Shown here: positions 1 through 64,000 of the stretch, in pieces
Position numbering within the stretch: the stretch's first letter is position 1
Layout: every line of letters starts with the position of its first letter
Assembly: GCF_030144855.1 (NCBI RefSeq)
Contig: NC_082718.1
Span: forward strand, 95,666,001 to 95,730,000
From: Hypanus sabinus
Lineage: Eukaryota
Reading direction: 5' to 3'
Length of the DNA stretch: 64,000 nucleotides
The notes under the pieces: generated by a model
What the model saw: the letters and a program-made list of their open reading frames with translations, nothing else
The model's database searches: none
Told to the model about the DNA's origin: nothing
Program-made: the position numbers and the translations under genes

Positions 1-441
1 TTCTGAATACCAACCAACTAATAAAATTTAACATAGGGATCATAATAACTTCTAGGCTCTGCATAAATGCACTGTACTGGATAATTTCCTTGAGTTTGCA
101 CTGAAAGTTATGATCAGCAGGGAGGAATTAGGTGCAGGTGAAGGACAGTTACTGATTTTCCCTTTCAGACTAACCAGATTACCATTAGAGAACTCAAGAT
201 CTTTAACAAAAAGATAACTTCTCATTGTACTGAGATTAAACATACTCAGTAGAACTGAGATTTGCTAAGACATATTTCAGCCATACATGGTGGTGAGAAG
301 AATGCCTTGGATGTGCCATATTCCAAAGCCACAAGGCAGGTATATAAAAAAAGGACAAGGCCTTTTTCATTCAAGAGAGCCTTTAACCATTTCACCTACG
401 TCACTGACAAAAGAAAACTCACAAAACACCAGAACACTTAC

Positions 442-562
442 ATGCTGCATAAAGGGCCACTTTGTCATCATCTTTATGCTTCAGAAGATTTTCTGCATAG
501 TTTAATTTACTCCCTTTGAACCATTCAGGAGCATCCGCAATTCCTTTCCTCCTGTCAATCAC
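442..562 (-). CDS. AACS: Acetoacetyl-CoA synthetase, coding exon 3 (gene continues beyond the left edge)
   Basis: 121-bp exon with cag acceptor and gtaagt donor. Translates [40 protein letters not shown], matching the vertebrate [16 protein letters not shown] motif. In frame with exon 2 (phase 0). Confidence 0.95.
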
Positions 563-2513
563 CTGTGGCGACATTAATAGGAAATTTACTATTCATTTTG
601 CTTAAAACGTGTATAAGCTATGTATGCTGTTTATACACAGACGGTTAAATCTATATTCTGAACTGCAATTTTAATATTTTCACAAATACACGTGAAACAG
701 ATGAAGATTCAAATATTTTTTAAACAATCACTAAATGCTTATCAACTTATTCCTTTGAAGAATTAAAAAAAATAAACTTTTGTGCTTTTCACTTTATTAA
801 CATTCAGGTTTACATACAATCTATGAGGTAAGTACTTAAAAATATTAAAAAGACAAAAATACTGCATACACAGTTGATGCAAAACCACCAGCTTAAAATT
901 GATTTCCTGTTCCTTAGAATTAGGAATATGGGTTTAACAACGCAAGGTAAAATTATCTTATATTTCAGCAATAAAGTTCAAACAAGTGCAACAATAAAAA
1001 CCACTAGCGAGATGGTAAAGCAACTCTAAATGAATTTACAACATGAACTGCATTTCAAGGTTCAGATGATTTACGGGCATCTGTTCACAGATAGCCTGTT
1101 TGAGATGTTCTTTGTCGATTTGAAACATCAATTATGTTTAACAATCTGAAAACACTTTAATCAAAATAACCTGGACTTTTCGCAACTTATTTTGGATTAT
1201 ATTCTTCCTCATGGAGCATTTTTGCTTTGCTGACAGGTACATGTACAAGAATGCTCCATGAGGAAGTACATGAAAGGGACATGAATCCACAACCTTCTGA
1301 CTTGAAGGCCCTGAGCCACTGTGTTAGAGCAATTAGTATTACTTGAGAAATAATTTGCAAGCTGAAAAGAGGAACAAAACAAGAGTGCCCAGTGCACAAT
1401 TCATTTTCTGAAGTACATATTGTGCATCCATTTCAATTCATAGTTAATAAATATACAAGTTATGAAGCTACAGTGTATAATCTTCACCTTTACTTTTATT
1501 TCCACTATCCCATTGAATATACTACCCATCCCTTAGACTTCAGCACCAAACTATTTTGTTGACACAATGTTTTTAAAAAGGAGCTTATCTTTCATAGATA
1601 TAAAGCCAGTCTAATTCAACCCTCATAAATGCTTTCATTAATCTTTGACATTCACAGGAGGGTTGTAAGGGCCCATAGCCACCTTTCATAAGCACTAAAA
1701 TAAATATTGCTGAGGAGTTCACTACTAACATGGCCTGTGCCCCATCTTCACCCTGCACTGCTACATTCATCTTTATTTTCTTCTTCTCAATGAGCAATTT
1801 TGCCACAGAATAGTTTGGCGATCAGCAATTCTGCTCTGAAAAGACCCTGCAATCCATCTGTTCATTTGGCTCATACAGAATTCCACAAACAACCCCAGGA
1901 TCTGGTCAACCCTAAATACAAATACTGAGGCAGACAGTCCAAGACTAATCCATCTTTACTCATCCAGCAATGCCTAGTAATTCTCCCCCCACCCCCTTTA
2001 AGTAATATATCCTGAAGGATTATAGAACACAAGTACGAACTGCAGACTAAAAGTGACAAAGAGGTACTGTGGAGATTTGGAGAAGAAAAAAAAATTGCAG
2101 ACCCAGTTGCTTGCTGCAATAAAAATTTGGCTCTGTTACAAAAGAAAAAGTAACCAAACCATCAGCCAGTCAAAGGCCTGTTTAATCATGCCAGCTCAAC
2201 TGAAACATTTATTCATTGCAACTCACTCCTTGATCACTTTGTCTTTTCTGGCCTTCTTACCTCCTCTTGGGTTTTGAAGGGTTAAAAGAGTGGAGAAAAG
2301 AGGGGAAAACAAGTCAATTAATGGTCTGGAAAATACTCTTGTATCCTGGTTACCAATCTATCAAATCCTACACTAATCAATTTCCTATACAACAAAAGCA
2401 GGCTTAAAATGATCAATAGTTATTACAAAATCATGGCTTTCTTCCTCCACACCTCCTATTTATCAATCTGCCAATAGAAGATATTAAAATTCCACACCAA
2501 AATTAACATTATT

Positions 2514-3097
2514 TGTGAAACCCCCGGTTTCCTTGACCGCGTAAGTCCAGGGAAGACACTCTCTAGTCCCACCAAACCCTGAGGTAGAGTCAGCTCTCCC
2601 ACCCTAAACCCTGGTGTGTGCAGATGTTGGGTAATTTGCCACCCTGCTACAAATTAGTGCCACGAAATGATGGACAGTGCAGACAATGAAAGGAATTATA
2701 CGTATGACTCTTATCTTAACTAAAGGGTTAGTAAAGAAAAACAAAAAGGGCCTGTTTTAATTTATCAGTCAAATGTGTACAAGTTGGAGCTCCACCGTTT
2801 TCACCAATCCTCCATTAATCTCGACACCTGGCTTCATCGAATCCCAGTCCCACACCGGATCGAATCCTATGAACTGTTCTCTTGAGAGTCCTCTCTCCTC
2901 CTCTCCCCACCAAACAAAAGCCCCAAGACCAACCTTAGTGTCCCTCACCAGAAACCCCACCATCCTTTTTGGATGGCACACATTCCTCATCTTCAACAAT
3001 AACCCAGACAGGCTGAAAGCAGAACAGACTGCTCTTACAGAGCTGCCAAATGAAATGCCTGCAGCATAACAGTCAAGATGTGAACCAGGGTGTTGCA
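2514..3097. mobile_element. Probable solo LTR in AACS intron 2
   Basis: About 580 bp bounded by TGTGAAACCC...CCAGGGTGTTGCA (TG...CA with imperfect inverted ends). No clean TSD. Confidence 0.5.
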
Positions 3098-3220
3098 TTT
3101 ATAACAAATCACATACTAATAACTTCATAACATAAAGTTTTGTAGAACATAGGCTAACATGCTCACTGTTGGCATTTCCCTCTCCAACCAACCCTTTCAG
3201 CATAGGTACAGCAACCACAG

Positions 3221-3443
3221 ACAGGAGAAAGTCCGCAGATGCTGGAAATCCAAGCGACACACAAAATACTGGAGGATCTCAGCAGGTCAAGCAGCATCTG
3301 TGGAAAAAAGTAAGGAGTCGACATCATGGGCTGAAACCCCTCATGGGTCCTGATGAAAGGTCTCAGTCCAAAATGGTGACTGTTTGCTCTTTTCCATAGA
3401 AGCTGTCTGGCCGCAGAGTTCCTCCAATATTTTGTGTGCGTGG
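3221..3443. mobile_element. Palindromic Penelope pseudo-LTR insertion
   Basis: Two inverted copies of the Penelope 3' pseudo-LTR meeting at about 3347. Flanked by acag(c/g)aaccacag direct repeats at 3208-3220 and 3444-3456. Confidence 0.75.
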
Positions 3444-4038
3444 ACAGGAACCACAGGCCAGCTGGCCTGATATCAGCAGAAGGGAAAAAGCTGCAATCTA
3501 ATATTAAAAAATTTGGTATCAGATAACATAAATAACAGCTCTGGTAAGAGACAATGTAAATTCATGGTCAGGAAATAGTACTGGGCAAACCTGTAAAAAT
3601 TTGAAGTGACAAATAGCAGAACAGACAAGGGAGACCCAGTGAATGTATATGTGAACTTCCAGAAAGCCACTGGCAAAGGTGGTCACATACAAGAGGTCAT
3701 TAATCAAGAAAAGCATACTTGTGTACATTGAGGATTAATTCACACAGAATAAAGATATGAAATATAATGTATGAATTACTTGCAGTATAACCATAGAATT
3801 AAATTACTAAATTCCTCTGCTCCCAGGCCCAGGGAGTCAGCATCACAAAAGCTACTTTGTGCTGGATACTCTAAAACCTACCACAAGGTTTGACTGTTTT
3901 TAATCCATAATATTCTACACTCCACTGGCCGCCCTATCCTCATAAGGCACATTTCTTCATGTTTTTGGCACGCTTCCCGCAACACACTTTAGGAAAAAGG
4001 AAAATAAAAACTAATTTCAAATTAATAAATCATCTTAC

Positions 4039-4142
4039 CTCACTGTAATGATGAGAATAAACCAATCCACTAAATTTCCAAAACTCTGCCCAAAACTCCG
4101 GATAGTTCTCCACCGACCACTGATACAGTTCATTATAATTGG
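4039..4142 (-). CDS. AACS: Acetoacetyl-CoA synthetase, coding exon 2
   Basis: 104-bp exon with ttttacag acceptor and gtaaga donor. Translates (A)[34 protein letters not shown]. Joins exon 1 in phase 1. Confidence 0.95.
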
Positions 4143-5269
4143 CTGTAAAAACCAATAAAAGTGTTTTAAATCCTGGCTGTCCAGTTGCATTAGGAAACCC
4201 ATTCCTTTTTTTTGCTCCAGTACTAATTGGTATAAATTACAGTTGGGTGCAGGATGTCTTTTATTATTCACATATCCAAAGGCACCAACACCCGCCACTC
4301 AGTTACTGATTAGCTTGAAACCACAGCTATTAACCTGTTGTAGCATCATGAATTACTTTTTTAAAATTGCATATCTTCATTTTCAATCACTGTAGCCACA
4401 AGCCTTGCAGTCATCCAACTTTATTCCAAGGGAATATCGCTTGACAAATTTATTCCAAGGGAATGTTTTGTCAAACTGCCAACATAACATTTGACTACAA
4501 AATATCAATTTTAAAAATCACAGAATTGGGAATTCATAGGTGCAAATATTTTCTTAGCAAATGCAACCCAATTTATTTTCATTATTAAATAATTGCAAGA
4601 ATATGGCATTTCGTGCATTTTAAAACGTTACCTGTCAGAACTACTTATCCAGTGTGAGCAAAAACAAGTCCAAAGCACACTGCCTATATACAGTAGTAGG
4701 ATACTGACCTGATTCGAAATACACGATCATTCAGGCCAATATTAAAAGGAAAAATCTTAGAGCAATTATAAACAAATCATTCTCAGCAGGCAATCACGGA
4801 CTGACAGGGAGAGCTATCCAATTAATCAAAAGAGATGGTATCTGAAAGCAGAGTGATGTGGAAGAACCACAACGAGGACGCGAGGAATTTCAAGAGGAAC
4901 GGGGCGAGGCAATGAAGCAACTTGTGGGCGAGGTTCGGGGGGTTTTAAATTAGCTGCATGAAGAAACACAATTCCATAAGCCAGGCTATTCCATTCCGAC
5001 AAATATTGGATAGGGAAGCTATTTCAGTCACGCAATTGTAAACAGCTGACTTTAATGTGACATTTCATAAAGGCGCTCCGGAGAGCAATGGAATTAATCC
5101 GTCGGAACTGCTGTCAGTCACGAAAGACATAACGACGATCAACCTTATTTAATTAGGCCCAAGAAAGTGGAACAGTGATTGAATTGTTCAGGAGAAATAT
5201 AGACCAGGTGGACAGAAGAGAACGGGACACTTCAAACATCCTGGGCGACGATGGGTTGCAATCACAGAC

Positions 5270-5910
5270 CAATGGTGGCAGCTTCTAGCCACCGTGCATC
5301 TGACAACGGCGACACTTACCGAGCTGCAGGCCAAACTTGTCATTGATGAGCTTCCTGAATTGGTCCATGTGCGTGTTCCTTTTGGAGTCGGGGTACCACA
5401 TCACTTTAGATTCCACAATTTCCTCGCACACTACGTCCTCCTTCGACATCGTGGCCGCTGGCTACCTTGCGTCCCGGTCGCAAGTCAACGTGTCTGTAAT
5501 GCAACCCCCGGTGATGCGCTTCGGCCGTGCGCGCAAGCCCTCGCCGGCTCCGCTTGCGAAGGCGAGCAGCGACCGCTCCGGAGTCCGAGCCGAACCGAGG
5601 TCGGGACAAAGCGGTGGGGAGCGAGCGGGGAAGACACGCAAATAAAATCGCCTCCGATAGCCCGGCTGTTTTCCCCGCTCCCTCTCTGCACGGTCAGCCC
5701 AGCCTAGCCCATCGACGCCCGCTTCCACGATTGGCTGCAGCCGCCTCAAGTCATTGTATCGGCTGAGAAAAGACGCGGAGGTGTGACCAATCAGCGAGGC
5801 GTAAACGCTCGCCCGGCGCAAAACCGCCCAATACCCGAGCGGCATCGACTTACACCGCTCTGCCCAATTAGGCTCCTGCGCTGGAACAAAGATCAGCGCT
5901 CCAACCAATC
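5270..5910 (-). promoter_or_regulatory. AACS CpG-island promoter with clustered CCAAT boxes and a GC box
   Basis: Locally GC- and CpG-rich in a CpG-depleted background. ATTGG at 5730; CCAAT at 5787, 5828, 5864 and 5905; CCGCCC at 5824. Confidence 0.8.
5320..5449 (-). CDS. AACS: Acetoacetyl-CoA synthetase, coding exon 1
   Basis: ATG at 5449 (context gccacgATG) within a CpG island. Translates MSKEDVVCEEIVESKVMWYPDSKRNTHMDQFRKLINDKFGLQL, followed by a gtaagt donor. Resembles the human AACS N-terminus MSKEE...VMWEPDSKKNTQMDRFR. Confidence 0.95.
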
Positions 5911-6764
5911 ACTGCAAAGAGGGTCACATCCTTCCTGGCAGGCAACGATGCTGGCAACCTCGGGCACTTTATGGAGTGTTGAATCGCAGGAGAGTGTCTT
6001 GATACTTCGATACCAGACTCTATTCTTCCCCTTAGCTATTATTGTTGGTTTGCAAGTTCACTCCCGTTGTGACGGGAATTGGGTATTTCATAAAAATTAC
6101 AAATTAGGTGAAAACTCACAAATGATTTTATTTTAATGTCTCTCCTTTGAGTAACTTAGATTTAAAATGTCCAAAAACTGATTCATTAAAATATTTCCGA
6201 ACGCTTGAATAATAGAGAGAATTTTATAAGTCAAGCATTATTAAGTATAAATGATTAAAGCTGAATATTGAGAAAGGCGGGGCATCGATGTTATTGTGCG
6301 GGGGGGGGTTGTGCGAATGCAAGTAGGGTTTGGAGGCGGATGTTCTTAATACATTTCGTGTGGGGGGAGTTAATGATCATGTTGCCATTCTTTTTTATGT
6401 GGGGCGGGGTGCTGTTTCCCACTAAACTGACTTCAGAGGTTTTTCTTGGTTTCGTGGCTATTTGGGGAAGAAAATTCTCGGAATTGTATGCGGCCTACAT
6501 ACTATGGTAATAAATGAACATGTGAAAGGCATGCAAAAAGAGATTCCTCACTTCAGAAGTGAGCTAAGCCCTCAAACTAAACGGTAACATTCCTTGCAAC
6601 GGTAAGCGAAAACGGGATCAAGTTTAAATCTACTGTAATGCTGCAGGCGAGAGGTGGGAAGTGAATGGAAAGTCAAACATGGGTTAAATGAAACAAAGTG
6701 TTAAGGATAAAGGAGTTGAGGTGTTACTTTGAAGTGTGTGAAGGGTGGAAATGGGAGGAAATAG

Positions 6765-6875
6765 GAACACCCCAGGGAGTCACGGACAGAGGGTGTAACC
6801 TCCATATGCATAACACTCGAGACTGAACCTGGGTCACTGAAACTGTGAGGCGGCAATTCTACTTGCTGTGTCATT
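6765..6875 (-). mobile_element. Degenerate tRNA-derived SINE head
   Basis: Resembles the reverse complement of the SINE at about 17010-17250, with a B-box-like GGTTCAGTCTC. Confidence 0.45.
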
Positions 6876-6914
6876 TGCCTCTCACCAGTTTTAGGATTTT
6901 TGGTTAAAGAATTT

Positions 6915-7125
6915 TGTTTTCTCAGAGAATTGTGAACTTTTAGAATTTTCCACCCCAGAGCACTGTGGAAGCTGCATCTTTAATGACGCTCATAGGCAAA
7001 TGCTTGATCCAGAGAGGGGCCCAGGAAAATGGCACTCCGGGCAAGACCAGATCAGCAATGACCACATTCAACGGGGACCAGGCTGGAGGAGCCATGTGAA
7101 CTGGTCCTTTTCCTTTTCTTATGTA
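6915..7125 (+). mobile_element. CR1-type LINE 3' remnant
   Basis: ttctcagagaattgtgaac...agatcagcaatg...tcttatgt, a typical CR1 3' end. Confidence 0.55.
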
Positions 7126-7854
7126 AATCTATAGATTATGATAATCATTTATATTTCTTAAGCAGATCTGTTAATCAAAACCACTCATGTATGTGGCACT
7201 GCTAATATGTCAAGAGTGTTACTTCAATGTTCCTTTCTTTAAGCTTACTGAAAATGCTTGAGAAATCCGGGTTGCATGGTTGTCTGATCCAGCACAATTC
7301 CAACCACCAGTCACCATTGTTTGATCAAGAACTGAAGGTCACTGATTGTGTGCTGTGAGGAAATTGTCTACGTAAATAAAGGTATCAATCTGTTTACCTC
7401 TGTTTGAACTATTTTATTTCAATTATCATTGTCTGTAACACAAGGTTCAGCACTGCCAAACAATGAAGAGGAGGACAATTGCTATTGTACACGTTGTTGT
7501 CAGAGTCTTGCTGAGGTGATATGGAAGACGCAGCAACAATTGGCCAGGTCTAGTGGAAGAGGCGGAAGAGGAACGCTGCGGTGACCCAATCCAACGGATT
7601 GCAAAGGAAGCCCTGGTCCAGGTGCGGAGTTCGGATGATACGTGATGAAATAAGCAAACAAGAATTGCTGAAATTCTGCAGCCGGATGGCACAGTCAATA
7701 TTAACTGGTAATTATTACTGATATCTCAGGACACATAAAAAAAGACATGACATGACCAGACCTATAGAACTTCAAATAAAATGTTAGTTGCAGAAAAAAA
7801 TCACCTTTGTAAAACTTGAATGCAAAAATGTGCAAAAACATTGATATGAAAAAT

Positions 7855-8460
7855 CTGGATTGAAGTTCAAAGTAAATTTATTATCAAAGTCACCATATAC
7901 TACCCTGAGATTCATCTTCTGGCAGACATTCACTGAACAAAGAACGACAACAGAATCAGTGAAAAACAACCAGGTACAAATACCAAAAAAAACACAAATA
8001 AAAGTAAATAGTACAACAACGTGAGTTGTAGGGTCCTTGAAAGTGAGCCCATAGGTTGTGGAATCAGTTCAGTGTTGAGATGAGTGAAGTTACGCACACT
8101 GGTTCAGAGCCTGATGGTTCAAGGATAATAACTGTTCCTCAGACTGGTGATACGTCCACCGTGGACGGTCCCAAGCCCGGCGGTGAAAGGAAGAGGGCTG
8201 GGCATAGGGCTGGCAACCCTTATCCATAAAAACCCACAGCTACAGAAATGCCAACAAAACCTCCAAAGACCTCATCCCTGAGAGAGGAAAGATCTTTGCC
8301 AAAAGATGTGTGACAGCATGTGGCGAAGTGAGCTGCTGTTGGCAGCCTATGCCCTAGCAGAGGTAATGGGCTGAAGAAGAAGAACCCAGTGGTGAAGGAC
8401 ATAAGGCTCCTCTGCCTCCTTTCTGAAGGCAGTAGCAAGAAGGGAGAATGTCATAGACAG
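7855..8460 (-). mobile_element. L2-type LINE 3' end with a nested RTE-derived fragment (about 8155-8385, GAA tail)
   Basis: The 3' tail caaagtaaatttattatcaaagt and the SLLLLPS-type 3' region recur elsewhere in the window. Confidence 0.55.
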
Positions 8461-8654
8461 TAAACTGTGCAAGTGCTAGTAAGTTCTCCCAACTTTTCTG
8501 GCTGATATTTATCCCTAAATCAAAGCTCAAGGGGAGACATGCTGGTATTATATATTTGTGGGAACTTGCTGTGCACATATTGGCTGCTATTTTTCCCAAG
8601 TTACTATAGTAACTACACTGAATGACTGTGAAGCACTCTGGGAAATCCTTGTGC

Positions 8655-9240
8655 TGCAAGACTCCAGATTCGAGACTGCTTAATGTCATATCCAGTACGC
8701 ACAATAAGTGTAAAGGAGAATGAAGTCATTGTTACTCCCGATTCAATGCAGCACAAAAAAATCAAAGCATAAGATAAAGAATGTAATAATATTTTTTAAA
8801 GACACAATAAATAAATAGTTGCTATCCCTTACACCATAGATCCTCCATCTCTGTCTGTCCTTGGCCATTTTCTCTATTGTGCCCCAGGTGTGGTTCAGGG
8901 TCCTCACTTCTGCCTCTATGGTATAAATACATAAGATATCTTATTAAAGTGATGCTAGGCATTGAAGTATCTGTTCATGAGGTGACTGACAGGAAATGAT
9001 ATAGTAGAGGTGGTAGAGGGCATGGAGTTGTGGGTTACTGGGTGGTTGTGTTGATCAGCCTTTAATACTTGGAGAAAGTAACTTTTTCGGAGTCTGGTGG
9101 TCCTGGCGTGGAAACTATATGGCCTCCCCCGGATGGAAGTGGGACAAACAGTGGGTGGGTGGGATCCATCATGTCACTGGCCCTTTTCCAGCACATATCT
9201 GAATAAGTGTCCTTAATGGTAGGTTGGCTGGTGCCAGTCA
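8655..9240 (-). mobile_element. L2-type LINE 3' remnant
   Basis: Translates DPTHPLFVPLPSG, the same family motif as at 40608-41018. Confidence 0.55.
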
Positions 9241-9320
9241 CTGGGTATTTTTTACAATCCATTGTGCGGAACTCCTGTCTGCCACAGTACATTTTCCTAC
9301 ATAAGCTCTATAGACTGGCA

Positions 9321-10958
9321 ACACACACAAAATGCTGGTGGAACACAGAAGGCCAGGCAGCATCTATAAGGAGAAGCACTGTCAACGTTTCGGGCTGAGA
9401 CCCTTCATCAGGTCTAACTGAAAGGAAAGATACTAAGAGATTTGAAAGTAGTGGGGAGAGGGGGTAATGCAAAATGATAGGAGATCTGGAGGGGGTGGGA
9501 TGAAGCTAAGAGCTGGAAAGGTGATTGGCGAAAGTGTTACAGAACTGGAGAAGGGAAAGGATCATGGGACGGGAGACCTCGGGAGAAAGAAGGGGGGGGT
9601 AGGGAATCACCAGAGGGAGATGGAGAACAGGAAAACAACTAAATATGTCAGGGATGGGGGCATTAACAGAAGTTAGAGAAGTCAATGTTCATGCCATCAG
9701 GTTGGAGGCTACCCAGCCGGTATATAAGGTGTTGTTCCTACAACCTGAGTTTGGATTCATTTTGACAGTAGAGGAGGCGATGGATAGACATATCAGAATG
9801 GGAATGGGACGTGGAATTAAAATGTGTGGCCACTGGGAGATCCTGCTTTCTCTGGCAGACCGAGCACAGGTGTTCAGCAAAACGGTCTCCCAGTCTGCGT
9901 CGGGTCTCACCAATATATAAAAGGCCACACCGGGAGCACCGGACGCAGTATACCACACCAGCCAACTCACAGGTGAAGTGTCGCCTCACCTGGAAGGACT
10001 GTCTGGGGCCCTGAATGGTGGTGAGGGAGGAAATGTAAGGGCAGGTGTAGCACTTGTTCCGCTTACAAGGATAAGTGCCAGGAGGGAGATCGGTTGGAAG
10101 GGATTTGGGGGACAAGTAGATGAGGGAATTGCGTAGGGAGTGATCCCTGTGGAAAGCAGAAAGGGGGGGGGGAAGGGAAAGATGTGCTTGGTAGTGGGAT
10201 CCCGTTGGAGGTGGCAGAAGTTGCGGAGAATTATACGTTGGACCTGGAGGCTGGTGGGGTGGTAGGTGAGAACAAGGGGAACCCTATCCCGAGTGGGGTG
10301 GCGGGCGGATGGGGTGAGGGCAGATGTGCGGGAAATGGGAGAGATGCGTTTGAGAGCAGAGTTGATGGTGGAAGAAGGGAAGCCCCTTTGTTTAAAAAAG
10401 GAAGACATCTCCTTAGTCCTGGAATGAAAAGCCTCATCCTGAGAGCAGATGCAGCAGAGACGGAGGAATTGTGAGAAGGGGATAGCATTTTTGCAAGAGA
10501 CAGGGTGGGATGAGGAATAGTCCAGGTAGCTGTGAGAGTCTGTAGGCTTATAGTAGATATCAGTAGACAGGCCGTCTCCAGAGATGGAGACAGAAAGATT
10601 AAGAAAGGGGAGAGAGGTGTCGGAAATGGACCAGGTAAATTTGAGGGCAGGGTGAAAGTTGGAGGCAAAGTTACTGAAGTCAATGAGCTCAGCATGCATG
10701 CAGGAAGCAGTGCCAATGTCGTCGATGTAGCAAAGGAGAAGAGTGGGACGGATACCTGTATAGACTTGGAACATGGACTGTTCCACAAAGCCAACAAAAA
10801 GGGAGGCATAACTGGGACCCATACGGGTGCCCATGGCTACACCCTTGGTTTGGAGGAAGTGGGAGGAGCCAAAGGAGAAATTATTGAGAGTAAGAACTAA
10901 TTCTGCTAGACGGAGGAGAGTGGTGGTAGAGGGGAATTGGTTAGGTCTGGAATCCAAA
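9321..10958 (-). mobile_element. 5'-truncated Penelope-like retroelement (RT C-terminal half, GIY-YIG endonuclease, 3' pseudo-LTR)
   Basis: ORF 9986-10975 has QTKGVAMGTRMGPSYA and YIDD. ORF 9738-10115 has GVVYCVRCSRCGLLYIGETRRRLGDRFAEH. Frameshifted. TSD cta(t/c)agactggca at 9308-9320 and 10962-10974. Confidence 0.92.
9379..9417 (-). ncRNA. Minimal hammerhead ribozyme motif in Penelope pseudo-LTR
   Basis: Minus strand reads CUGAUGA-AGGGUCUCAGCCC-GAAAC-GUU-GACAG. Core is intact and stem I is imperfect. Confidence 0.65.
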
Positions 10959-11286
10959 ACCCTACAGACTGGCATGTCTTATTTTCATTATAATTTATAA
11001 TTTCAAATGTTAGATAACTATAATGCAGTATTTACAGATTGAAAAAGAAACAAAATACATATGTCAAGATCACAAAAGGTTTAGCAGCAACCGCTAAAAT
11101 GCTAAATCTCCATCTACAATTGAATAAGTTTGGTTCTTATACACAAAGTGAATAATCTAATTCATTTTTACCATTTATAGCCATTCTAATTAATTGTAAT
11201 ATTAAGAAGTGACGTTAATCAAGCTTGACATCTTAAAACAAACAGTGTTTCCAACTATAATTATTTATTTCTTTCAATGCTCTTCC

Positions 11287-11825
11287 ATAAGACATGGCAG
11301 CAGAACTGGGCCACCAAGTCTGCTCTGCCATTTAAGCATGGCTGATTTGTTATCCCTCGAAACCCCCATTCTCCTGTCTACTTCCCCCATGATGTGAAGC
11401 ACGAGATTACAATATCATAAAAACGTTTCAGACTCCACCACAGGCAATTAAAGTGCAGGTCTATCACAAATATGCAGAAAACTATTTTTGAGAAATTACT
11501 GATTTACAGTTACCACTATATAAATCACTGAAAAAACAGCACCCTGTGGGGTATCCAATAAATGAAGGGTACTGTGAATATTCAGTTGACTCTATTTAGT
11601 TAAGCCATAGGTGATTCAGGTTTGAAATACATACTTATCCAAGGACAAGTTTCTCTCAGTCTTTGCACTATGTTTTCTTTTAAATTGGGTTAATTTATGT
11701 AAGACCATAAAATATAGAAACAGAATTGGGCCATTTGGCCCATCGAGTCTGCTCCACCATTCAATCATGGCTGATCCTTTTCTCCCTCCTCAGCTCCACT
11801 CCCCAGTATTCTCCCCATAACCTTT
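11287..11825 (-). mobile_element. Two short CR1-type 3' tails (about 11287-11395 and 11700-11825)
   Basis: ccataaga...gcagaattgggccatttggcccatcgagtctgctccaccattcaatcatggctgat motif. Confidence 0.6.
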
Positions 11826-13911
11826 CAAAGGCAACTGTAGAGTACTATTGAAGAGTGCTACATGACAGGAAAGACCTTGGAGGTACTTACAAACAAGACT
11901 GAATGTCTTAAACTCAAGCTCAACGAAAATGTGAATTGGTGCAAGTTCAGACACGGGCAATAGCTTTAATTCGAATGGGCTGAGAAAATACATTGACTTA
12001 TTATTTAACCAACTTCAACTAATCCTGTAAAACACTGACTCAAAATTTCTTTTGTTTGGGAAACTAAAATTTTGCATTTCGCCACAGTTAATTTTGATGA
12101 GATGAAATGGGCTGATCGCAACAAACCAGCCAGTAGCAGTAAACCTAAAGATGAAAGCTAGGTGGCGCTGCAAGAAAAGACTACACCTCAGCATAGAACT
12201 AATAAAGCGAAGTCAAGTCATCAAATACACAGCAAAAACGGGTGACGGCATACATTTAAAGAACATTTATATGTATCTAAAAAGTGAGATCTGGGGACTG
12301 GATGAAATATACAGAAATTCAAAGGAGAATGTAAGATTTGCAAGAAAGAATACAAGTGTTTTTTTTTCTTTGAAGGACTACAAATTTCAACACAAAAGCT
12401 TTTCAGTTGTATTAAAAGAGAGAGGGGGATTAAGGGGTAGATAGACCTGTAAATACAGTGATAACGTTAAAAAAAATAAGGGCGTCTAAGCAATTATTTC
12501 CGTTCAAAGGGAAAATAGTAAAGAGGCTAGAAACCAGTTTCTGCACCCAGAAAGTGATAGGGAGACACAATAGGCAGAGTTGAGAAGTTGAGTCAATGCT
12601 TCAAGTCACAAAACTTTTCTTCATCTTCATAATCGGGGTGGGAAATCTACAGCATGCCTACAATAATGCAGAATTTCAGAGACAGGTATCCTTCGAGAGA
12701 AATAAAAGTGATAGAGTTGCAAACTTTGGCCAAGCAATTGTGAGCTTGAAGCTAAGTAAAGGAAAAGATGTAGTTAATTTTCTACTTTGTTAATTTGGGA
12801 TCTGTGCGTTTCTGCAAATCGCAGCTAACTTCTGGTGGTGGGATTCACTCCTTTAGTGTTTTTGGGTAGAGAGCCCGATGATGATGGAGAAGTGATTTGT
12901 TATCAAAAGGTGTGAAACATTTTTGGGGGGACCAGAATACACAGGTGCTCCCACATCCATTCTGCCCTTGCCCTGTTAGGTGGGTCTATTGTCTGAGCAT
13001 TCTGGATGACGGACAATACAGTGCCCACTGTGTAGTGGTGGCAGAGGGGATGCATATTTACTGCTGCGAGAGAGTGGTGTAAAGATTGGTCAATATATAA
13101 GAATCTTGATTTTAGTGGTACTGTAAACTGGACACGATGCTAATAAATGCAGTGGGTAAGACTGTTTCTTTCTTAATAGTGCAAGCACAGCAGTATTTAT
13201 CAGGTGTTTCCTGATTTTAGATTAAAGGTTTGAATTTATCGAATGAGCAAATAAGAATGGTGAGGTTATTCAATCATAAATGAGAAATACAATATAGGTA
13301 AGAGTTTAGATCTCATTTGATTTCTCTATTTAAGGATTTTTTAATTTACCTTGGAACTGCCCACAATGACACTCTGCCAGAAATTATTATTTTTGATCAA
13401 CTTTGCCAACTTTCCACCCTAACTTTTATACCACTAACTTCAACCAAACTGGTTTAGAGATCCATGTATTTATTCCCTCCATTGTTTTAAAGGGAGGCGT
13501 CTAATGATTTTGTCTGTGATGTTTTACCAAATGCCTGTCTTTAAGAAAGGCAAGTGGGTGAAAACAGGGACTCTCCAGAAGTATCTAGAACATTGTCCAT
13601 GTATCTGGTATCCCTTCTCAGCAAAGGGTCAGAAATCTGATGCCTGGGATGGCAGGTTTATTGTGAGAAGAGATTTGAACTAGGACTGTGCAAAGAGGTT
13701 TTGTCATTTGAAGAAGTATTTGACAACGTGGATGTTTTCTCAGGCCAGGCTGTCAAGAACGAGCAGTCCCAGTTTCAAAATAGGTTTAACTATTCCAATC
13801 CCTAAAAGGCAGTGGAACTTTAATGTAAGGGCTGTGGCAGCTCAGTAACCAGCGATATTGAAGAGAGAGACTAATGAATTTTTGGACATTACAGAAACAA
13901 GGAATACGGGG

Positions 13912-16847
13912 TGTAACGTTCTCCTTCGCGTGTCACGAACGCCGAATTTAACGTCGAGATAAACCACAGTTAATAAGAACCAGATCGCAGCAAGATTAAC
14001 CATTTACTGTTCACTCTTCACATTAACATATGGTGAAAACTGTTGATAAAACAATACAAGATTGATACAGTATTTGTTCCTTCCTTAATATCACATTTCA
14101 AGTGTAAATACTTGCAAAGGTGACTATAACTACATTACACTAAGGTGCAGTATACAGGGAGAGTTTACCTGCTCCATTGACTACTTTAAATACACTTCCA
14201 TGCAAACTATCCGCGACTCTTTAACTAACGAAAGCATAAACATTATCTACCGTCGTTACTTCTAACAGGATCGGAATAGCATCTTAGTTCAATATATCGA
14301 TTATCTATTAACTTACAGCGTTGCTCTCACTGTGATTTCTCATGCCTGCAAAACAACTTCTGCTCGGGTCTGCCTCGTGGTGAGCCCCCACCCTCGCGCT
14401 AATTTCAAACCGGTATTTTCCCACAAGACGCGGCGAAACCGGATGTGACGTCATTGCATGCCGATATATTTTACATGCAATGAATATACTTTAAACACTT
14501 CTAATTCTAACTAGAAAATAGTATCGAATGAATTACTAAGCGGAAATATTATAAACTAAATAACTGTCGTAAAGACAGCACACTCCCCGCTTGACCTTCG
14601 TAAGGTCACAATGAGCAGAGTACAAAACTTAGTCTCTTAATCAGTCATTGGGTAGAAGTAGAATAACTTCTGTAACTGGCCCTTGGTAAATTTTCACATC
14701 GCCTTGGTCGGTAGTCTTCAATTCGATCTTCCTGACATGTCCATCCCCGCTAGGGAATGTAGCAGTGATTCTGGCCATTGGCCAGCTGTTGCGGGCGATT
14801 TGCTTGTCCCTGAGCAGGACTAAGTCTTCAACTTGAAGATTCCTTCGGGGTTCTGTCCACTTTTGTCTCTGTTGCAACAAAGGTAGACATTTTTGTCTCC
14901 AGCGAGGCCAGAACTGATTTGCCAGAGCCTGGACTTGTCTCCATTGCTTTGTGTACAAATCCTTGTCTGAGAAGTCTCCTGGTGGAGGAGGTGCTCCTGC
15001 CTTCTGCGTAAAGAGCGTTGATGGCGAAAGTATAAAGGGGTTTTCTGGGTCAGAAGACACAGGTAGGAATGATTGTGCGTTTATAATGGCTGTGACCTCT
15101 GCCATTAGGGTGCACAGTACCTCGTGGGCCAATCGGGTGCGTTGCTGCATCTCAGGTTTCCTTTTCTGGGTTTTCCGTAAGGACGTGAACCGTTTGACTG
15201 CCTGCTCTTTGTTATCTGGTGAGCGCTGGCGTGGTTCTCTGAAAGGCAATGGGGCAACCCCATTATTTGCTTCATCTCTGAAGACCTTGGTGTCTTTGGG
15301 TTTTAAAGAAATGGTATCTTGAGCTGATTGTGCAAGTTTGTTTCCGTGCTCGGTTTGAACGAAAACTGACTGACCTAGCGTCTCGTCGGTTACTTTACGC
15401 TTGGTAATGTCTTGTTGTGCTTCTTTAGGGTACACCTCAGTGAGGCAGATCTTGGAACAAGAACGGCTTGACTGAGTTTGACTGCAAACTTCTGTACAGT
15501 TCGAGCTGACAATTGTTGTCCTGGAGTGAACCTCTCCCTCCCCGCCGTCCTGTTGTGGGGGTGAAGGAGCGTTGTCGGTTCTTTCATTCTTGACTTCATC
15601 ACGGAGCCGTGAGGGTAAATTTCCTTCCTCGTATGGATGTGATGCAATCGTGACTCTCTGAGGTTCCTCGTAGCTGGGGAAGTTATCGAATACGTATGGA
15701 GAGGGGAGACGAGCCTGCCTGTCTATTTGAGATTGTACATAGTCGCTTGTGCGTTCCAGTCTGGTCCTTTCTAAAGTAGATCTTGCTTCGGTCAGATCAC
15801 GCGACCCTTCAGCTTCTTCTATGTACTCTGCTTCCGCCATGGCAGCTTCTTCTTCTCTTTCTAGCTGCAGCACTTGCAACTCTGTCGATATTTTTGCCAT
15901 TTCCAATTGGGTTTCGGCTTCTCGGGCGGCCGCTTTCCTTTGTCTGGCAGCCTTTTCTTTCTGGATTTCGGCTTCTCTGATGGCCTGCAGCATTTTCAAA
16001 ACTGCTTCTTGTCTGGCGTAACGCAGTCGCACCTTGGCGGCTTCTGCCTTGGCTCTCGCCTGGGTGGACTTACTTGATGTCGGTTTACCGCCCTTGTCGC
16101 TGGGCGGCGTTGACTTGATGCTGGATCGAGCTGACATTGCAGCACTTGAAACACCTGATAATGTCGCTTTTTCACTGTAACGTTCTCCTTCGCGTGTCAC
16201 GAACGCCGAATTTAACGTCGAGATAAACCACAGTTAATAAGAACCAGATCGCAGCAAGATTAACCATTTACTGTTCACTCTTCACATTAACATATGGTGA
16301 AAACTGTTGATAAAACAATACAAGATTGATACAGTATTTGTTCCTTCCTTAATATCACATTTCAAGTGTAAATACTTGCAAAGGTGACTATAACTACATT
16401 ACACTAAGGTGCAGTATACAGGGAGAGTTTAGCTGCTCCATTGACTACTTTAAATACACTTCCATGCAAACTATCCGCGACTCTTTAACTAACGAAAGCA
16501 TAAACATTATCTACCATCGTTACTTCTAACAGGATCGGCATTAGCATCTTAGTTCAATATATCGATTATCTATTAACTTACAGCGTTGCTCTCACTGTGA
16601 TTTCTCATGCCTGCAAAACAACTTCTGCTCAGGTGTGCCTCGTGGTGAGCCCCCACCCTCGCGCTAATTTCAAACCGGTGTTTTCCCACAAGACGCGGCG
16701 AAACCGGATGTGACGTCATCGCATGCCGATATATTTTACATGCAATGAATATACTTTAAACACTTCTAATTCTAACTAGAAAATACTATCGAATGAATTA
16801 CTAAGCGGAAATATTATAAACTAAATAACTGTCGTAAAGACAGCACA
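13912..16847 (-). mobile_element. Young non-autonomous BEL/Pao LTR retrotransposon
   Basis: LTRs at 13912-14582 and 16176-16847 (TG...CA; about 9 differences counted by eye, roughly 98.7% identity). 5-bp TSD CGGGG at 13907-13911 and 16848-16852. PPT AGCGGGGAG abuts the left (3') LTR. Confidence 0.95.
14641..16137 (-). CDS. 498-aa internally deleted BEL/Pao polyprotein (gag coiled coil, linkers, integrase C-terminal/DUF5641-like region)
   Basis: Stop-free ORF from MSARSS. BEL motifs: AKAEAAKVRL, CTEVC...RSCSKICL..VYPK, VAPLPFR..RQR, LCTLMAEVTAIIN, QWRQVQALANQFW.RW, WPMARI..FPSGDGHVRK. No protease, RT, RNase H or integrase catalytic core. Confidence 0.85.
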   Translation of the reverse strand: MSARSSIKSTPPSDKGGKPTSSKSTQARAKAEAAKVRLRYARQEAVLKMLQAIREAEIQKEKAARQRKAAAREAETQLEMAKISTELQVLQLEREEEAAMAEAEYIEEAEGSRDLTEARSTLERTRLERTSDYVQSQIDRQARLPSPYVFDNFPSYEEPQRVTIASHPYEEGNLPSRLRDEVKNERTDNAPSPPQQDGGEGEVHSRTTIVSSNCTEVCSQTQSSRSCSKICLTEVYPKEAQQDITKRKVTDETLGQSVFVQTEHGNKLAQSAQDTISLKPKDTKVFRDEANNGVAPLPFREPRQRSPDNKEQAVKRFTSLRKTQKRKPEMQQRTRLAHEVLCTLMAEVTAIINAQSFLPVSSDPENPFILSPSTLFTQKAGAPPPPGDFSDKDLYTKQWRQVQALANQFWPRWRQKCLPLLQQRQKWTEPRRNLQVEDLVLLRDKQIARNSWPMARITATFPSGDGHVRKIELKTTDQGDVKIYQGPVTEVILLLPND

Positions 16848-17009
16848 CGGGGCTTGTGCAGGAAAATAGCACAGAGGTAAAAAAAAAGCTCAGCAATAAT
16901 TTTGTCCAAGTGCAGTGATGAATATTTTTTCTTCTGCCATCACATTATTTGGAGGCCTACAAAGAATCTTGAAATGGTTGAGAGATTTTACCATAGTGAT
17001 ACCGCCTAA

Positions 17010-17250
17010 TCACATAGTAGGGTTCAGCACCTGGGTCAAATCCTGACCCATCATTAATGGAGTTTGCATGTTCTCTCTGTCACCACAGATTTCTTTGGGT
17101 GCTCTGATTTCCTCCCACAAAGATATGTGGGTTAGGTTTTTATGTGGCCCACTGTAAATAAATTCTAGAATGTAGGTGAGTGGAAGTATTTGGGGCAATT
17201 GATGGGAGAGTAAAATGGGATCAGTGCAAGATAGTTAGCGTGAACTTGGT
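17010..17250 (+). mobile_element. tRNA-derived SINE (V-SINE/HE1-like)
   Basis: B-box-like gggtcaaatcctg followed by ggagtttgcatgttctc...gggtgctctgatttcctcccaca. Confidence 0.65.
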
Positions 17251-17972
17251 TCAAAAGACCAGCTTCTATCCTGTTGGGAGCAACACGCACAAAATGCTGG
17301 TGGAACTCAGCAGGTCAGTACAGTTGATGTTTCAGGCCGAGACCCTTCATCAGGACACTGTTTGTCTATGCTGTCTGGCTTCATGATTCAAATTATAAGA
17401 CTTTAAAGTTACAAGGGTAGTTTCCAGCAAAAAAAAGGTTGAGGGATACTTGACAGGGGTATAAAATATGATAAATTTAAATTTTAAACAGACCAATAGA
17501 TTAGGGTAAATTTCATCTAAGAAACATACGAAGGATTCAAGAAATACAGCAAGTGTTGGTAATGACCTGTAAATTGCTAAATTGGATGCACCAATGATCA
17601 ATGCTGGCAAAAGGATATTAAATAAGCAACTGAAGGGAAAAAAATTGTGGGGCCACGGGGATAAAGCAGAGTACATGATTGATTGGATTTTCCTACTCAA
17701 GAGACAACATGGGTACAATGGTCTATTTTGTGTCGTCATGACATCGATTCAATAAATAAGATTGCATACAAACTGGATAACTCCCTAAACAACCAGCACA
17801 GGTTCATTAGGCCAAACTCTATTACTGTAGTTTGGACTTTCAATAGGATATAGTTAGTCTCACTTTTTTGATATTGCATTTCCCTATATTTATGATGCAT
17901 GTATTTCTAGAAGAGTCAGAGTTGGCGAATGGGCTGCGTTGACGCGTGAATGAAGTTACCAGAGAAAAGTAC

Positions 17973-18165
17973 AAACAAGAGAAAATCTGCAGATGCTGGA
18001 AATCCAAGCAACATCCGCAAAATGCTGGAGGAACTCAGCAGGCCAGGCAGCATCAATGGAGAAGAGTACAATCGACGTTTCCAGCAGAGACCCTTCATCA
18101 GGACTGGGAAAAAAAACAGATGAAGGGTCAGAGTAAGGAAGTGGGGGAGAGGGGGAAGGACCACA
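17973..18165 (-). mobile_element. Penelope pseudo-LTR fragment with hammerhead core (about 18069-18108), nested in the ERV 3' LTR
   Basis: Minus strand reads CAGUC-CUGAUGA-AGGGUCUCUGCUG-GAAAC-GUC-GAUUG. Confidence 0.75.
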
Positions 18166-18182
18166 GGTTGGTTTGTAGATAC

Positions 18183-18662
18183 TATTGGAGTATAAAACTT
18201 GTATCATTTGCTGTGTAACCAAAACTATGTAGTCAGTTTGCTATGCATGTACTCAATTTAGTAGAATGAAATCTTAGGAATGTATAAGACAATGGTGTGT
18301 TTATTATTTGCTATGCATGTACCCAATTTGGTAGGAGACTGAAGTCTTAAAAATGTAGACAATGATATGTTAATGAGAGGTAGCTAAGAGATGTAGATTA
18401 GAACATGATTAATCCAATTTATAGGAACAATAGGGACATGATGTACGTGTAGTACGTGTAATACGCAACTATAGATCGATTACATATGCTAATGCAACAG
18501 GACCAGGAGATTGCTATAAAAAATGCCGTGTCCGAGGATCTGTGGGCAATCAGCGACTGGCTCAATGACTGTCTCAGCTTTGATTTGCAAATTAAAGTTT
18601 AACCCTTCTTGAAGAATCTTCTGCGTCTCCTGGTCATTTGTGAGGCACGAAAAACCACAACA
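18183..18662 (+). mobile_element. Solo LTR (480 bp) nested in the ERV 3' LTR
   Basis: Ends TATTG...CAACA (decayed TGTTG). 4-bp TSD ATAC at 18179-18182 and 18663-18666. TATAAA at about 18515 and ATTAAA at about 18591. Internal duplication of about 70 bp. Confidence 0.8.
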
Positions 18663-21600
18663 ATACAAAGCAGCTTCTTTATTCGACAAAACAAAGCACC
18701 ATACGTAGACGCTTTCAGCCGCAAGGTCTGCTGGCCCAACGTGGGACTCCAAATTTTTATGTGCTAAACATCAAAAGCACAATTCCATATTTACAATGTA
18801 TCCGTAATGCTTTCTTTTAAACTACCAACAAACTTCACACTTCCCGACTCGCACGCACACCACAAATGAACATTGTCTGCTCGGAGGTTTTCAGCTTTTC
18901 GGAACCCATTGCTCAGAGCTGCTCCCCAAATTAAATCCACGATTCACATTCAGATATGAGGACTGGTGGCTAAAGTCGTCTGCTAAATGTAAATGCTTTA
19001 AACCCAAAATCGCTCTAACATAACCTCCTTTTAGCTGTCCTGGTCAAAAATATATTTGCACCAGAAAAGGCCAACATAAAGGAGGATCTACTCAAACAAG
19101 GCAGCAAAAATGCCCTGACTCGTAATTCCACCCACCCACAAGTATTTAAATGTGCACCTACATCTACCCTCTCCACAAAACTGCTAAGCAGAGAGATTGT
19201 TGCAGAAATTTGAAGAACAGTTTTTCGAAATGCGTCTTCGTTCGTGTGCCGGTTTGTCCCCCCCCCCCCCCCCCCCCCGCTGGCCGATTTCAGCTCAACC
19301 ACATTCCTTGTCCTCACCCCTTCATCCTCTAGTTGCTAAAACTCTCCCTTTCCGGGGCTCAGAGGCCTCTCAGGAAGGGGCTGGGGTGGTTTCTAATTGA
19401 ATGACTGCAAGGACTTCTCCCCAGTGGTACCCCCTTCCGAAATGTCCAGTCGATCGCTGGCCCGACTCACTTGCATTAACTGCCCACTCAGGCTGGGGGT
19501 GACTACCTTCAGGTGCCGTGCGCGATCTTTCCCAGTCTGCTATGCTATCGAAGTTGCGCAACCTGCTGTCTCAGCTTTAACTTAAAATCCATCCCCATCT
19601 TCTGCCTTCCCGTTTCCGGGGGGTGCGTTTTCATCAGCTGTGGTCGGCTAGTGTTCATCTCTTGGGATAGCATAAACCCCGGCCTTTCAGGCAGCACCTC
19701 ACCGTGACTTGGTCACCCGGCTGCGGGGGGACTGTCTCCTTTCCCTGCAGCTCTCTCTGATCAGCAATGTGCCGCTGTTGTTTTGCTGGGTCCTTCAACG
19801 CTTTAAGGTGGCTACAAAGGTCTTTCACATATTCTGTCCCCGTAAGCCCCAGGGAGTCGCGTTGCTCGCCCCCCCCCCCGTCAATAATTCGTAGCTGCTG
19901 AGACCCAGCGTGCAGTTTTGGGTTTGCTCGCAATCTCGTCAGCATTCCCGATAAATACCCCGACCCAGGTCTTTCCCGTCTCGATTACAGCACCGGCTAA
20001 AGCGTCCTTGATTGCTCTGTCCCTGAACTCGGAGGGTGGTAGGGTACGTGGAACCGTTGTCGGATCCCTAGCAGCCAGCATATTTCCCTCCCGACTTCCC
20101 CTGTGAACTCTGCTCCACCTGAACTGGGGTTCCCCTCCTTGGGAGGACTTCCTGAACTAGGATCCGTGTAGCGGTGCAGTCGCTGAAAGATCTCGGCCCG
20201 AAACATTGACTGTACTCTTTTCCATAGATGCTGCCTGGCCTGCTGAGTTCCTCCAGCATTTTGTCTGTGCTCCCTCTACAAACGTTTGTATTTCCATTTG
20301 GCGCTCGTGTGCCTGCCTCCCCCTCTGTTAGGATGGCGCTCGCGGGATTCGTTGCAGCGTCCCTAACTATCGTTACCGACTTGTCTATGGGGATGAGAAC
20401 TGCCTCCCCAGCTGCCCTTCTGCTGCCGGTGACTGTCCTCAGCCTCCCCGTATTCAGGAGCTTTACAACGGTGTGCAGTACGAGTTGTCCCATCGCACTG
20501 CCCACGGGGCGCAGTCTGAGGTCCTGCCGCAACGGGAGTCAGTTTCATTGAATAACGTGTCCCTGGCTTTGGGCCGCCGCTGCAGTATAGGTGAAAGGGG
20601 CGAGACGTGGCCCCATCCTAGCGCGGGTGCACAGACCAGGGCTTTCTTGATACCTGTAAAGGCCTTTTTCTCATTTGGCCCCAGCCTTACTTCCTCCAGA
20701 GGAGGCTTCCCTCCTTTAATCACTTCGTTGCGAGAACCCCGGTGTGAAACCACTGCCTTCCTCGCTCCCTTTGTGGGGCATGAAGCTGATTGCAGAACGC
20801 CTGTCATCTGACATGTCCTTCCTCATCCATCATCAGAAGCCATGAGTAATCATCTACATAGGGTCAGGTGGTCGACCACTTGACGTTCGATTAAACTTTC
20901 CAAAGTCTGCGCCATGACCTTGTTGGAAGTTGGCTGGGGGTATTGTGGAATCCCCGAGGGAGTCTGCTTCATGTGTACTGCCGCTCACCCAGGGTGAAGG
21001 CAAATCGGTCCTGGGACTCGGTCGGGGAGCCTCCAAAATCCATTAGCGATACCCAGGACTGAAAAACCATGTTCTGGAGACAGGCCATTCAGTATTGTCG
21101 CAAGGCTCACCACAATGGGATGCAATCTCGGGATGGTCTTATTAAGGGCGGTATAGTCTATATCATCGAAAACGTACACAACGCTGGAAGAACTCAGTCG
21201 GACAGGCAGCATCCGTGAGAAACGTTTCGGGCCGTTTCTATATCATCCATCGGCTTCTTTACTGGCTATATAGGCGAGTTGATAGTTGACGCAGTCTCTC
21301 CGAGTATCCCCAGGTGTTTTAGCTCCTTCACCATGCCCTGAACAGCTTTAACTGGGTATATCTTTATTCCACCACAATATCGCTTGTGTCTGGCCCACAC
21401 TGCTGGGAACTGCTGAAAAAGTAACCCATGAACACCATCTTAGCTCCAGCCTCTGATGACCGGGGCAGCTGCGACTATGCTAGCCAGGCTGTCTATTATA
21501 TTGTTTATACATGCTCGTGCCCCTGACTTATCCACGTTATTTCTCCCTCTCCCTAATCTACAACGGCCCCTGCTTCTCTTAGAATATCTATTCCAGGGAT

Positions 21601-23389
21601 AGTACCCCCCATTATTTGGATATGCCTGTTTCCCCTCCTACACCTGTAATATAAATAGCTTGTCTGGTTGTTGGCAAGGGTAGGACAGTTATCGAATGCC
21701 CCGATATATTGCATTGCCGGCCCCCTAACAATGTTGTATACATTCGCGGGTTACCAGCGCTGGCAGTGGGGGCTGCCGCCAGCTATTTTGCTGTCTTCAC
21801 CAGCACTAAGATCTGATCAGCAGAGAGATTGGACAGACTGGGCACTGATGGGATTACAGTGACTTTCGCCTCCTTTTAGGGCACTGCCTCCAACCATGTC
21901 TCGGTAGGCCACAGCTGTAGCATGTCAATTCCTTTACCCTCCCTTGTCTATTCCTTGCTACGTGACCCGGGTGCCGGCACACAAAACAAACCCTGAGACG
22001 TCACAATGGGGGCACCCGCTATAGCCACTAGAATTTCCCTTTTCACTTTCTTTCGCTTACCTGTCTGGCTCATAAAACTATCAGAGTAGGTCGACCCAAC
22101 TGCTATTCCCAAATCTAAAACCCTGGTGGGCTGAGCTCCAGCATTTTCAAGGAGACTGGGTCATCCCTCCCTAGATCTAACGCTGAATGCTCCTCATACA
22201 CTCTATATTTACATTCTGCATAATCGGTGGCTGTCTCATTCGCTCTTTGAATCAGTGCCATTATCACTCCCCAGTTACTCTCACCTCCCCCACAGTCGCT
22301 GTCTCACTGCCCCTTTTAAAGAGTGATATCCTTCTTCATTGCTGGCATTCCCAGTAGTTGCCCATGTACTTTCCTGCAGCCCCTGGTGTCCCACATATTC
22401 CTTGGGCATGTCGCTTTTACCAACATGTGTATATCTTTGAAGTCCAACCATTTCCTTGAGCTTGCACCAGACTTCTGAATTCCCACATACAACTTTAAGT
22501 GAGGACAACTCTGACAGAAGGCACTCTTTCTCCCAGGGGGTGACGGGGTCATGACTGTTTGTGATCAGGGTCAAGACTCCGATCATCAGGGTTTTCAACC
22601 TGGCGTTGCCTGATCTCAATAGGTGCCATCCTGGCCATATATCTGTGTAAAATCTCTCCCCAAAATATCTCCACACTAAGCAAAATAAAAATGATGGGTA
22701 CCAGTTAAACATGCTAAAACTGCAGAAAATGTACTCTGCAATCCACCACTTTTGAGCATCTAGCTGATGATGCCTGCTGCATTCCTTTGCATCAAACTCG
22801 CAAAACACGTACAGCTCCCCAAACGAGCATACACACTGGCGTCCCAAACCTCGGTAGCCACCCTCCTCAACTGGTGGCTCCATCTCACCAGATTAACACA
22901 CAAAGTTTCGTCTCTTACGTAAACACACATGTACGCAAACACACACAAACACGACTTTTGTACCTACCAATTCAACCCTCCGTGTTACCCTGTACCGCCA
23001 ACCCAAACAGACCCAAATGAGAGTGTTAATTTTAAAAAATGTCACCCACTTAGACTGCTGAAATCACTGGCCACACAATGGGTCGCAGAAAGGTATCCCA
23101 CTGCTGACACCAAATGTCACGTGAGTGAAGTCGCCGCAAAAAAAGCACTGGTAGAAACAAAGCAGTTTCTTTATTCGACAAAAGAAGGTATAGCAGGCAT
23201 CATACGTAGACGCTTTCAGTCAAAAGGTCTGCTGGCCCAACATGGGGCTTGAAATTTTATGTGCTAAACATCAAAATAATTCCATATTTACAATGCTTTC
23301 TTTGAAACTACACACAAACTTCACACCTCCCAGTTCTAGCATGCACCACAGACATCCAAATGAATTTTAATCTGCATAGTCTGGTCTGA

Positions 23390-24314
23390 GGCTACGTCCA
23401 CACAAGACCAGATAATTTTGAAAACTCCAATTTCGCCTAAAAGTGATAGGGGTCCACATCAAGCGTTTTTGAAAATATCTCCGTCCACATTAAAACAGGT
23501 ATTTGGGCGAATCTCCTCCTCCTGCGCATGCTCAGGACACATCTAGAGAAAACAAGCCACATGTTTGGTGTCGAATCTCACTGTGAGTGTGCGTTTGTGC
23601 AGTTACAGACTAGGGAAACTTAAAAGGAAATTGCCAAACGATAGACAGCTGCTGGCTCTCGTGCAGTTGGACTTAAAACTGAAAAAAAAAACATATACTG
23701 GAGCGTATGGAGCCAACCGACAGGGAGTTTATGGACAGAATAAACTGGCGGACAACAAACATTGGAAAAACTGACTAACTGTTGCATTAATAAAGCACCT
23801 TGTTAAACGTATAAAACATGTCTGCATCAGTGCTATCTCATATTTCCATACAATGTTACATTTCTATTGTCAGAGAAGTACTTGCGTAAATAGGTAAACT
23901 ACCTTCATACAAGCAAGGACAGAAAACAAGGCAAAGTGAGTATACTTATTTATTCAGTAAGTTATGAGTCATAGTAGCTGGTGAGTACATTTCTAACTCT
24001 CCTGGCTTCAGTCTTGTTGCCGTCTGTTCTGAAATTGTTAAGTTGTGTGGGGGTTGCCTTCAAAAAAACAATGAAATGCTGCGCTGCCACCACCATCTAT
24101 TCCGGCGTGTCATGACAGCGTTTTTGGAACTCTCCCGATACCCCGTCCACATTACTCTGCCCAATCGGCGTTTTCAAATTTACACACTCTGGAGGGCATT
24201 TTAGAAAAGCACTGTTTTCGGGGGAGGAAAATGCCATTTCAGTGTGGACGGAGGATCAAAATGAAGAGAAAAGGTTTCGGTTACGGATTTATCCGGTCAA
24301 GTGTGGACGTAGCC
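23390..24314. mobile_element. Non-autonomous DNA transposon, PIF/Harbinger-like
   Basis: Perfect 14-bp TIR GGCTACGTCCACAC / GTGTGGACGTAGCC with longer imperfect subterminal inverted repeats. 3-bp flanks tga/aga. Interrupts the ERV 5' LTR. Confidence 0.8.
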
Positions 24315-24732
24315 AGAGATCCACGGCTTTTAGGAACCCATTATTCAGAGCTGCACTGCAAATTAAATCCACAATACATATTCAAATGTGAAGACTGGTA
24401 GCCAAAGTCAATTGCTAAATGTAAATCTGCTAAACCAAAAAAAATGTTCTAACAGGCAGAGTCTTACATCCATCCACAGAAATGTCTAACCAAGAATAAT
24501 AATGCATTGGTTAGATATTAAAACATTTGCATGGATCTCTGAAAACCATTCAATAAGGTCATAGGTATTCCCATAATCTTCTGATCCAATAGCTTGACGA
24601 TATTTGCAAAACTAATTTTGAATGTTTGTATTTAGTTCAAGGAACCTTACTGACTCACTGCCAGTGAAGCTTTATATCTAACAACGTGCAATTTTAAAGA
24701 AATATAATTGAAAATGTACTAATTGTTTTGCT

Positions 24733-24738
24733 TTTATT
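24733..24738 (-). terminator. Candidate BRI3BP polyadenylation signal (alternatives at about 25145 and 26152)
   Basis: AATAAA on the minus strand at the end of about 2 kb of AT-rich, repeat-poor sequence downstream of the stop codon. Confidence 0.4.
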
Positions 24739-25319
24739 AATGTACAGTAGCATTGCTTAACAGATTCCATATATAGGTAAAAATGACACTGACAGAATCC
24801 AAATACTTAACTGTAACATATAATTATACAATGCAATTCACAAAATGCATGACACTTGTTTGAATCTGGACAATTAAAGGCTTTGACTGAAAAAAAATCC
24901 AAGTACATAACCATGATTTTTGTAAGAAGGCATAAAACACACTATTTGACTTGCTGAAAATATCATGTGGCCCAATGAAAAATTAGTACGGTCAAATAAT
25001 GAACTAGCAATGAAATTCTCACATGAAAATAGCCAAAAATTAACAAAGTCCACTTTGTATAATATTAAAGTTAGGTTTAAAATTATTTCAATACACCGAG
25101 TTTGAAATCTGGCTACAATGCTAGCTCAAATAAGATTATCATGATTTATTCAATCTCTTCAAATATACATTTTAAAATATTAATGATTTTCCTACAATTC
25201 AGAATCCACAATAACTTCAATTAATGTTCAATGGCTACAAAAAAAATAAGCATTTTTCTAGTGTGAAGTGCTTGGTTCTAAACTCCAGAGCATACAGCAT
25301 TTGAGAAAATCCTCTAGAA

Positions 25320-25398
25320 CAGGGGTTCCCAATCTTCATTATGACATGGTCCAATAACATCAAGCAAGGGGGCCATGGATCCCAGGTTGGGAACCCCG
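25320..25398. mobile_element. hAT (Charlie-like) MITE, 79 bp
   Basis: TIR CAGGGGTTCCCAA / TTGGGAACCCCG. Perfect 8-bp TSD CTCTAGAA at 25312-25319 and 25399-25406. Confidence 0.85.
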
Positions 25399-26729
25399 CT
25401 CTAGAACCAATATAAATCACTATTTGTTGGTGGAATTAACTCCACTTAGTATAAATTTCATAGATCTTCATAACTTAAATTCCCATCCTCCTCATTTTTT
25501 TCTTACCTGATCAGTCATAACAAAGAACAAGGAGACTCCAGCACCAAGTCTGATTCATTTCCTCGATTGTCACATTTGACTGCAACCATTTACAATTCTA
25601 CTCGTCTATCCTGTGGAATTGATGATCTCTAAAGAGGAATCATACAAATTTGTGTGGTCAGCCCTAAATATGAGGCTATCTATCTTAAATAAAGTTCTAC
25701 TGAAGACTGGAGGTGGGATGGTAAACAGTAAACTTTACATCTTTTTTAATATATCATAATTAGGCTATACATAAATAATCTGTCAATGAATCACTCATCA
25801 CAATTATAAACATGCCATATTAATAGATCTATGATCTTTGAATAATTGGCAATAAATGATTGCAAATATACACATTTCTATACCTTACTTCTATTCACAT
25901 GCAATGTACCCACAAAACCAAAGGAAAATTTCAAATGCACAGTAGTAAGAAATCTGGACTGTTTCTTTTCACCACAGCACATTGCATATAGAACACCAGC
26001 TTAAGTTCTCTTACATAATTAAGGATCTAACAACATAGCTACACTGAAATGGACCGGAAGGGGGCAACTAGAAGGAAAAATTGTACAAAATGTCTTTTGA
26101 GTTTGTCCTTGGTTTTAATTGCAAACTGTGCAAGTGCTAAAAATCATCCAGTTTATTTATGAATGCACAAAGAGCTTAGAAACGATGGTGCACAATTGTT
26201 AAGCACACACTCCTCTCTTCCCCCACAATAGGTTGAAAAGAATATTGGACCAAATTATGCTGGCCATTGAAACTTAAAAAGAAAACTTCCATATTAATGG
26301 GTCTCTGAAAATCTAGTGATCAGTCACTGGTGCAAACCGGAAGATAAGCTCTCTGCATATTGCCCAGTAAGCAAGGGTTTGCAGGGACCATGGATAGCGA
26401 TTCCAAACAAACTGGTCCAGCATATTTCACCATTGCCTCTATAGCAATGAAAACAAACCATATGTATTTAAGACATTTAGAGAAAATATTAAGATACAAC
26501 AATTTACCACTTGTTATTAGTAATAATATACTCAATGAGTATAAAAATTAAAAAAAGGGTTGAATGATAAAAAAGGAAATTTAGGAATATAATTACTGGT
26601 CACTAATTCACTGACACTTCACAACTAATCTTGATTGTTATGAACATGGGTTGACCAAATCACCCCTGTTAACAATGGTTCATTATATATTAAACAGTGC
26701 TGGTGATAAGCAATGGTGTTTTTCCAGCA

Positions 26730-27142
26730 CTAAGCAGCATTTTGGTCAAGTTTTTCCAAGACTCTATTAAGACGAATGTTCATGAGCCTGATTTGACCAT
26801 CAAGGTGTTCAAGTTTATCTTCTACATGATTACCACTTCTCCTCCAATAAAAGCCAACTGGACCAGTTATAACATATGTCAAAACTAGAATGCAAAGGGG
26901 GAGCACAGCACCTTCAGGGTCACCTTCATTCTTCTGCAGAATATACAAACAAGCAAGGGCAAAAAAGATGATTCGGGCAATCCAGAAAAAATAGCCAAAT
27001 ACTGTGCGTAACATATAAAACAGAAGTCCCAGACACATTGATATAAACCAGTAAGCTAAAAGCACAGCAACAGATATCAGGAGGACTTGAGATGGATGGT
27101 GAACTGCTGTCGCTGGATTCAGATACTGGTGCAGGTTGGATG
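26730..27142 (-). CDS. BRI3BP: BRI3-binding protein, coding exon 3 (last)
   Basis: ttcttgcag acceptor. Translates SNLHQYLNP...LLAYWF...EGDPEGAVLPLC...TGPVGFYWR...VEDKLEHLDGQIRLMNIRLNRVLE, ending at TAG 26730-26732. Matches the BRI3BP C-terminus. Confidence 0.95.
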
Positions 27143-28000
27143 CTGCAAGAATAAAAAAAAACAATTTTACTTATCATAATAAACAAAGCAATTCAATTAG
27201 CTATTCACTATGAAAATCATTCAGTCGTTCCTTTTGTGGGAATGCAAAAACTAAACTGCATCAAGTTATGGGAGAGGATCGCAGAGCTGAAAAAATTGAC
27301 AGCTTTGCTTTTCACTAACCTGCTGAGTTCTCCCCCCCAGCATTTTCAGTTTTTATTGTAACTTACACAGCTAATTCAAGCTGTACATGAACTATGGTGC
27401 AGAACAAAATGGGAACAAATAGAGTAATGGGCTTTGACTAAAATATTTAACTTTATTCAGTCCTAAGTGCACTTACTTGATCTTAAACCAAAGTAAACTT
27501 GAGTACTTATGATTGTACAGTACAATAACCTTAGGACTTTGGTGAAGCTAGGTGAGCAGATATTGCAGACTACTTCTAGATAGTACACTTTTAAGTCATT
27601 TTTTTCTATATTTAATTAGAGATCTAATAATTTTTTAACTGAACAAGCCAAGGTTAAAGCAAGCAGGAAACTGACCTAGAATGAGCTAAAAATACAGGAG
27701 CCTCAGGATTCACACCACCAGGTTCAGGAACAGCTATTACCCCTCAAACATCAGACTCTTGAACCAGAGGGGATAACTTCACTCAATTTCACTCACCCTG
27801 TCACTGAACCGTTCCCACAACCTATGCACTCAGTTCGAAGGGCTCTTCATCGCGAACTCGCTATCTATTGCTTATTTATCTATTATCATTATTTGTTTAG
27901 TGTTTACACAGTTTGTTGTCTTTTCCTGTTGGGTGCAGTCTTTCAATAATCCTACTATGGTTCTTGTATTTACTATGTATCCAAGCGTACTATACGGTGA

Positions 28001-29984
28001 CTAACCTCACCATCAAACCCGCAGATAATGGGGTTGCTGCAGTAGTCTGGTGGACTGATCTCCACCCAGCTGAAGCCAGGAAACAACACTCAAGACACCT
28101 GCACTTAATTAACCCTCAAACAGGACCCCACTAAGGGGCACCTGGCCATTGTCTCCCACACCATCAGCGACCTTATCAACTCTGGGGATCTCCTATCCAC
28201 TGTCACCAACCTCATAGTTCCCTTACCCTGCAGCTCCCTTTTCTACCTCCTATCCAAGATCCATAAACCTGCCTGTCCAGGTAGACCCATTGTTTATTTG
28301 TTCCTGCCCCACCGAACTTGTATCTGTACACCTCAACTCTGTTATACCGCCCCAGTTCAGTCCCTTCCTACAAGCATCCATGATGCTTCACATGCTGTCA
28401 ATCTTTTCAATGACTTCAAGTTCCCTGGCCCCAGTCATATCATTTTCACTATGGATGCCCAGTCCCCATAACCTCTATCCCCCATTAGGAGGGCCTTAAA
28501 GCTCTCTGCTTCTTTCTGGACAACAGACCCAACCAATCCCAATTCCCTTCCACCACCACCCTCCTCCATCTGACGGAACTGGTCCTCACTCTCAGTAATT
28601 TCTCCTTCAGATCCTCCCACTTCCTCAAGACCAACGGTGTTGCCACGGGCACTTGTGTGGATCCCAGCTATCCCTGCCTTTTTGTCAGCTACGTGAGACA
28701 GTCCATGTTTGAAACCTACACCAGTATCACCCCCCAACTCTTCCAATACTACATCAACGACCAGCATTGGTGCTGCTTCCTGCACCCATGCCGAATTCAT
28801 CGACTTCAACTTTACCGCCAACTTCCAACCTGCCCTCAAATTTACTTGGTCCATTTCCGACACCTTCTCTCGCCCCTTTCTCTATCTCTGTAGACAGTCT
28901 ATCTAATGATAACTTTTATGAACCCACTGATTCTCACAGCTCCCTGGACTATATCCCTTTCCAACTGGTCACTTGCAAAAATGTGATCCACATTTCTAAG
29001 TTCCTCCACCTGCACCGCATCTGCTCTCAGGATAAAGCTTTTCATTCCAGAACTAATGGGATGACCTCCCCCTTGGGATTCTGCCACCAAGCACATCATT
29101 CCCTCCCCCGCCCCCACTTTCTGCAGGGATCTCGTCCATTCATCCTTCCCCAGTGACCTCCCTCCTGGTGCTTATCCTTGCAAGCAGAACAAGCATTACA
29201 CCTGTCCCTTCATCTCCTCCTCACGACCAGTCAGCGCCCCAAACAGTCCTTCCGGGTGAGGCGACACTTCACCCGTGAGCCTGTTGGGGTCATCTGCCAT
29301 ATCCGATGCTACTGGTGTGGCCTCCTGTATATCGGTAAGACCTGACGCAGATTGGAAGACTGCTTCGCCGAGCACCTACATAACATATGCCAGAAGAAAG
29401 CATGATTTCCCTGCAGCCACCGATCTTAATTCTATTTCCCAATGCCATTCTGACATGCCAGTCTAAGGGCTCCTCTACTGCCACTATGAGGCCACACTCA
29501 GGTTGGAGCAGCAATATCTTAGATTCCATCTGGGTAGCCTCAACCTGATGGCATGAACATAGATTTCTCAAACATCTGGTAACTACTCCCCCTCACCATT
29601 CCCCCATCCCTGCTTCCCTCTCACTTTTTCTCCTTACCTGCCCATCACCTCCATCTGGTGCTCCTCTGCCTTCTGTCTCTTCCATGGTCTTCTACCCTCT
29701 ATTAGATTCCCCCTCTTCCAGCCTCTTACCTCTTTCACCAATCAACTTTCCAGCTCTTTACTTCATTTCTCCTCCCCTCCTGGTTTCACCTATCACTTGC
29801 CGCTGTGTATGACTACTTCCCTTCCTCCCCACCTTCTTACTCTCACTTCTCCCCTTCCTTTCCAGTCCTGAAGAAGGGTCTCAGCCCAAAATATTGTCTG
29901 TCTACTCTTTTCCATTACGCTGCCTGGCCTGCATTTGTGCACGTTGATTTGGATTTCCAGCATCTGCAAATCTTCTCCTGTTTG
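28001..29984 (+). mobile_element. Degenerate Penelope-like element in BRI3BP intron 2, inserted into an L2 3' end
   Basis: Same family as 9321-10958 (IKPADNG, RT and GIY-YIG remnants, pseudo-LTR). The L2 tail at about 27700-28000 resumes at about 29985. Confidence 0.85.
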
Positions 29985-30463
29985 TGACATATATTTACTT
30001 TCATAATAAATTTATTTTGAATTCTGAAATGATTTGGGGAAACTGTGATTTCAGCATGTCTGCCTACGTTCCTCACTCTGACTGCACACCTTGCTTGTGG
30101 TCCAGACCTCGATTCTGGGAAAAATTCTCACCTATGGTACAGACTATGAATGAATGACATGTGGAACTACGATTTCCAAACAAATCGATATTGGATAATT
30201 AAATGTCAAACTTTAGGTCAACAACCGGTATGTATTCTGTATCAAATGCAACATCAAAATGGAAATTATCCTGCATTAGACACAAGGCAGATATTTGCCT
30301 TCATCTTCTTATGTAATGGCAGTTCACAGTCTTTGGTGGCTGCAAAATAATTTTGCATGCAAAATTCTATCAAGCAGTAATTTGATAACAAAGCAGGCAT
30401 AAAGACTCAAGTTCTTTCATTTCAATATCTCTTGCATCCCAATGTGAACAAGCAACTTTTTAC

Positions 30464-30566
30464 CATCAATTCCAAGAATTTCCAGGAGGTCCGCCCATAT
30501 TTTCCACACGGTTTCCACCAACACATCCATACCAAAGACAAACTGTTCAGTTGCCCTGGAGAAAAA
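30464..30566 (-). CDS. BRI3BP: BRI3-binding protein, coding exon 2
   Basis: 103 bp with ttccag acceptor and gtaaaa donor. Translates FFSRATEQFVFGMDVLVETVWKIWADLLEILGID. Phases 0 and 1 join exons 1 and 3 (699 nt total CDS). Confidence 0.95.
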
Positions 30567-31852
30567 CTGGAAGAACATTTTGTTCATTAGACCATGAATT
30601 CTAACTCAATCTGTTCAAACATAAAGTGGAGTACAGTTGACATACAGTATGAAGCCCGTAATGTGCTTCTCTTTACCCCTCCATCCCAAAGCCCAAAAAC
30701 ACTTCAGGCAATACCAAGATGTTTTTAAAAATCAAATATCAATGCAAAAATCATTCCATTTTAACATTACACTAAGAGCAGCTCAATGTTTATCTGAAAT
30801 AAAGTAATTATAACTGAAGGTTACATGAACTTTGTAAATGAAAGCTACAATTAACATTAAAAAGATCCCGTACAACAGCAATACACACAATAACCACTGG
30901 GTGCTGCTATTTACCAACGGCAAAACAAGCCTGTTGCCTTTGTGGGGATATAGCAAGTCATGACTGCAAATTATTTGTTACAAATTATTATGATCAGAAT
31001 ACAGATGACACTGAACTTCATCTGTTTCCAAAAAAATAACATTAAACTTTCATCTCAGCAACTCAAAGCTGCAATACAAACCTGAGCAGTATCACTTTGT
31101 ATAAATGTCACCATTTGTTCTTCCTCCTGAAACCACTCTGCCCGCCCCTCCCCTGTGATCATCACTTCCATCCTTCAAGACCAAACCCCATCCTCAAACC
31201 CACCACCTCCTTCGGCATCCCCTTTCCAAGCCCTCTACAATGACCCTCCCCCCTCCACTCACTATCCTCTCCTTGCCACGCCCTCCTCAATCTAAACTGC
31301 CTTTGCCCCACCCATTCAGCCCCCCAAACACCTCTATTCTTCCCCTCCATCCACTCCCCATAACCTCCATCCAAGCACTCTGTCCTCCCTCCCTCCTCCT
31401 TGATCTTCCTTCCAATTCTACCTCACTGTAGCAGTCAAACCAAAACAATTGCTGCCGCCAGCAACCCACACAGATGTTATACTTGCAAGGCGCACCTTCA
31501 CTCCAATAACGATCGCTCTAAATGTCGACGATATGTGTCCAATACTTTATTAGCAATTAGCAAATGTACAATCTTGAAGCAATGAAACCTAAGCGTGGCT
31601 AAGTGTAACTGAGCAGTCACTAAAAGCTAAATCATCTGCCAGCCCCCAGATACTAGAAACTGTGAAAAACAAAGCCCAAATACATAACTTATTCCCTTCG
31701 CTTGTACCACACCCCCCCCCACTCGTGACTAATTACCGGAATAAACATAATTACTCTCAACACAGACAGGACTGGTGCATGGCTCCTACATTCCTTTTCT
31801 TCACACAGCCATGCATTGTTCCCTCATCATCCTTGCCTCCATCCTCTCCATT

Positions 31853-32310
31853 AGACCACAAGACCAAAATACATAGGAACAGAATTAGGCCATTCAATCC
31901 ATCGAGTCTGCTCTGCCATTCCATCATGTTGATTTATTAACCTTCTCAGCCCCATTTTGACACCTTTTGACAAATCAAGTATCCTATCAACCCCAGCATT
32001 AAATATACCCAATGTCTTGGCCTCCACAAATTCACCATATACCCAATGTCTTGGCCTCCACAAATTCACCGGTCTCTGATAAAATATGTTCATCCTCATT
32101 TCTGTCCTAAAGGGATGTCCTATTCTGAGGCTGTGCCCTCTAGATCAAAACTCTCCCACTATTGGAAACACCCTCTCCACTTCCACTCAGTCAAGGCTTT
32201 TCAATATTCCATGGGTTTCAATGAGATCCCACTCCCCCCAACCCCAATTCTTTAATACGCTAGCGAGTGCAGGCGCAAAGCCCTCAAATGCGCCTCATAC
32301 ATTAACCCTT
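31853..32310 (-). mobile_element. CR1-type LINE 3' remnant containing a perfect 34-bp tandem duplication (32003-32070)
   Basis: CR1 tail motif, with atatacccaatgtcttggcctccacaaattcacc present twice. Confidence 0.7.
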
Positions 32311-32769
32311 TCATGCCCAACTCTCCATCCTCTATTCTACCAGGCAACTTCCTCTTTATATCTACAGCTGTGCGAACCAACCATTGCACTGAGCAGGAAA
32401 TTTTTACATGGTCTAAAGACTGCGCAGCACTTTAAATTTTTTTCTGTAACATGCACATCAAACAAACACAAGTAAACAAAGTCAGGTAGTCAAAACAGCT
32501 GACAGGCAGAATGGCAAAAATAAAACGTTTTGACTAGATGGCGTTGGCAATCAGCAGGCCGGCGGTTTAGTAATAATAAGCTACTTACTTCTATTCTGTG
32601 TTGTTACAATTTGGATATTTTCAATTAGTAATTGGTAATTTCAAAATTATATTTACATAATGTAAGAGAAAATTCCAGACGCACAGCAACAACAGCTATG
32701 TGTGTGGGAACATTTCAGTTACTGTGTGGCTGTGTACCCATGCAGCTTAGAGGAAACAGTGCTACTAGA

Positions 32770-33670
32770 TCCTCATTTCCCTATCCCACCCTCATCTGCA
32801 CTTCCACACTTCCTCTCTCGCTCCCTCTGATCCTCGCTCACTCACTCTTCCTTCTCACCTCCCACTCTCATTGCCAACAGCTCCCTTTTTGCCTACTTTC
32901 TCAATTTCATTTCCTTCTCCCACCCTCATGCTCACGTCCTCTGTCCGCTTCCCCGATCCTCCCCCACCCTTCCTCATCCCTACTGCCCCTCTACTTATTA
33001 CCTCATCCCTTGCCTTCCCTCCTTGTCACAACCCTCCCTCATCTCATCCCCTGCCCTCTAACTCAACTTCTTCCCGTCTCAATCCCTGCCACTACCCCCT
33101 TCCCCTGCTCCCACACCCTCTCATCCTCCTCGCTACAGCCACTCCAGACCCCTCATCCCATTTCTGCTCTTCCCTACCTTCTCTTGCATCCCCTCCTTCT
33201 TCTCCCCCTCACTCACCTTCCCCTCATCCTACTCATTCTTCCCATTCCCTCACTCAACCCCCACTCCTCTGACCATACCCTTTTACCCCTTACCTATCCT
33301 ACCCTCAGCTTTCCCTTCTTACCCCACTCCTACACCCCTTTACCCGTCGTCCCATTCGTACCCCTTTGCTTCTTGCCTCATCCTAACCTCTCCTTCTGCT
33401 CAACCCATTCCCCTCTTGCCCCACTCCCACCCCCTCCTCCCACTCTTGCCCCTCCCCCCACCCGCCCTACTCCAACCCCTCCACCCACTCCAACCCTTCC
33501 ACCCTCTTGTCCCATTGCAACCCCTCCTGCCTTATTCCAACCCCCTCCATGCCGTCTTGACCCATCCTACCCCTACATACCCCGCTAGCTCCAGTCACAC
33601 TCCCTCTTCCCTACTCCACCTCCACCTCTTCGTTCCCTCTCCTCTCTTCCCGCCCCACCTCCTGCGCAAC
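32770..33670 (-). repeat. Low-complexity polypurine/polypyrimidine tract at the start of BRI3BP intron 1 (second tract at about 31120-31425)
   Basis: About 900 bp of mostly C/T on the plus strand, i.e. G/A-rich on the BRI3BP sense strand. Confidence 0.9.
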
Positions 33671-33675
33671 CTTAC

Positions 33676-33858
33676 CTTGTACACCGCCTCCACCATCTGC
33701 TCCCCGAAAATGGCCACCAAGTTCCGGTAAATGCCATTTGCGACCTGCCTGAAAAAGTTGTTGGACTTCTCGTGCGTGGTGGCCCGCCGTGCCTTGGCCG
33801 AGTCCACGGACACGAGGGCTGCGAGAAGCAGCGCGGCCAGCAGCACGGCTCTCGCCAT
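33676..33858 (-). CDS. BRI3BP: BRI3-binding protein, coding exon 1 (signal-peptide-like N-terminus)
   Basis: ATG at 33858 in a CpG island. Translates MARAVLLAALLLAALVSVDSAKARR...AIFGEQMVEAVYK, followed by a gtaagg donor. Confidence 0.93.
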
Positions 33859-34000
33859 CGCCAGCCCGGGGAAGCCGAGGTGCACCCGCCAAAGGCGTCC
33901 GGCCGCCTCTCAGCTGCCCCGGTCCTCCTGTGCAACCGCCAAACACTTCCCACTCCCAACAAACCCGTGCCGGGGAGGCGAACAGGTGGGGTCATTTCCG
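33690..34000 (-). promoter_or_regulatory. BRI3BP CpG island / promoter region
   Basis: High GC and CpG content around exon 1. Confidence 0.7.
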
Positions 34001-34628
34001 AGTTGTTGCTTGCCTTTGCTAATTGATGCAGGGAAATTTACAATTTTATTTCCCACAATGCCATTATTTGCAATTTGATTTGTTGGGAGCAGGAGTCGAT
34101 TTTCAAGCAGCTCCTGCTCAGTGACTTCAAGCCTTCCATTCTTATCTCCGAAATCTCACAACTGAATTGGAAGGCTCTCACCCTCGAACCAGCGAAGAAG
34201 CAATCACCTTAAAAGCCTTCGACAGGGTTAAATTTTTGTGACTAAAAGGTTATCTCCACCATTGCAATTCCATCATATCAATGCTGATGTAAAATTCATA
34301 TTTCCTTATGACGTAAGAGGCCATTTGGCCCATAGAGTTTCTTCTGGTTCCTGCTAGTCCCTTCCCCAATTTATTTGCCAGTATTGCATACTTCCTCATA
34401 TAATCATGAAGTGCGCCTGAATCTCCTACCATCCATAATCACAGAATCAGGTTTAATATCACTGGCACATACTGTGAAATGTGTTAATTTTGCTGCAGCA
34501 GTACAATGCAATACATGATAATATAGAGAAAAAGTATATAAATCAAATACTTAAGTAAATAGTGCAAAAAAGAAATAAAAAGTAGTCAGGTAGTGAAAAA
34601 TGATTTAGTTCCAGCATATACGATGAAT

Positions 34629-37017
34629 GAATTAATGAAATTTTATTTCGGTCAGTACAAACATAACAAAAGGCATAATTTTCAACAATGATTTCATAAG
34701 ACAAAATTAAATAATAAAAATCTTTAAAACAGACCAAAAGGGTGTAGGATGAAGATACAGCTTATTACGCCTACCCCTCTTACTTATACAAAAACATATT
34801 TGGCATCAATCATCACATCAAAACAAAAAATTTCGTAATCTTTTAACACAAAATCCAATTCCAAGTATAATTTATTTACATTACTCCCATTCATTTTAAA
34901 TCATGTATTTTATATTTGTTCATTAAATTATTTTAAAATATTTTTTTAACTTGGTAAGTGTGGTGCATGTTTTTAAATTCTCACTACAACTGTTCCAGAT
35001 TCACCCCTCTGACTGAAATACTATTATTTTTTTACATTTGTTTTTATCCTTTGTTTTTGAAAAATATACATGTTCCTCTCAAATCATGTTGACTTTCTCT
35101 CATTTTAAACAATCTTTGGAAACGTTGTGGTAACTGTCCATTTTTTACTTTATACATAATTTGTATTATTTTAAAATCTACAAAATCTCTGAATTTTAAA
35201 GTGGTTAGTTGAATAAATAATGGATTGGTTGGTTCATAATAATTTGTCTTATTTACAATTCATTTGGCTTTCTTTTGGAGTAGAAACATTATTTGTATTT
35301 ATTTTGTATGTATTTCCCCATACCTCTACACAGTAAGTCATGTATGGGACTATAAGTGAACAGTATAAAGTATACAAAGACTTATGATTTAAGAAATCTT
35401 GCACTTTGTACAGTATTGCAATAGATTTTGACATTTTTGCTTTGGCATAATTTATATGTGCCCTCTAGTTAGAAAAAGTTGACAAAGAGAAGTATATTGA
35501 TAAGCCTTGGTTAACAAAGGGAATACAAAATGCTTGTAAAAAGAAAAATGTATTACATTTTTATAATGTATAACATAGAACAAAGGAAGCTGAAATTAAA
35601 TATAAGATATATAAAATAAGCTGACAAGTATTACGAGATCTAGTTAAAGGAGTTATAGTAAATTATTGGAGAATAATAGAAATAACATTAAAATACTTGG
35701 AGAGTTTTAAAGTATTAAAAATGATAAAAGAAAAACAATTTACCCTTATTACTTTAATTCAAACAATGATATGGTAATAGAAGATACTAATTTGGTTGCA
35801 GATAGGTTTAATGATCTCTTTGTTAATATGGGAACCAAATTAGCTAAATCAATTACTCAAGCCAGCAATAAAGATGGAGTAAATAGTAATATTATCAATA
35901 GACAATAGAACCCCCCCCCCCCCCCCCGATGCCCTGAGCTTTGATTTTACCCATCAATCTCCTATATGGGACCTTATCAAATGCCTTCTGAAAATCGAGG
36001 TACACTACATCCACTGGATCTCCCCTGTCTAACTTCCTGGATACATCCTCGAAAAACTCTTTGTTTATTAGAGCAACTGATGAAAAAGAAATAATTGATA
36101 TAGTACTGTATATATATCAAAGAGTAAGTTATCAACAGATTGGAATGGATATGATATGTATTTAATTAAAAACATCATTGACTGTGTTGTGGAACCACTG
36201 ACTCATAACTGTAATCACTCTTTGATTACTGGAAAATTTCCAAATAAAATTAAAATAGCCAAGATCATTCCAATACACAAAGCTGGAGATAAACATGTAT
36301 TTTCAAATTATAGACCAGTTTCTTTGCTCTCACAGTTTTCCAAAATACTTGTAAGAAGGTTAAATGATTTTATAACAAAACATAATATACTCTGTGAACA
36401 GCAAAATGGTTTCAGAAAAAAACATAACCACGACAATAGCATTAGTAGATTTGTAGAAGAAATATCAAACGCTATAGAAAAAAATGAATACACAATGGGA
36501 ATATTCCTTGATCTAAAAAAAGCATTTGACACCATTGACCATAAATTATTATTAACAAAATTAGAAAGATATGGTACAGAGGGGTGGCACATGACTGGTT
36601 AAGTCGTTATTTGGAAGATAGGTATCAGTATGCACATATAAACAACTTGAATTCAAAACTTTTAAGGGTAACTTGTAGGGTTCCACAAGGTTCAGTGCTT
36701 GGTCCATTGCTGTTCATTTTGTATATAAACGATATATGTATGGTTTTTCAGACATTAGAATGTATTTGCTGATGATACAACTATATTTTGTAGTGGGGAA
36801 CATCTGAAACAACTTTTGGATACAATGGAGAAAGAACTAAAAATTATAAAGAAATGGTCTGATACTAACAATTTATCACTGAATCTAAGTAAAGCTAAAT
36901 TCATAATATTTGGAAACTGTGTATAAAACACATATAGTAAATTTAGAATAAATGATGTTGAAATTAATAAGGTATCTGAAATAAAATTTTTAAGAGTGGT
37001 AATATGTAAATAAATTA
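34629..37017 (-). mobile_element. AT-rich CR1-group (L2/Crack/Daphne-like) LINE with inverted 5' segment
   Basis: The minus part (34629-35460) carries the ORF2 end (YCSLIVPYMTYCVEVWGN), AATAAA and a CATT-repeat tail. The plus part (35465-37017) carries NYRPVSLL, LDLKKAFDT, PQGSVLGPLLF and FADDT. TSD agcatata(c/t)gatgaat at 34613-34628 and 37018-37033. Confidence 0.85.
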
Positions 37018-37033
37018 AGCATATATGATGAAT

Positions 37034-37530
37034 ACACTCTCTCGAGTTTCCAGCCAGGTACTAGTATCCCGACATTTCAATGACAAACTCTGCCATTTTC
37101 ATCAGGGATGATGCCTGGGCGTCTCTAGTCCAGTGGTATTTATACCCCCATGGTTCGTCCCTCCTTATTGGTAAGTCCTCATCTAATCAGGTTTCCACTC
37201 TATCACCTTGTCTACAATTGAATTCCAGTTCTTGCTTAGAGTGAGACCTTTGCCTTTGTTAAAATTATTTTCCTCTAGTTTTATTTCAATGGCTTCCTTT
37301 ACCAGGCAGTCCTAAAACTCATTGGCACAGCCCAGTAGTTTTGTGCCATCGAAGTCAATCCTACGACCATTGTGAATGTGGTGTTGTGCTACCTCCAGTT
37401 TCTCCAGTTCACTCAAATGGATACACCTCCTGTGCTCCTTGATGCGGGTTCCCACCATGTGTCCCGTCTGCCCAATACCAGTACCACTGGACTAGACATC
37501 CCTGATGAAGATGGCAGTGTTTGTCTAGCA
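37034..37530 (-). mobile_element. Second Penelope-like family fragment with inverted pseudo-LTR and hammerhead (37066-37110)
   Basis: Minus strand reads CAUCC-CUGAUGA-AAAUGGCAGAGUUUGUCAUU-GAAAU-GUC-GGGAU. A partial inverted copy lies at about 37495-37525, with GIY-YIG C-terminal remnants in between. Confidence 0.7.
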
Positions 37531-37559
37531 GTACTGTACTTACAATTCTGTGTTGGATC

Positions 37560-38700
37560 AAGGTTATACAATCCTCTTACACCTCCATCCCATGTCAGGT
37601 CCTCCACTTCTTCCTGGAGAACAATCTCCCTCCGGCAACATATTTATTCACCTGGCTGAACATGTTCTCATATTGAACATCTTCACATACAGCTCCACTC
37701 ACTTTCTGCAGATCAAAGATATAGCTTTGGGTACTCACCAGTACCCAAGCTGTGCCTGTCTTTGTTGGATAAATGGAGCAGTCCTTGTTTCACTCGACCC
37801 TAAGTCCACTCCCTCAACTCTTTTGTTGCTTTCTCCTGTGCTTAATTGTGCTGACCTCCATAATGTCATTACTTTTCCTGCCAAATTCCACCCTGCCCTC
37901 TTTCTTCCCTTCCTTTTCTGGATCTCCCAGTCTTCATATTGGAAAATAAGATAGCTACTAACATCCATTATCAGTCTATCAACAGTTATCTCATCTATCT
38001 CTTTCACACTGCATCCTACAAGGACTCTATTTCCTAGTTCCTCGGAGGGTGGGTCCTGCAGGTAGTCTCTCTTCCTGAATCATGGCTTCAGCTCTACCAT
38101 TATTAACAAAACCCTTGACAACAACTCATCCATTTCTGTCACTCTGTTCTCACTCCATCTCCTCCTGTACGGAACAAGGATAAAGTTCCCCCACTTTTCA
38201 CTTTACACCCCACCAGCTTTGCAGTTTCTGCCACCTTCAAATAGAATCCACCACCAGTTACGTATATCTTCTTACCTCTTCCCCTTTCTGCATTTCTTTC
38301 CTTTCCTGACTCCCTGGTCCATTCTTCAGTTTCCACCGGCCACTTACATCACTTTATCTTGTAGCTGAACTTCCCTTCCAACCATCTGGTGACCCCAAAA
38401 ATCTTTCCAGGTGAAGCAGCAATTCACTGGAACTTGCTGTTATCTACTTCAGAATGTTCTGTCCTCTACACTGGAGAAACCAAATGCAGACTGGGTGATC
38501 ACTTTTCAAAACTCTGGCATTCAGTTTGCAGGATGACCCTTCCCTCTTGTTGCCAGCCACTTTAATTCTCTAATTCTGGCCTATCACATAGTAGCCTCCT
38601 GTACATTTATATTGAGACCTAACACAACCTTGAGGAAGAATACCTTATCTTTCACTTAAGCAATGTTGCAGCCTTCTTGACTCAATATTGAACTCGATTT
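37560..38700 (+). mobile_element. Highly degenerate Penelope-like element
   Basis: Remnants HLAEHVLILN...THFLQIKDIALGT and LYTGETKCRLGDHF. Confidence 0.7.
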
Positions 38701-38949
38701 CTCTCTGTATTAGTCTTCTATTAGTCATCTATCCAGTACATCATGGGTAAAGCCCTCCTAACCACTGAGCACATCAACAAGAAACACTGTTGTAGAGAAG
38801 AAGCACCTATCATCAAAGATCCTCATTACTCAAGCCATGCTTTTTACTCACTGCTACCATCAGGTGGAAAGTACAAAGCACCACCAGGTTCAAGAACAGT
38901 TACTACCCCTCAAGCATCAAGTTCTTAAACAAAATATGATAGCTACACT

Positions 38950-39865
38950 TGTTATGAGTGATGAACAGACCTGATGGACAATGGGGTACAGAGTTAACCA
39001 TTCCCCTCCTGAGAACCACGAACTATTACTGTTGCTATGCTGACCATGAGAAAGAGAGATGGAAAAACAAGCAAAAACATCGGCGACAGATAAGAGAGGG
39101 GGGAAATTGCTGATTAACCGTATTGTGACTTCTTTTTGAATTATTTACTGTTTTGCTGCAAGGACAATCGTTTGCTCATAAACATTCCTCAGTGGACTGA
39201 AGGAGTGGCCTTATTTGATGGACACGGTCATTCAGAAGTGATGGATAGCTGAGTACCCATTAGTAGGGATAAAAAGACAGGTCTGGAGAGACACCCTCCA
39301 GACACGCCAGTGGACACTGACTGAGTGTTGGAACCCACAAGAAAGGTGGGGGCTTCGAAGACCGAACCAGGAGGTCGGTCAGTAAGGCTATCAGTGTAAA
39401 AGCTGGGCCGGTGGGGACTTGTGTGTGTGTCCACTCATGCCAGAATGACGAGTCCACCACAGCAGAACGGTCTAGCAGAAGGTCATAACTGGATCACCAT
39501 ACCGATACGACGGATTAAGAAAGTGGCAGGAAGGTTTGCCTGACTGTAGCTGTTATCTCTCTCGCTCTCTCTCTCTCCAACGATTAAAATACAACAACTA
39601 TAACTACATTAGCACTCATGAACTGAACTTTATATTCTATGACAATTTATTTACCCCCAGACATCGATAGAGCTTGTTTATTATTGATTATTATTCTTCC
39701 TACACTTTTAGGTTTATTACTGCTAACTTGTTTTATATGTATATTTGCAATATTGATATGGTTTTGCTTATTTTTTATTAATAAACACCTTTAGTATAGT
39801 ACCACCAGACTCCAACGAATTCTTCTTTCTCTGCTGGTTAGACACCCATTTACGGGGTACGAACA
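38950..39865 (+). mobile_element. Solo LTR (about 916 bp) inserted in an L2 3' end
   Basis: Ends TGTTATG...GGGGTACGAACA, AATAAA at about 39780. The L2 tail is continuous on both sides. TSD is degenerate. Confidence 0.7.
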
Positions 39866-40449
39866 CGCACATCTATTGAGATGTTCCCTCAACCAATGAT
39901 CTCACTTTAAGAACTCTTTATTTTATGCTCATTATTGATCCTGCTAACAGATACTGTTCTGTTGATATGCCGAGTATGCTCGCAGTAAAAAGAAACACAG
40001 GGTTGTATGTGGTGACATCTATGTACTCTGATAATAAATGTTACTTTGAACTTATATTTGTGATACTGGCTCAACTTGCTTTGGGATTTTCCCCTTTTTT
40101 CTTTCCTTTCCCCTCATGAGTGAAGGATGCACCCATTTTGACATGCATCTGAACGAGCGTCCGTCTCCTTCCCACTTCTAAGGAAGCCGCTCTGACCTGA
40201 AACATTAGCTCTGCTGCTTTTTCTATGGACGTGGCTTGATCTGCTGAGTATTACCAGTACTTTATGTTTTTATTTAAAATTTCCAGTTTGATTTTCACCA
40301 GCAATCACTGTTCCTCTAAGCTGCATAAGTGCATGGCTACACAGTAACTGCAACGCTCCAACACACATAATTTCGGTTGCTGCACCACTGGAATTTTCTT
40401 TTATATAATACTAATATAATTTTTCTAAAATAATACTAAAACTAGTATA

Positions 40450-41229
40450 ATATAACCAAGGAGATGATTGTCGATTTCAGCCGGTCTCAGCCTGAGCACA
40501 CACCCCTCAGCATCAGTGGCTCCACAGTGGAGAGAGTGGAAAACATCAAGTTCCTTGGGGTGCAGATCTCGGACAATCTCACCTAGTCCAGGAGCACCAC
40601 TGGGATTGTGAAACGAGCCCAGCAGAGATTGCACTTTTTGAGGAAGTTTAAACAAGCATCACTCCCCACTAACATCTTAACTACATTCTACAGAGGAGTG
40701 GTTGAGAGTTTGCTGACCTTTTGCATCACAACCTGGTACTCCAGCTGCAGTGCTGCTGACAAAAAAGCCTTGCAGAGGGTGGTTAGGGGAGCAGAGAAGG
40801 TTATTGGGGTCTCCCTACCTTCTGTCCAAGACCTCTTTCAGAGTCGATGCCTCCAGAAGACACAGTACATCATTAAAGACCCCTCACACCCTCTCCATGA
40901 ACTGTTTGTTCTTCTGCCATCAGGTAAATGTTACAGGAGCATCAAAACTAAAACCACAAGGCTACTAAACAGCTTCCTCCCACAGGCAGTCAGACTGCTA
41001 AATAGCTGCTCTACCTGACTCTGCTTTGGACACTTTTAACTTGCACTGGACACTGTTTTTAACTGACATGTGGCTGTTGTGTTTTACTATTTATTGTTAC
41101 GTTTATTATTTAGTGTTGCGTTTGTTATGTTATGATTGCACTGCTCCGGGGAAACGCTGTCTCATTCTGCCCTGCAGAGCTGATGTACGGTTAGAATGAC
41201 AATAAAGTTTTTGAATCTTGAATCTTGAA
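40450..41229 (+). mobile_element. L2/Rex-type LINE 3' end
   Basis: ORF KRAQQRLHFLRKF...FYRGVVES...DPSHPLHELFVLLPSG, then AATAAA and a TTGAATC-repeat tail. Confidence 0.8.
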
Positions 41230-41869
41230 ATCAGTTAATATAATTGTGAAATACCCTATAATTATGTGTTAATGAATATAATCCATAATTTTTCCAAATA
41301 ATAAAGATAACACAACCTTTACTTTGAAACATCTTAGAGCTTCAATGCATTTACTATTTTGTCAGTGTTTCACATTACAACACTGTTACAAATTGCAACA
41401 ATAAACACAGAATGGACGTCAGTTGCTCATTGTTAACATCACACTGAGTTCCAATGCCATGAAATCAAAACATTTTACTTTTCCAATGTGCCTGTTGGTT
41501 GTTTTGACCGCTAAACATCGTTTACTTGTGGCTTGTGCTTGATGTGTACATTACAGTAAAAAACCCACCTAAAATGCTGTGGAGTTTTCAGGCCATGTAA
41601 GATTTTCCTGCTCAGAGCAATAGTTGGTTTGTGAAGGTGCGAAATAAAATAGAGGGAATGTTGCTACAAATCCAAGTTCTTTCAACTTGTCTGTTAGAAT
41701 GCTACATTTGAACATTAAAGTTGGCAGTGCTGCTCATAGATCATGCCCATTCCTGTTAATGTTTATTAGATAGAAAGATTGAATGCAGAATGTTGCATTT
41801 GTAGAGGCCTGTTGCTTGCTGCAGAACCTCCTATAACAAGGGCTCTTCATCGAGTATACAGTGCCTGTA

Positions 41870-43110
41870 CCCAAACTTGTCAGTTGTAATTGTGAAATTG
41901 AGAAAAATAAACCATGAAGCTGATAGGGAGAAGAAACTCTTAAAACTGCAGGTCGATTTGGATGGGTTGGTCAGTTGGGCAAAATCAAATAATTTAAATA
42001 ATAATGCAGTAAAGCAGTACCGCAAAGGAATTCACAATAACTGGGACAATATTGAGTGTTGTTGAGAAACAAAGGGGCCTTGGAGTATAATGTACAGATC
42101 TGCAATAAGGTGTCAATAAGACAGTCAAGAAGGTAATTAAAAAGACATGTAATCCAGGTGTTTATGCAATCCAGAGGTTTAAGGTTAGGATTGTTGCATA
42201 AAACTTGTTGCTTATGGCTGTTTATTAAATCTTACAAGAACAAAACAACAAACAAAGGAAAGAAGAGAAGGAAGTCACAGTTGTCTTGTGCAAAAAGCGT
42301 TGACTAAAAACATGATAACATTCCAGTGAAAACAATTAAACTATGAACAAGATTCAAGTGGTGTGACACCTGCTACAGAAAAACTAAGAATGTCTAGAAA
42401 AAATACAGAAGCAGCTTCCTGGAAAATTCACTGAAGTATTATAAATATATAGGTAATTATGTAAAAATTCAGGCAAGCACAGTTAAACTAATAGAAAAAT
42501 AATAATTCTATACCCTAACCTAACAAAGTCGTATTAAGTGAAGTACAGAGTAAAAGAGCAGAAAGACTATGTTAGAACGGCATAATACTAGACAGACCAC
42601 GGCATAAGTGTTGCCAACAGCTCTCGTCATCACAGTGCAGGAGAGTAGTAAATCACCAGAGATTTATAATGACATTGCCAGGACCAGAATTAATTAACTA
42701 CCAGGGAAGATTGATTAAGCAAGTGTTTTTGTTTGGCACAGAGGAGGCTGAGGGGAAACCTTAGTGAAATGTACAAAAATTATGAAAAGCCTAGACAAAA
42801 CAAATAGGAAGGATCTATTTCCCTTTTTAGAGTCGAAAACCTGAGGCCATAGATTTAAGATAATTGGTAAAATGATTAGAGAAAGATGAGCAGAAATATT
42901 TTCATCCTGAAAATGACAGGGTTTTGGAACTCATTGTCTAAAAGGGTGGAGGAGTGAGTAACCTCTACCACATATAAATAATACTTGAATGTGTAGTTAT
43001 AGAGTCATAACTGCAGGGTTACAGACTAGACCTAGACAGTGCAATTAGGCTGGAGAGCTGCTTTTCATCAACATATGACAAGGTGAATGGAATCCTCCTG
43101 TATTATAAAT
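41870..43110 (+). mobile_element. Degenerate CR1 LINE pieces
   Basis: LQVDLDGLVSWA remnant and CR1 3' region at 42540-43110. Confidence 0.5.
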
Positions 43111-44529
43111 TGTCTATTATTTCTATTTTTATGATATTTGTTGGTTTCCTAGAAAATAAGTCACACTTGTATAAAACACCCTCAGCATGTTCAAAATAAT
43201 GTTTGCCCCAGGACTGTGTCGGAGGCCTCATGCAGCATGGAACTATTGGATCAAATTGACAGCCTAGAGTACCAAAGGGAACTGCCAACTGCCAGCTATT
43301 CATAGTTCAGCTTATCTCAGGTTTCCACACATGCTCAGCCAAACATCCTGGCGTAGCCAATCAGTTTTTTTAAGGCTTTAAATTAGTCTTGGGAGCAATT
43401 TTCAGCAACATTAACGAACCCCAAAGTTAAAGCATCTAACCTAGCCCATTTTCTCCTCAGCCATTCTAGAAACAGGCAGACTTAGAATATCGAACAATTT
43501 CACTGATAGATATTTGTGTTTCATTTGGCTCCAGAGAAACCGATCCACTTTTTTTGAGGCATCAATTTAGTCTTCATAACTATTCTCAGCAATGTTACCT
43601 ACATCCAAATTAATGCATTTAACCTGACCAAGCACCCTACTAATTTTGTATGAATAATTCAAATTTTGAAAAAAAAATTATTAAAGAGGCAAAAAAAAGA
43701 ACAGTTAGCCAAGTTTTTTTGAACTCCCATTTGGGTACATTGCTATAGTAAAAGTGGAACAAATACCTTTGATAATAATGTTTTAAAAAAGCTTCACTGC
43801 AGAACAGTATTTTATAGAGTTACTTAGATGTAAGTTAAGTGGTGTTTTAAAATAGCTCCTACAAAACAGAATGTCTTGCAAGTTAACTGATCCTCAGCTT
43901 CCTGTGGCAACAGGCCAGAGATAGAGCTGAAACATTGTGGTTCTGGTTCTTCAACATGCACAGCTCAATACTGTGAGCCCACAAATATATCTTTTAAATT
44001 CAAAACACTTCTCACTTCCCAAAACTTTTCAAAACAACTTACTGGCAGGCAACAGGAAAGAAAGCTGTCCCGTTCATTAAGGTATTTTGCATTATATAGC
44101 AAAGTGAAATTCCTATTCTTTTATCTGAGGAATGCAAACTCTTTAAAATCTTTTTGACCTGAGTACAAGCAGAAAAGAACAAACAGTTAACATTAAAAAT
44201 TACAATTGTTTCTTCACAATATATTGTTAAGATTGCTTGGCATTGCATTGAACTTATTATATAGCACGGCATTACTTCTTACAGAACTAAGTTATAAAAC
44301 AAAACAACAGAGCTTCCTTTGTTGTATGTATTAAAAGATTCCACATTTTTAAAAGTCCAGTTTACAACAACCACTTAGGAATTCTGCTTACTGTTTTAAT
44401 CACTCACTGCATTGTTGTGATGTTGTTGTTAATTCCTCATTTTGTTGTAGATCTGTTGGTTGCTATCATGAGTTGTATGCCATTGTGGAGTAAACATAAG
44501 TTGGAGATGATTTGCTGTGGGCAGCTAAA

Positions 44530-46860
44530 TTGAATTGAGTTGAATTGACTTTATTACATCCTTCACATACATGAGGAGTAAAAATCTTTATATTACCTCT
44601 CCGTCTAAATGTGCAATGTGCAATCATAGTAATTTTTTTGTCTTTCTAAATCTTTTTATTATTATTAGTAATATGGACAGAATACAAATGATATATTGAT
44701 AAAGAAATTACCAACATACAAATTCCATTATATACGAAAAAAAACATACATAATAGTTACAATATAAATGAGTTTACCAAGACGTAAGCCATAAAATATA
44801 TGTATGAACATGGTAAATCTAAATATTTCATAATATATGATATAAAGAAAACAGAAAAAAGAAAGAAAAAAAATAAAAATATATATATATTATGCAAAAC
44901 TAGCTAATCTACTAATCTAATAACTAATAACTAATATAGAAGAAAAAAGAAACAAAAAAAAAAGAAGGGAGAGAAAAAAAAGGGGGCTGTTTATAATATC
45001 TCACAAAAATAAGTATTCATCAATGCCGTCACTTCCGGTCCTCTCAACATACATAAGCTAAAAGCTGGGAAATCAAATGAACTTGGCACAGGGTCATATT
45101 ACATCATATGAAAATGTTGAATAAATGGTCTCCATAACTTTTCAAATTTAATAGGTCTCAAAAGTACCACTTGTAATTTTTTCTAAATTTAAACATAACA
45201 TAGTTTGAGGGAACCAATTAAATACAGTGGGAGGATCAATTTCTTTCCAATTCAACAATATAGATCTTCTAGCCATCAGAGTTAGAAATGCAATCATTCG
45301 ACGGGCAGAAGAAGATAAATGCAGTGAGTCTAACATTGGTAAACCAAAAATTGCGGTAATAGGATGAGGTTGTAAATCGATATTCAAAACCGCAGAAATA
45401 ATATCAAAAATATGTTTCCAATATTTCTCCAAAAATGAACAAGACCAAAACATATGAGTTAAAGACGCAATTTCAGATTGACATCTGTCACAAACAGAAC
45501 TAATATGAGAGTAAAAATGAGCTAATTTATCCTTAACTTAGGTAAAATAACCATCTTAATAGCATTAATCCTACCTATTAGGGATAAAGATAAAGATTTT
45601 TTCCAAGTTACTGGCATCTAGATTGGAGAAGGTATTACCCAAAATTATTTCAGATGATCAAACCAGTTTTATTAAAAATTGTTATTCTTTTTTTAACATT
45701 AGGAGATTGTTGAATATTGTTTATACTCCCTCACATGACACTTCAGAATGCGTGATTTCATTAGATACGGAGAAAGCACTTGATAGAGTTGAATGGCCTT
45801 ACTTATTTAATGTGTTGGAGAAGTTTAATTTTAGTCTGATATTTATATCATGGATTAAATTGATTTATCGTACTCCAGTAGCCTCAGTGTTTACCAATAA
45901 TCAAAGATCTCCCTTTTTTCGCCTATTTCGGGGCACTAGACAAGGATGTCCTCTTAGTCCATTACTATTTAACATTGCCTTAGAACCTTTGGCAATTGCC
46001 ATCAGACAATCACAGGATATTTTGGGTATTAATCGTGGGACAGATATTCATAAGTTATCTTTGTATGTAGATGATTTATTACTATTCATTTCTAACCCGG
46101 AGAAATCCATCCCAGCAGTTTTATCATTATTGGCTCAATTTAGTGAGTTTTCTGGGTATAAGTTAAATCTTAATAAAAGTGAATTGTTTCCTTTGAATAA
46201 ACGGGTCCCAATTTATGGAAATTTACCTTTTAAATTAGTTAATGATTCTTTTACTTATTTAGGGATCAAAATCACAAAAAAAACAACAAAGATTTATTTA
46301 GATTTAATTTTTTACCCTTAATTGATCAGATTAAAGGTTTGTTTACTAATCATAGTAATTTATAGTAATTCACAACAAATAGAACAGTCAATGTAACATA
46401 GAAATACACTCAAATCCGCGTGAGTTAATCAGTCTGATGGCCTGGTGAAGAAGCTGTCCCGGAGCCTGTTGGTCCTGGCTTTAATGCTGCGGTACCATTT
46501 CCCCGATGGTAGCAGCTGGAATAGATTGTGGTTGGGGTGACTTGGGTCCCTAATGACTCTTCAGGCCCTTTTCTCGCACCTGTCTTTGTAAATGTCCTGA
46601 ATAGTGGGAAGTTTACATCTAGAGATGCGCTGGGCTGTCCGCACCACTCTCTGCAGAGTCCTGCGATTGAGGGAATCACAGTTTCCGTATGAGGCAGTGA
46701 TGTAGCCAGTCAGGATGCTCTCAATTGTGCCCCTGTAGAAAGTTCTTAGAATTTGGGGGCCCATACCAAACTTCCTCAACTGTCTGTGGTGAAAAAGATG
46801 CTGTTATGCCTTTTTCACCACACAGCTGGTGTGTACAGACCACGTGAGGTCCTGGTGATG
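44530..46860 (-). mobile_element. L2-type LINE 3' end, split by an L1 insertion
   Basis: TTGAA-repeat tail at 44530. ORF LRKFGMGPQILRTFYRGTIESIL at 46561-46779. Sequence is continuous across the L1 TSD. Confidence 0.8.
44636..46347 (-). mobile_element. L1-clade LINE, 5'-truncated with inverted 5' segment
   Basis: Minus part carries the ORF2 CCHC end (CDRC...THMFWSC) and an A-rich tail. Plus part (45598-46347) carries RT (GTRQGCPLSPLLF, LYVDD). Perfect 14-bp TSD aatcatagtaattt at 44622-44635 and 46348-46361. Confidence 0.9.
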
Positions 46861-46939
46861 TGGATTAAATTTTATGAGGTGTTTCACTGAGTTTAAAGAA
46901 GGTCATGCATAGTGTTTACTGCTGGCCCTGACATTTTTC

Positions 46940-47430
46940 TTGGAATTGTTACACATTATGTCCCAGCTGTGTCTTTAGATAGACGGATTCAGAAAGTGGC
47001 TGTTTGGCCAATGGAATAAAATCTTCAAAATTCACCAAGCCAACATTCCCAACACAAAGAAGTGCTTCCTCACTTTTAGCTGCATTGGGTTGACCACATT
47101 GTTGATATGTCCAACACCAGGCTCCCAAAAAACACACCAGTTCCTGGCTCGATTGTGGCAGAGTAAAGGATTCGGGGATGGCCTTGAAACTTCTGGGAAT
47201 CTCTGGTCCTCTGACCACTCAAATGAGGAAAAGGAACATTCAATTTGGTATTGAGAACTACAAGACCAAACATTGGGAGAGTACAGAAGGTCTGTATAGG
47301 TAGCAAAAAGAGCACATTACCTCACAAGGTTTGTGGGTTCCCATACTGTCTCTATCACCCATAAGACCAGAGTAGAAGCAAATTACACACCATCTCCAGT
47401 GACTGGCAAAGATGAAACAAAACAACCCCT
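46940..47430 (+). mobile_element. Old RTE LINE 3' remnant
   Basis: LHWVDHIVDMSNTRLPK resembles the RTE motif LRW.GHV.RM...RLPK. Confidence 0.5.
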
Positions 47431-49699
47431 CACTAAGTGCTTCAGGGATCATGCGTCCAAACAAAAATAAGTTACACGTAGTCATTAACATAACACAGAT
47501 TTAATTAGGGTTCGAATGGACACTGAAAATTTGCAAAAGTGCCATGCTATGCTCCCACACCCGAAGTAAAAAATATTTATATTCTGCAAGGTTAATGAAA
47601 GAAGCTGGGAGTACCAGTGACCAAGTTGCATAGCGGGATTTCTGAAAACTGAAATCATGAGGCAATATAAACACCATAATCAATGGAATAAACTGGAAGC
47701 TTGATGGTCAGATAATGGTCCACAATGATCCAGATAATGGGTGTGCGAACTCGTCTCATGTCTGGCAATTACTATGAAGGAAACAGAGAAAATGGCTGCT
47801 AATAAAATGGACCAAAGTCTTTACACTCTTTGATTGAAGCTTAAAGCAGATTATATCTGAGCATGCTGTGTGCATAATGAACATGACATTTTGCTCTGGG
47901 CTTGGGGGGTGCTTATCAACAATCACTCGTATATGTGGCAGTAAGGTGAGATAATCAATATGAAGATCATTATTCTAATAGTAGATGGGTGAGGGAACTA
48001 AGACTTAACTCACTTATGGGTTGATATATATTTATATATAATATATGTGGTCAAATACAGTAGATTAAGATGGAGATTCTAAGAACTTAACTGAAGCTTT
48101 TAGATAAAACAAAGTAAAAGCCTCCTTTTCCAATTCTGATTATCAATGGGTTTATAACATTGTCACAACAGCATTAAAACAGCTGAGGTATATTCATTAG
48201 GAATATTGGTACTTCCTGATTGATCTCATAAGCTTCTTTCCGAACTTAATATATTTGAACTAAACAGAATAACTATGAAGGGCTTCGGCCTGAAACGGTG
48301 ACTGTACTCTTTTCCATAGGTGCTGCCTGGCCTGCTGAGTTCCTCCAGCATTTTGTGGGTGTTGCTTGGATTTCTAGCATCTTCAGGTATTCTCATTTGT
48401 GATGGGAACAGCTATGATGTTCTGAGTTCTGTTGTGAACATTTCCATAGCAACTGTACTGGTTTTCTCAATGCCTCGATATTAGATTCATGGAAAAAGGC
48501 CCTTCATCCCAGTCTGCATTGCTCAACAAGGTAGTTCCACCTGCCGTTTTCTTTTACAACTGTCTAGTCAGCACACAATGCCAAATAAAAAGAGGTATGG
48601 TTTCCAGTTTTCAACATTGAAAGAGCAGAATAAGCCCATTCAAGCCAGGTATACTTGATGATGTTAGACGGCATCACTAGTTGAACGCATTCTGCACAAG
48701 CAAGGCCCACAAATACCATGAGTCTCACTCTAATACAGGGCTCGTACAGGATCTGTTGGAAGGGACCCTATTATGATGAAGTCCAGGTGTACATAGTCTT
48801 CCAGAGAGATTCACTTTTAAGCAGTTTCCTTACTGTTCATGCTCTTGTCAAGGTTTGCAGGTGTCAGCTGACCTCCCTGCCCCGGCCTAATTTCCTCTGC
48901 AAGTGACCCCAGTACTTTAGCCTAACCATCTGTTTTGTTGACCCTTCGCCCTTCCTTCTCTGCATTCTGGCTCCATACCCTGCACATTGAAGTTTTGCTC
49001 TGTTGCACATCAAATTCTGGGCTTTCTGGGAGAAAAAACATTGCTGCCAGGGTCTTCACACCCACCACCACCTCCCCCCCCACCATCTCCCCACAGTGCC
49101 ACTATAATACAGCTCTCAGGCATTACCTCACAAGATGAAAGCTTTCTTGGTATCCAAAGTGTGCAGGTGTTGTGGAATTAGCTATGCTGGATGCCACTTT
49201 GTTAATAACACTGGAGTGTACGCAAGGTAACCCGACCTTAAAATCAATCAGCATCCAATATTAACACCATGCCAGCATTGTCATCTTTCTTAGCTTAAAC
49301 ACATTAGCTTGTAAAGTCTTGTACACAAAAGATTCTAAATGAGAAGCAAGGATTCCATCCTTCTTGCCAACAAATCTATTTTTAAAAATACCATCTTTTA
49401 CATATTACTACTGGTATTACAAGTGTTAGTCCATAAAGTCACAGAGTCATAGAAAAATACAGCACAGAAAAAAGGCCCTTTGGCCCATCTAGTCTATGTT
49501 GAAGCCATTTAAACATAGCCCTCCATACACCTAATATCCATGTACATTACCAAATTTTGTTGAAACGTTGAAATCGAGCTTGCGTGCACCACTTGTGCTG
49601 GCAGCTCATTCCCCACTCTCGCGACCCTCTGAGTGAAGAAGTTTCCTCTCATGTTCCCCTTAAACTTTTCAGCTTTCACCCTTAACCCCTGACACTCCG

Positions 49700-52017
49700 G
49701 TGTGGTCCAAGTTTCTTTAAAGTGGCACATCTGTAAGGGGCGACACGGCTGCCAGCGATCAACAATCAGGGTTAAATTCCTTTTAACGACGCGGTCTTGG
49801 CATGCTCTCAATAGCAGAAACCTTCAATGGATCAGGGTGCACACCCCCTTTGCTGATGATATCACCCATAAATTTAAGTTCAGTTACACCCAGTTGACAT
49901 TTGTCTTTATTCAACTTCAGGTTTGCCTTGCGTGTTCCCTCAAAGACTTGTCTGAGCCTGGCGTCATGCTCTTGTTTAGTTGATCCCCAAATAATAATAT
50001 CATCCATGGATGTATCTACGCCCTCAATGTCCTCATATAACACGTGAATAACTTCAGCAGCTGATGCAGTTCCAAAAGGAAGCATAAGAAAACAGTATCT
50101 GGCAAAAGGAGTGTTAAAGGTACACAATCTTGAACTCGGTTCATCTAGTTTGAGTTGCCAGAATCCAAAGGATGCATCTAATTTACTAAAATACTTTGCA
50201 TTAGCAAATGGTGACGTAATTTCTTCACGAGTGGGCAATTTGAAATGCTCTCTTTTAATGGCCCGATTCAAGTCTCTTGGATCTAAACAAATCCTCAGTT
50301 TTCAATTTTTCTTATCAATAATGACAAGTGAATTGACTCATTCAGTTGGTTCATCAATTTTTTTTATGAATCCTAGCCTTTCCATTCTGTCTAGCTCTGT
50401 TTTCAGTTGATGACATAATGCAAAAGGTACTTTTCTGCATGGATGTATTACGGGTTGCCCTGTATTGTTAATTTTAATCGAGTGCTCTCCTGGAAGACAA
50501 CCAAGCCCTATAAACAATCCTTCATACTCTTTCATCAGGTCACTGTATTCACTATCCAGAACTAAATTTCTTTTCACCAAATTAAGTCTTTCACAGGCAG
50601 ATAAACCCAGAATTGACTGTACATTTTTTGGCACGACCACAAATGAAAGTGTGTGCACAATATTTTTGTGTGATACCTTTGCCATGCATGTTCCTTTAAC
50701 TGGAATGTCTGCACCTGAATACCCAGTCACTTTTATGTTTGTCTGTTGTAACTTTGGTCTTGGCTTTAAAGCATTAAACTCAGATTCTGCAAGAATATTT
50801 ACTTGTGCTCCAGTATCCACTTTAAACAGAGTATTGTTTTGGTTCACTTGCAATGGCATAGTCCAGCCATTCTTACTTTGATTGTTTTCACAAAGCACAT
50901 CGATATAAAACTCCTCATGTTCATTTTCAAGCACAGCATTTACTTGTTTCATTTTATTTTCCTTCTTTTTACTTTTACAACAGTGTGAAAAATGATTAAT
51001 CTTATCGCAGCCATTGCAAATTTTTCCATATGCGGGGCACTGATTTGGACAATGTTCCTGTGCACAGCGATCACATGACTTTTTTCTTTCCAATGCCGTC
51101 TTGCTCTCTGTCAATATTATTATATTTCCTGATGCATTTGTGCTTTTTTTAGTGTTTACATTGCAGTTTTCGACAAAAAGCTCTTCAGTCTGCAACATCA
51201 CGGTCTCAGAAGCTTTGCAAAGCACCAAAGCTTCTTGAAAGTTTAAATCTTGCTCTCTCAACAGCCTTTCTCTCAGAGCATTATCTCGAATGCCACAAAC
51301 AAGTCTATCTTTAATGGGAGATGCCGTAAGCAATCCAAACTTGCATGTTCTACTATGCTTTCTTAACTTAGTTACATACTGATCAATTGTTTCGGCAGCT
51401 CTCTGCGCACACGTGAAGAATTTATATCGCTCCTACGTTAAAAGTACGCTTAGGTATACAAAATATTTCAAATCTGTCCATTACTGACTTTAAATTGAAA
51501 TTATCTCCATCTTCAAAGACAAAATTATTTTATACCCTACTGTGTCATTCCCGATTACATGGAGCAAAAGCGCAGCTTTGTTTTTTCCTATTTTTCTTCA
51601 TAATCGATCACCGATTATGTACAATTCAAACTGTTGCTTGAGTATCCTTCAATTCACAGCTACATTGCCAGTTAGCTGAAGTTTTGATGGGGGTTGTAAA
51701 CCTTCTACATATTTTACCATTTACAGTTCGAAATCTTTTTCTTATTTTTTTCGATTATCTTCGATTCTCGATTCTCGATTCTCCCATATTATTCTTCCAG
51801 AACCACTTCTGACACCATGTTATGTTACTTCTGTTTAAGGGTACAGTGGGTTAACAGTAAAGAATCATATTCTGGAAGAATTAGAGAACTTTTATTTACA
51901 GTAATAAACAAACACATCTTAACCCAGCCATGTGCTGGAACATTCTAGCAATCTTGCACATGCTCAGTGCTCTGCCCACTCACGTACTGGCACATCATTG
52001 CACGTGATATCACCACA
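49700..52017 (-). mobile_element. 3'-truncated Ty3/Gypsy element (5' LTR, gag, protease, RT)
   Basis: 200-bp LTR at 51818-52017 and PBS TGGTGTCAGAAGTGG (tRNA-Leu). Gag motifs IKDRLVCGI and CNGCDKINHFSHCC, protease FKVDTGAQVN, RT KLDASFGFWQ and SMDDII. Frameshifted. Confidence 0.9.
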
Positions 52018-52619
52018 AATACGTCATCCTCTGGTATATTATCCAAATACCTGGCATTCTTGTCCACAAATAGATAGTGACTGGCAGCGACTATTCCCCT
52101 GTTGCTCCCCATAGTGTACATATGTATGATTGGGGCTAGAATCCCTGAATGATTTCCCTTTATTGACAGTTACGGAACGTTGTAATTACCAGGCAAGTTG
52201 AAGGGTCTCAGTCCGAAATGTTGATTGTTCATTTATTTCCAAAGATGCTGAGTTCCTCCAGCATCTTGTGTGCATTGTTCTGGGTTTCCAGCATCTCTTG
52301 TGCTAATGAATTGCAATCAACCAATTCAACACAAACCTTGACCTATTTGGTATAGAATTATCAATGATGAAGCGAGCAGAATCTTAAATTTGTTGCCGAC
52401 CATTAGTTATTTATACCACCAAATGTTGAACAATTTTCCAGTCCAACCAATCTTTGTTGCCAGAAGTCTGATAGTAGCAACTTAATGAATTATTGATACT
52501 GTTTTAGTTTCAGCTGCATAATTGTGAAGGTTATTAACTTTGCCAGAACAGTATTGAATTCCTATTAATGTGAAAGACAATATTACATTGTCAGGAGCAA
52601 CATGAATGATTTTAAGTCA

Positions 52620-53668
52620 TTAGCTTTTTTTGATTATCTTTAGTCATACAGGCTCTATGAACCACTTTAAATTGTAAAAGAGAGTGATGCGCACAAAACA
52701 AAAAGATGTGAACAAGTTAAAAAATTTCATTCCAAGTATCCACATCAATTGAAATCTGTAGGTCCTGTCCCCAGAGATTTTTAATTTTGTCTAACGGAAT
52801 GTTTCTCATTCCCAACAACATACTATAAATATTAGAAGTAGACCCATTATGAAAAGGTTTCAGAGCAAAAATTGTATCAATTAAATTCTTACCTGGACAA
52901 TTAGGAAACGTATGAAGTTGAGAACGCAAGAAGTCTCTAATTTGTAAATATCTAATAAAACAAGCTTTACTAAGATTATATTTAATAGATAGTTGATCTA
53001 ATGAGAAAAGACTATCTCCAAGAAACAGATCCTGAAAACACTTAATACCTAGTCTATTCCACTCTTTAAAAACTACATCAAACAACATCAAACTACATCA
53101 AACTACATCAAACAAACAAAAAAATTTTAAAAATGGGACTAGAGAGTGAAAAACCAAATATTCCAAAGAATTTTCTAAATTATAACCAAATCCTCAAAGA
53201 ACGTTTAACTACATAATTATCAGTTAAATTACTTAAGGATAGAGGAATTGAAGAACCAAGAAGAGAAATAATAGAAAATTTATTAACAGAATTAACTTCT
53301 GAAGAAACCCAAACCAGACAGTCATCACAATTAATATAACCAAAACGTAAGGTAGTTTATGTTGATTGCCCAGTAGTAAAACCTAAAATTGGGTAGGGCT
53401 AATCCCCCGTTTTTTTTTAATTTTCTGAAAATGAACTTTGTTTAATCGGGGGGTTTTATTCTTCCATAAATAAGAAAATATAATCGAGACTAAAGAGTCA
53501 AAAAAGGATTTAGGAATAAAAACAGGTAGGGCTTGAAATAAATATAAAAATTTAGGAAAAATATTCATTTTAGTAGAATTGATATGTCCAATCAGCGATA
53601 AAGAAAGTGGAGACCAGTTTGATAGTACCTTCTTAACATATTCCAAAAGTGAGATAAAGCATTTTCAA
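52620..53668 (-). mobile_element. L1 ORF2 internal fragment
   Basis: WSPLSLSLIGHINSTKMNIFPKFLYLFQ and FIRYLQIRDF. Confidence 0.8.
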
Positions 53669-53719
53669 GTCCCTTGGGCATCACCAGTTTAGAAGATCTT
53701 TCCTGGGCAATCATGACAA

Positions 53720-54150
53720 TGGCTCGTCAGTGGTATACTTCATCAGGAGATTGAGGATACTCAGTCAGACTCAGAAGCCTCTAGCGAATTTCTACGGATG
53801 TACTACGGAGAGTGTTCTAATTGATTGCATCACTGATAGGTATGGAGGCACCAACGCACAGGATCGTAAGAGGCTTCATAGGGCTGTGGAGACAGCCAGC
53901 TCCATCAAGGGTATAAGATTCCTCACCATTGAGGACATCTTCTGAAGTCAATGCCTCAGGAAGGCCGGACCCACCATTAAATGTCTCACCATCTTCAGTA
54001 CGCACTTTTCTCATTACTGCCATCAGGGAGGAGCTACTGGAACTTAATATGCACACTCTTCCCCAATGCCTTCAGATTTCTGAATGGTCCATGAACACTA
54101 CATCACTACTTCTCTTTTGCATTATTTATTTATTTTTACTGTAACTGAAA
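53720..54150 (+). mobile_element. Degenerate L2-type 3' fragment
   Basis: YFIRRLR...NFYGCTTESVL motif. Confidence 0.65.
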
Positions 54151-54328
54151 ATGATTGTGCGGCTGCAATGCATGACTAACGTGTGTCCATTGTTTTCAAT
54201 ACAATTAGCACACCACTCATAATGAATCAGAATCAGGTTTATTATCACCAGCATGTGTCGTCAAATTTGTTAACTTACCAGCAGCAGTTCAATGCGATAC
54301 ATAATCTAGCAGAGAGAAAAAAATAATA

Positions 54329-54330
<2 letters not shown>

Positions 54331-54358
<28 letters not shown>
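54331..54358 (+). repeat. (TCAA)7 microsatellite
   Basis: Seen directly in the sequence. Confidence 0.9.
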
Positions 54359-54359
<1 letters not shown>

Positions 54360-54965
54360 TATAGTACATGTATAGTACATGTATATTGAATATATTAAAA
54401 ATCATGCAAAAACAGAAATAATATATATTAATAAGTGAGGATGTATTGCCTGGTTTTTTCCTCATCTTCCTTCACTCACTTATTTCACAATGTTTACAAA
54501 GAATTTTAAATTTATCAGCCTGCATGAATAGGATTTAATAATAAGTGGTAAATGAAAAACTTATTTCTCACCCTGTGCTTCTTTGCGAGTAAGATGTCCC
54601 TCTGATTCAGACAACATTTCAATGATGAAAGTATATTGCAACCCTTTCAGATGTTACAACCCAAGTGTGACTTTAATCCCATCTGACAGCAGAATTGTCA
54701 ACATTCACCTGTAAGGTCATGAGCCAAAGCTAGAAATATACACGAGACTTATTAGAACTTAAAATATTGCCGCTGAACATTTAAGGTATGAAACTGATTT
54801 GAAGACTGTCCATTAAGCAGTCTTATAAAAAATGCAACAAAAAATATGATTTACTTTTAAATTAATTAAATGGCGCTGCTATGTACTGTATATTTTGAAA
54901 TTAATGAATTTGATATTTGGAAATTTTGGAAACAAACTTCTAGTTACAATGAAGTTCCTACAGAT

Positions 54966-55044
54966 CAGAATTCCCAACCTGGGGTCCTCTGACCCCTTGG
55001 TTAATGGTAGGGGTTCCTGACATCAAAAAGGTTGGGAACCCCAG
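54966..55044. mobile_element. hAT MITE, same family as 25320-25398
   Basis: TTCCCAACC / GGTTGGGAA inverted ends. 8-bp TSD ctacagat / ctgcagat. Confidence 0.75.
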
Positions 55045-55829
55045 CTGCAGATAAAGAAGATACTTAGAATTGGGCAATTGAAGCTCCAAGCAGAGGATGT
55101 CCATGAAAGATGTGCACCGTCCTAGGCATTATCTAGAGTATGATTCTATGGTATATCAAAATCATGAGAATTCTTCATGCACTAAAACTATACATATAGT
55201 GGAAAGTCCAAAGAATTATAATTTTGGATTCTGTAATAAACCTGCTCAACAGCATCACAAGCAATAAAATTAAATATCAATTGAGGGAGGTAAATGAGTC
55301 TTAAGTTAGGAAAATAATTGTATTGTTTACAAAACAGACATTTTCTGCTGCAGAAATTGTGACAGTAAAGAATAATAGTAGAGTTTCCACCATTAAAATA
55401 TGTCCACATCGCTAACCGTAATCTCACCCTTTTCAATGACATGCAGAAAATATTACTATATCTGAACTACTCACGTTACCAAGAAATATGGCATGTATTC
55501 CATTTAAGTCAAAGAATCTAAAAATATTGTGAAGAGCCATTATGGCATTTCAACTCTTTCACTCAATTTCTTTTTAATAATAGATGGCAATGCTGAATAT
55601 TGTATGACTTGCTGGAGTGGTCCCAAAAGGAAATAATTTAATTTTCTCACAATATAGCTTTTGCAGATGTGGACCCCAACCAATGAAGTAATAATGCTTG
55701 AACTTTCTATAACAATTTTAAAACATTGTTTTCCATCTTACGTTTGATGTAAATCCTTTCATGCAGAACAGAGATCTTTTAAATGAGCACAAGCCCACTT
55801 CCTCCAAGTTAGCACAAGGAAACAGATAT

Positions 55830-58800
55830 TTGAGAGAGGAGGGAGGTGGGGATATGTCTCTACCAAAGGAGGTGTAAGGCACTCCTTCCCTCTGCTAACC
55901 TGCAGGTCACTCTTGGGCAAGGTGTAGCACCTGCTACCCGTGAAGCCATGAGAGCAGGTGGCGGGTGATCAGCTGGTTCATATCACGTCCTGGTTATGTG
56001 ACCACTGACACCAGACAGACAATCTCTGAAAAGTATTGATAATGGCCATAATCAAGACCTGTATATTCTTAGACAATACAAAACACATGTTTCAGTTTTG
56101 AAGACTAATTACAGCACTAATTCCTGCAACTAAGAAATCACAAGTTAATGTGTTGGTTTATTGGAGGTTTGGGTGATGCAAGTCATGAACCTTTACGATA
56201 GAGCAATTCATTAAAAAATAGATGAAATCCAATCTGTTGTGAAGATGTACATAACAAGTGTCTGGATCAAGGTCTCTTTGGGGGGGCTTTTGCTGTTGCT
56301 TGCATGGTGAGGGGGCAGGGTTTTCAATGTTTCTGCGGGAAAAAGTAGTGGCGGGAGAGAAGGTTGATGCTTGTATGAAGGGTAGGGGGAGGGGGGCTTC
56401 AGGGCTTCAATGTTTCTATCATTCATTCTAAGGAGCTTCTTGTTTCAGTGGATGTCTGTGAAGAGTATGAATTTCAGGTTGTACACTGTATACATTCGCT
56501 GATATTAAATGAACCCTTGAACTGAGGGCTTCCTACTTTCCCCGGTATTTTGTTTAACCATCTGAAAATTATTTTTTTTATTTTAAAAGGCAAAACAGCT
56601 GTATTCCATTCAGATTGGTTCAGTCACTACATAAACAAATCAAAAGAGAAAAGGTGACACAGTTTGAACAGAATTAACAAAGTAACAATCCTGAGTGTCA
56701 ATAACATTGGGGAGCCATGGGTTATCAAATGATTTATTCATTAAAAGACTCTTTACAAGGCCTGTAGTTATCTTCTATCCATCTATTATACATGATCTTA
56801 CTCAACATTCCTGTGAAATCACACTTATTTTTCTCCAGGCATCTCATTAAAATTTATTGATTGTTGTCCCAATGGATTAGTGAGGTTATCTTGTAAGCAG
56901 CAAAACTGTCCAAATGAAGAAAGACTCGGTTCCAGTTTTTGGTCTGTGCTGTGTTAACTCTACCCAACTTGGACAAAAGTTTGCCTTGAACCCAACTTGA
57001 AAAGTTTGGGATGAAATCTGTGACCAAGGTTGTGTGGTTACAAATGAGTGTCTAGGTTTATAAAGCAAACCAAGACACAACTCTAATCAGTAGTAATACT
57101 ATTCCCAACCAACTGATACTAATTATTGTGGCTCCCAGATAAATAAATGCCACTTGAATTGGGTGATGAAAGATGGCCAAGACCGAAGAAATCAATAATT
57201 TGAGGAAGCATAGGGATGGTTTGGGAAAGGGTAGTGTTTTTAAAATTCGTGTCTGGGATGTGGGCATTGGCTTCTTCTACCCTTTTTGTCCACTATGCCA
57301 CTGGTGTTTAGAGCAGCAGTGATGGTCCTCTATCTCTGGCAGTGTTCATGGCTTCCTTCATTGTGTCAGTAGTTTCCTTGCAGTTTACCATCAGTCATGC
57401 AAGGTTTGGGTGAAGACTCAGGAATACCATCGCGCACAGATGTAGAAGGATTCTTCATTGCTGTTTCTGTAACAGTTCTGTTTGGCCAGTCAGTGTTGTT
57501 AGCTCTGAGCTGAACCCCCGAACCTGGAGGACTGGTGAACCTCTCTTAGTCTGGCCTCTGCCCTTTGACCTGTTGGAATGGGTGACCCTACCAAGAACCA
57601 AAGCATAAAGCCCTGACTCCAGTCAACATAGCTCTCTGGGTCATTGAGGCACATAAGCCTCCAAACCGTGAAAAGGTAGTGGTCCTCTAGGAGGATGGGT
57701 GTCTAAACCATCCTTATTTACCCATGAGAAGATCTGATGGGCTACTCTTAACCTGCTGGGAAGGGAGTTCCAGCATTAAGATAAGTTACAATGACTGAAC
57801 ACTGATATACAGTATTTCTATGTCAGTATGTGTGACTTGAAAGGGAACCTTTAAGTGGTGGTGTTCCTGTGCACCTGCTGCCCTTATCCTTGTTGGTGGT
57901 AGAGGTTGAGGGTTTGGGAAGTGCTGTTGGAATAGCTTAGGCAGAGCATTTTGTAGACGATACATACTAAAGCAGGTGGCAGGATGGAGATGTGCCTCTG
58001 CCATAGGAGATGCAAGGCGCTCCTTCCCTCTGCTAGCCTGCAGGTCACCCTTGGGAAAGATGTAGCACCCGCTTAGCCCTCTCGATCAAGGTTACATAAA
58101 GCCATGGGAGCAGGTCGTATGAGCAGCTACTACATATCACAAGTCCTGGTTATGCGACCACTGACACCAAGCAGACAATCTCTGAAGAGTCTTGAGAACG
58201 GCTGGCGTCACCCATCTTGTAAAGATACTGATGACCAGAAGAAGGCAATAGCAAACCACTTCTGTAGAAAAGTTTGCCAAGAACAATCATGGTAATGAGA
58301 CCATGTTCGTCTACATCATACAACACGGTACATAATGATGATGTCATATGACACGGCACATAATGATGATGATATGACTTCTGGAAGTATTCATGAGCAG
58401 TCAATGAAAAGTATCTGCATTTTCATTGGTGGGATTGCATAATATTCCTGCTTATTAGCTTGTATTTAATTCATTGTTTCAACTACACCAAATTAGCACT
58501 TCACTTCTAAGCTTTCTTGGAGCTGTTCCTAATATGGCTCCTTGCCGAACCACTGTTGCTCCTTCATTTTAATTGCAACAGTAGAATGAGTGGAAGCTGG
58601 GCTATCATATTACTTATTGTGATGGTATATGCCTTTGGTGCTACTGAAAAATGCCACACAACGCAATTTTATTTTCTTTACTGCCTTTAAGGCAGCAATG
58701 AAGGTCCTTCATCTCTAGTGGTGTTCAGAGCTTCCTTCATCGTGTCAGTAGCTTCCTCTCAGTTTTCACTACCATCAGTCATGCAAGTCCTAGGTAGAGA

Positions 58801-59085
58801 CTCAGGAATACTGTTGCACTCAGATGCAGAAGGATTCTTCATTGCCTTTTTTCCGTAACAATTCTGTTTTACCAGTCAGGGTTGTTAGCCCTGAGCTGAA
58901 CCCTCTAACCTGGAGGACCGGTGGACCGCACTCAGCCTGGCCTCTACCCTTTGACCTGTTTGGTATGGGTGACCCTGCCAAGATGCAAATATAAAGCCCT
59001 GTCTCCAGCCAGCATAGTGCACTGGGTCATTAAGGCACGCAAGCCTCCAGCCCACAAAAAGGTTGTGGTCCTCTTAGAGGGCACA
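55830..59085. mobile_element. Cluster of RTE-derived short repeats (about 55830-56050 +, 57270-57700 -, 57980-58375 +, 58680-59085 -)
   Basis: Two pairs of mutually similar copies, one with a GAT-repeat tail at about 58365. Family assignment is tentative. Confidence 0.55.
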
Positions 59086-59403
59086 ACACAATGGAACATA
59101 TTTTCAGTGTGAAAATGAGGCAAGGAACTTTGTTTTATGTCACTTGGTCAATTTTCTACCCACATTGCTGTAACCTCCTTGTTTCATAGACTTCAGTTTT
59201 GATGACAAGCCTATTATATGGCACCTTATCAAATGCCCTTTGGAGGTCTGTAGATAATTCATTTCTGTTAACAAACGTTTCTACTACTTCATCAGAGAAA
59301 AACTATTCAGTTAGTTTACCTTAAGTAAATCCATGCTGGCTTCTCTAATCAAATCCACCTTGTACAGGTAACTGCTATTTCTCCCGATTATAGTTTCTGC
59401 AAC

Positions 59404-59690
59404 TTACTTTACACCAAGGTCAAGCTGGTTGAAAAAAGGTAATAGGGAAGTCATTTCCTCAACTGTTTTTGACCTGATGCCTTGTGATTTCTTCTCCGCT
59501 TCTCCACGACACTGTTTCATCTCCTCAGAATGGACTAACCTGCCAGTGGTGAGGATTTCAATGGTGGGGCTCAGCACATTGTCTGTAAAGCGTGATGTTA
59601 TTTCTGCAACAACAACAACAAGCTGTGGCTTGACTAACCTTTGGGACAGATCTCTCAGTTTAGACACCAATTCCCCAATGTTCATCTAGG
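59404..59690 (-). mobile_element. Possible L1 ORF1 coiled-coil fragment
   Basis: EAEKKSQGIRSKTVE resembles the L1 ORF1p EAE.RIS..ED pattern. Weak. Confidence 0.35.
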
Positions 59691-59979
59691 GAATTTTTAC
59701 AGAATTAACCGGGCCAAGAGAAAATTTGTTGCGTTTAAGTTCAGAGCCTGAATTGGTGCTCAGTGATATGTCTGGCTTTATTCTTTCTCTGCACGAAAAT
59801 GCTGATTTTGATACAACTGAGTGGCACAATTAGTCATTTAATGGGTCAATCGCACTGCTTGGTTCTGGAGTTGCTAAAAGGCTAGACTGAGCAAGTGTGG
59901 CAGATTTCTTCTTCACATAACCAGTTGGATTTGTGCTATAATCTAATAAGTTTTTGATCATCAGTTATAAGACACCTTT

Positions 59980-61398
59980 TCTTTTTTCTTTCTTTCTTTT
60001 TTTTAACAATATTTTTATTCAGAAGAAAAAAAAGATTTACAGAGTGCAACACATAGATACATCTCAACATAACTTGTGTACATTCATATATGGTAATAAA
60101 ATTGATCAAAATGTTATAGCATAACACATAAAGGTATATCACTCTGTAATCAAAAATTTAAAGATAGGTCATATATCATAAAAGAAATTTTTTATATATA
60201 TAAAAAAGTCAACCCCCTACCAACTACCAAAGAAAAAAGCTGATGGATGATAATGAATAATTAGAAAAAAAAACATATTCACTTAAGAAGAGAAGATAAA
60301 AATATACATAAAAGTTTGTGCACTGTTAAACTTTATAAATTGGAAAAGTAATTTAGGAAAGGTCTCCAAATATCATAAAAAGATTGTTTTGAATTTAAGA
60401 CTGAGCAGCAGATCTTTTCTAAATTTAAATACGACATAATATCACGTAGCCATTGAAGATGTGTAGGAGGGGTAGACTCCTTCCATTTAAGCAAGATTGC
60501 TCTTCGTGCTAAAAGAGAGGTAAAAACTAAAACCTGTAGGTTAGGAGTATTTAAAGTTATATCTTCAGTTGCAATAATACCAAACAAGGCAGTAAGGGGA
60601 TTTGGGTCAAATTGGACCCTAAAAAGTTGAGAGAAGGTATGAAATACTTCCCGCCAAAACTTTTCAATTGTAGGGCAAAACCAAAACATATGAATTAAAG
60701 AGGCATCAGCAGAGTTGCATTTATTACAAAGTGGAGAAACATTCGGGTGAAAACTGGAGAGCTTCTGTTTAGAAATGTAAGCTCTATGAACCACTTTAAA
60801 TTGTAGAAGAGAATGACGAGCACAGAAAGATGATTTATTAACCCGTATAAGAATTTTATTCCATCTATCATCAGAAATTTGACAATTTAGGTCATCCTCC
60901 CAAGCTTTTTTTATTTTATCTAAAAAGTTTTGTCTAGAATCAATCAACAAGTTATAGATACCGGTAATAGAACCATTAACAAAAGATTTTAAATTTAAAA
61001 GATTGTCCAGTAAATTTTTATCAGGACCTATAGGAAAAGTAGCTAATTGGAAACATAGAAAATCTCTGATTTAAAGGTATCTGTAAAAATGTGAGTTTGG
61101 GAGTGCAAATTTATTTGACAACTGGTCAAATGGAGCAAGAGGTCCTGAGATAAACAGGTCCCAAAAACACTTAATACCTAATTCATCCTAATCCTTAAAG
61201 ACTTTATCAGTCATGGAAGGGATTAAAAAAAATAATTAAGGAGAATGGGAGATGATAATGAAAAATTCGCTAAACCAAAAAATTTTCTAAATTGAGACCA
61301 GATCCTTAAAGTTTGCTTAACAATTATGTTATCTGTTGTTTTAATTGCTGAAAAAGAAGAGTATGATCCAAGAAGAGAGACAATAGAGGAATAGAGGA
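59980..61398 (-). mobile_element. 5'-truncated L1 LINE
   Basis: ORF2 C-terminus LLQFKVVHRAY...CNKC...HMFWFC. A-rich tail. 13-bp TSD ataagacaccttt at 59967-59979 and 61399-61411 at a TTT/AAAA site. Confidence 0.9.
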
Positions 61399-62469
61399 AT
61401 AAGACACCTTTAAAATACTAGATTTTCAATCTGAAGTTGAAGTTCACAACTGCCATGGAGGGATTTGAACTTTTCCTGGGTCTCTAGTGCTGATGGTCCC
61501 TGATATATATATTTTTAACTTAAAAGATCTGTTTATTTTCATGTCCCATAAATTCAAGGTAGAAGATCAGCAATAAACTATTGAATGTAGGAACTAGTTT
61601 GAGAGGCCAAATGGCCTCCTGTTCTAATTGCCTATTCTCTTAACAGTCAAATAAATGACAAAACAAAACATTAAAAGACTTAGTTCATGAGGAGTACTGT
61701 AACCCTGGGGAAATGATTAATGCATACAAAGAAAATAAGGCAGAAGTTATTTTCTACTGATATTGCTCTCAGCATATCTCACACACTCGTTAATGTTGTA
61801 GCCAAGAAAAGGAAGGTCAATATTTTATCAATTCACAAAGCATCAACAGCTACAAAAACAATGAAGCCCTTTATAATTAGAAACATAGCTAACTAATTCT
61901 GGTAGTGTTTCCATTTACCTGCAAGGGAGTAAGACATCTCCCACCAGTAAAGCTACCTGTGTGCCTCAAACTACAGTTCACGTGTTGCCATGGAGATAAG
62001 GTCTTTAATGAGACTGAAATAGAAAACCAACTGCATGTTCTACTGCAAACAGTAATTCAAGTAGTACATTAACTCTGGTTAAAATCTGGAATAACAGAAA
62101 ATGTGCTATGACTATAAAATATCACAGAATATGTAAAAAAGTAGGAAATTTAAGAATATGGAGTCCAATTATCAATAAAAGACTTTTTACAGGAGCTTGC
62201 AGAAATTATGCTGTACTCTCTGTAAGTTACAAGCACCTAATACCCCTGGAGTAATCAATAGTGTCATCCAAAATGGTGGCTGAAATAGCACAGATCTGGT
62301 AGATCTTTGGAACACCACATAAACTTTAGCAGCAACTGAGATCTGAAAGCCTCTCTCTCAATAGGCAAGGGTTTGCATGTTTCTGTGCCAACCGAGGAAA
62401 TGCGAAGAGCTCATGGGAAATCAGAAGCCACAAACTTGTGGGGGATTGAAGGCCAGCAGCAAGCATACC

Positions 62470-62589
62470 ATATCAGAATCAGGATCAGAATCAAGTTTAA
62501 TATCACTGGCATCTGCCATGAAACTTGTTAACTTTGTGACAGGATTACAATGATGTGCATGATAAACATAGAAGAAAATTGAAGTACAG

Positions 62590-62679
<90 letters not shown>

Positions 62680-63190
62680 TAAGTTAAGGTAAGTAGTGAG
62701 GTCATTTTTATGGATTCAGTGTCTATTTAGGAATCAGATGGCAGAAGGGAAGAAGCTGTTCCTGAATCACTGAGTGTGTGCCTTCAGGCTTCTGTACACC
62801 CCTCCCTGATGGTAACAATGAGAAGAGGGCATGTCCTGGGTGATGGGGGATCCTTAATAATGGAAGCCGTTTTTCTGAGGCACTGCTTCTTGAAGATGCC
62901 TTGGATACCATGGAGGCTCGTACCCATGATGTTGCTGACTAATTTTGCAACTCTCTGCAGCTTACTGCAATCCTGTGCAGTAGCTCCCCCCATACCAGAT
63001 GATGATGCAGCCAGTCAGAATGCTCTCCATAGTACATCTGTAGAAGTTTTCAAGTATTTTAGGCAACAAACCAAATCTCCTCAAACTCCTGATGAAATAT
63101 AGCTGGTGTCTTGCCTTCCTTATAGCTGCATCAATATTTTGGAACCAGCTTAGATCCTCAGAGATATTGACACCCAGGAACTTGAAATTG
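62470..63190 (-). mobile_element. L2-type LINE 3' end, followed by a Penelope pseudo-LTR piece (about 63190-63290)
   Basis: FKFLGVNISEDLSW...LYFIRSLRRFG motif and a TCTGAT-repeat tail. Confidence 0.8.
62591..62673 (+). repeat. (TG)41 microsatellite
   Basis: Perfect 83-bp TG run. Confidence 0.98.
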
Positions 63191-64000
63191 TTCAACACAC
63201 AGAAAATGCTGGAGGAACTCAGCAAGCCAGGCGGCATCTATGGAGAAAAGTACAGTCGACATTTCGGATTTCCGGCATCTGCAGATTTTGTTCCCTTACT
63301 TGGTCAGGGAAGTGAAAAGCCAGTCATATTCTGGGGAAAGAGGCATGTTGAATTCTATGATTGCTTGGGGCTCAATGGGAGTGGAAAAGAGTAGGCAATG
63401 GGATTCCACGTGGTTCAGTACTAGATAACTTGTTTTTCACGTTGCAGTGACCATGAAGAAGTTTGCAAAAGATGTAAAAAAGATGTAAAAAGGTGAAGAA
63501 AACTGTAGACCCGAGGCCAGTATCAATGCAAAAGTAAAATATTCCAGATGCTGAAAATCGGGGGGAATAAAACAGAAAATACTCTGTATACTCAACAGGA
63601 TCTATGGAGAGAGAGAAACAAAGTGAATATCTCAGTCCACTGACTTCTCATCAGAACCCCTCACTGTGTATTAGTGGACTTGTAAGGCAAGTGGGAAAGT
63701 GATTTCAATCTGCTGAAGTGTGAAATGTATTTTGGAGAGGGGAAGAAAGCCAAGGCAGCAGCATCACATTGAGAATTAGAGAGGAACAGAGACACCTTGA
63801 AATGCATGTCCACAGACCCCTGAAGATTGCAAGACATGTAGAAAGGCACATGAGACACCTTTGTCTTTAAATAGGCTTAGACACAGAGTAAAAAGTGATA
63901 ATGTTAGGACTGCCTTAACTACTGATTAGGCCACAGTTTGAACAATATGTAACTATTGTTTCACCACATTACTTAAGATGGTTGCAGAAATGCAAGGTCC

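What the first reader, a model, noticed from the sequence alone, without database searches (positions are those of the whole stretch)
13912..16847. Miniature BEL/Pao element that lost every enzyme but kept one continuous 498-aa ORF
Seen: near-identical LTRs and a perfect TSD, indicating recent mobilisation, around a 1.6-kb interior that is almost entirely one stop-free ORF. From knowledge of BEL polyproteins, the ORF stitches together four non-adjacent pieces: the gag N-terminal coiled coil, the post-knuckle CTEVC/RSCSKICL linker, the pre-RT VAPLPFR linker and the integrase C-terminus. The joins fall near 15573, 15423 and 15141, so three large deletions (capsid and knuckles; protease; RT, RNase H and integrase core) are all in frame. 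Several normally conserved residues look substituted (e.g. GVAPLPF for WVAPLPF, NAQSF for NSRPL). Inference: the frame rather than the protein may be under selection (NMD escape or translation-coupled packaging of a parasitic RNA). Alternatively, the product is a Gag-integrase-tail mini-protein that helps or restricts the autonomous partner.
Basis: partly seen in the sequence, partly recalled or inferred. Interest (0 to 1): 0.72.

Follow-up and report, generated by a model that had tools for sequence, protein, structure and literature searches.

The report
Stripped-down stingray BEL/Pao retrotransposon, ORF intact
This is one copy of an abundant, young, non-autonomous BEL/Pao retrotransposon of the Atlantic stingray that lost all its enzymes through three in-frame deletions but still encodes a 498-residue leftover protein; I could not show whether that reading frame is kept by selection or by chance.

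Summary
A 2,936-nt LTR element lies on the minus strand. Its LTRs are 671 and 672 nt and differ by 8 substitutions and 1 indel, and it has a 5-bp target duplication. The 1,593-nt interior is 94% one 498-codon ORF.

The ORF is colinear with four separate stretches of full-length BEL/Pao polyproteins. Each sits on a short in-phase microhomology (xDN, K, QQ).

The copy is not unique. The window is Hypanus sabinus, where about 150 annotated proteins belong to this family. Every intermediate deletion stage is also found.

Residues inherited from pol are no longer constrained:
- 11 of 61 normally invariant sites are changed, against 0 of 61 in an autonomous-type copy from the same genome.
- Family variants ignore site conservation.
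- A lineage lacking the C-terminal barrel has still spread.

Selection on the frame is only suggested. Three in-frame joins have a chance probability of about 0.05, and the family is young enough for many ORFs to be open by chance.

The closest precedent is the mouse IAP I-delta-1 element. I rate this a new variant of a known kind, of moderate interest.

The parts
13907..13911 (.). Target-site duplication CGGGG (left copy)
   Evidence: Identical 5-mer directly outside both LTRs.
13912..14582 (-). 3' LTR in element sense (671 nt)
   Evidence: 98.7% identical to 16176-16847, with TG..CA ends. Contains the CRE-like TGACGTCA at 14445-14452.
14583..14592 (-). Polypurine tract AAGCGGGGAG abutting the 3' LTR
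   Evidence: Read from the sequence. Its role as plus-strand primer is inferred from position.
14641..16137 (-). 498-codon ORF plus stop (stop at 14641-14643); 94% of the interior
   Evidence: The exact protein is in the public collection as a Hypanus sabinus RefSeq product (P0396).
15580..16137 (-). Piece 1 (q1-186): Gag N-terminal arm; predicted long helices q22-110 and q116-142
   Evidence: 80% identical to the N-terminus of the parent-type Gag P0086, which continues into a DUF1759 capsid. AlphaFold2 pLDDT is about 90 for q30-100.
15571..15579 (-). Join J1 microhomology, codons T187-D188-N189 (ACC GAC AAC)
   Evidence: In parent P0086 the left side reads NERADN|RYF and the right side PQTDN|APSPP. 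The deletion is about 368 aa (capsid plus zinc knuckles).
15424..15570 (-). Piece 2 (q190-238): post-knuckle linker with CTEVC...RSCSKICL, ending VYPK
   Evidence: 73-75% identical to P0086 607-655 and to P0121/P0134. Matches the same position in P0277, P0322 and P0139.
15421..15426 (-). Join J2, codons K238|E239 (AAA GAA)
   Evidence: Nine sister proteins carry exactly 191 extra residues here (VYPK|GAKDKAIKAYVILDDQSNRSL...PCIK|EAQQ), the protease segment.
15148..15420 (-). Piece 3 (q240-330): pre-RT linker with GVAPLPFREPRQR
   Evidence: 71% identical to P0304 137-239, directly upstream of its RT. 6 of 18 normally invariant sites are changed.
15142..15147 (-). Join J3 microhomology, codons Q331-Q332 (CAG CAA)
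   Evidence: In P0304 the left side reads PEMQQ|QYIAFM and the right side FLQQ|RTRLTHEV. The deletion is about 869 aa (RT, RNase H region, integrase core).
14644..15141 (-). Piece 4 (q333-498): integrase C-terminal region. DUF5641 (PF18701) covers q397-492, i.e. window 14662-14949
   Evidence: Pfam E = 2e-25. 89% identical and gap-free against P0304 1105-1273. The domain model has pLDDT 90.7: a helix plus a five-strand SH3-like barrel.
16138..16175 (-). 38-nt leader between 5' LTR and ATG (primer-binding region expected here)
   Evidence: Read from the sequence. No TGG-type PBS is recognisable.
16176..16847 (-). 5' LTR in element sense (672 nt)
   Evidence: TGACGTCA at 16711-16718.
16848..16852 (.). 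Target-site duplication CGGGG (right copy)

Best explanation
**What it is.** This is one copy of a high-copy, non-autonomous BEL/Pao (Belpaoviridae-type) LTR retrotransposon family of the Atlantic stingray Hypanus sabinus.

**How it arose.** The family formed stepwise from a roughly 1,930-aa Gag-PR-RT-RH-IN element by three internal deletions, each joined at a short in-phase microhomology. This is the signature of reverse-transcriptase template switching.
1. J3 removed RT through the integrase core (about 869 aa).
2. J1 removed the capsid and zinc knuckles (about 368 aa).
3. J2 removed the protease segment (191 aa).

**How it moves.** The element keeps its LTRs, leader and polypurine tract. 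It must be copied by proteins from autonomous relatives present in the same genome.

**What it encodes.** The ORF encodes an N-terminal Gag coiled coil, a long disordered linker and the integrase C-terminal SH3-like barrel (DUF5641).

**Why the ORF persists.** My reading is that translation of the element's own RNA through most of its length helps that RNA to be propagated. Possible routes are RNA stability with a short 3' UTR, or cis delivery of the nascent Gag arm with its RNA into the helper's particles, as shown for mouse IAP I-delta-1. The pol-derived residues, including the barrel, are not needed.

**Status of each step.**
- Shown: anatomy, mosaic origin, joins, family size, intermediates, and relaxed residue constraint.
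- Inferred: template switching, trans-mobilisation, and any benefit from translation.
For: **Structure.** LTRs, TSD, PPT and ORF are as described.

**Four colinear matches to full polyproteins.**
- P0131 carries DUF1759, PF05380, rve and DUF5641.
- P0277 (1,927 aa) and P0322 also match in four stretches.

**Helper-type proteins in the same genome.**
- P0304 carries RVT_1, PF05380, rve and DUF5641. Its piece 4 is 89% identical to the window ORF, and it violates 0 of 61 invariant sites.
- P0086 is a Gag with DUF1759.

**Microhomology at all three joins**. Template switching at microsimilarity is documented for LTR elements, including a Pao element (PMC5131818).

**Nested series in Hypanus.**
- J3 only: P0077/78.
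- J1+J3 with the 191-aa protease segment: 9 clusters.
- J1+J2+J3: 71 clusters among P0001-81.

**Family size.** About 150 distinct annotated proteins in about 84 clusters, on many chromosomes.

**Relaxed residue constraint.**
- 11 of 61 invariant sites are changed in the family, against 0 of 61 in P0304 (Fisher p = 6e-4).
- Singleton and shared variants are spread evenly over conservation classes (Spearman p = 0.80 and 0.15).

**The barrel is dispensable.** A 53-nt frameshifting deletion after q434 is shared by at least 13 proteins on different chromosomes.

**Hints of an ORF-level effect.**
- All three joins are in frame, while the in-phase share of repeated 6-9-mers is only 0.30-0.43, so three in a row is about 0.05.
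- There is no stop or indel in pieces 3-4 despite 45 residue differences from P0304. At this CDS's nonsense/missense ratio of 0.066-0.071, 30-45 missense changes predict 2-3 nonsense mutations.
- The three disabling events that have spread all lie at or after q413.

**Precedent.** The IAP I-delta-1 in-frame gag-pol fusion acts in cis (PMC6466679).
Against: - The family is young: median 96% pairwise identity over q131-498 and 1.2% LTR divergence. A large share of copies would still be open with no selection at all.
- The ratio of disabling to missense events is about 8:129 among singletons and 3:103 among shared variants. The difference is not significant.
- Only annotated proteins of 274-871 aa were visible. 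Broken or early-truncated copies and out-of-frame deletion derivatives are therefore under-sampled.
- The finding was picked because it is an ORF (look-elsewhere effect).
- No intact full-length autonomous copy was shown. Gag-type and pol-type proteins come from different loci.
- No tRNA-type PBS was recognised.
- No expression or translation data were available.
Confidence: 0.5

Rival explanations
1. Neutral by-product. The element is an ordinary deletion derivative, mobilised in trans only through its cis signals. The three joins happen to be in frame. The ORF is open in many copies only because the burst is recent, and translation plays no role.
For: - Median 96% pairwise identity and low LTR divergence.
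- Variants are uniform with respect to site conservation.
- Invariant residues are lost.
- Frameshifted and nonsense lineages have spread: W413stop in 2 clusters and the 53-nt deletion in at least 13 proteins.
- There is no significant deficit of shared disabling events.
Against: - Three in-frame joins in a row have a probability of about 0.05.
- Every intermediate stage is also open to the natural stop.
- The pre-burst lineage changed 9-11 of 61 invariant sites and about 45 residues in pieces 3-4 without one stop or indel.
- The disabling events that spread all lie in the last 17% of the ORF.
- Independent in-frame fusions of the same two regions exist in Xenopus and pipefishes, though these were found through a protein search that can only see in-frame cases.
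Confidence: 0.35
2. Functional mini-protein. The coiled-coil arm and the integrase C-terminal barrel together form a working protein. It either helps the element (an adaptor that replaces the lost nucleocapsid) or restricts the autonomous partner, as Ty1 p22 or Fv1 do.
For: - The two predicted folded modules are the better preserved parts. 0 of 8 invariant sites are changed in piece 1.
- Piece 4 has 3 of 43 near-fixed changes, against 6 of 18 in the linker piece 3 (Fisher p = 0.015).
- The barrel models confidently (pLDDT 90.7).
- The same two ends are retained independently in frog and pipefish derivatives.
Against: - A lineage whose ORF ends before the barrel has spread to many chromosomes.
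- R486, 100% conserved in 143 polyproteins, is G in 58% of family members, including this copy. R355 and P356 are replaced in 98%.
- DUF5641 carries as many shared variants per site as the linkers.
- Fold matches are only generic SH3-like barrels (E >= 0.02).
Confidence: 0.1
3. Sub-hypothesis on origin, not exclusive of the others. J2 is not a one-off deletion. It is the repeated removal of the protease segment as an intron from RNA of the protease-retaining form, so that mini copies are 'processed' copies spawned again and again.
For: - The 191-aa segment is always missing with the same boundaries.
- Its presence or absence needs at least 5 changes on the family tree, at least 3 of them forced by strongly supported branches.
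- It shows all four combinations with the 53-nt deletion.
- The join reads AAA|GAA. AAAG is present on both sides and a pyrimidine-rich PCPSVPC stretch lies upstream of the acceptor side.
Against: - Recombination between co-packaged RNAs explains the same pattern, and nearest neighbours differ between the left and right arms.
- A canonical GT donor requires the Gly codon after VYPK to be GGT, which is unknown.
- AAG is a poor acceptor.
- J1 and J3 cannot be canonical introns given the window's codons (and inference).
Confidence: 0.25
4. A domesticated host gene, as the RefSeq names (plectin-like, intersectin-like) might suggest.
For: It is annotated as a protein-coding gene.
Against: It is flanked by LTRs and a TSD, with about 150 dispersed paralogues and no residue-level constraint.
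Confidence: 0.01

Closest known systems
Mouse IAP I-delta-1 (class II endogenous retrovirus, deleted subtype)
   Same: It is a non-autonomous LTR element made by an internal in-frame deletion that fuses gag to pol. It needs Gag and Pol in trans, outnumbers its full-length parent among new insertions, and its fusion protein acts in cis (PMC6466679, citing Saito et al. 2008).
   Different: It belongs to a different superfamily. It has one 1.9-kb deletion rather than three. The IAP fusion keeps much of gag, whereas here the capsid, nucleocapsid knuckles and protease are all gone and only the integrase tail of pol remains. No functional data exist for the stingray element.
Gag-only or ORF-retaining non-autonomous LTR retrotransposons of plants (e.g. 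BARE2, Zeon) and HAL1 'half-L1' (from my own knowledge, not checked here)
   Same: They are parasitic derivatives that keep a structural-protein ORF while losing the enzymes, and they are mobilised by an autonomous partner.
   Different: Those keep a recognisable capsid or ORF1. This one keeps only the Gag N-terminal coiled coil fused to an integrase C-terminal domain.
TRIM / LARD non-coding non-autonomous LTR elements
   Same: LTR-bounded, enzyme-less, trans-mobilised.
   Different: They have no ORF, whereas here 94% of the interior is ORF.
Template-switch chimeras made by LTR retrotransposons, including the Pao element BATUMI (PMC5131818)
   Same: Junctions lie at short microsimilarity, attributed to RT switching templates inside particles.
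   Different: Those join element RNA to host mRNA. Here the switches are within the element itself.
Gag-derived restriction factors (Ty1 p22, Fv1; from my own knowledge)
   Same: A truncated Gag-type product from a retroelement that could interfere with particle assembly.
   Different: There is no evidence of restriction here. The family is itself highly mobile and its residues are unconstrained.

Membership tests
LTR retrotransposon (structural definition) | Two direct LTRs with TG..CA ends, flanked by a short target-site duplication | tested here: met
   671/672-nt LTRs at 98.7% identity; 5-bp CGGGG TSD.
LTR retrotransposon (structural definition) | Polypurine tract next to the 3' LTR and a tRNA-complementary primer-binding site next to the 5' LTR | tested here: inconclusive
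   The PPT AAGCGGGGAG is present. The 38-nt leader has no TGG-type PBS, and no tRNA set of the host was available.
BEL/Pao superfamily (Belpaoviridae) | Coding sequence homologous and colinear to BEL/Pao Gag-PR-RT-RH-IN polyproteins, including the family-typical DUF5641 integrase tail | tested here: met
   DUF5641 E = 2e-25. Four colinear matches to polyproteins carrying DUF1759, PF05380, rve and DUF5641.
BEL/Pao superfamily (Belpaoviridae) | Placement by reverse-transcriptase phylogeny | not testable with these tools
   The element has no RT. Its nearest pol-bearing relative P0304 has RVT_1 plus PF05380, but no RT tree was built.
Non-autonomous in-frame deletion derivative (IAP I-delta-1 type) | Lacks the enzymes but keeps the cis signals, and derives from an autonomous element by internal deletion | tested here: met
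   No PR, RT, RNase H or integrase core. Breakpoints were mapped on parent-type proteins, and intermediates were found.
Non-autonomous in-frame deletion derivative (IAP I-delta-1 type) | The deletion is in frame and yields a Gag-Pol fusion ORF ending at the natural pol stop | tested here: met
   A 498-aa ORF from the Gag start to the end of DUF5641, with the stop 58 nt before the 3' LTR.
Non-autonomous in-frame deletion derivative (IAP I-delta-1 type) | Mobilised by partner proteins in trans, with its own fusion protein acting in cis | not testable with these tools
   Only indirect evidence: helper-type Gag and pol proteins exist in the same genome. The bench test is referred.
TRIM / LARD | No coding capacity in the interior | tested here: not met
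   94% of the interior is one ORF.
Domesticated retroelement gene | Single or few copies, no LTRs, purifying selection on residues | tested here: not met
   LTRs plus TSD, about 150 paralogues, and variants blind to site conservation.

The most novel reading that the evidence does not exclude
The ORF is kept as a translated spacer: selection acts on an uninterrupted reading frame (ribosome transit to near the natural stop, giving RNA stability or cis delivery of the RNA with the nascent Gag arm) but not on most of the encoded residues. This solution has arisen repeatedly in BEL/Pao elements of rays, frogs and pipefishes, always fusing the pre-RT linker to the integrase tail.
Probability: 0.3. 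Interest if true: 0.65.

Novelty: new variant of a known kind. Interest (0 to 1): 0.42.

Why it matters
**The open question.** Whether non-autonomous LTR elements benefit from being translated is settled experimentally for only one mammalian case, IAP I-delta-1.

**Why this family is useful.** It offers a natural series in a single genome, which could make the question testable by comparative genomics alone once DNA of all copies is compared:
- three nested in-frame deletions;
- all intermediate stages;
- a barrel-less offshoot;
- hundreds of dated copies.

**Practical point.** About 150 RefSeq 'genes' of Hypanus sabinus, named plectin-like, intersectin-like and so on, are ORFs of this transposon and should not be counted as host genes.

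Tried and rejected
1. **Fetching DNA of sister copies and of the parent.** No dN/dS, no LTR dating of other copies, no nucleotide-level breakpoints and no splice-site check were therefore possible. The other DNA collections hold viruses, metagenomes and prokaryotes, so I did not use them.
2. **Using 'many intact ORFs' as proof of selection.** Rejected. Pairwise identity is 96%, so a fifth or more of the copies would be open by chance.
3. **Letting 'codon-phased microhomology' explain the in-frame joins.** Only 30-43% of repeated 6-9-mers in this CDS are in phase.
4. **Relative-rate tests on piece 4.** The result was 16 against 5 unique changes versus P0089 (p about 0.02), but not significant versus P0085 or P0091. 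I treat this as weak.
5. **A first mini/autonomous split by regular expression.** It was wrong and was redone.
6. **Canonical GT-AG introns for J1 and J3.** Not compatible with the window's codons (inference).
7. **Fold search for a specific integrase C-terminal domain match.** Only generic SH3-like barrels came back (Tudor, PWWP, KOW, chromo) at E >= 0.02.
8. **Literature searches.** Searches for non-autonomous BEL/Pao elements and for DUF5641 found nothing on this architecture.
9. **Sequence-handling rules.** The consensus lines that the alignment tools print on their own were not used.
Full report
**1. Observation**

The element lies on the minus strand.
- The two LTRs (13912-14582 and 16176-16847) differ by 8 substitutions and one single-base indel in 672 columns. 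Three of the substitutions are CpG transitions.
- The LTRs begin with TG and end with CA. They are flanked by a perfect 5-bp duplication, CGGGG.
- In element sense the interior is 1,593 nt: a 38-nt leader, a 1,497-nt ORF including the stop (14641-16137, 498 codons from the first ATG) and 58 nt that end in the purine tract AAGCGGGGAG next to the 3' LTR.
- Pfam recognises only DUF5641, the BEL/Pao integrase tail (E = 2e-25).
- The window has no N and nothing that I take for human.

**2. Where it comes from**

- The word search returned about 84 clusters, with about 150 member sequences, of Hypanus sabinus RefSeq proteins. They are 487-637 aa long and cover the whole query.
- The exact 498-aa protein of the window is itself in the collection, on a 111.9-Mb H. 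sabinus contig. The window is therefore Atlantic stingray, and the copy is far from unique.
- The RefSeq names (plectin-like, intersectin-1-like, caldesmon-like) reflect the coiled coil only.

**3. The mosaic**

The exhaustive profile search was justified because the family scans left 330 residues unexplained and the word search cannot see long polyproteins. It found 11,166 relatives. Full-length BEL/Pao polyproteins match the ORF in four separate colinear stretches:
- the Gag N-terminus, before the DUF1759 capsid;
- a stretch after the knuckles;
- a stretch just before RT;
- the last roughly 166 residues.

Parent-type proteins from the same genome give the joins to the residue.

| Join | Window reads | Parent, left side | Parent, right side | Removed |
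|---|---|---|---|---|
| J1 | NER-TDN-APSPP | NERADN\|RYF | PQTDN\|APSPP | about 368 aa |
| J2 | VYPK\|EAQQ | VYPK\|GAKDKAIKAYVILDDQSNRSL | PCIK\|EAQQ | exactly 191 aa |
| J3 | PEMQQ\|RTRL | PEMQQ\|QYIAFM | FLQQ\|RTRLTHEV | about 869 aa |

- The sum, 498 + 1,428 = 1,926 aa, equals the length of a complete relative (P0277, 1,927 aa).
- Each join sits on an in-phase microhomology of one to three codons. This is what RT template switching produces. It is documented for LTR elements, including a Pao element (PMC5131818).

**4. Intermediates and relatives**

- Hypanus also holds J3-only forms that still have the knuckles and protease (P0077/78). It holds nine clusters with J1+J3 that keep the 191-aa protease segment.
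- Hemitrygon akajei has 1,047-1,069-aa proteins with a complete Gag, the protease and the same J3 join (P0121/P0269).
- All J3-bearing forms of both rays share G in place of the otherwise invariant W of WVAPLPF.
- On a tree of piece 4, however, the Hemitrygon J3 forms sit with a Hemitrygon autonomous-type integrase. So either the lineage is old and recombines with autonomous elements, or J3 recurs.
- Xenopus laevis (P0139) and pipefishes (P0161/P0271) have independent deletions with other breakpoints that also fuse the pre-RT linker in frame to DUF5641. These were found through proteins, so out-of-frame cases would not have been seen.
- An autonomous-type pol exists in H. sabinus: P0304, with RVT_1, PF05380, rve and DUF5641. 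It is 89% identical in piece 4. A Gag with capsid also exists (P0086). They lie at different loci, and an intact complete helper was not shown.

**5. Is the protein constrained?**

Across 143 polyproteins of at least 1,200 aa, 70 sites of the ORF are at least 90% conserved.
- The family's prevailing residue differs at 6 of 18 such sites in piece 3 and at 5 of 43 in piece 4. In piece 4, R355Q, P356S and L357F are nearly fixed, while G437E and R486G are at about 55%.
- It differs at none of the 9 such sites in pieces 1-2.
- P0304 violates 0 of 61 (Fisher p = 6e-4).
- Among 99 mini proteins plus the window, variants seen once and variants shared by several copies are spread evenly over conservation classes. 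Shared variants run at 0.33, 0.15, 0.29 and 0.31 per site from most to least conserved (Spearman p = 0.15; earlier version).
- A 53-nt frameshifting deletion after q434 removes the whole barrel. It is shared by at least 13 proteins on different chromosomes, in both mini and protease-retaining forms.

So the pol-derived residues, including the DUF5641 barrel, are not needed for spread. Piece 4 is nevertheless less eroded than the linker piece 3 (3/43 against 6/18 near-fixed changes, p = 0.015).

**6. Is the frame constrained?**

This cannot be settled with proteins alone.

Evidence against any claim of frame selection:
- Pairwise identity over q131-498 has a median of 96% and LTR divergence is 1.2%. 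A sizeable share of copies would still be open by chance.
- Truncated copies are present in the annotated set.
- Disabling events number about 8 against 129 missense among singleton variants, and 3 against 103 among shared ones. The difference is not significant.

Evidence for frame selection:
- Three in-frame joins. The in-phase share of repeated 6-9-mers in this CDS is 0.30-0.43, so three in a row is about 0.05.
- There is no stop and no indel in 272 codons of pieces 3-4, although about 45 residues differ from P0304. The nonsense/missense ratio of this CDS is 0.066-0.071, so 30-45 missense changes predict 2-3 nonsense mutations, giving P(0) of 0.05-0.13.
- The three disabling events that have spread all lie at or after q413.

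Each hint is weak and subject to ascertainment. Only proteins of 274-871 aa were visible, and the finding was chosen because it is an ORF.

**7. The protease join**

Presence or absence of the 191-aa segment, always with the same boundaries, needs at least five changes on the family tree, three of them forced by strongly supported branches. It also shows all four combinations with the 53-nt deletion. Two explanations remain:
- Recombination between co-packaged RNAs. Nearest neighbours differ between the two arms.
- Repeated removal of the segment as an intron. The join reads AAA|GAA. A canonical donor would require GGT as the next codon in protease-retaining DNA, which I could not read.

**8. 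The product**

- AlphaFold2 predicts a long helix at q22-110 (pLDDT about 90) and a second at q116-142. It predicts disorder from about q145 to q390, then a C-terminal helix plus five-strand barrel (whole model pLDDT 56; domain alone 90.7).
- Foldseek finds only generic SH3-like barrels (Tudor, PWWP, KOW, chromo) at E >= 0.02.

**9. Verdict**

This is a non-autonomous BEL/Pao deletion derivative, one of a large young family.
- The idea that residues are free is supported.
- The idea that the frame is under selection remains an open and testable possibility. I put it at about 0.5, against 0.35 for a neutral by-product and 0.1 for a protein that needs both ends.
- The closest precedent is the mouse IAP I-delta-1 element, whose in-frame gag-pol fusion acts in cis (PMC6466679).

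One bench step is referred.

Noticed in passing
window 14641-16137 and sister proteins P0001-P0084, P0396-P0424: About 150 RefSeq gene models of Hypanus sabinus (named plectin-like, intersectin-1-like, caldesmon-like, GRB10-interacting GYF protein 2-like, or uncharacterized) are ORFs of this transposon family.
   Followed up: partly
window 15712-16137 (N-terminal arm) versus sister proteins: The coiled-coil arm is hypervariable in length, with 47 different arm lengths among 100 mini proteins. Many copies carry a 35-aa tandem duplication of the start that includes a few leader codons. The rest of the ORF (q131-498) is gap-free in 55 aligned proteins.
   Followed up: partly
sister proteins P0060-62, 66, 68, 69, 71, 72, 74, P0405, 406, 408, 419; corresponds to window about 14783-14835: A 53-nt out-of-frame deletion after q434 (new tail ANGQNHCYIP) is shared by at least 13 proteins on different chromosomes and removes the DUF5641 barrel. 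A W413 stop is shared by two clusters.
   Followed up: yes
proteins P0139 (Xenopus laevis), P0161/P0271 (Nerophis, Entelurus), P0174 (unnamed Logan assembly): These are independent in-frame deletions of RT through the integrase core, with other breakpoints. They again fuse the pre-RT linker to DUF5641.
   Followed up: partly
proteins P0322 (Patiria miniata), P0092-P0113 (teleosts): A starfish polyprotein is 61% identical to the stingray integrase tail, and teleost proteins are 64-76% identical. This spread is unusually flat for such distant hosts. Horizontal transfer of this BEL/Pao clade was not examined.
   Followed up: no
window 16711-16718 and 14445-14452: A palindromic CRE-like TGACGTCA lies in each LTR. 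The LTR CpG observed/expected ratio is 1.3. No AATAAA or TATAAA was found in the LTR in element sense.
   Followed up: no
window 16138-16175: The 38-nt leader after the 5' LTR has no TGG-type primer-binding site. ARAGORN finds no tRNA gene in the window.
   Followed up: partly
window 45623-46321 (+), 50338-51333 (-), 60333-60950 (-): Other retroelement ORFs: RVT_1 (E = 3e-28), a gag-type aspartyl protease (E = 2e-7) and zf-RVT (E = 6e-6). ORFs at 9986-10975, 22281-22883 and 32632-33588 have no Pfam match.
   Followed up: partly
window 9868-10940 versus 28539-29377; 9297-9415, 17972-18105, 20184-20274, 48275-48401: There is an inverted pair of about 1-kb repeats at 76-78% identity, and a 90-130-nt interspersed repeat in at least four copies at 75-88% identity, probably a SINE-like element.
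   Followed up: no
protein motif in P0086, P0121, P0134, P0277, P0322, P0139: The protease segment of this BEL/Pao clade carries a conserved (V/I)LDDQSNRSL motif rather than a D-S/T-G motif. It is intact in the protease-retaining non-autonomous forms.
   Followed up: no
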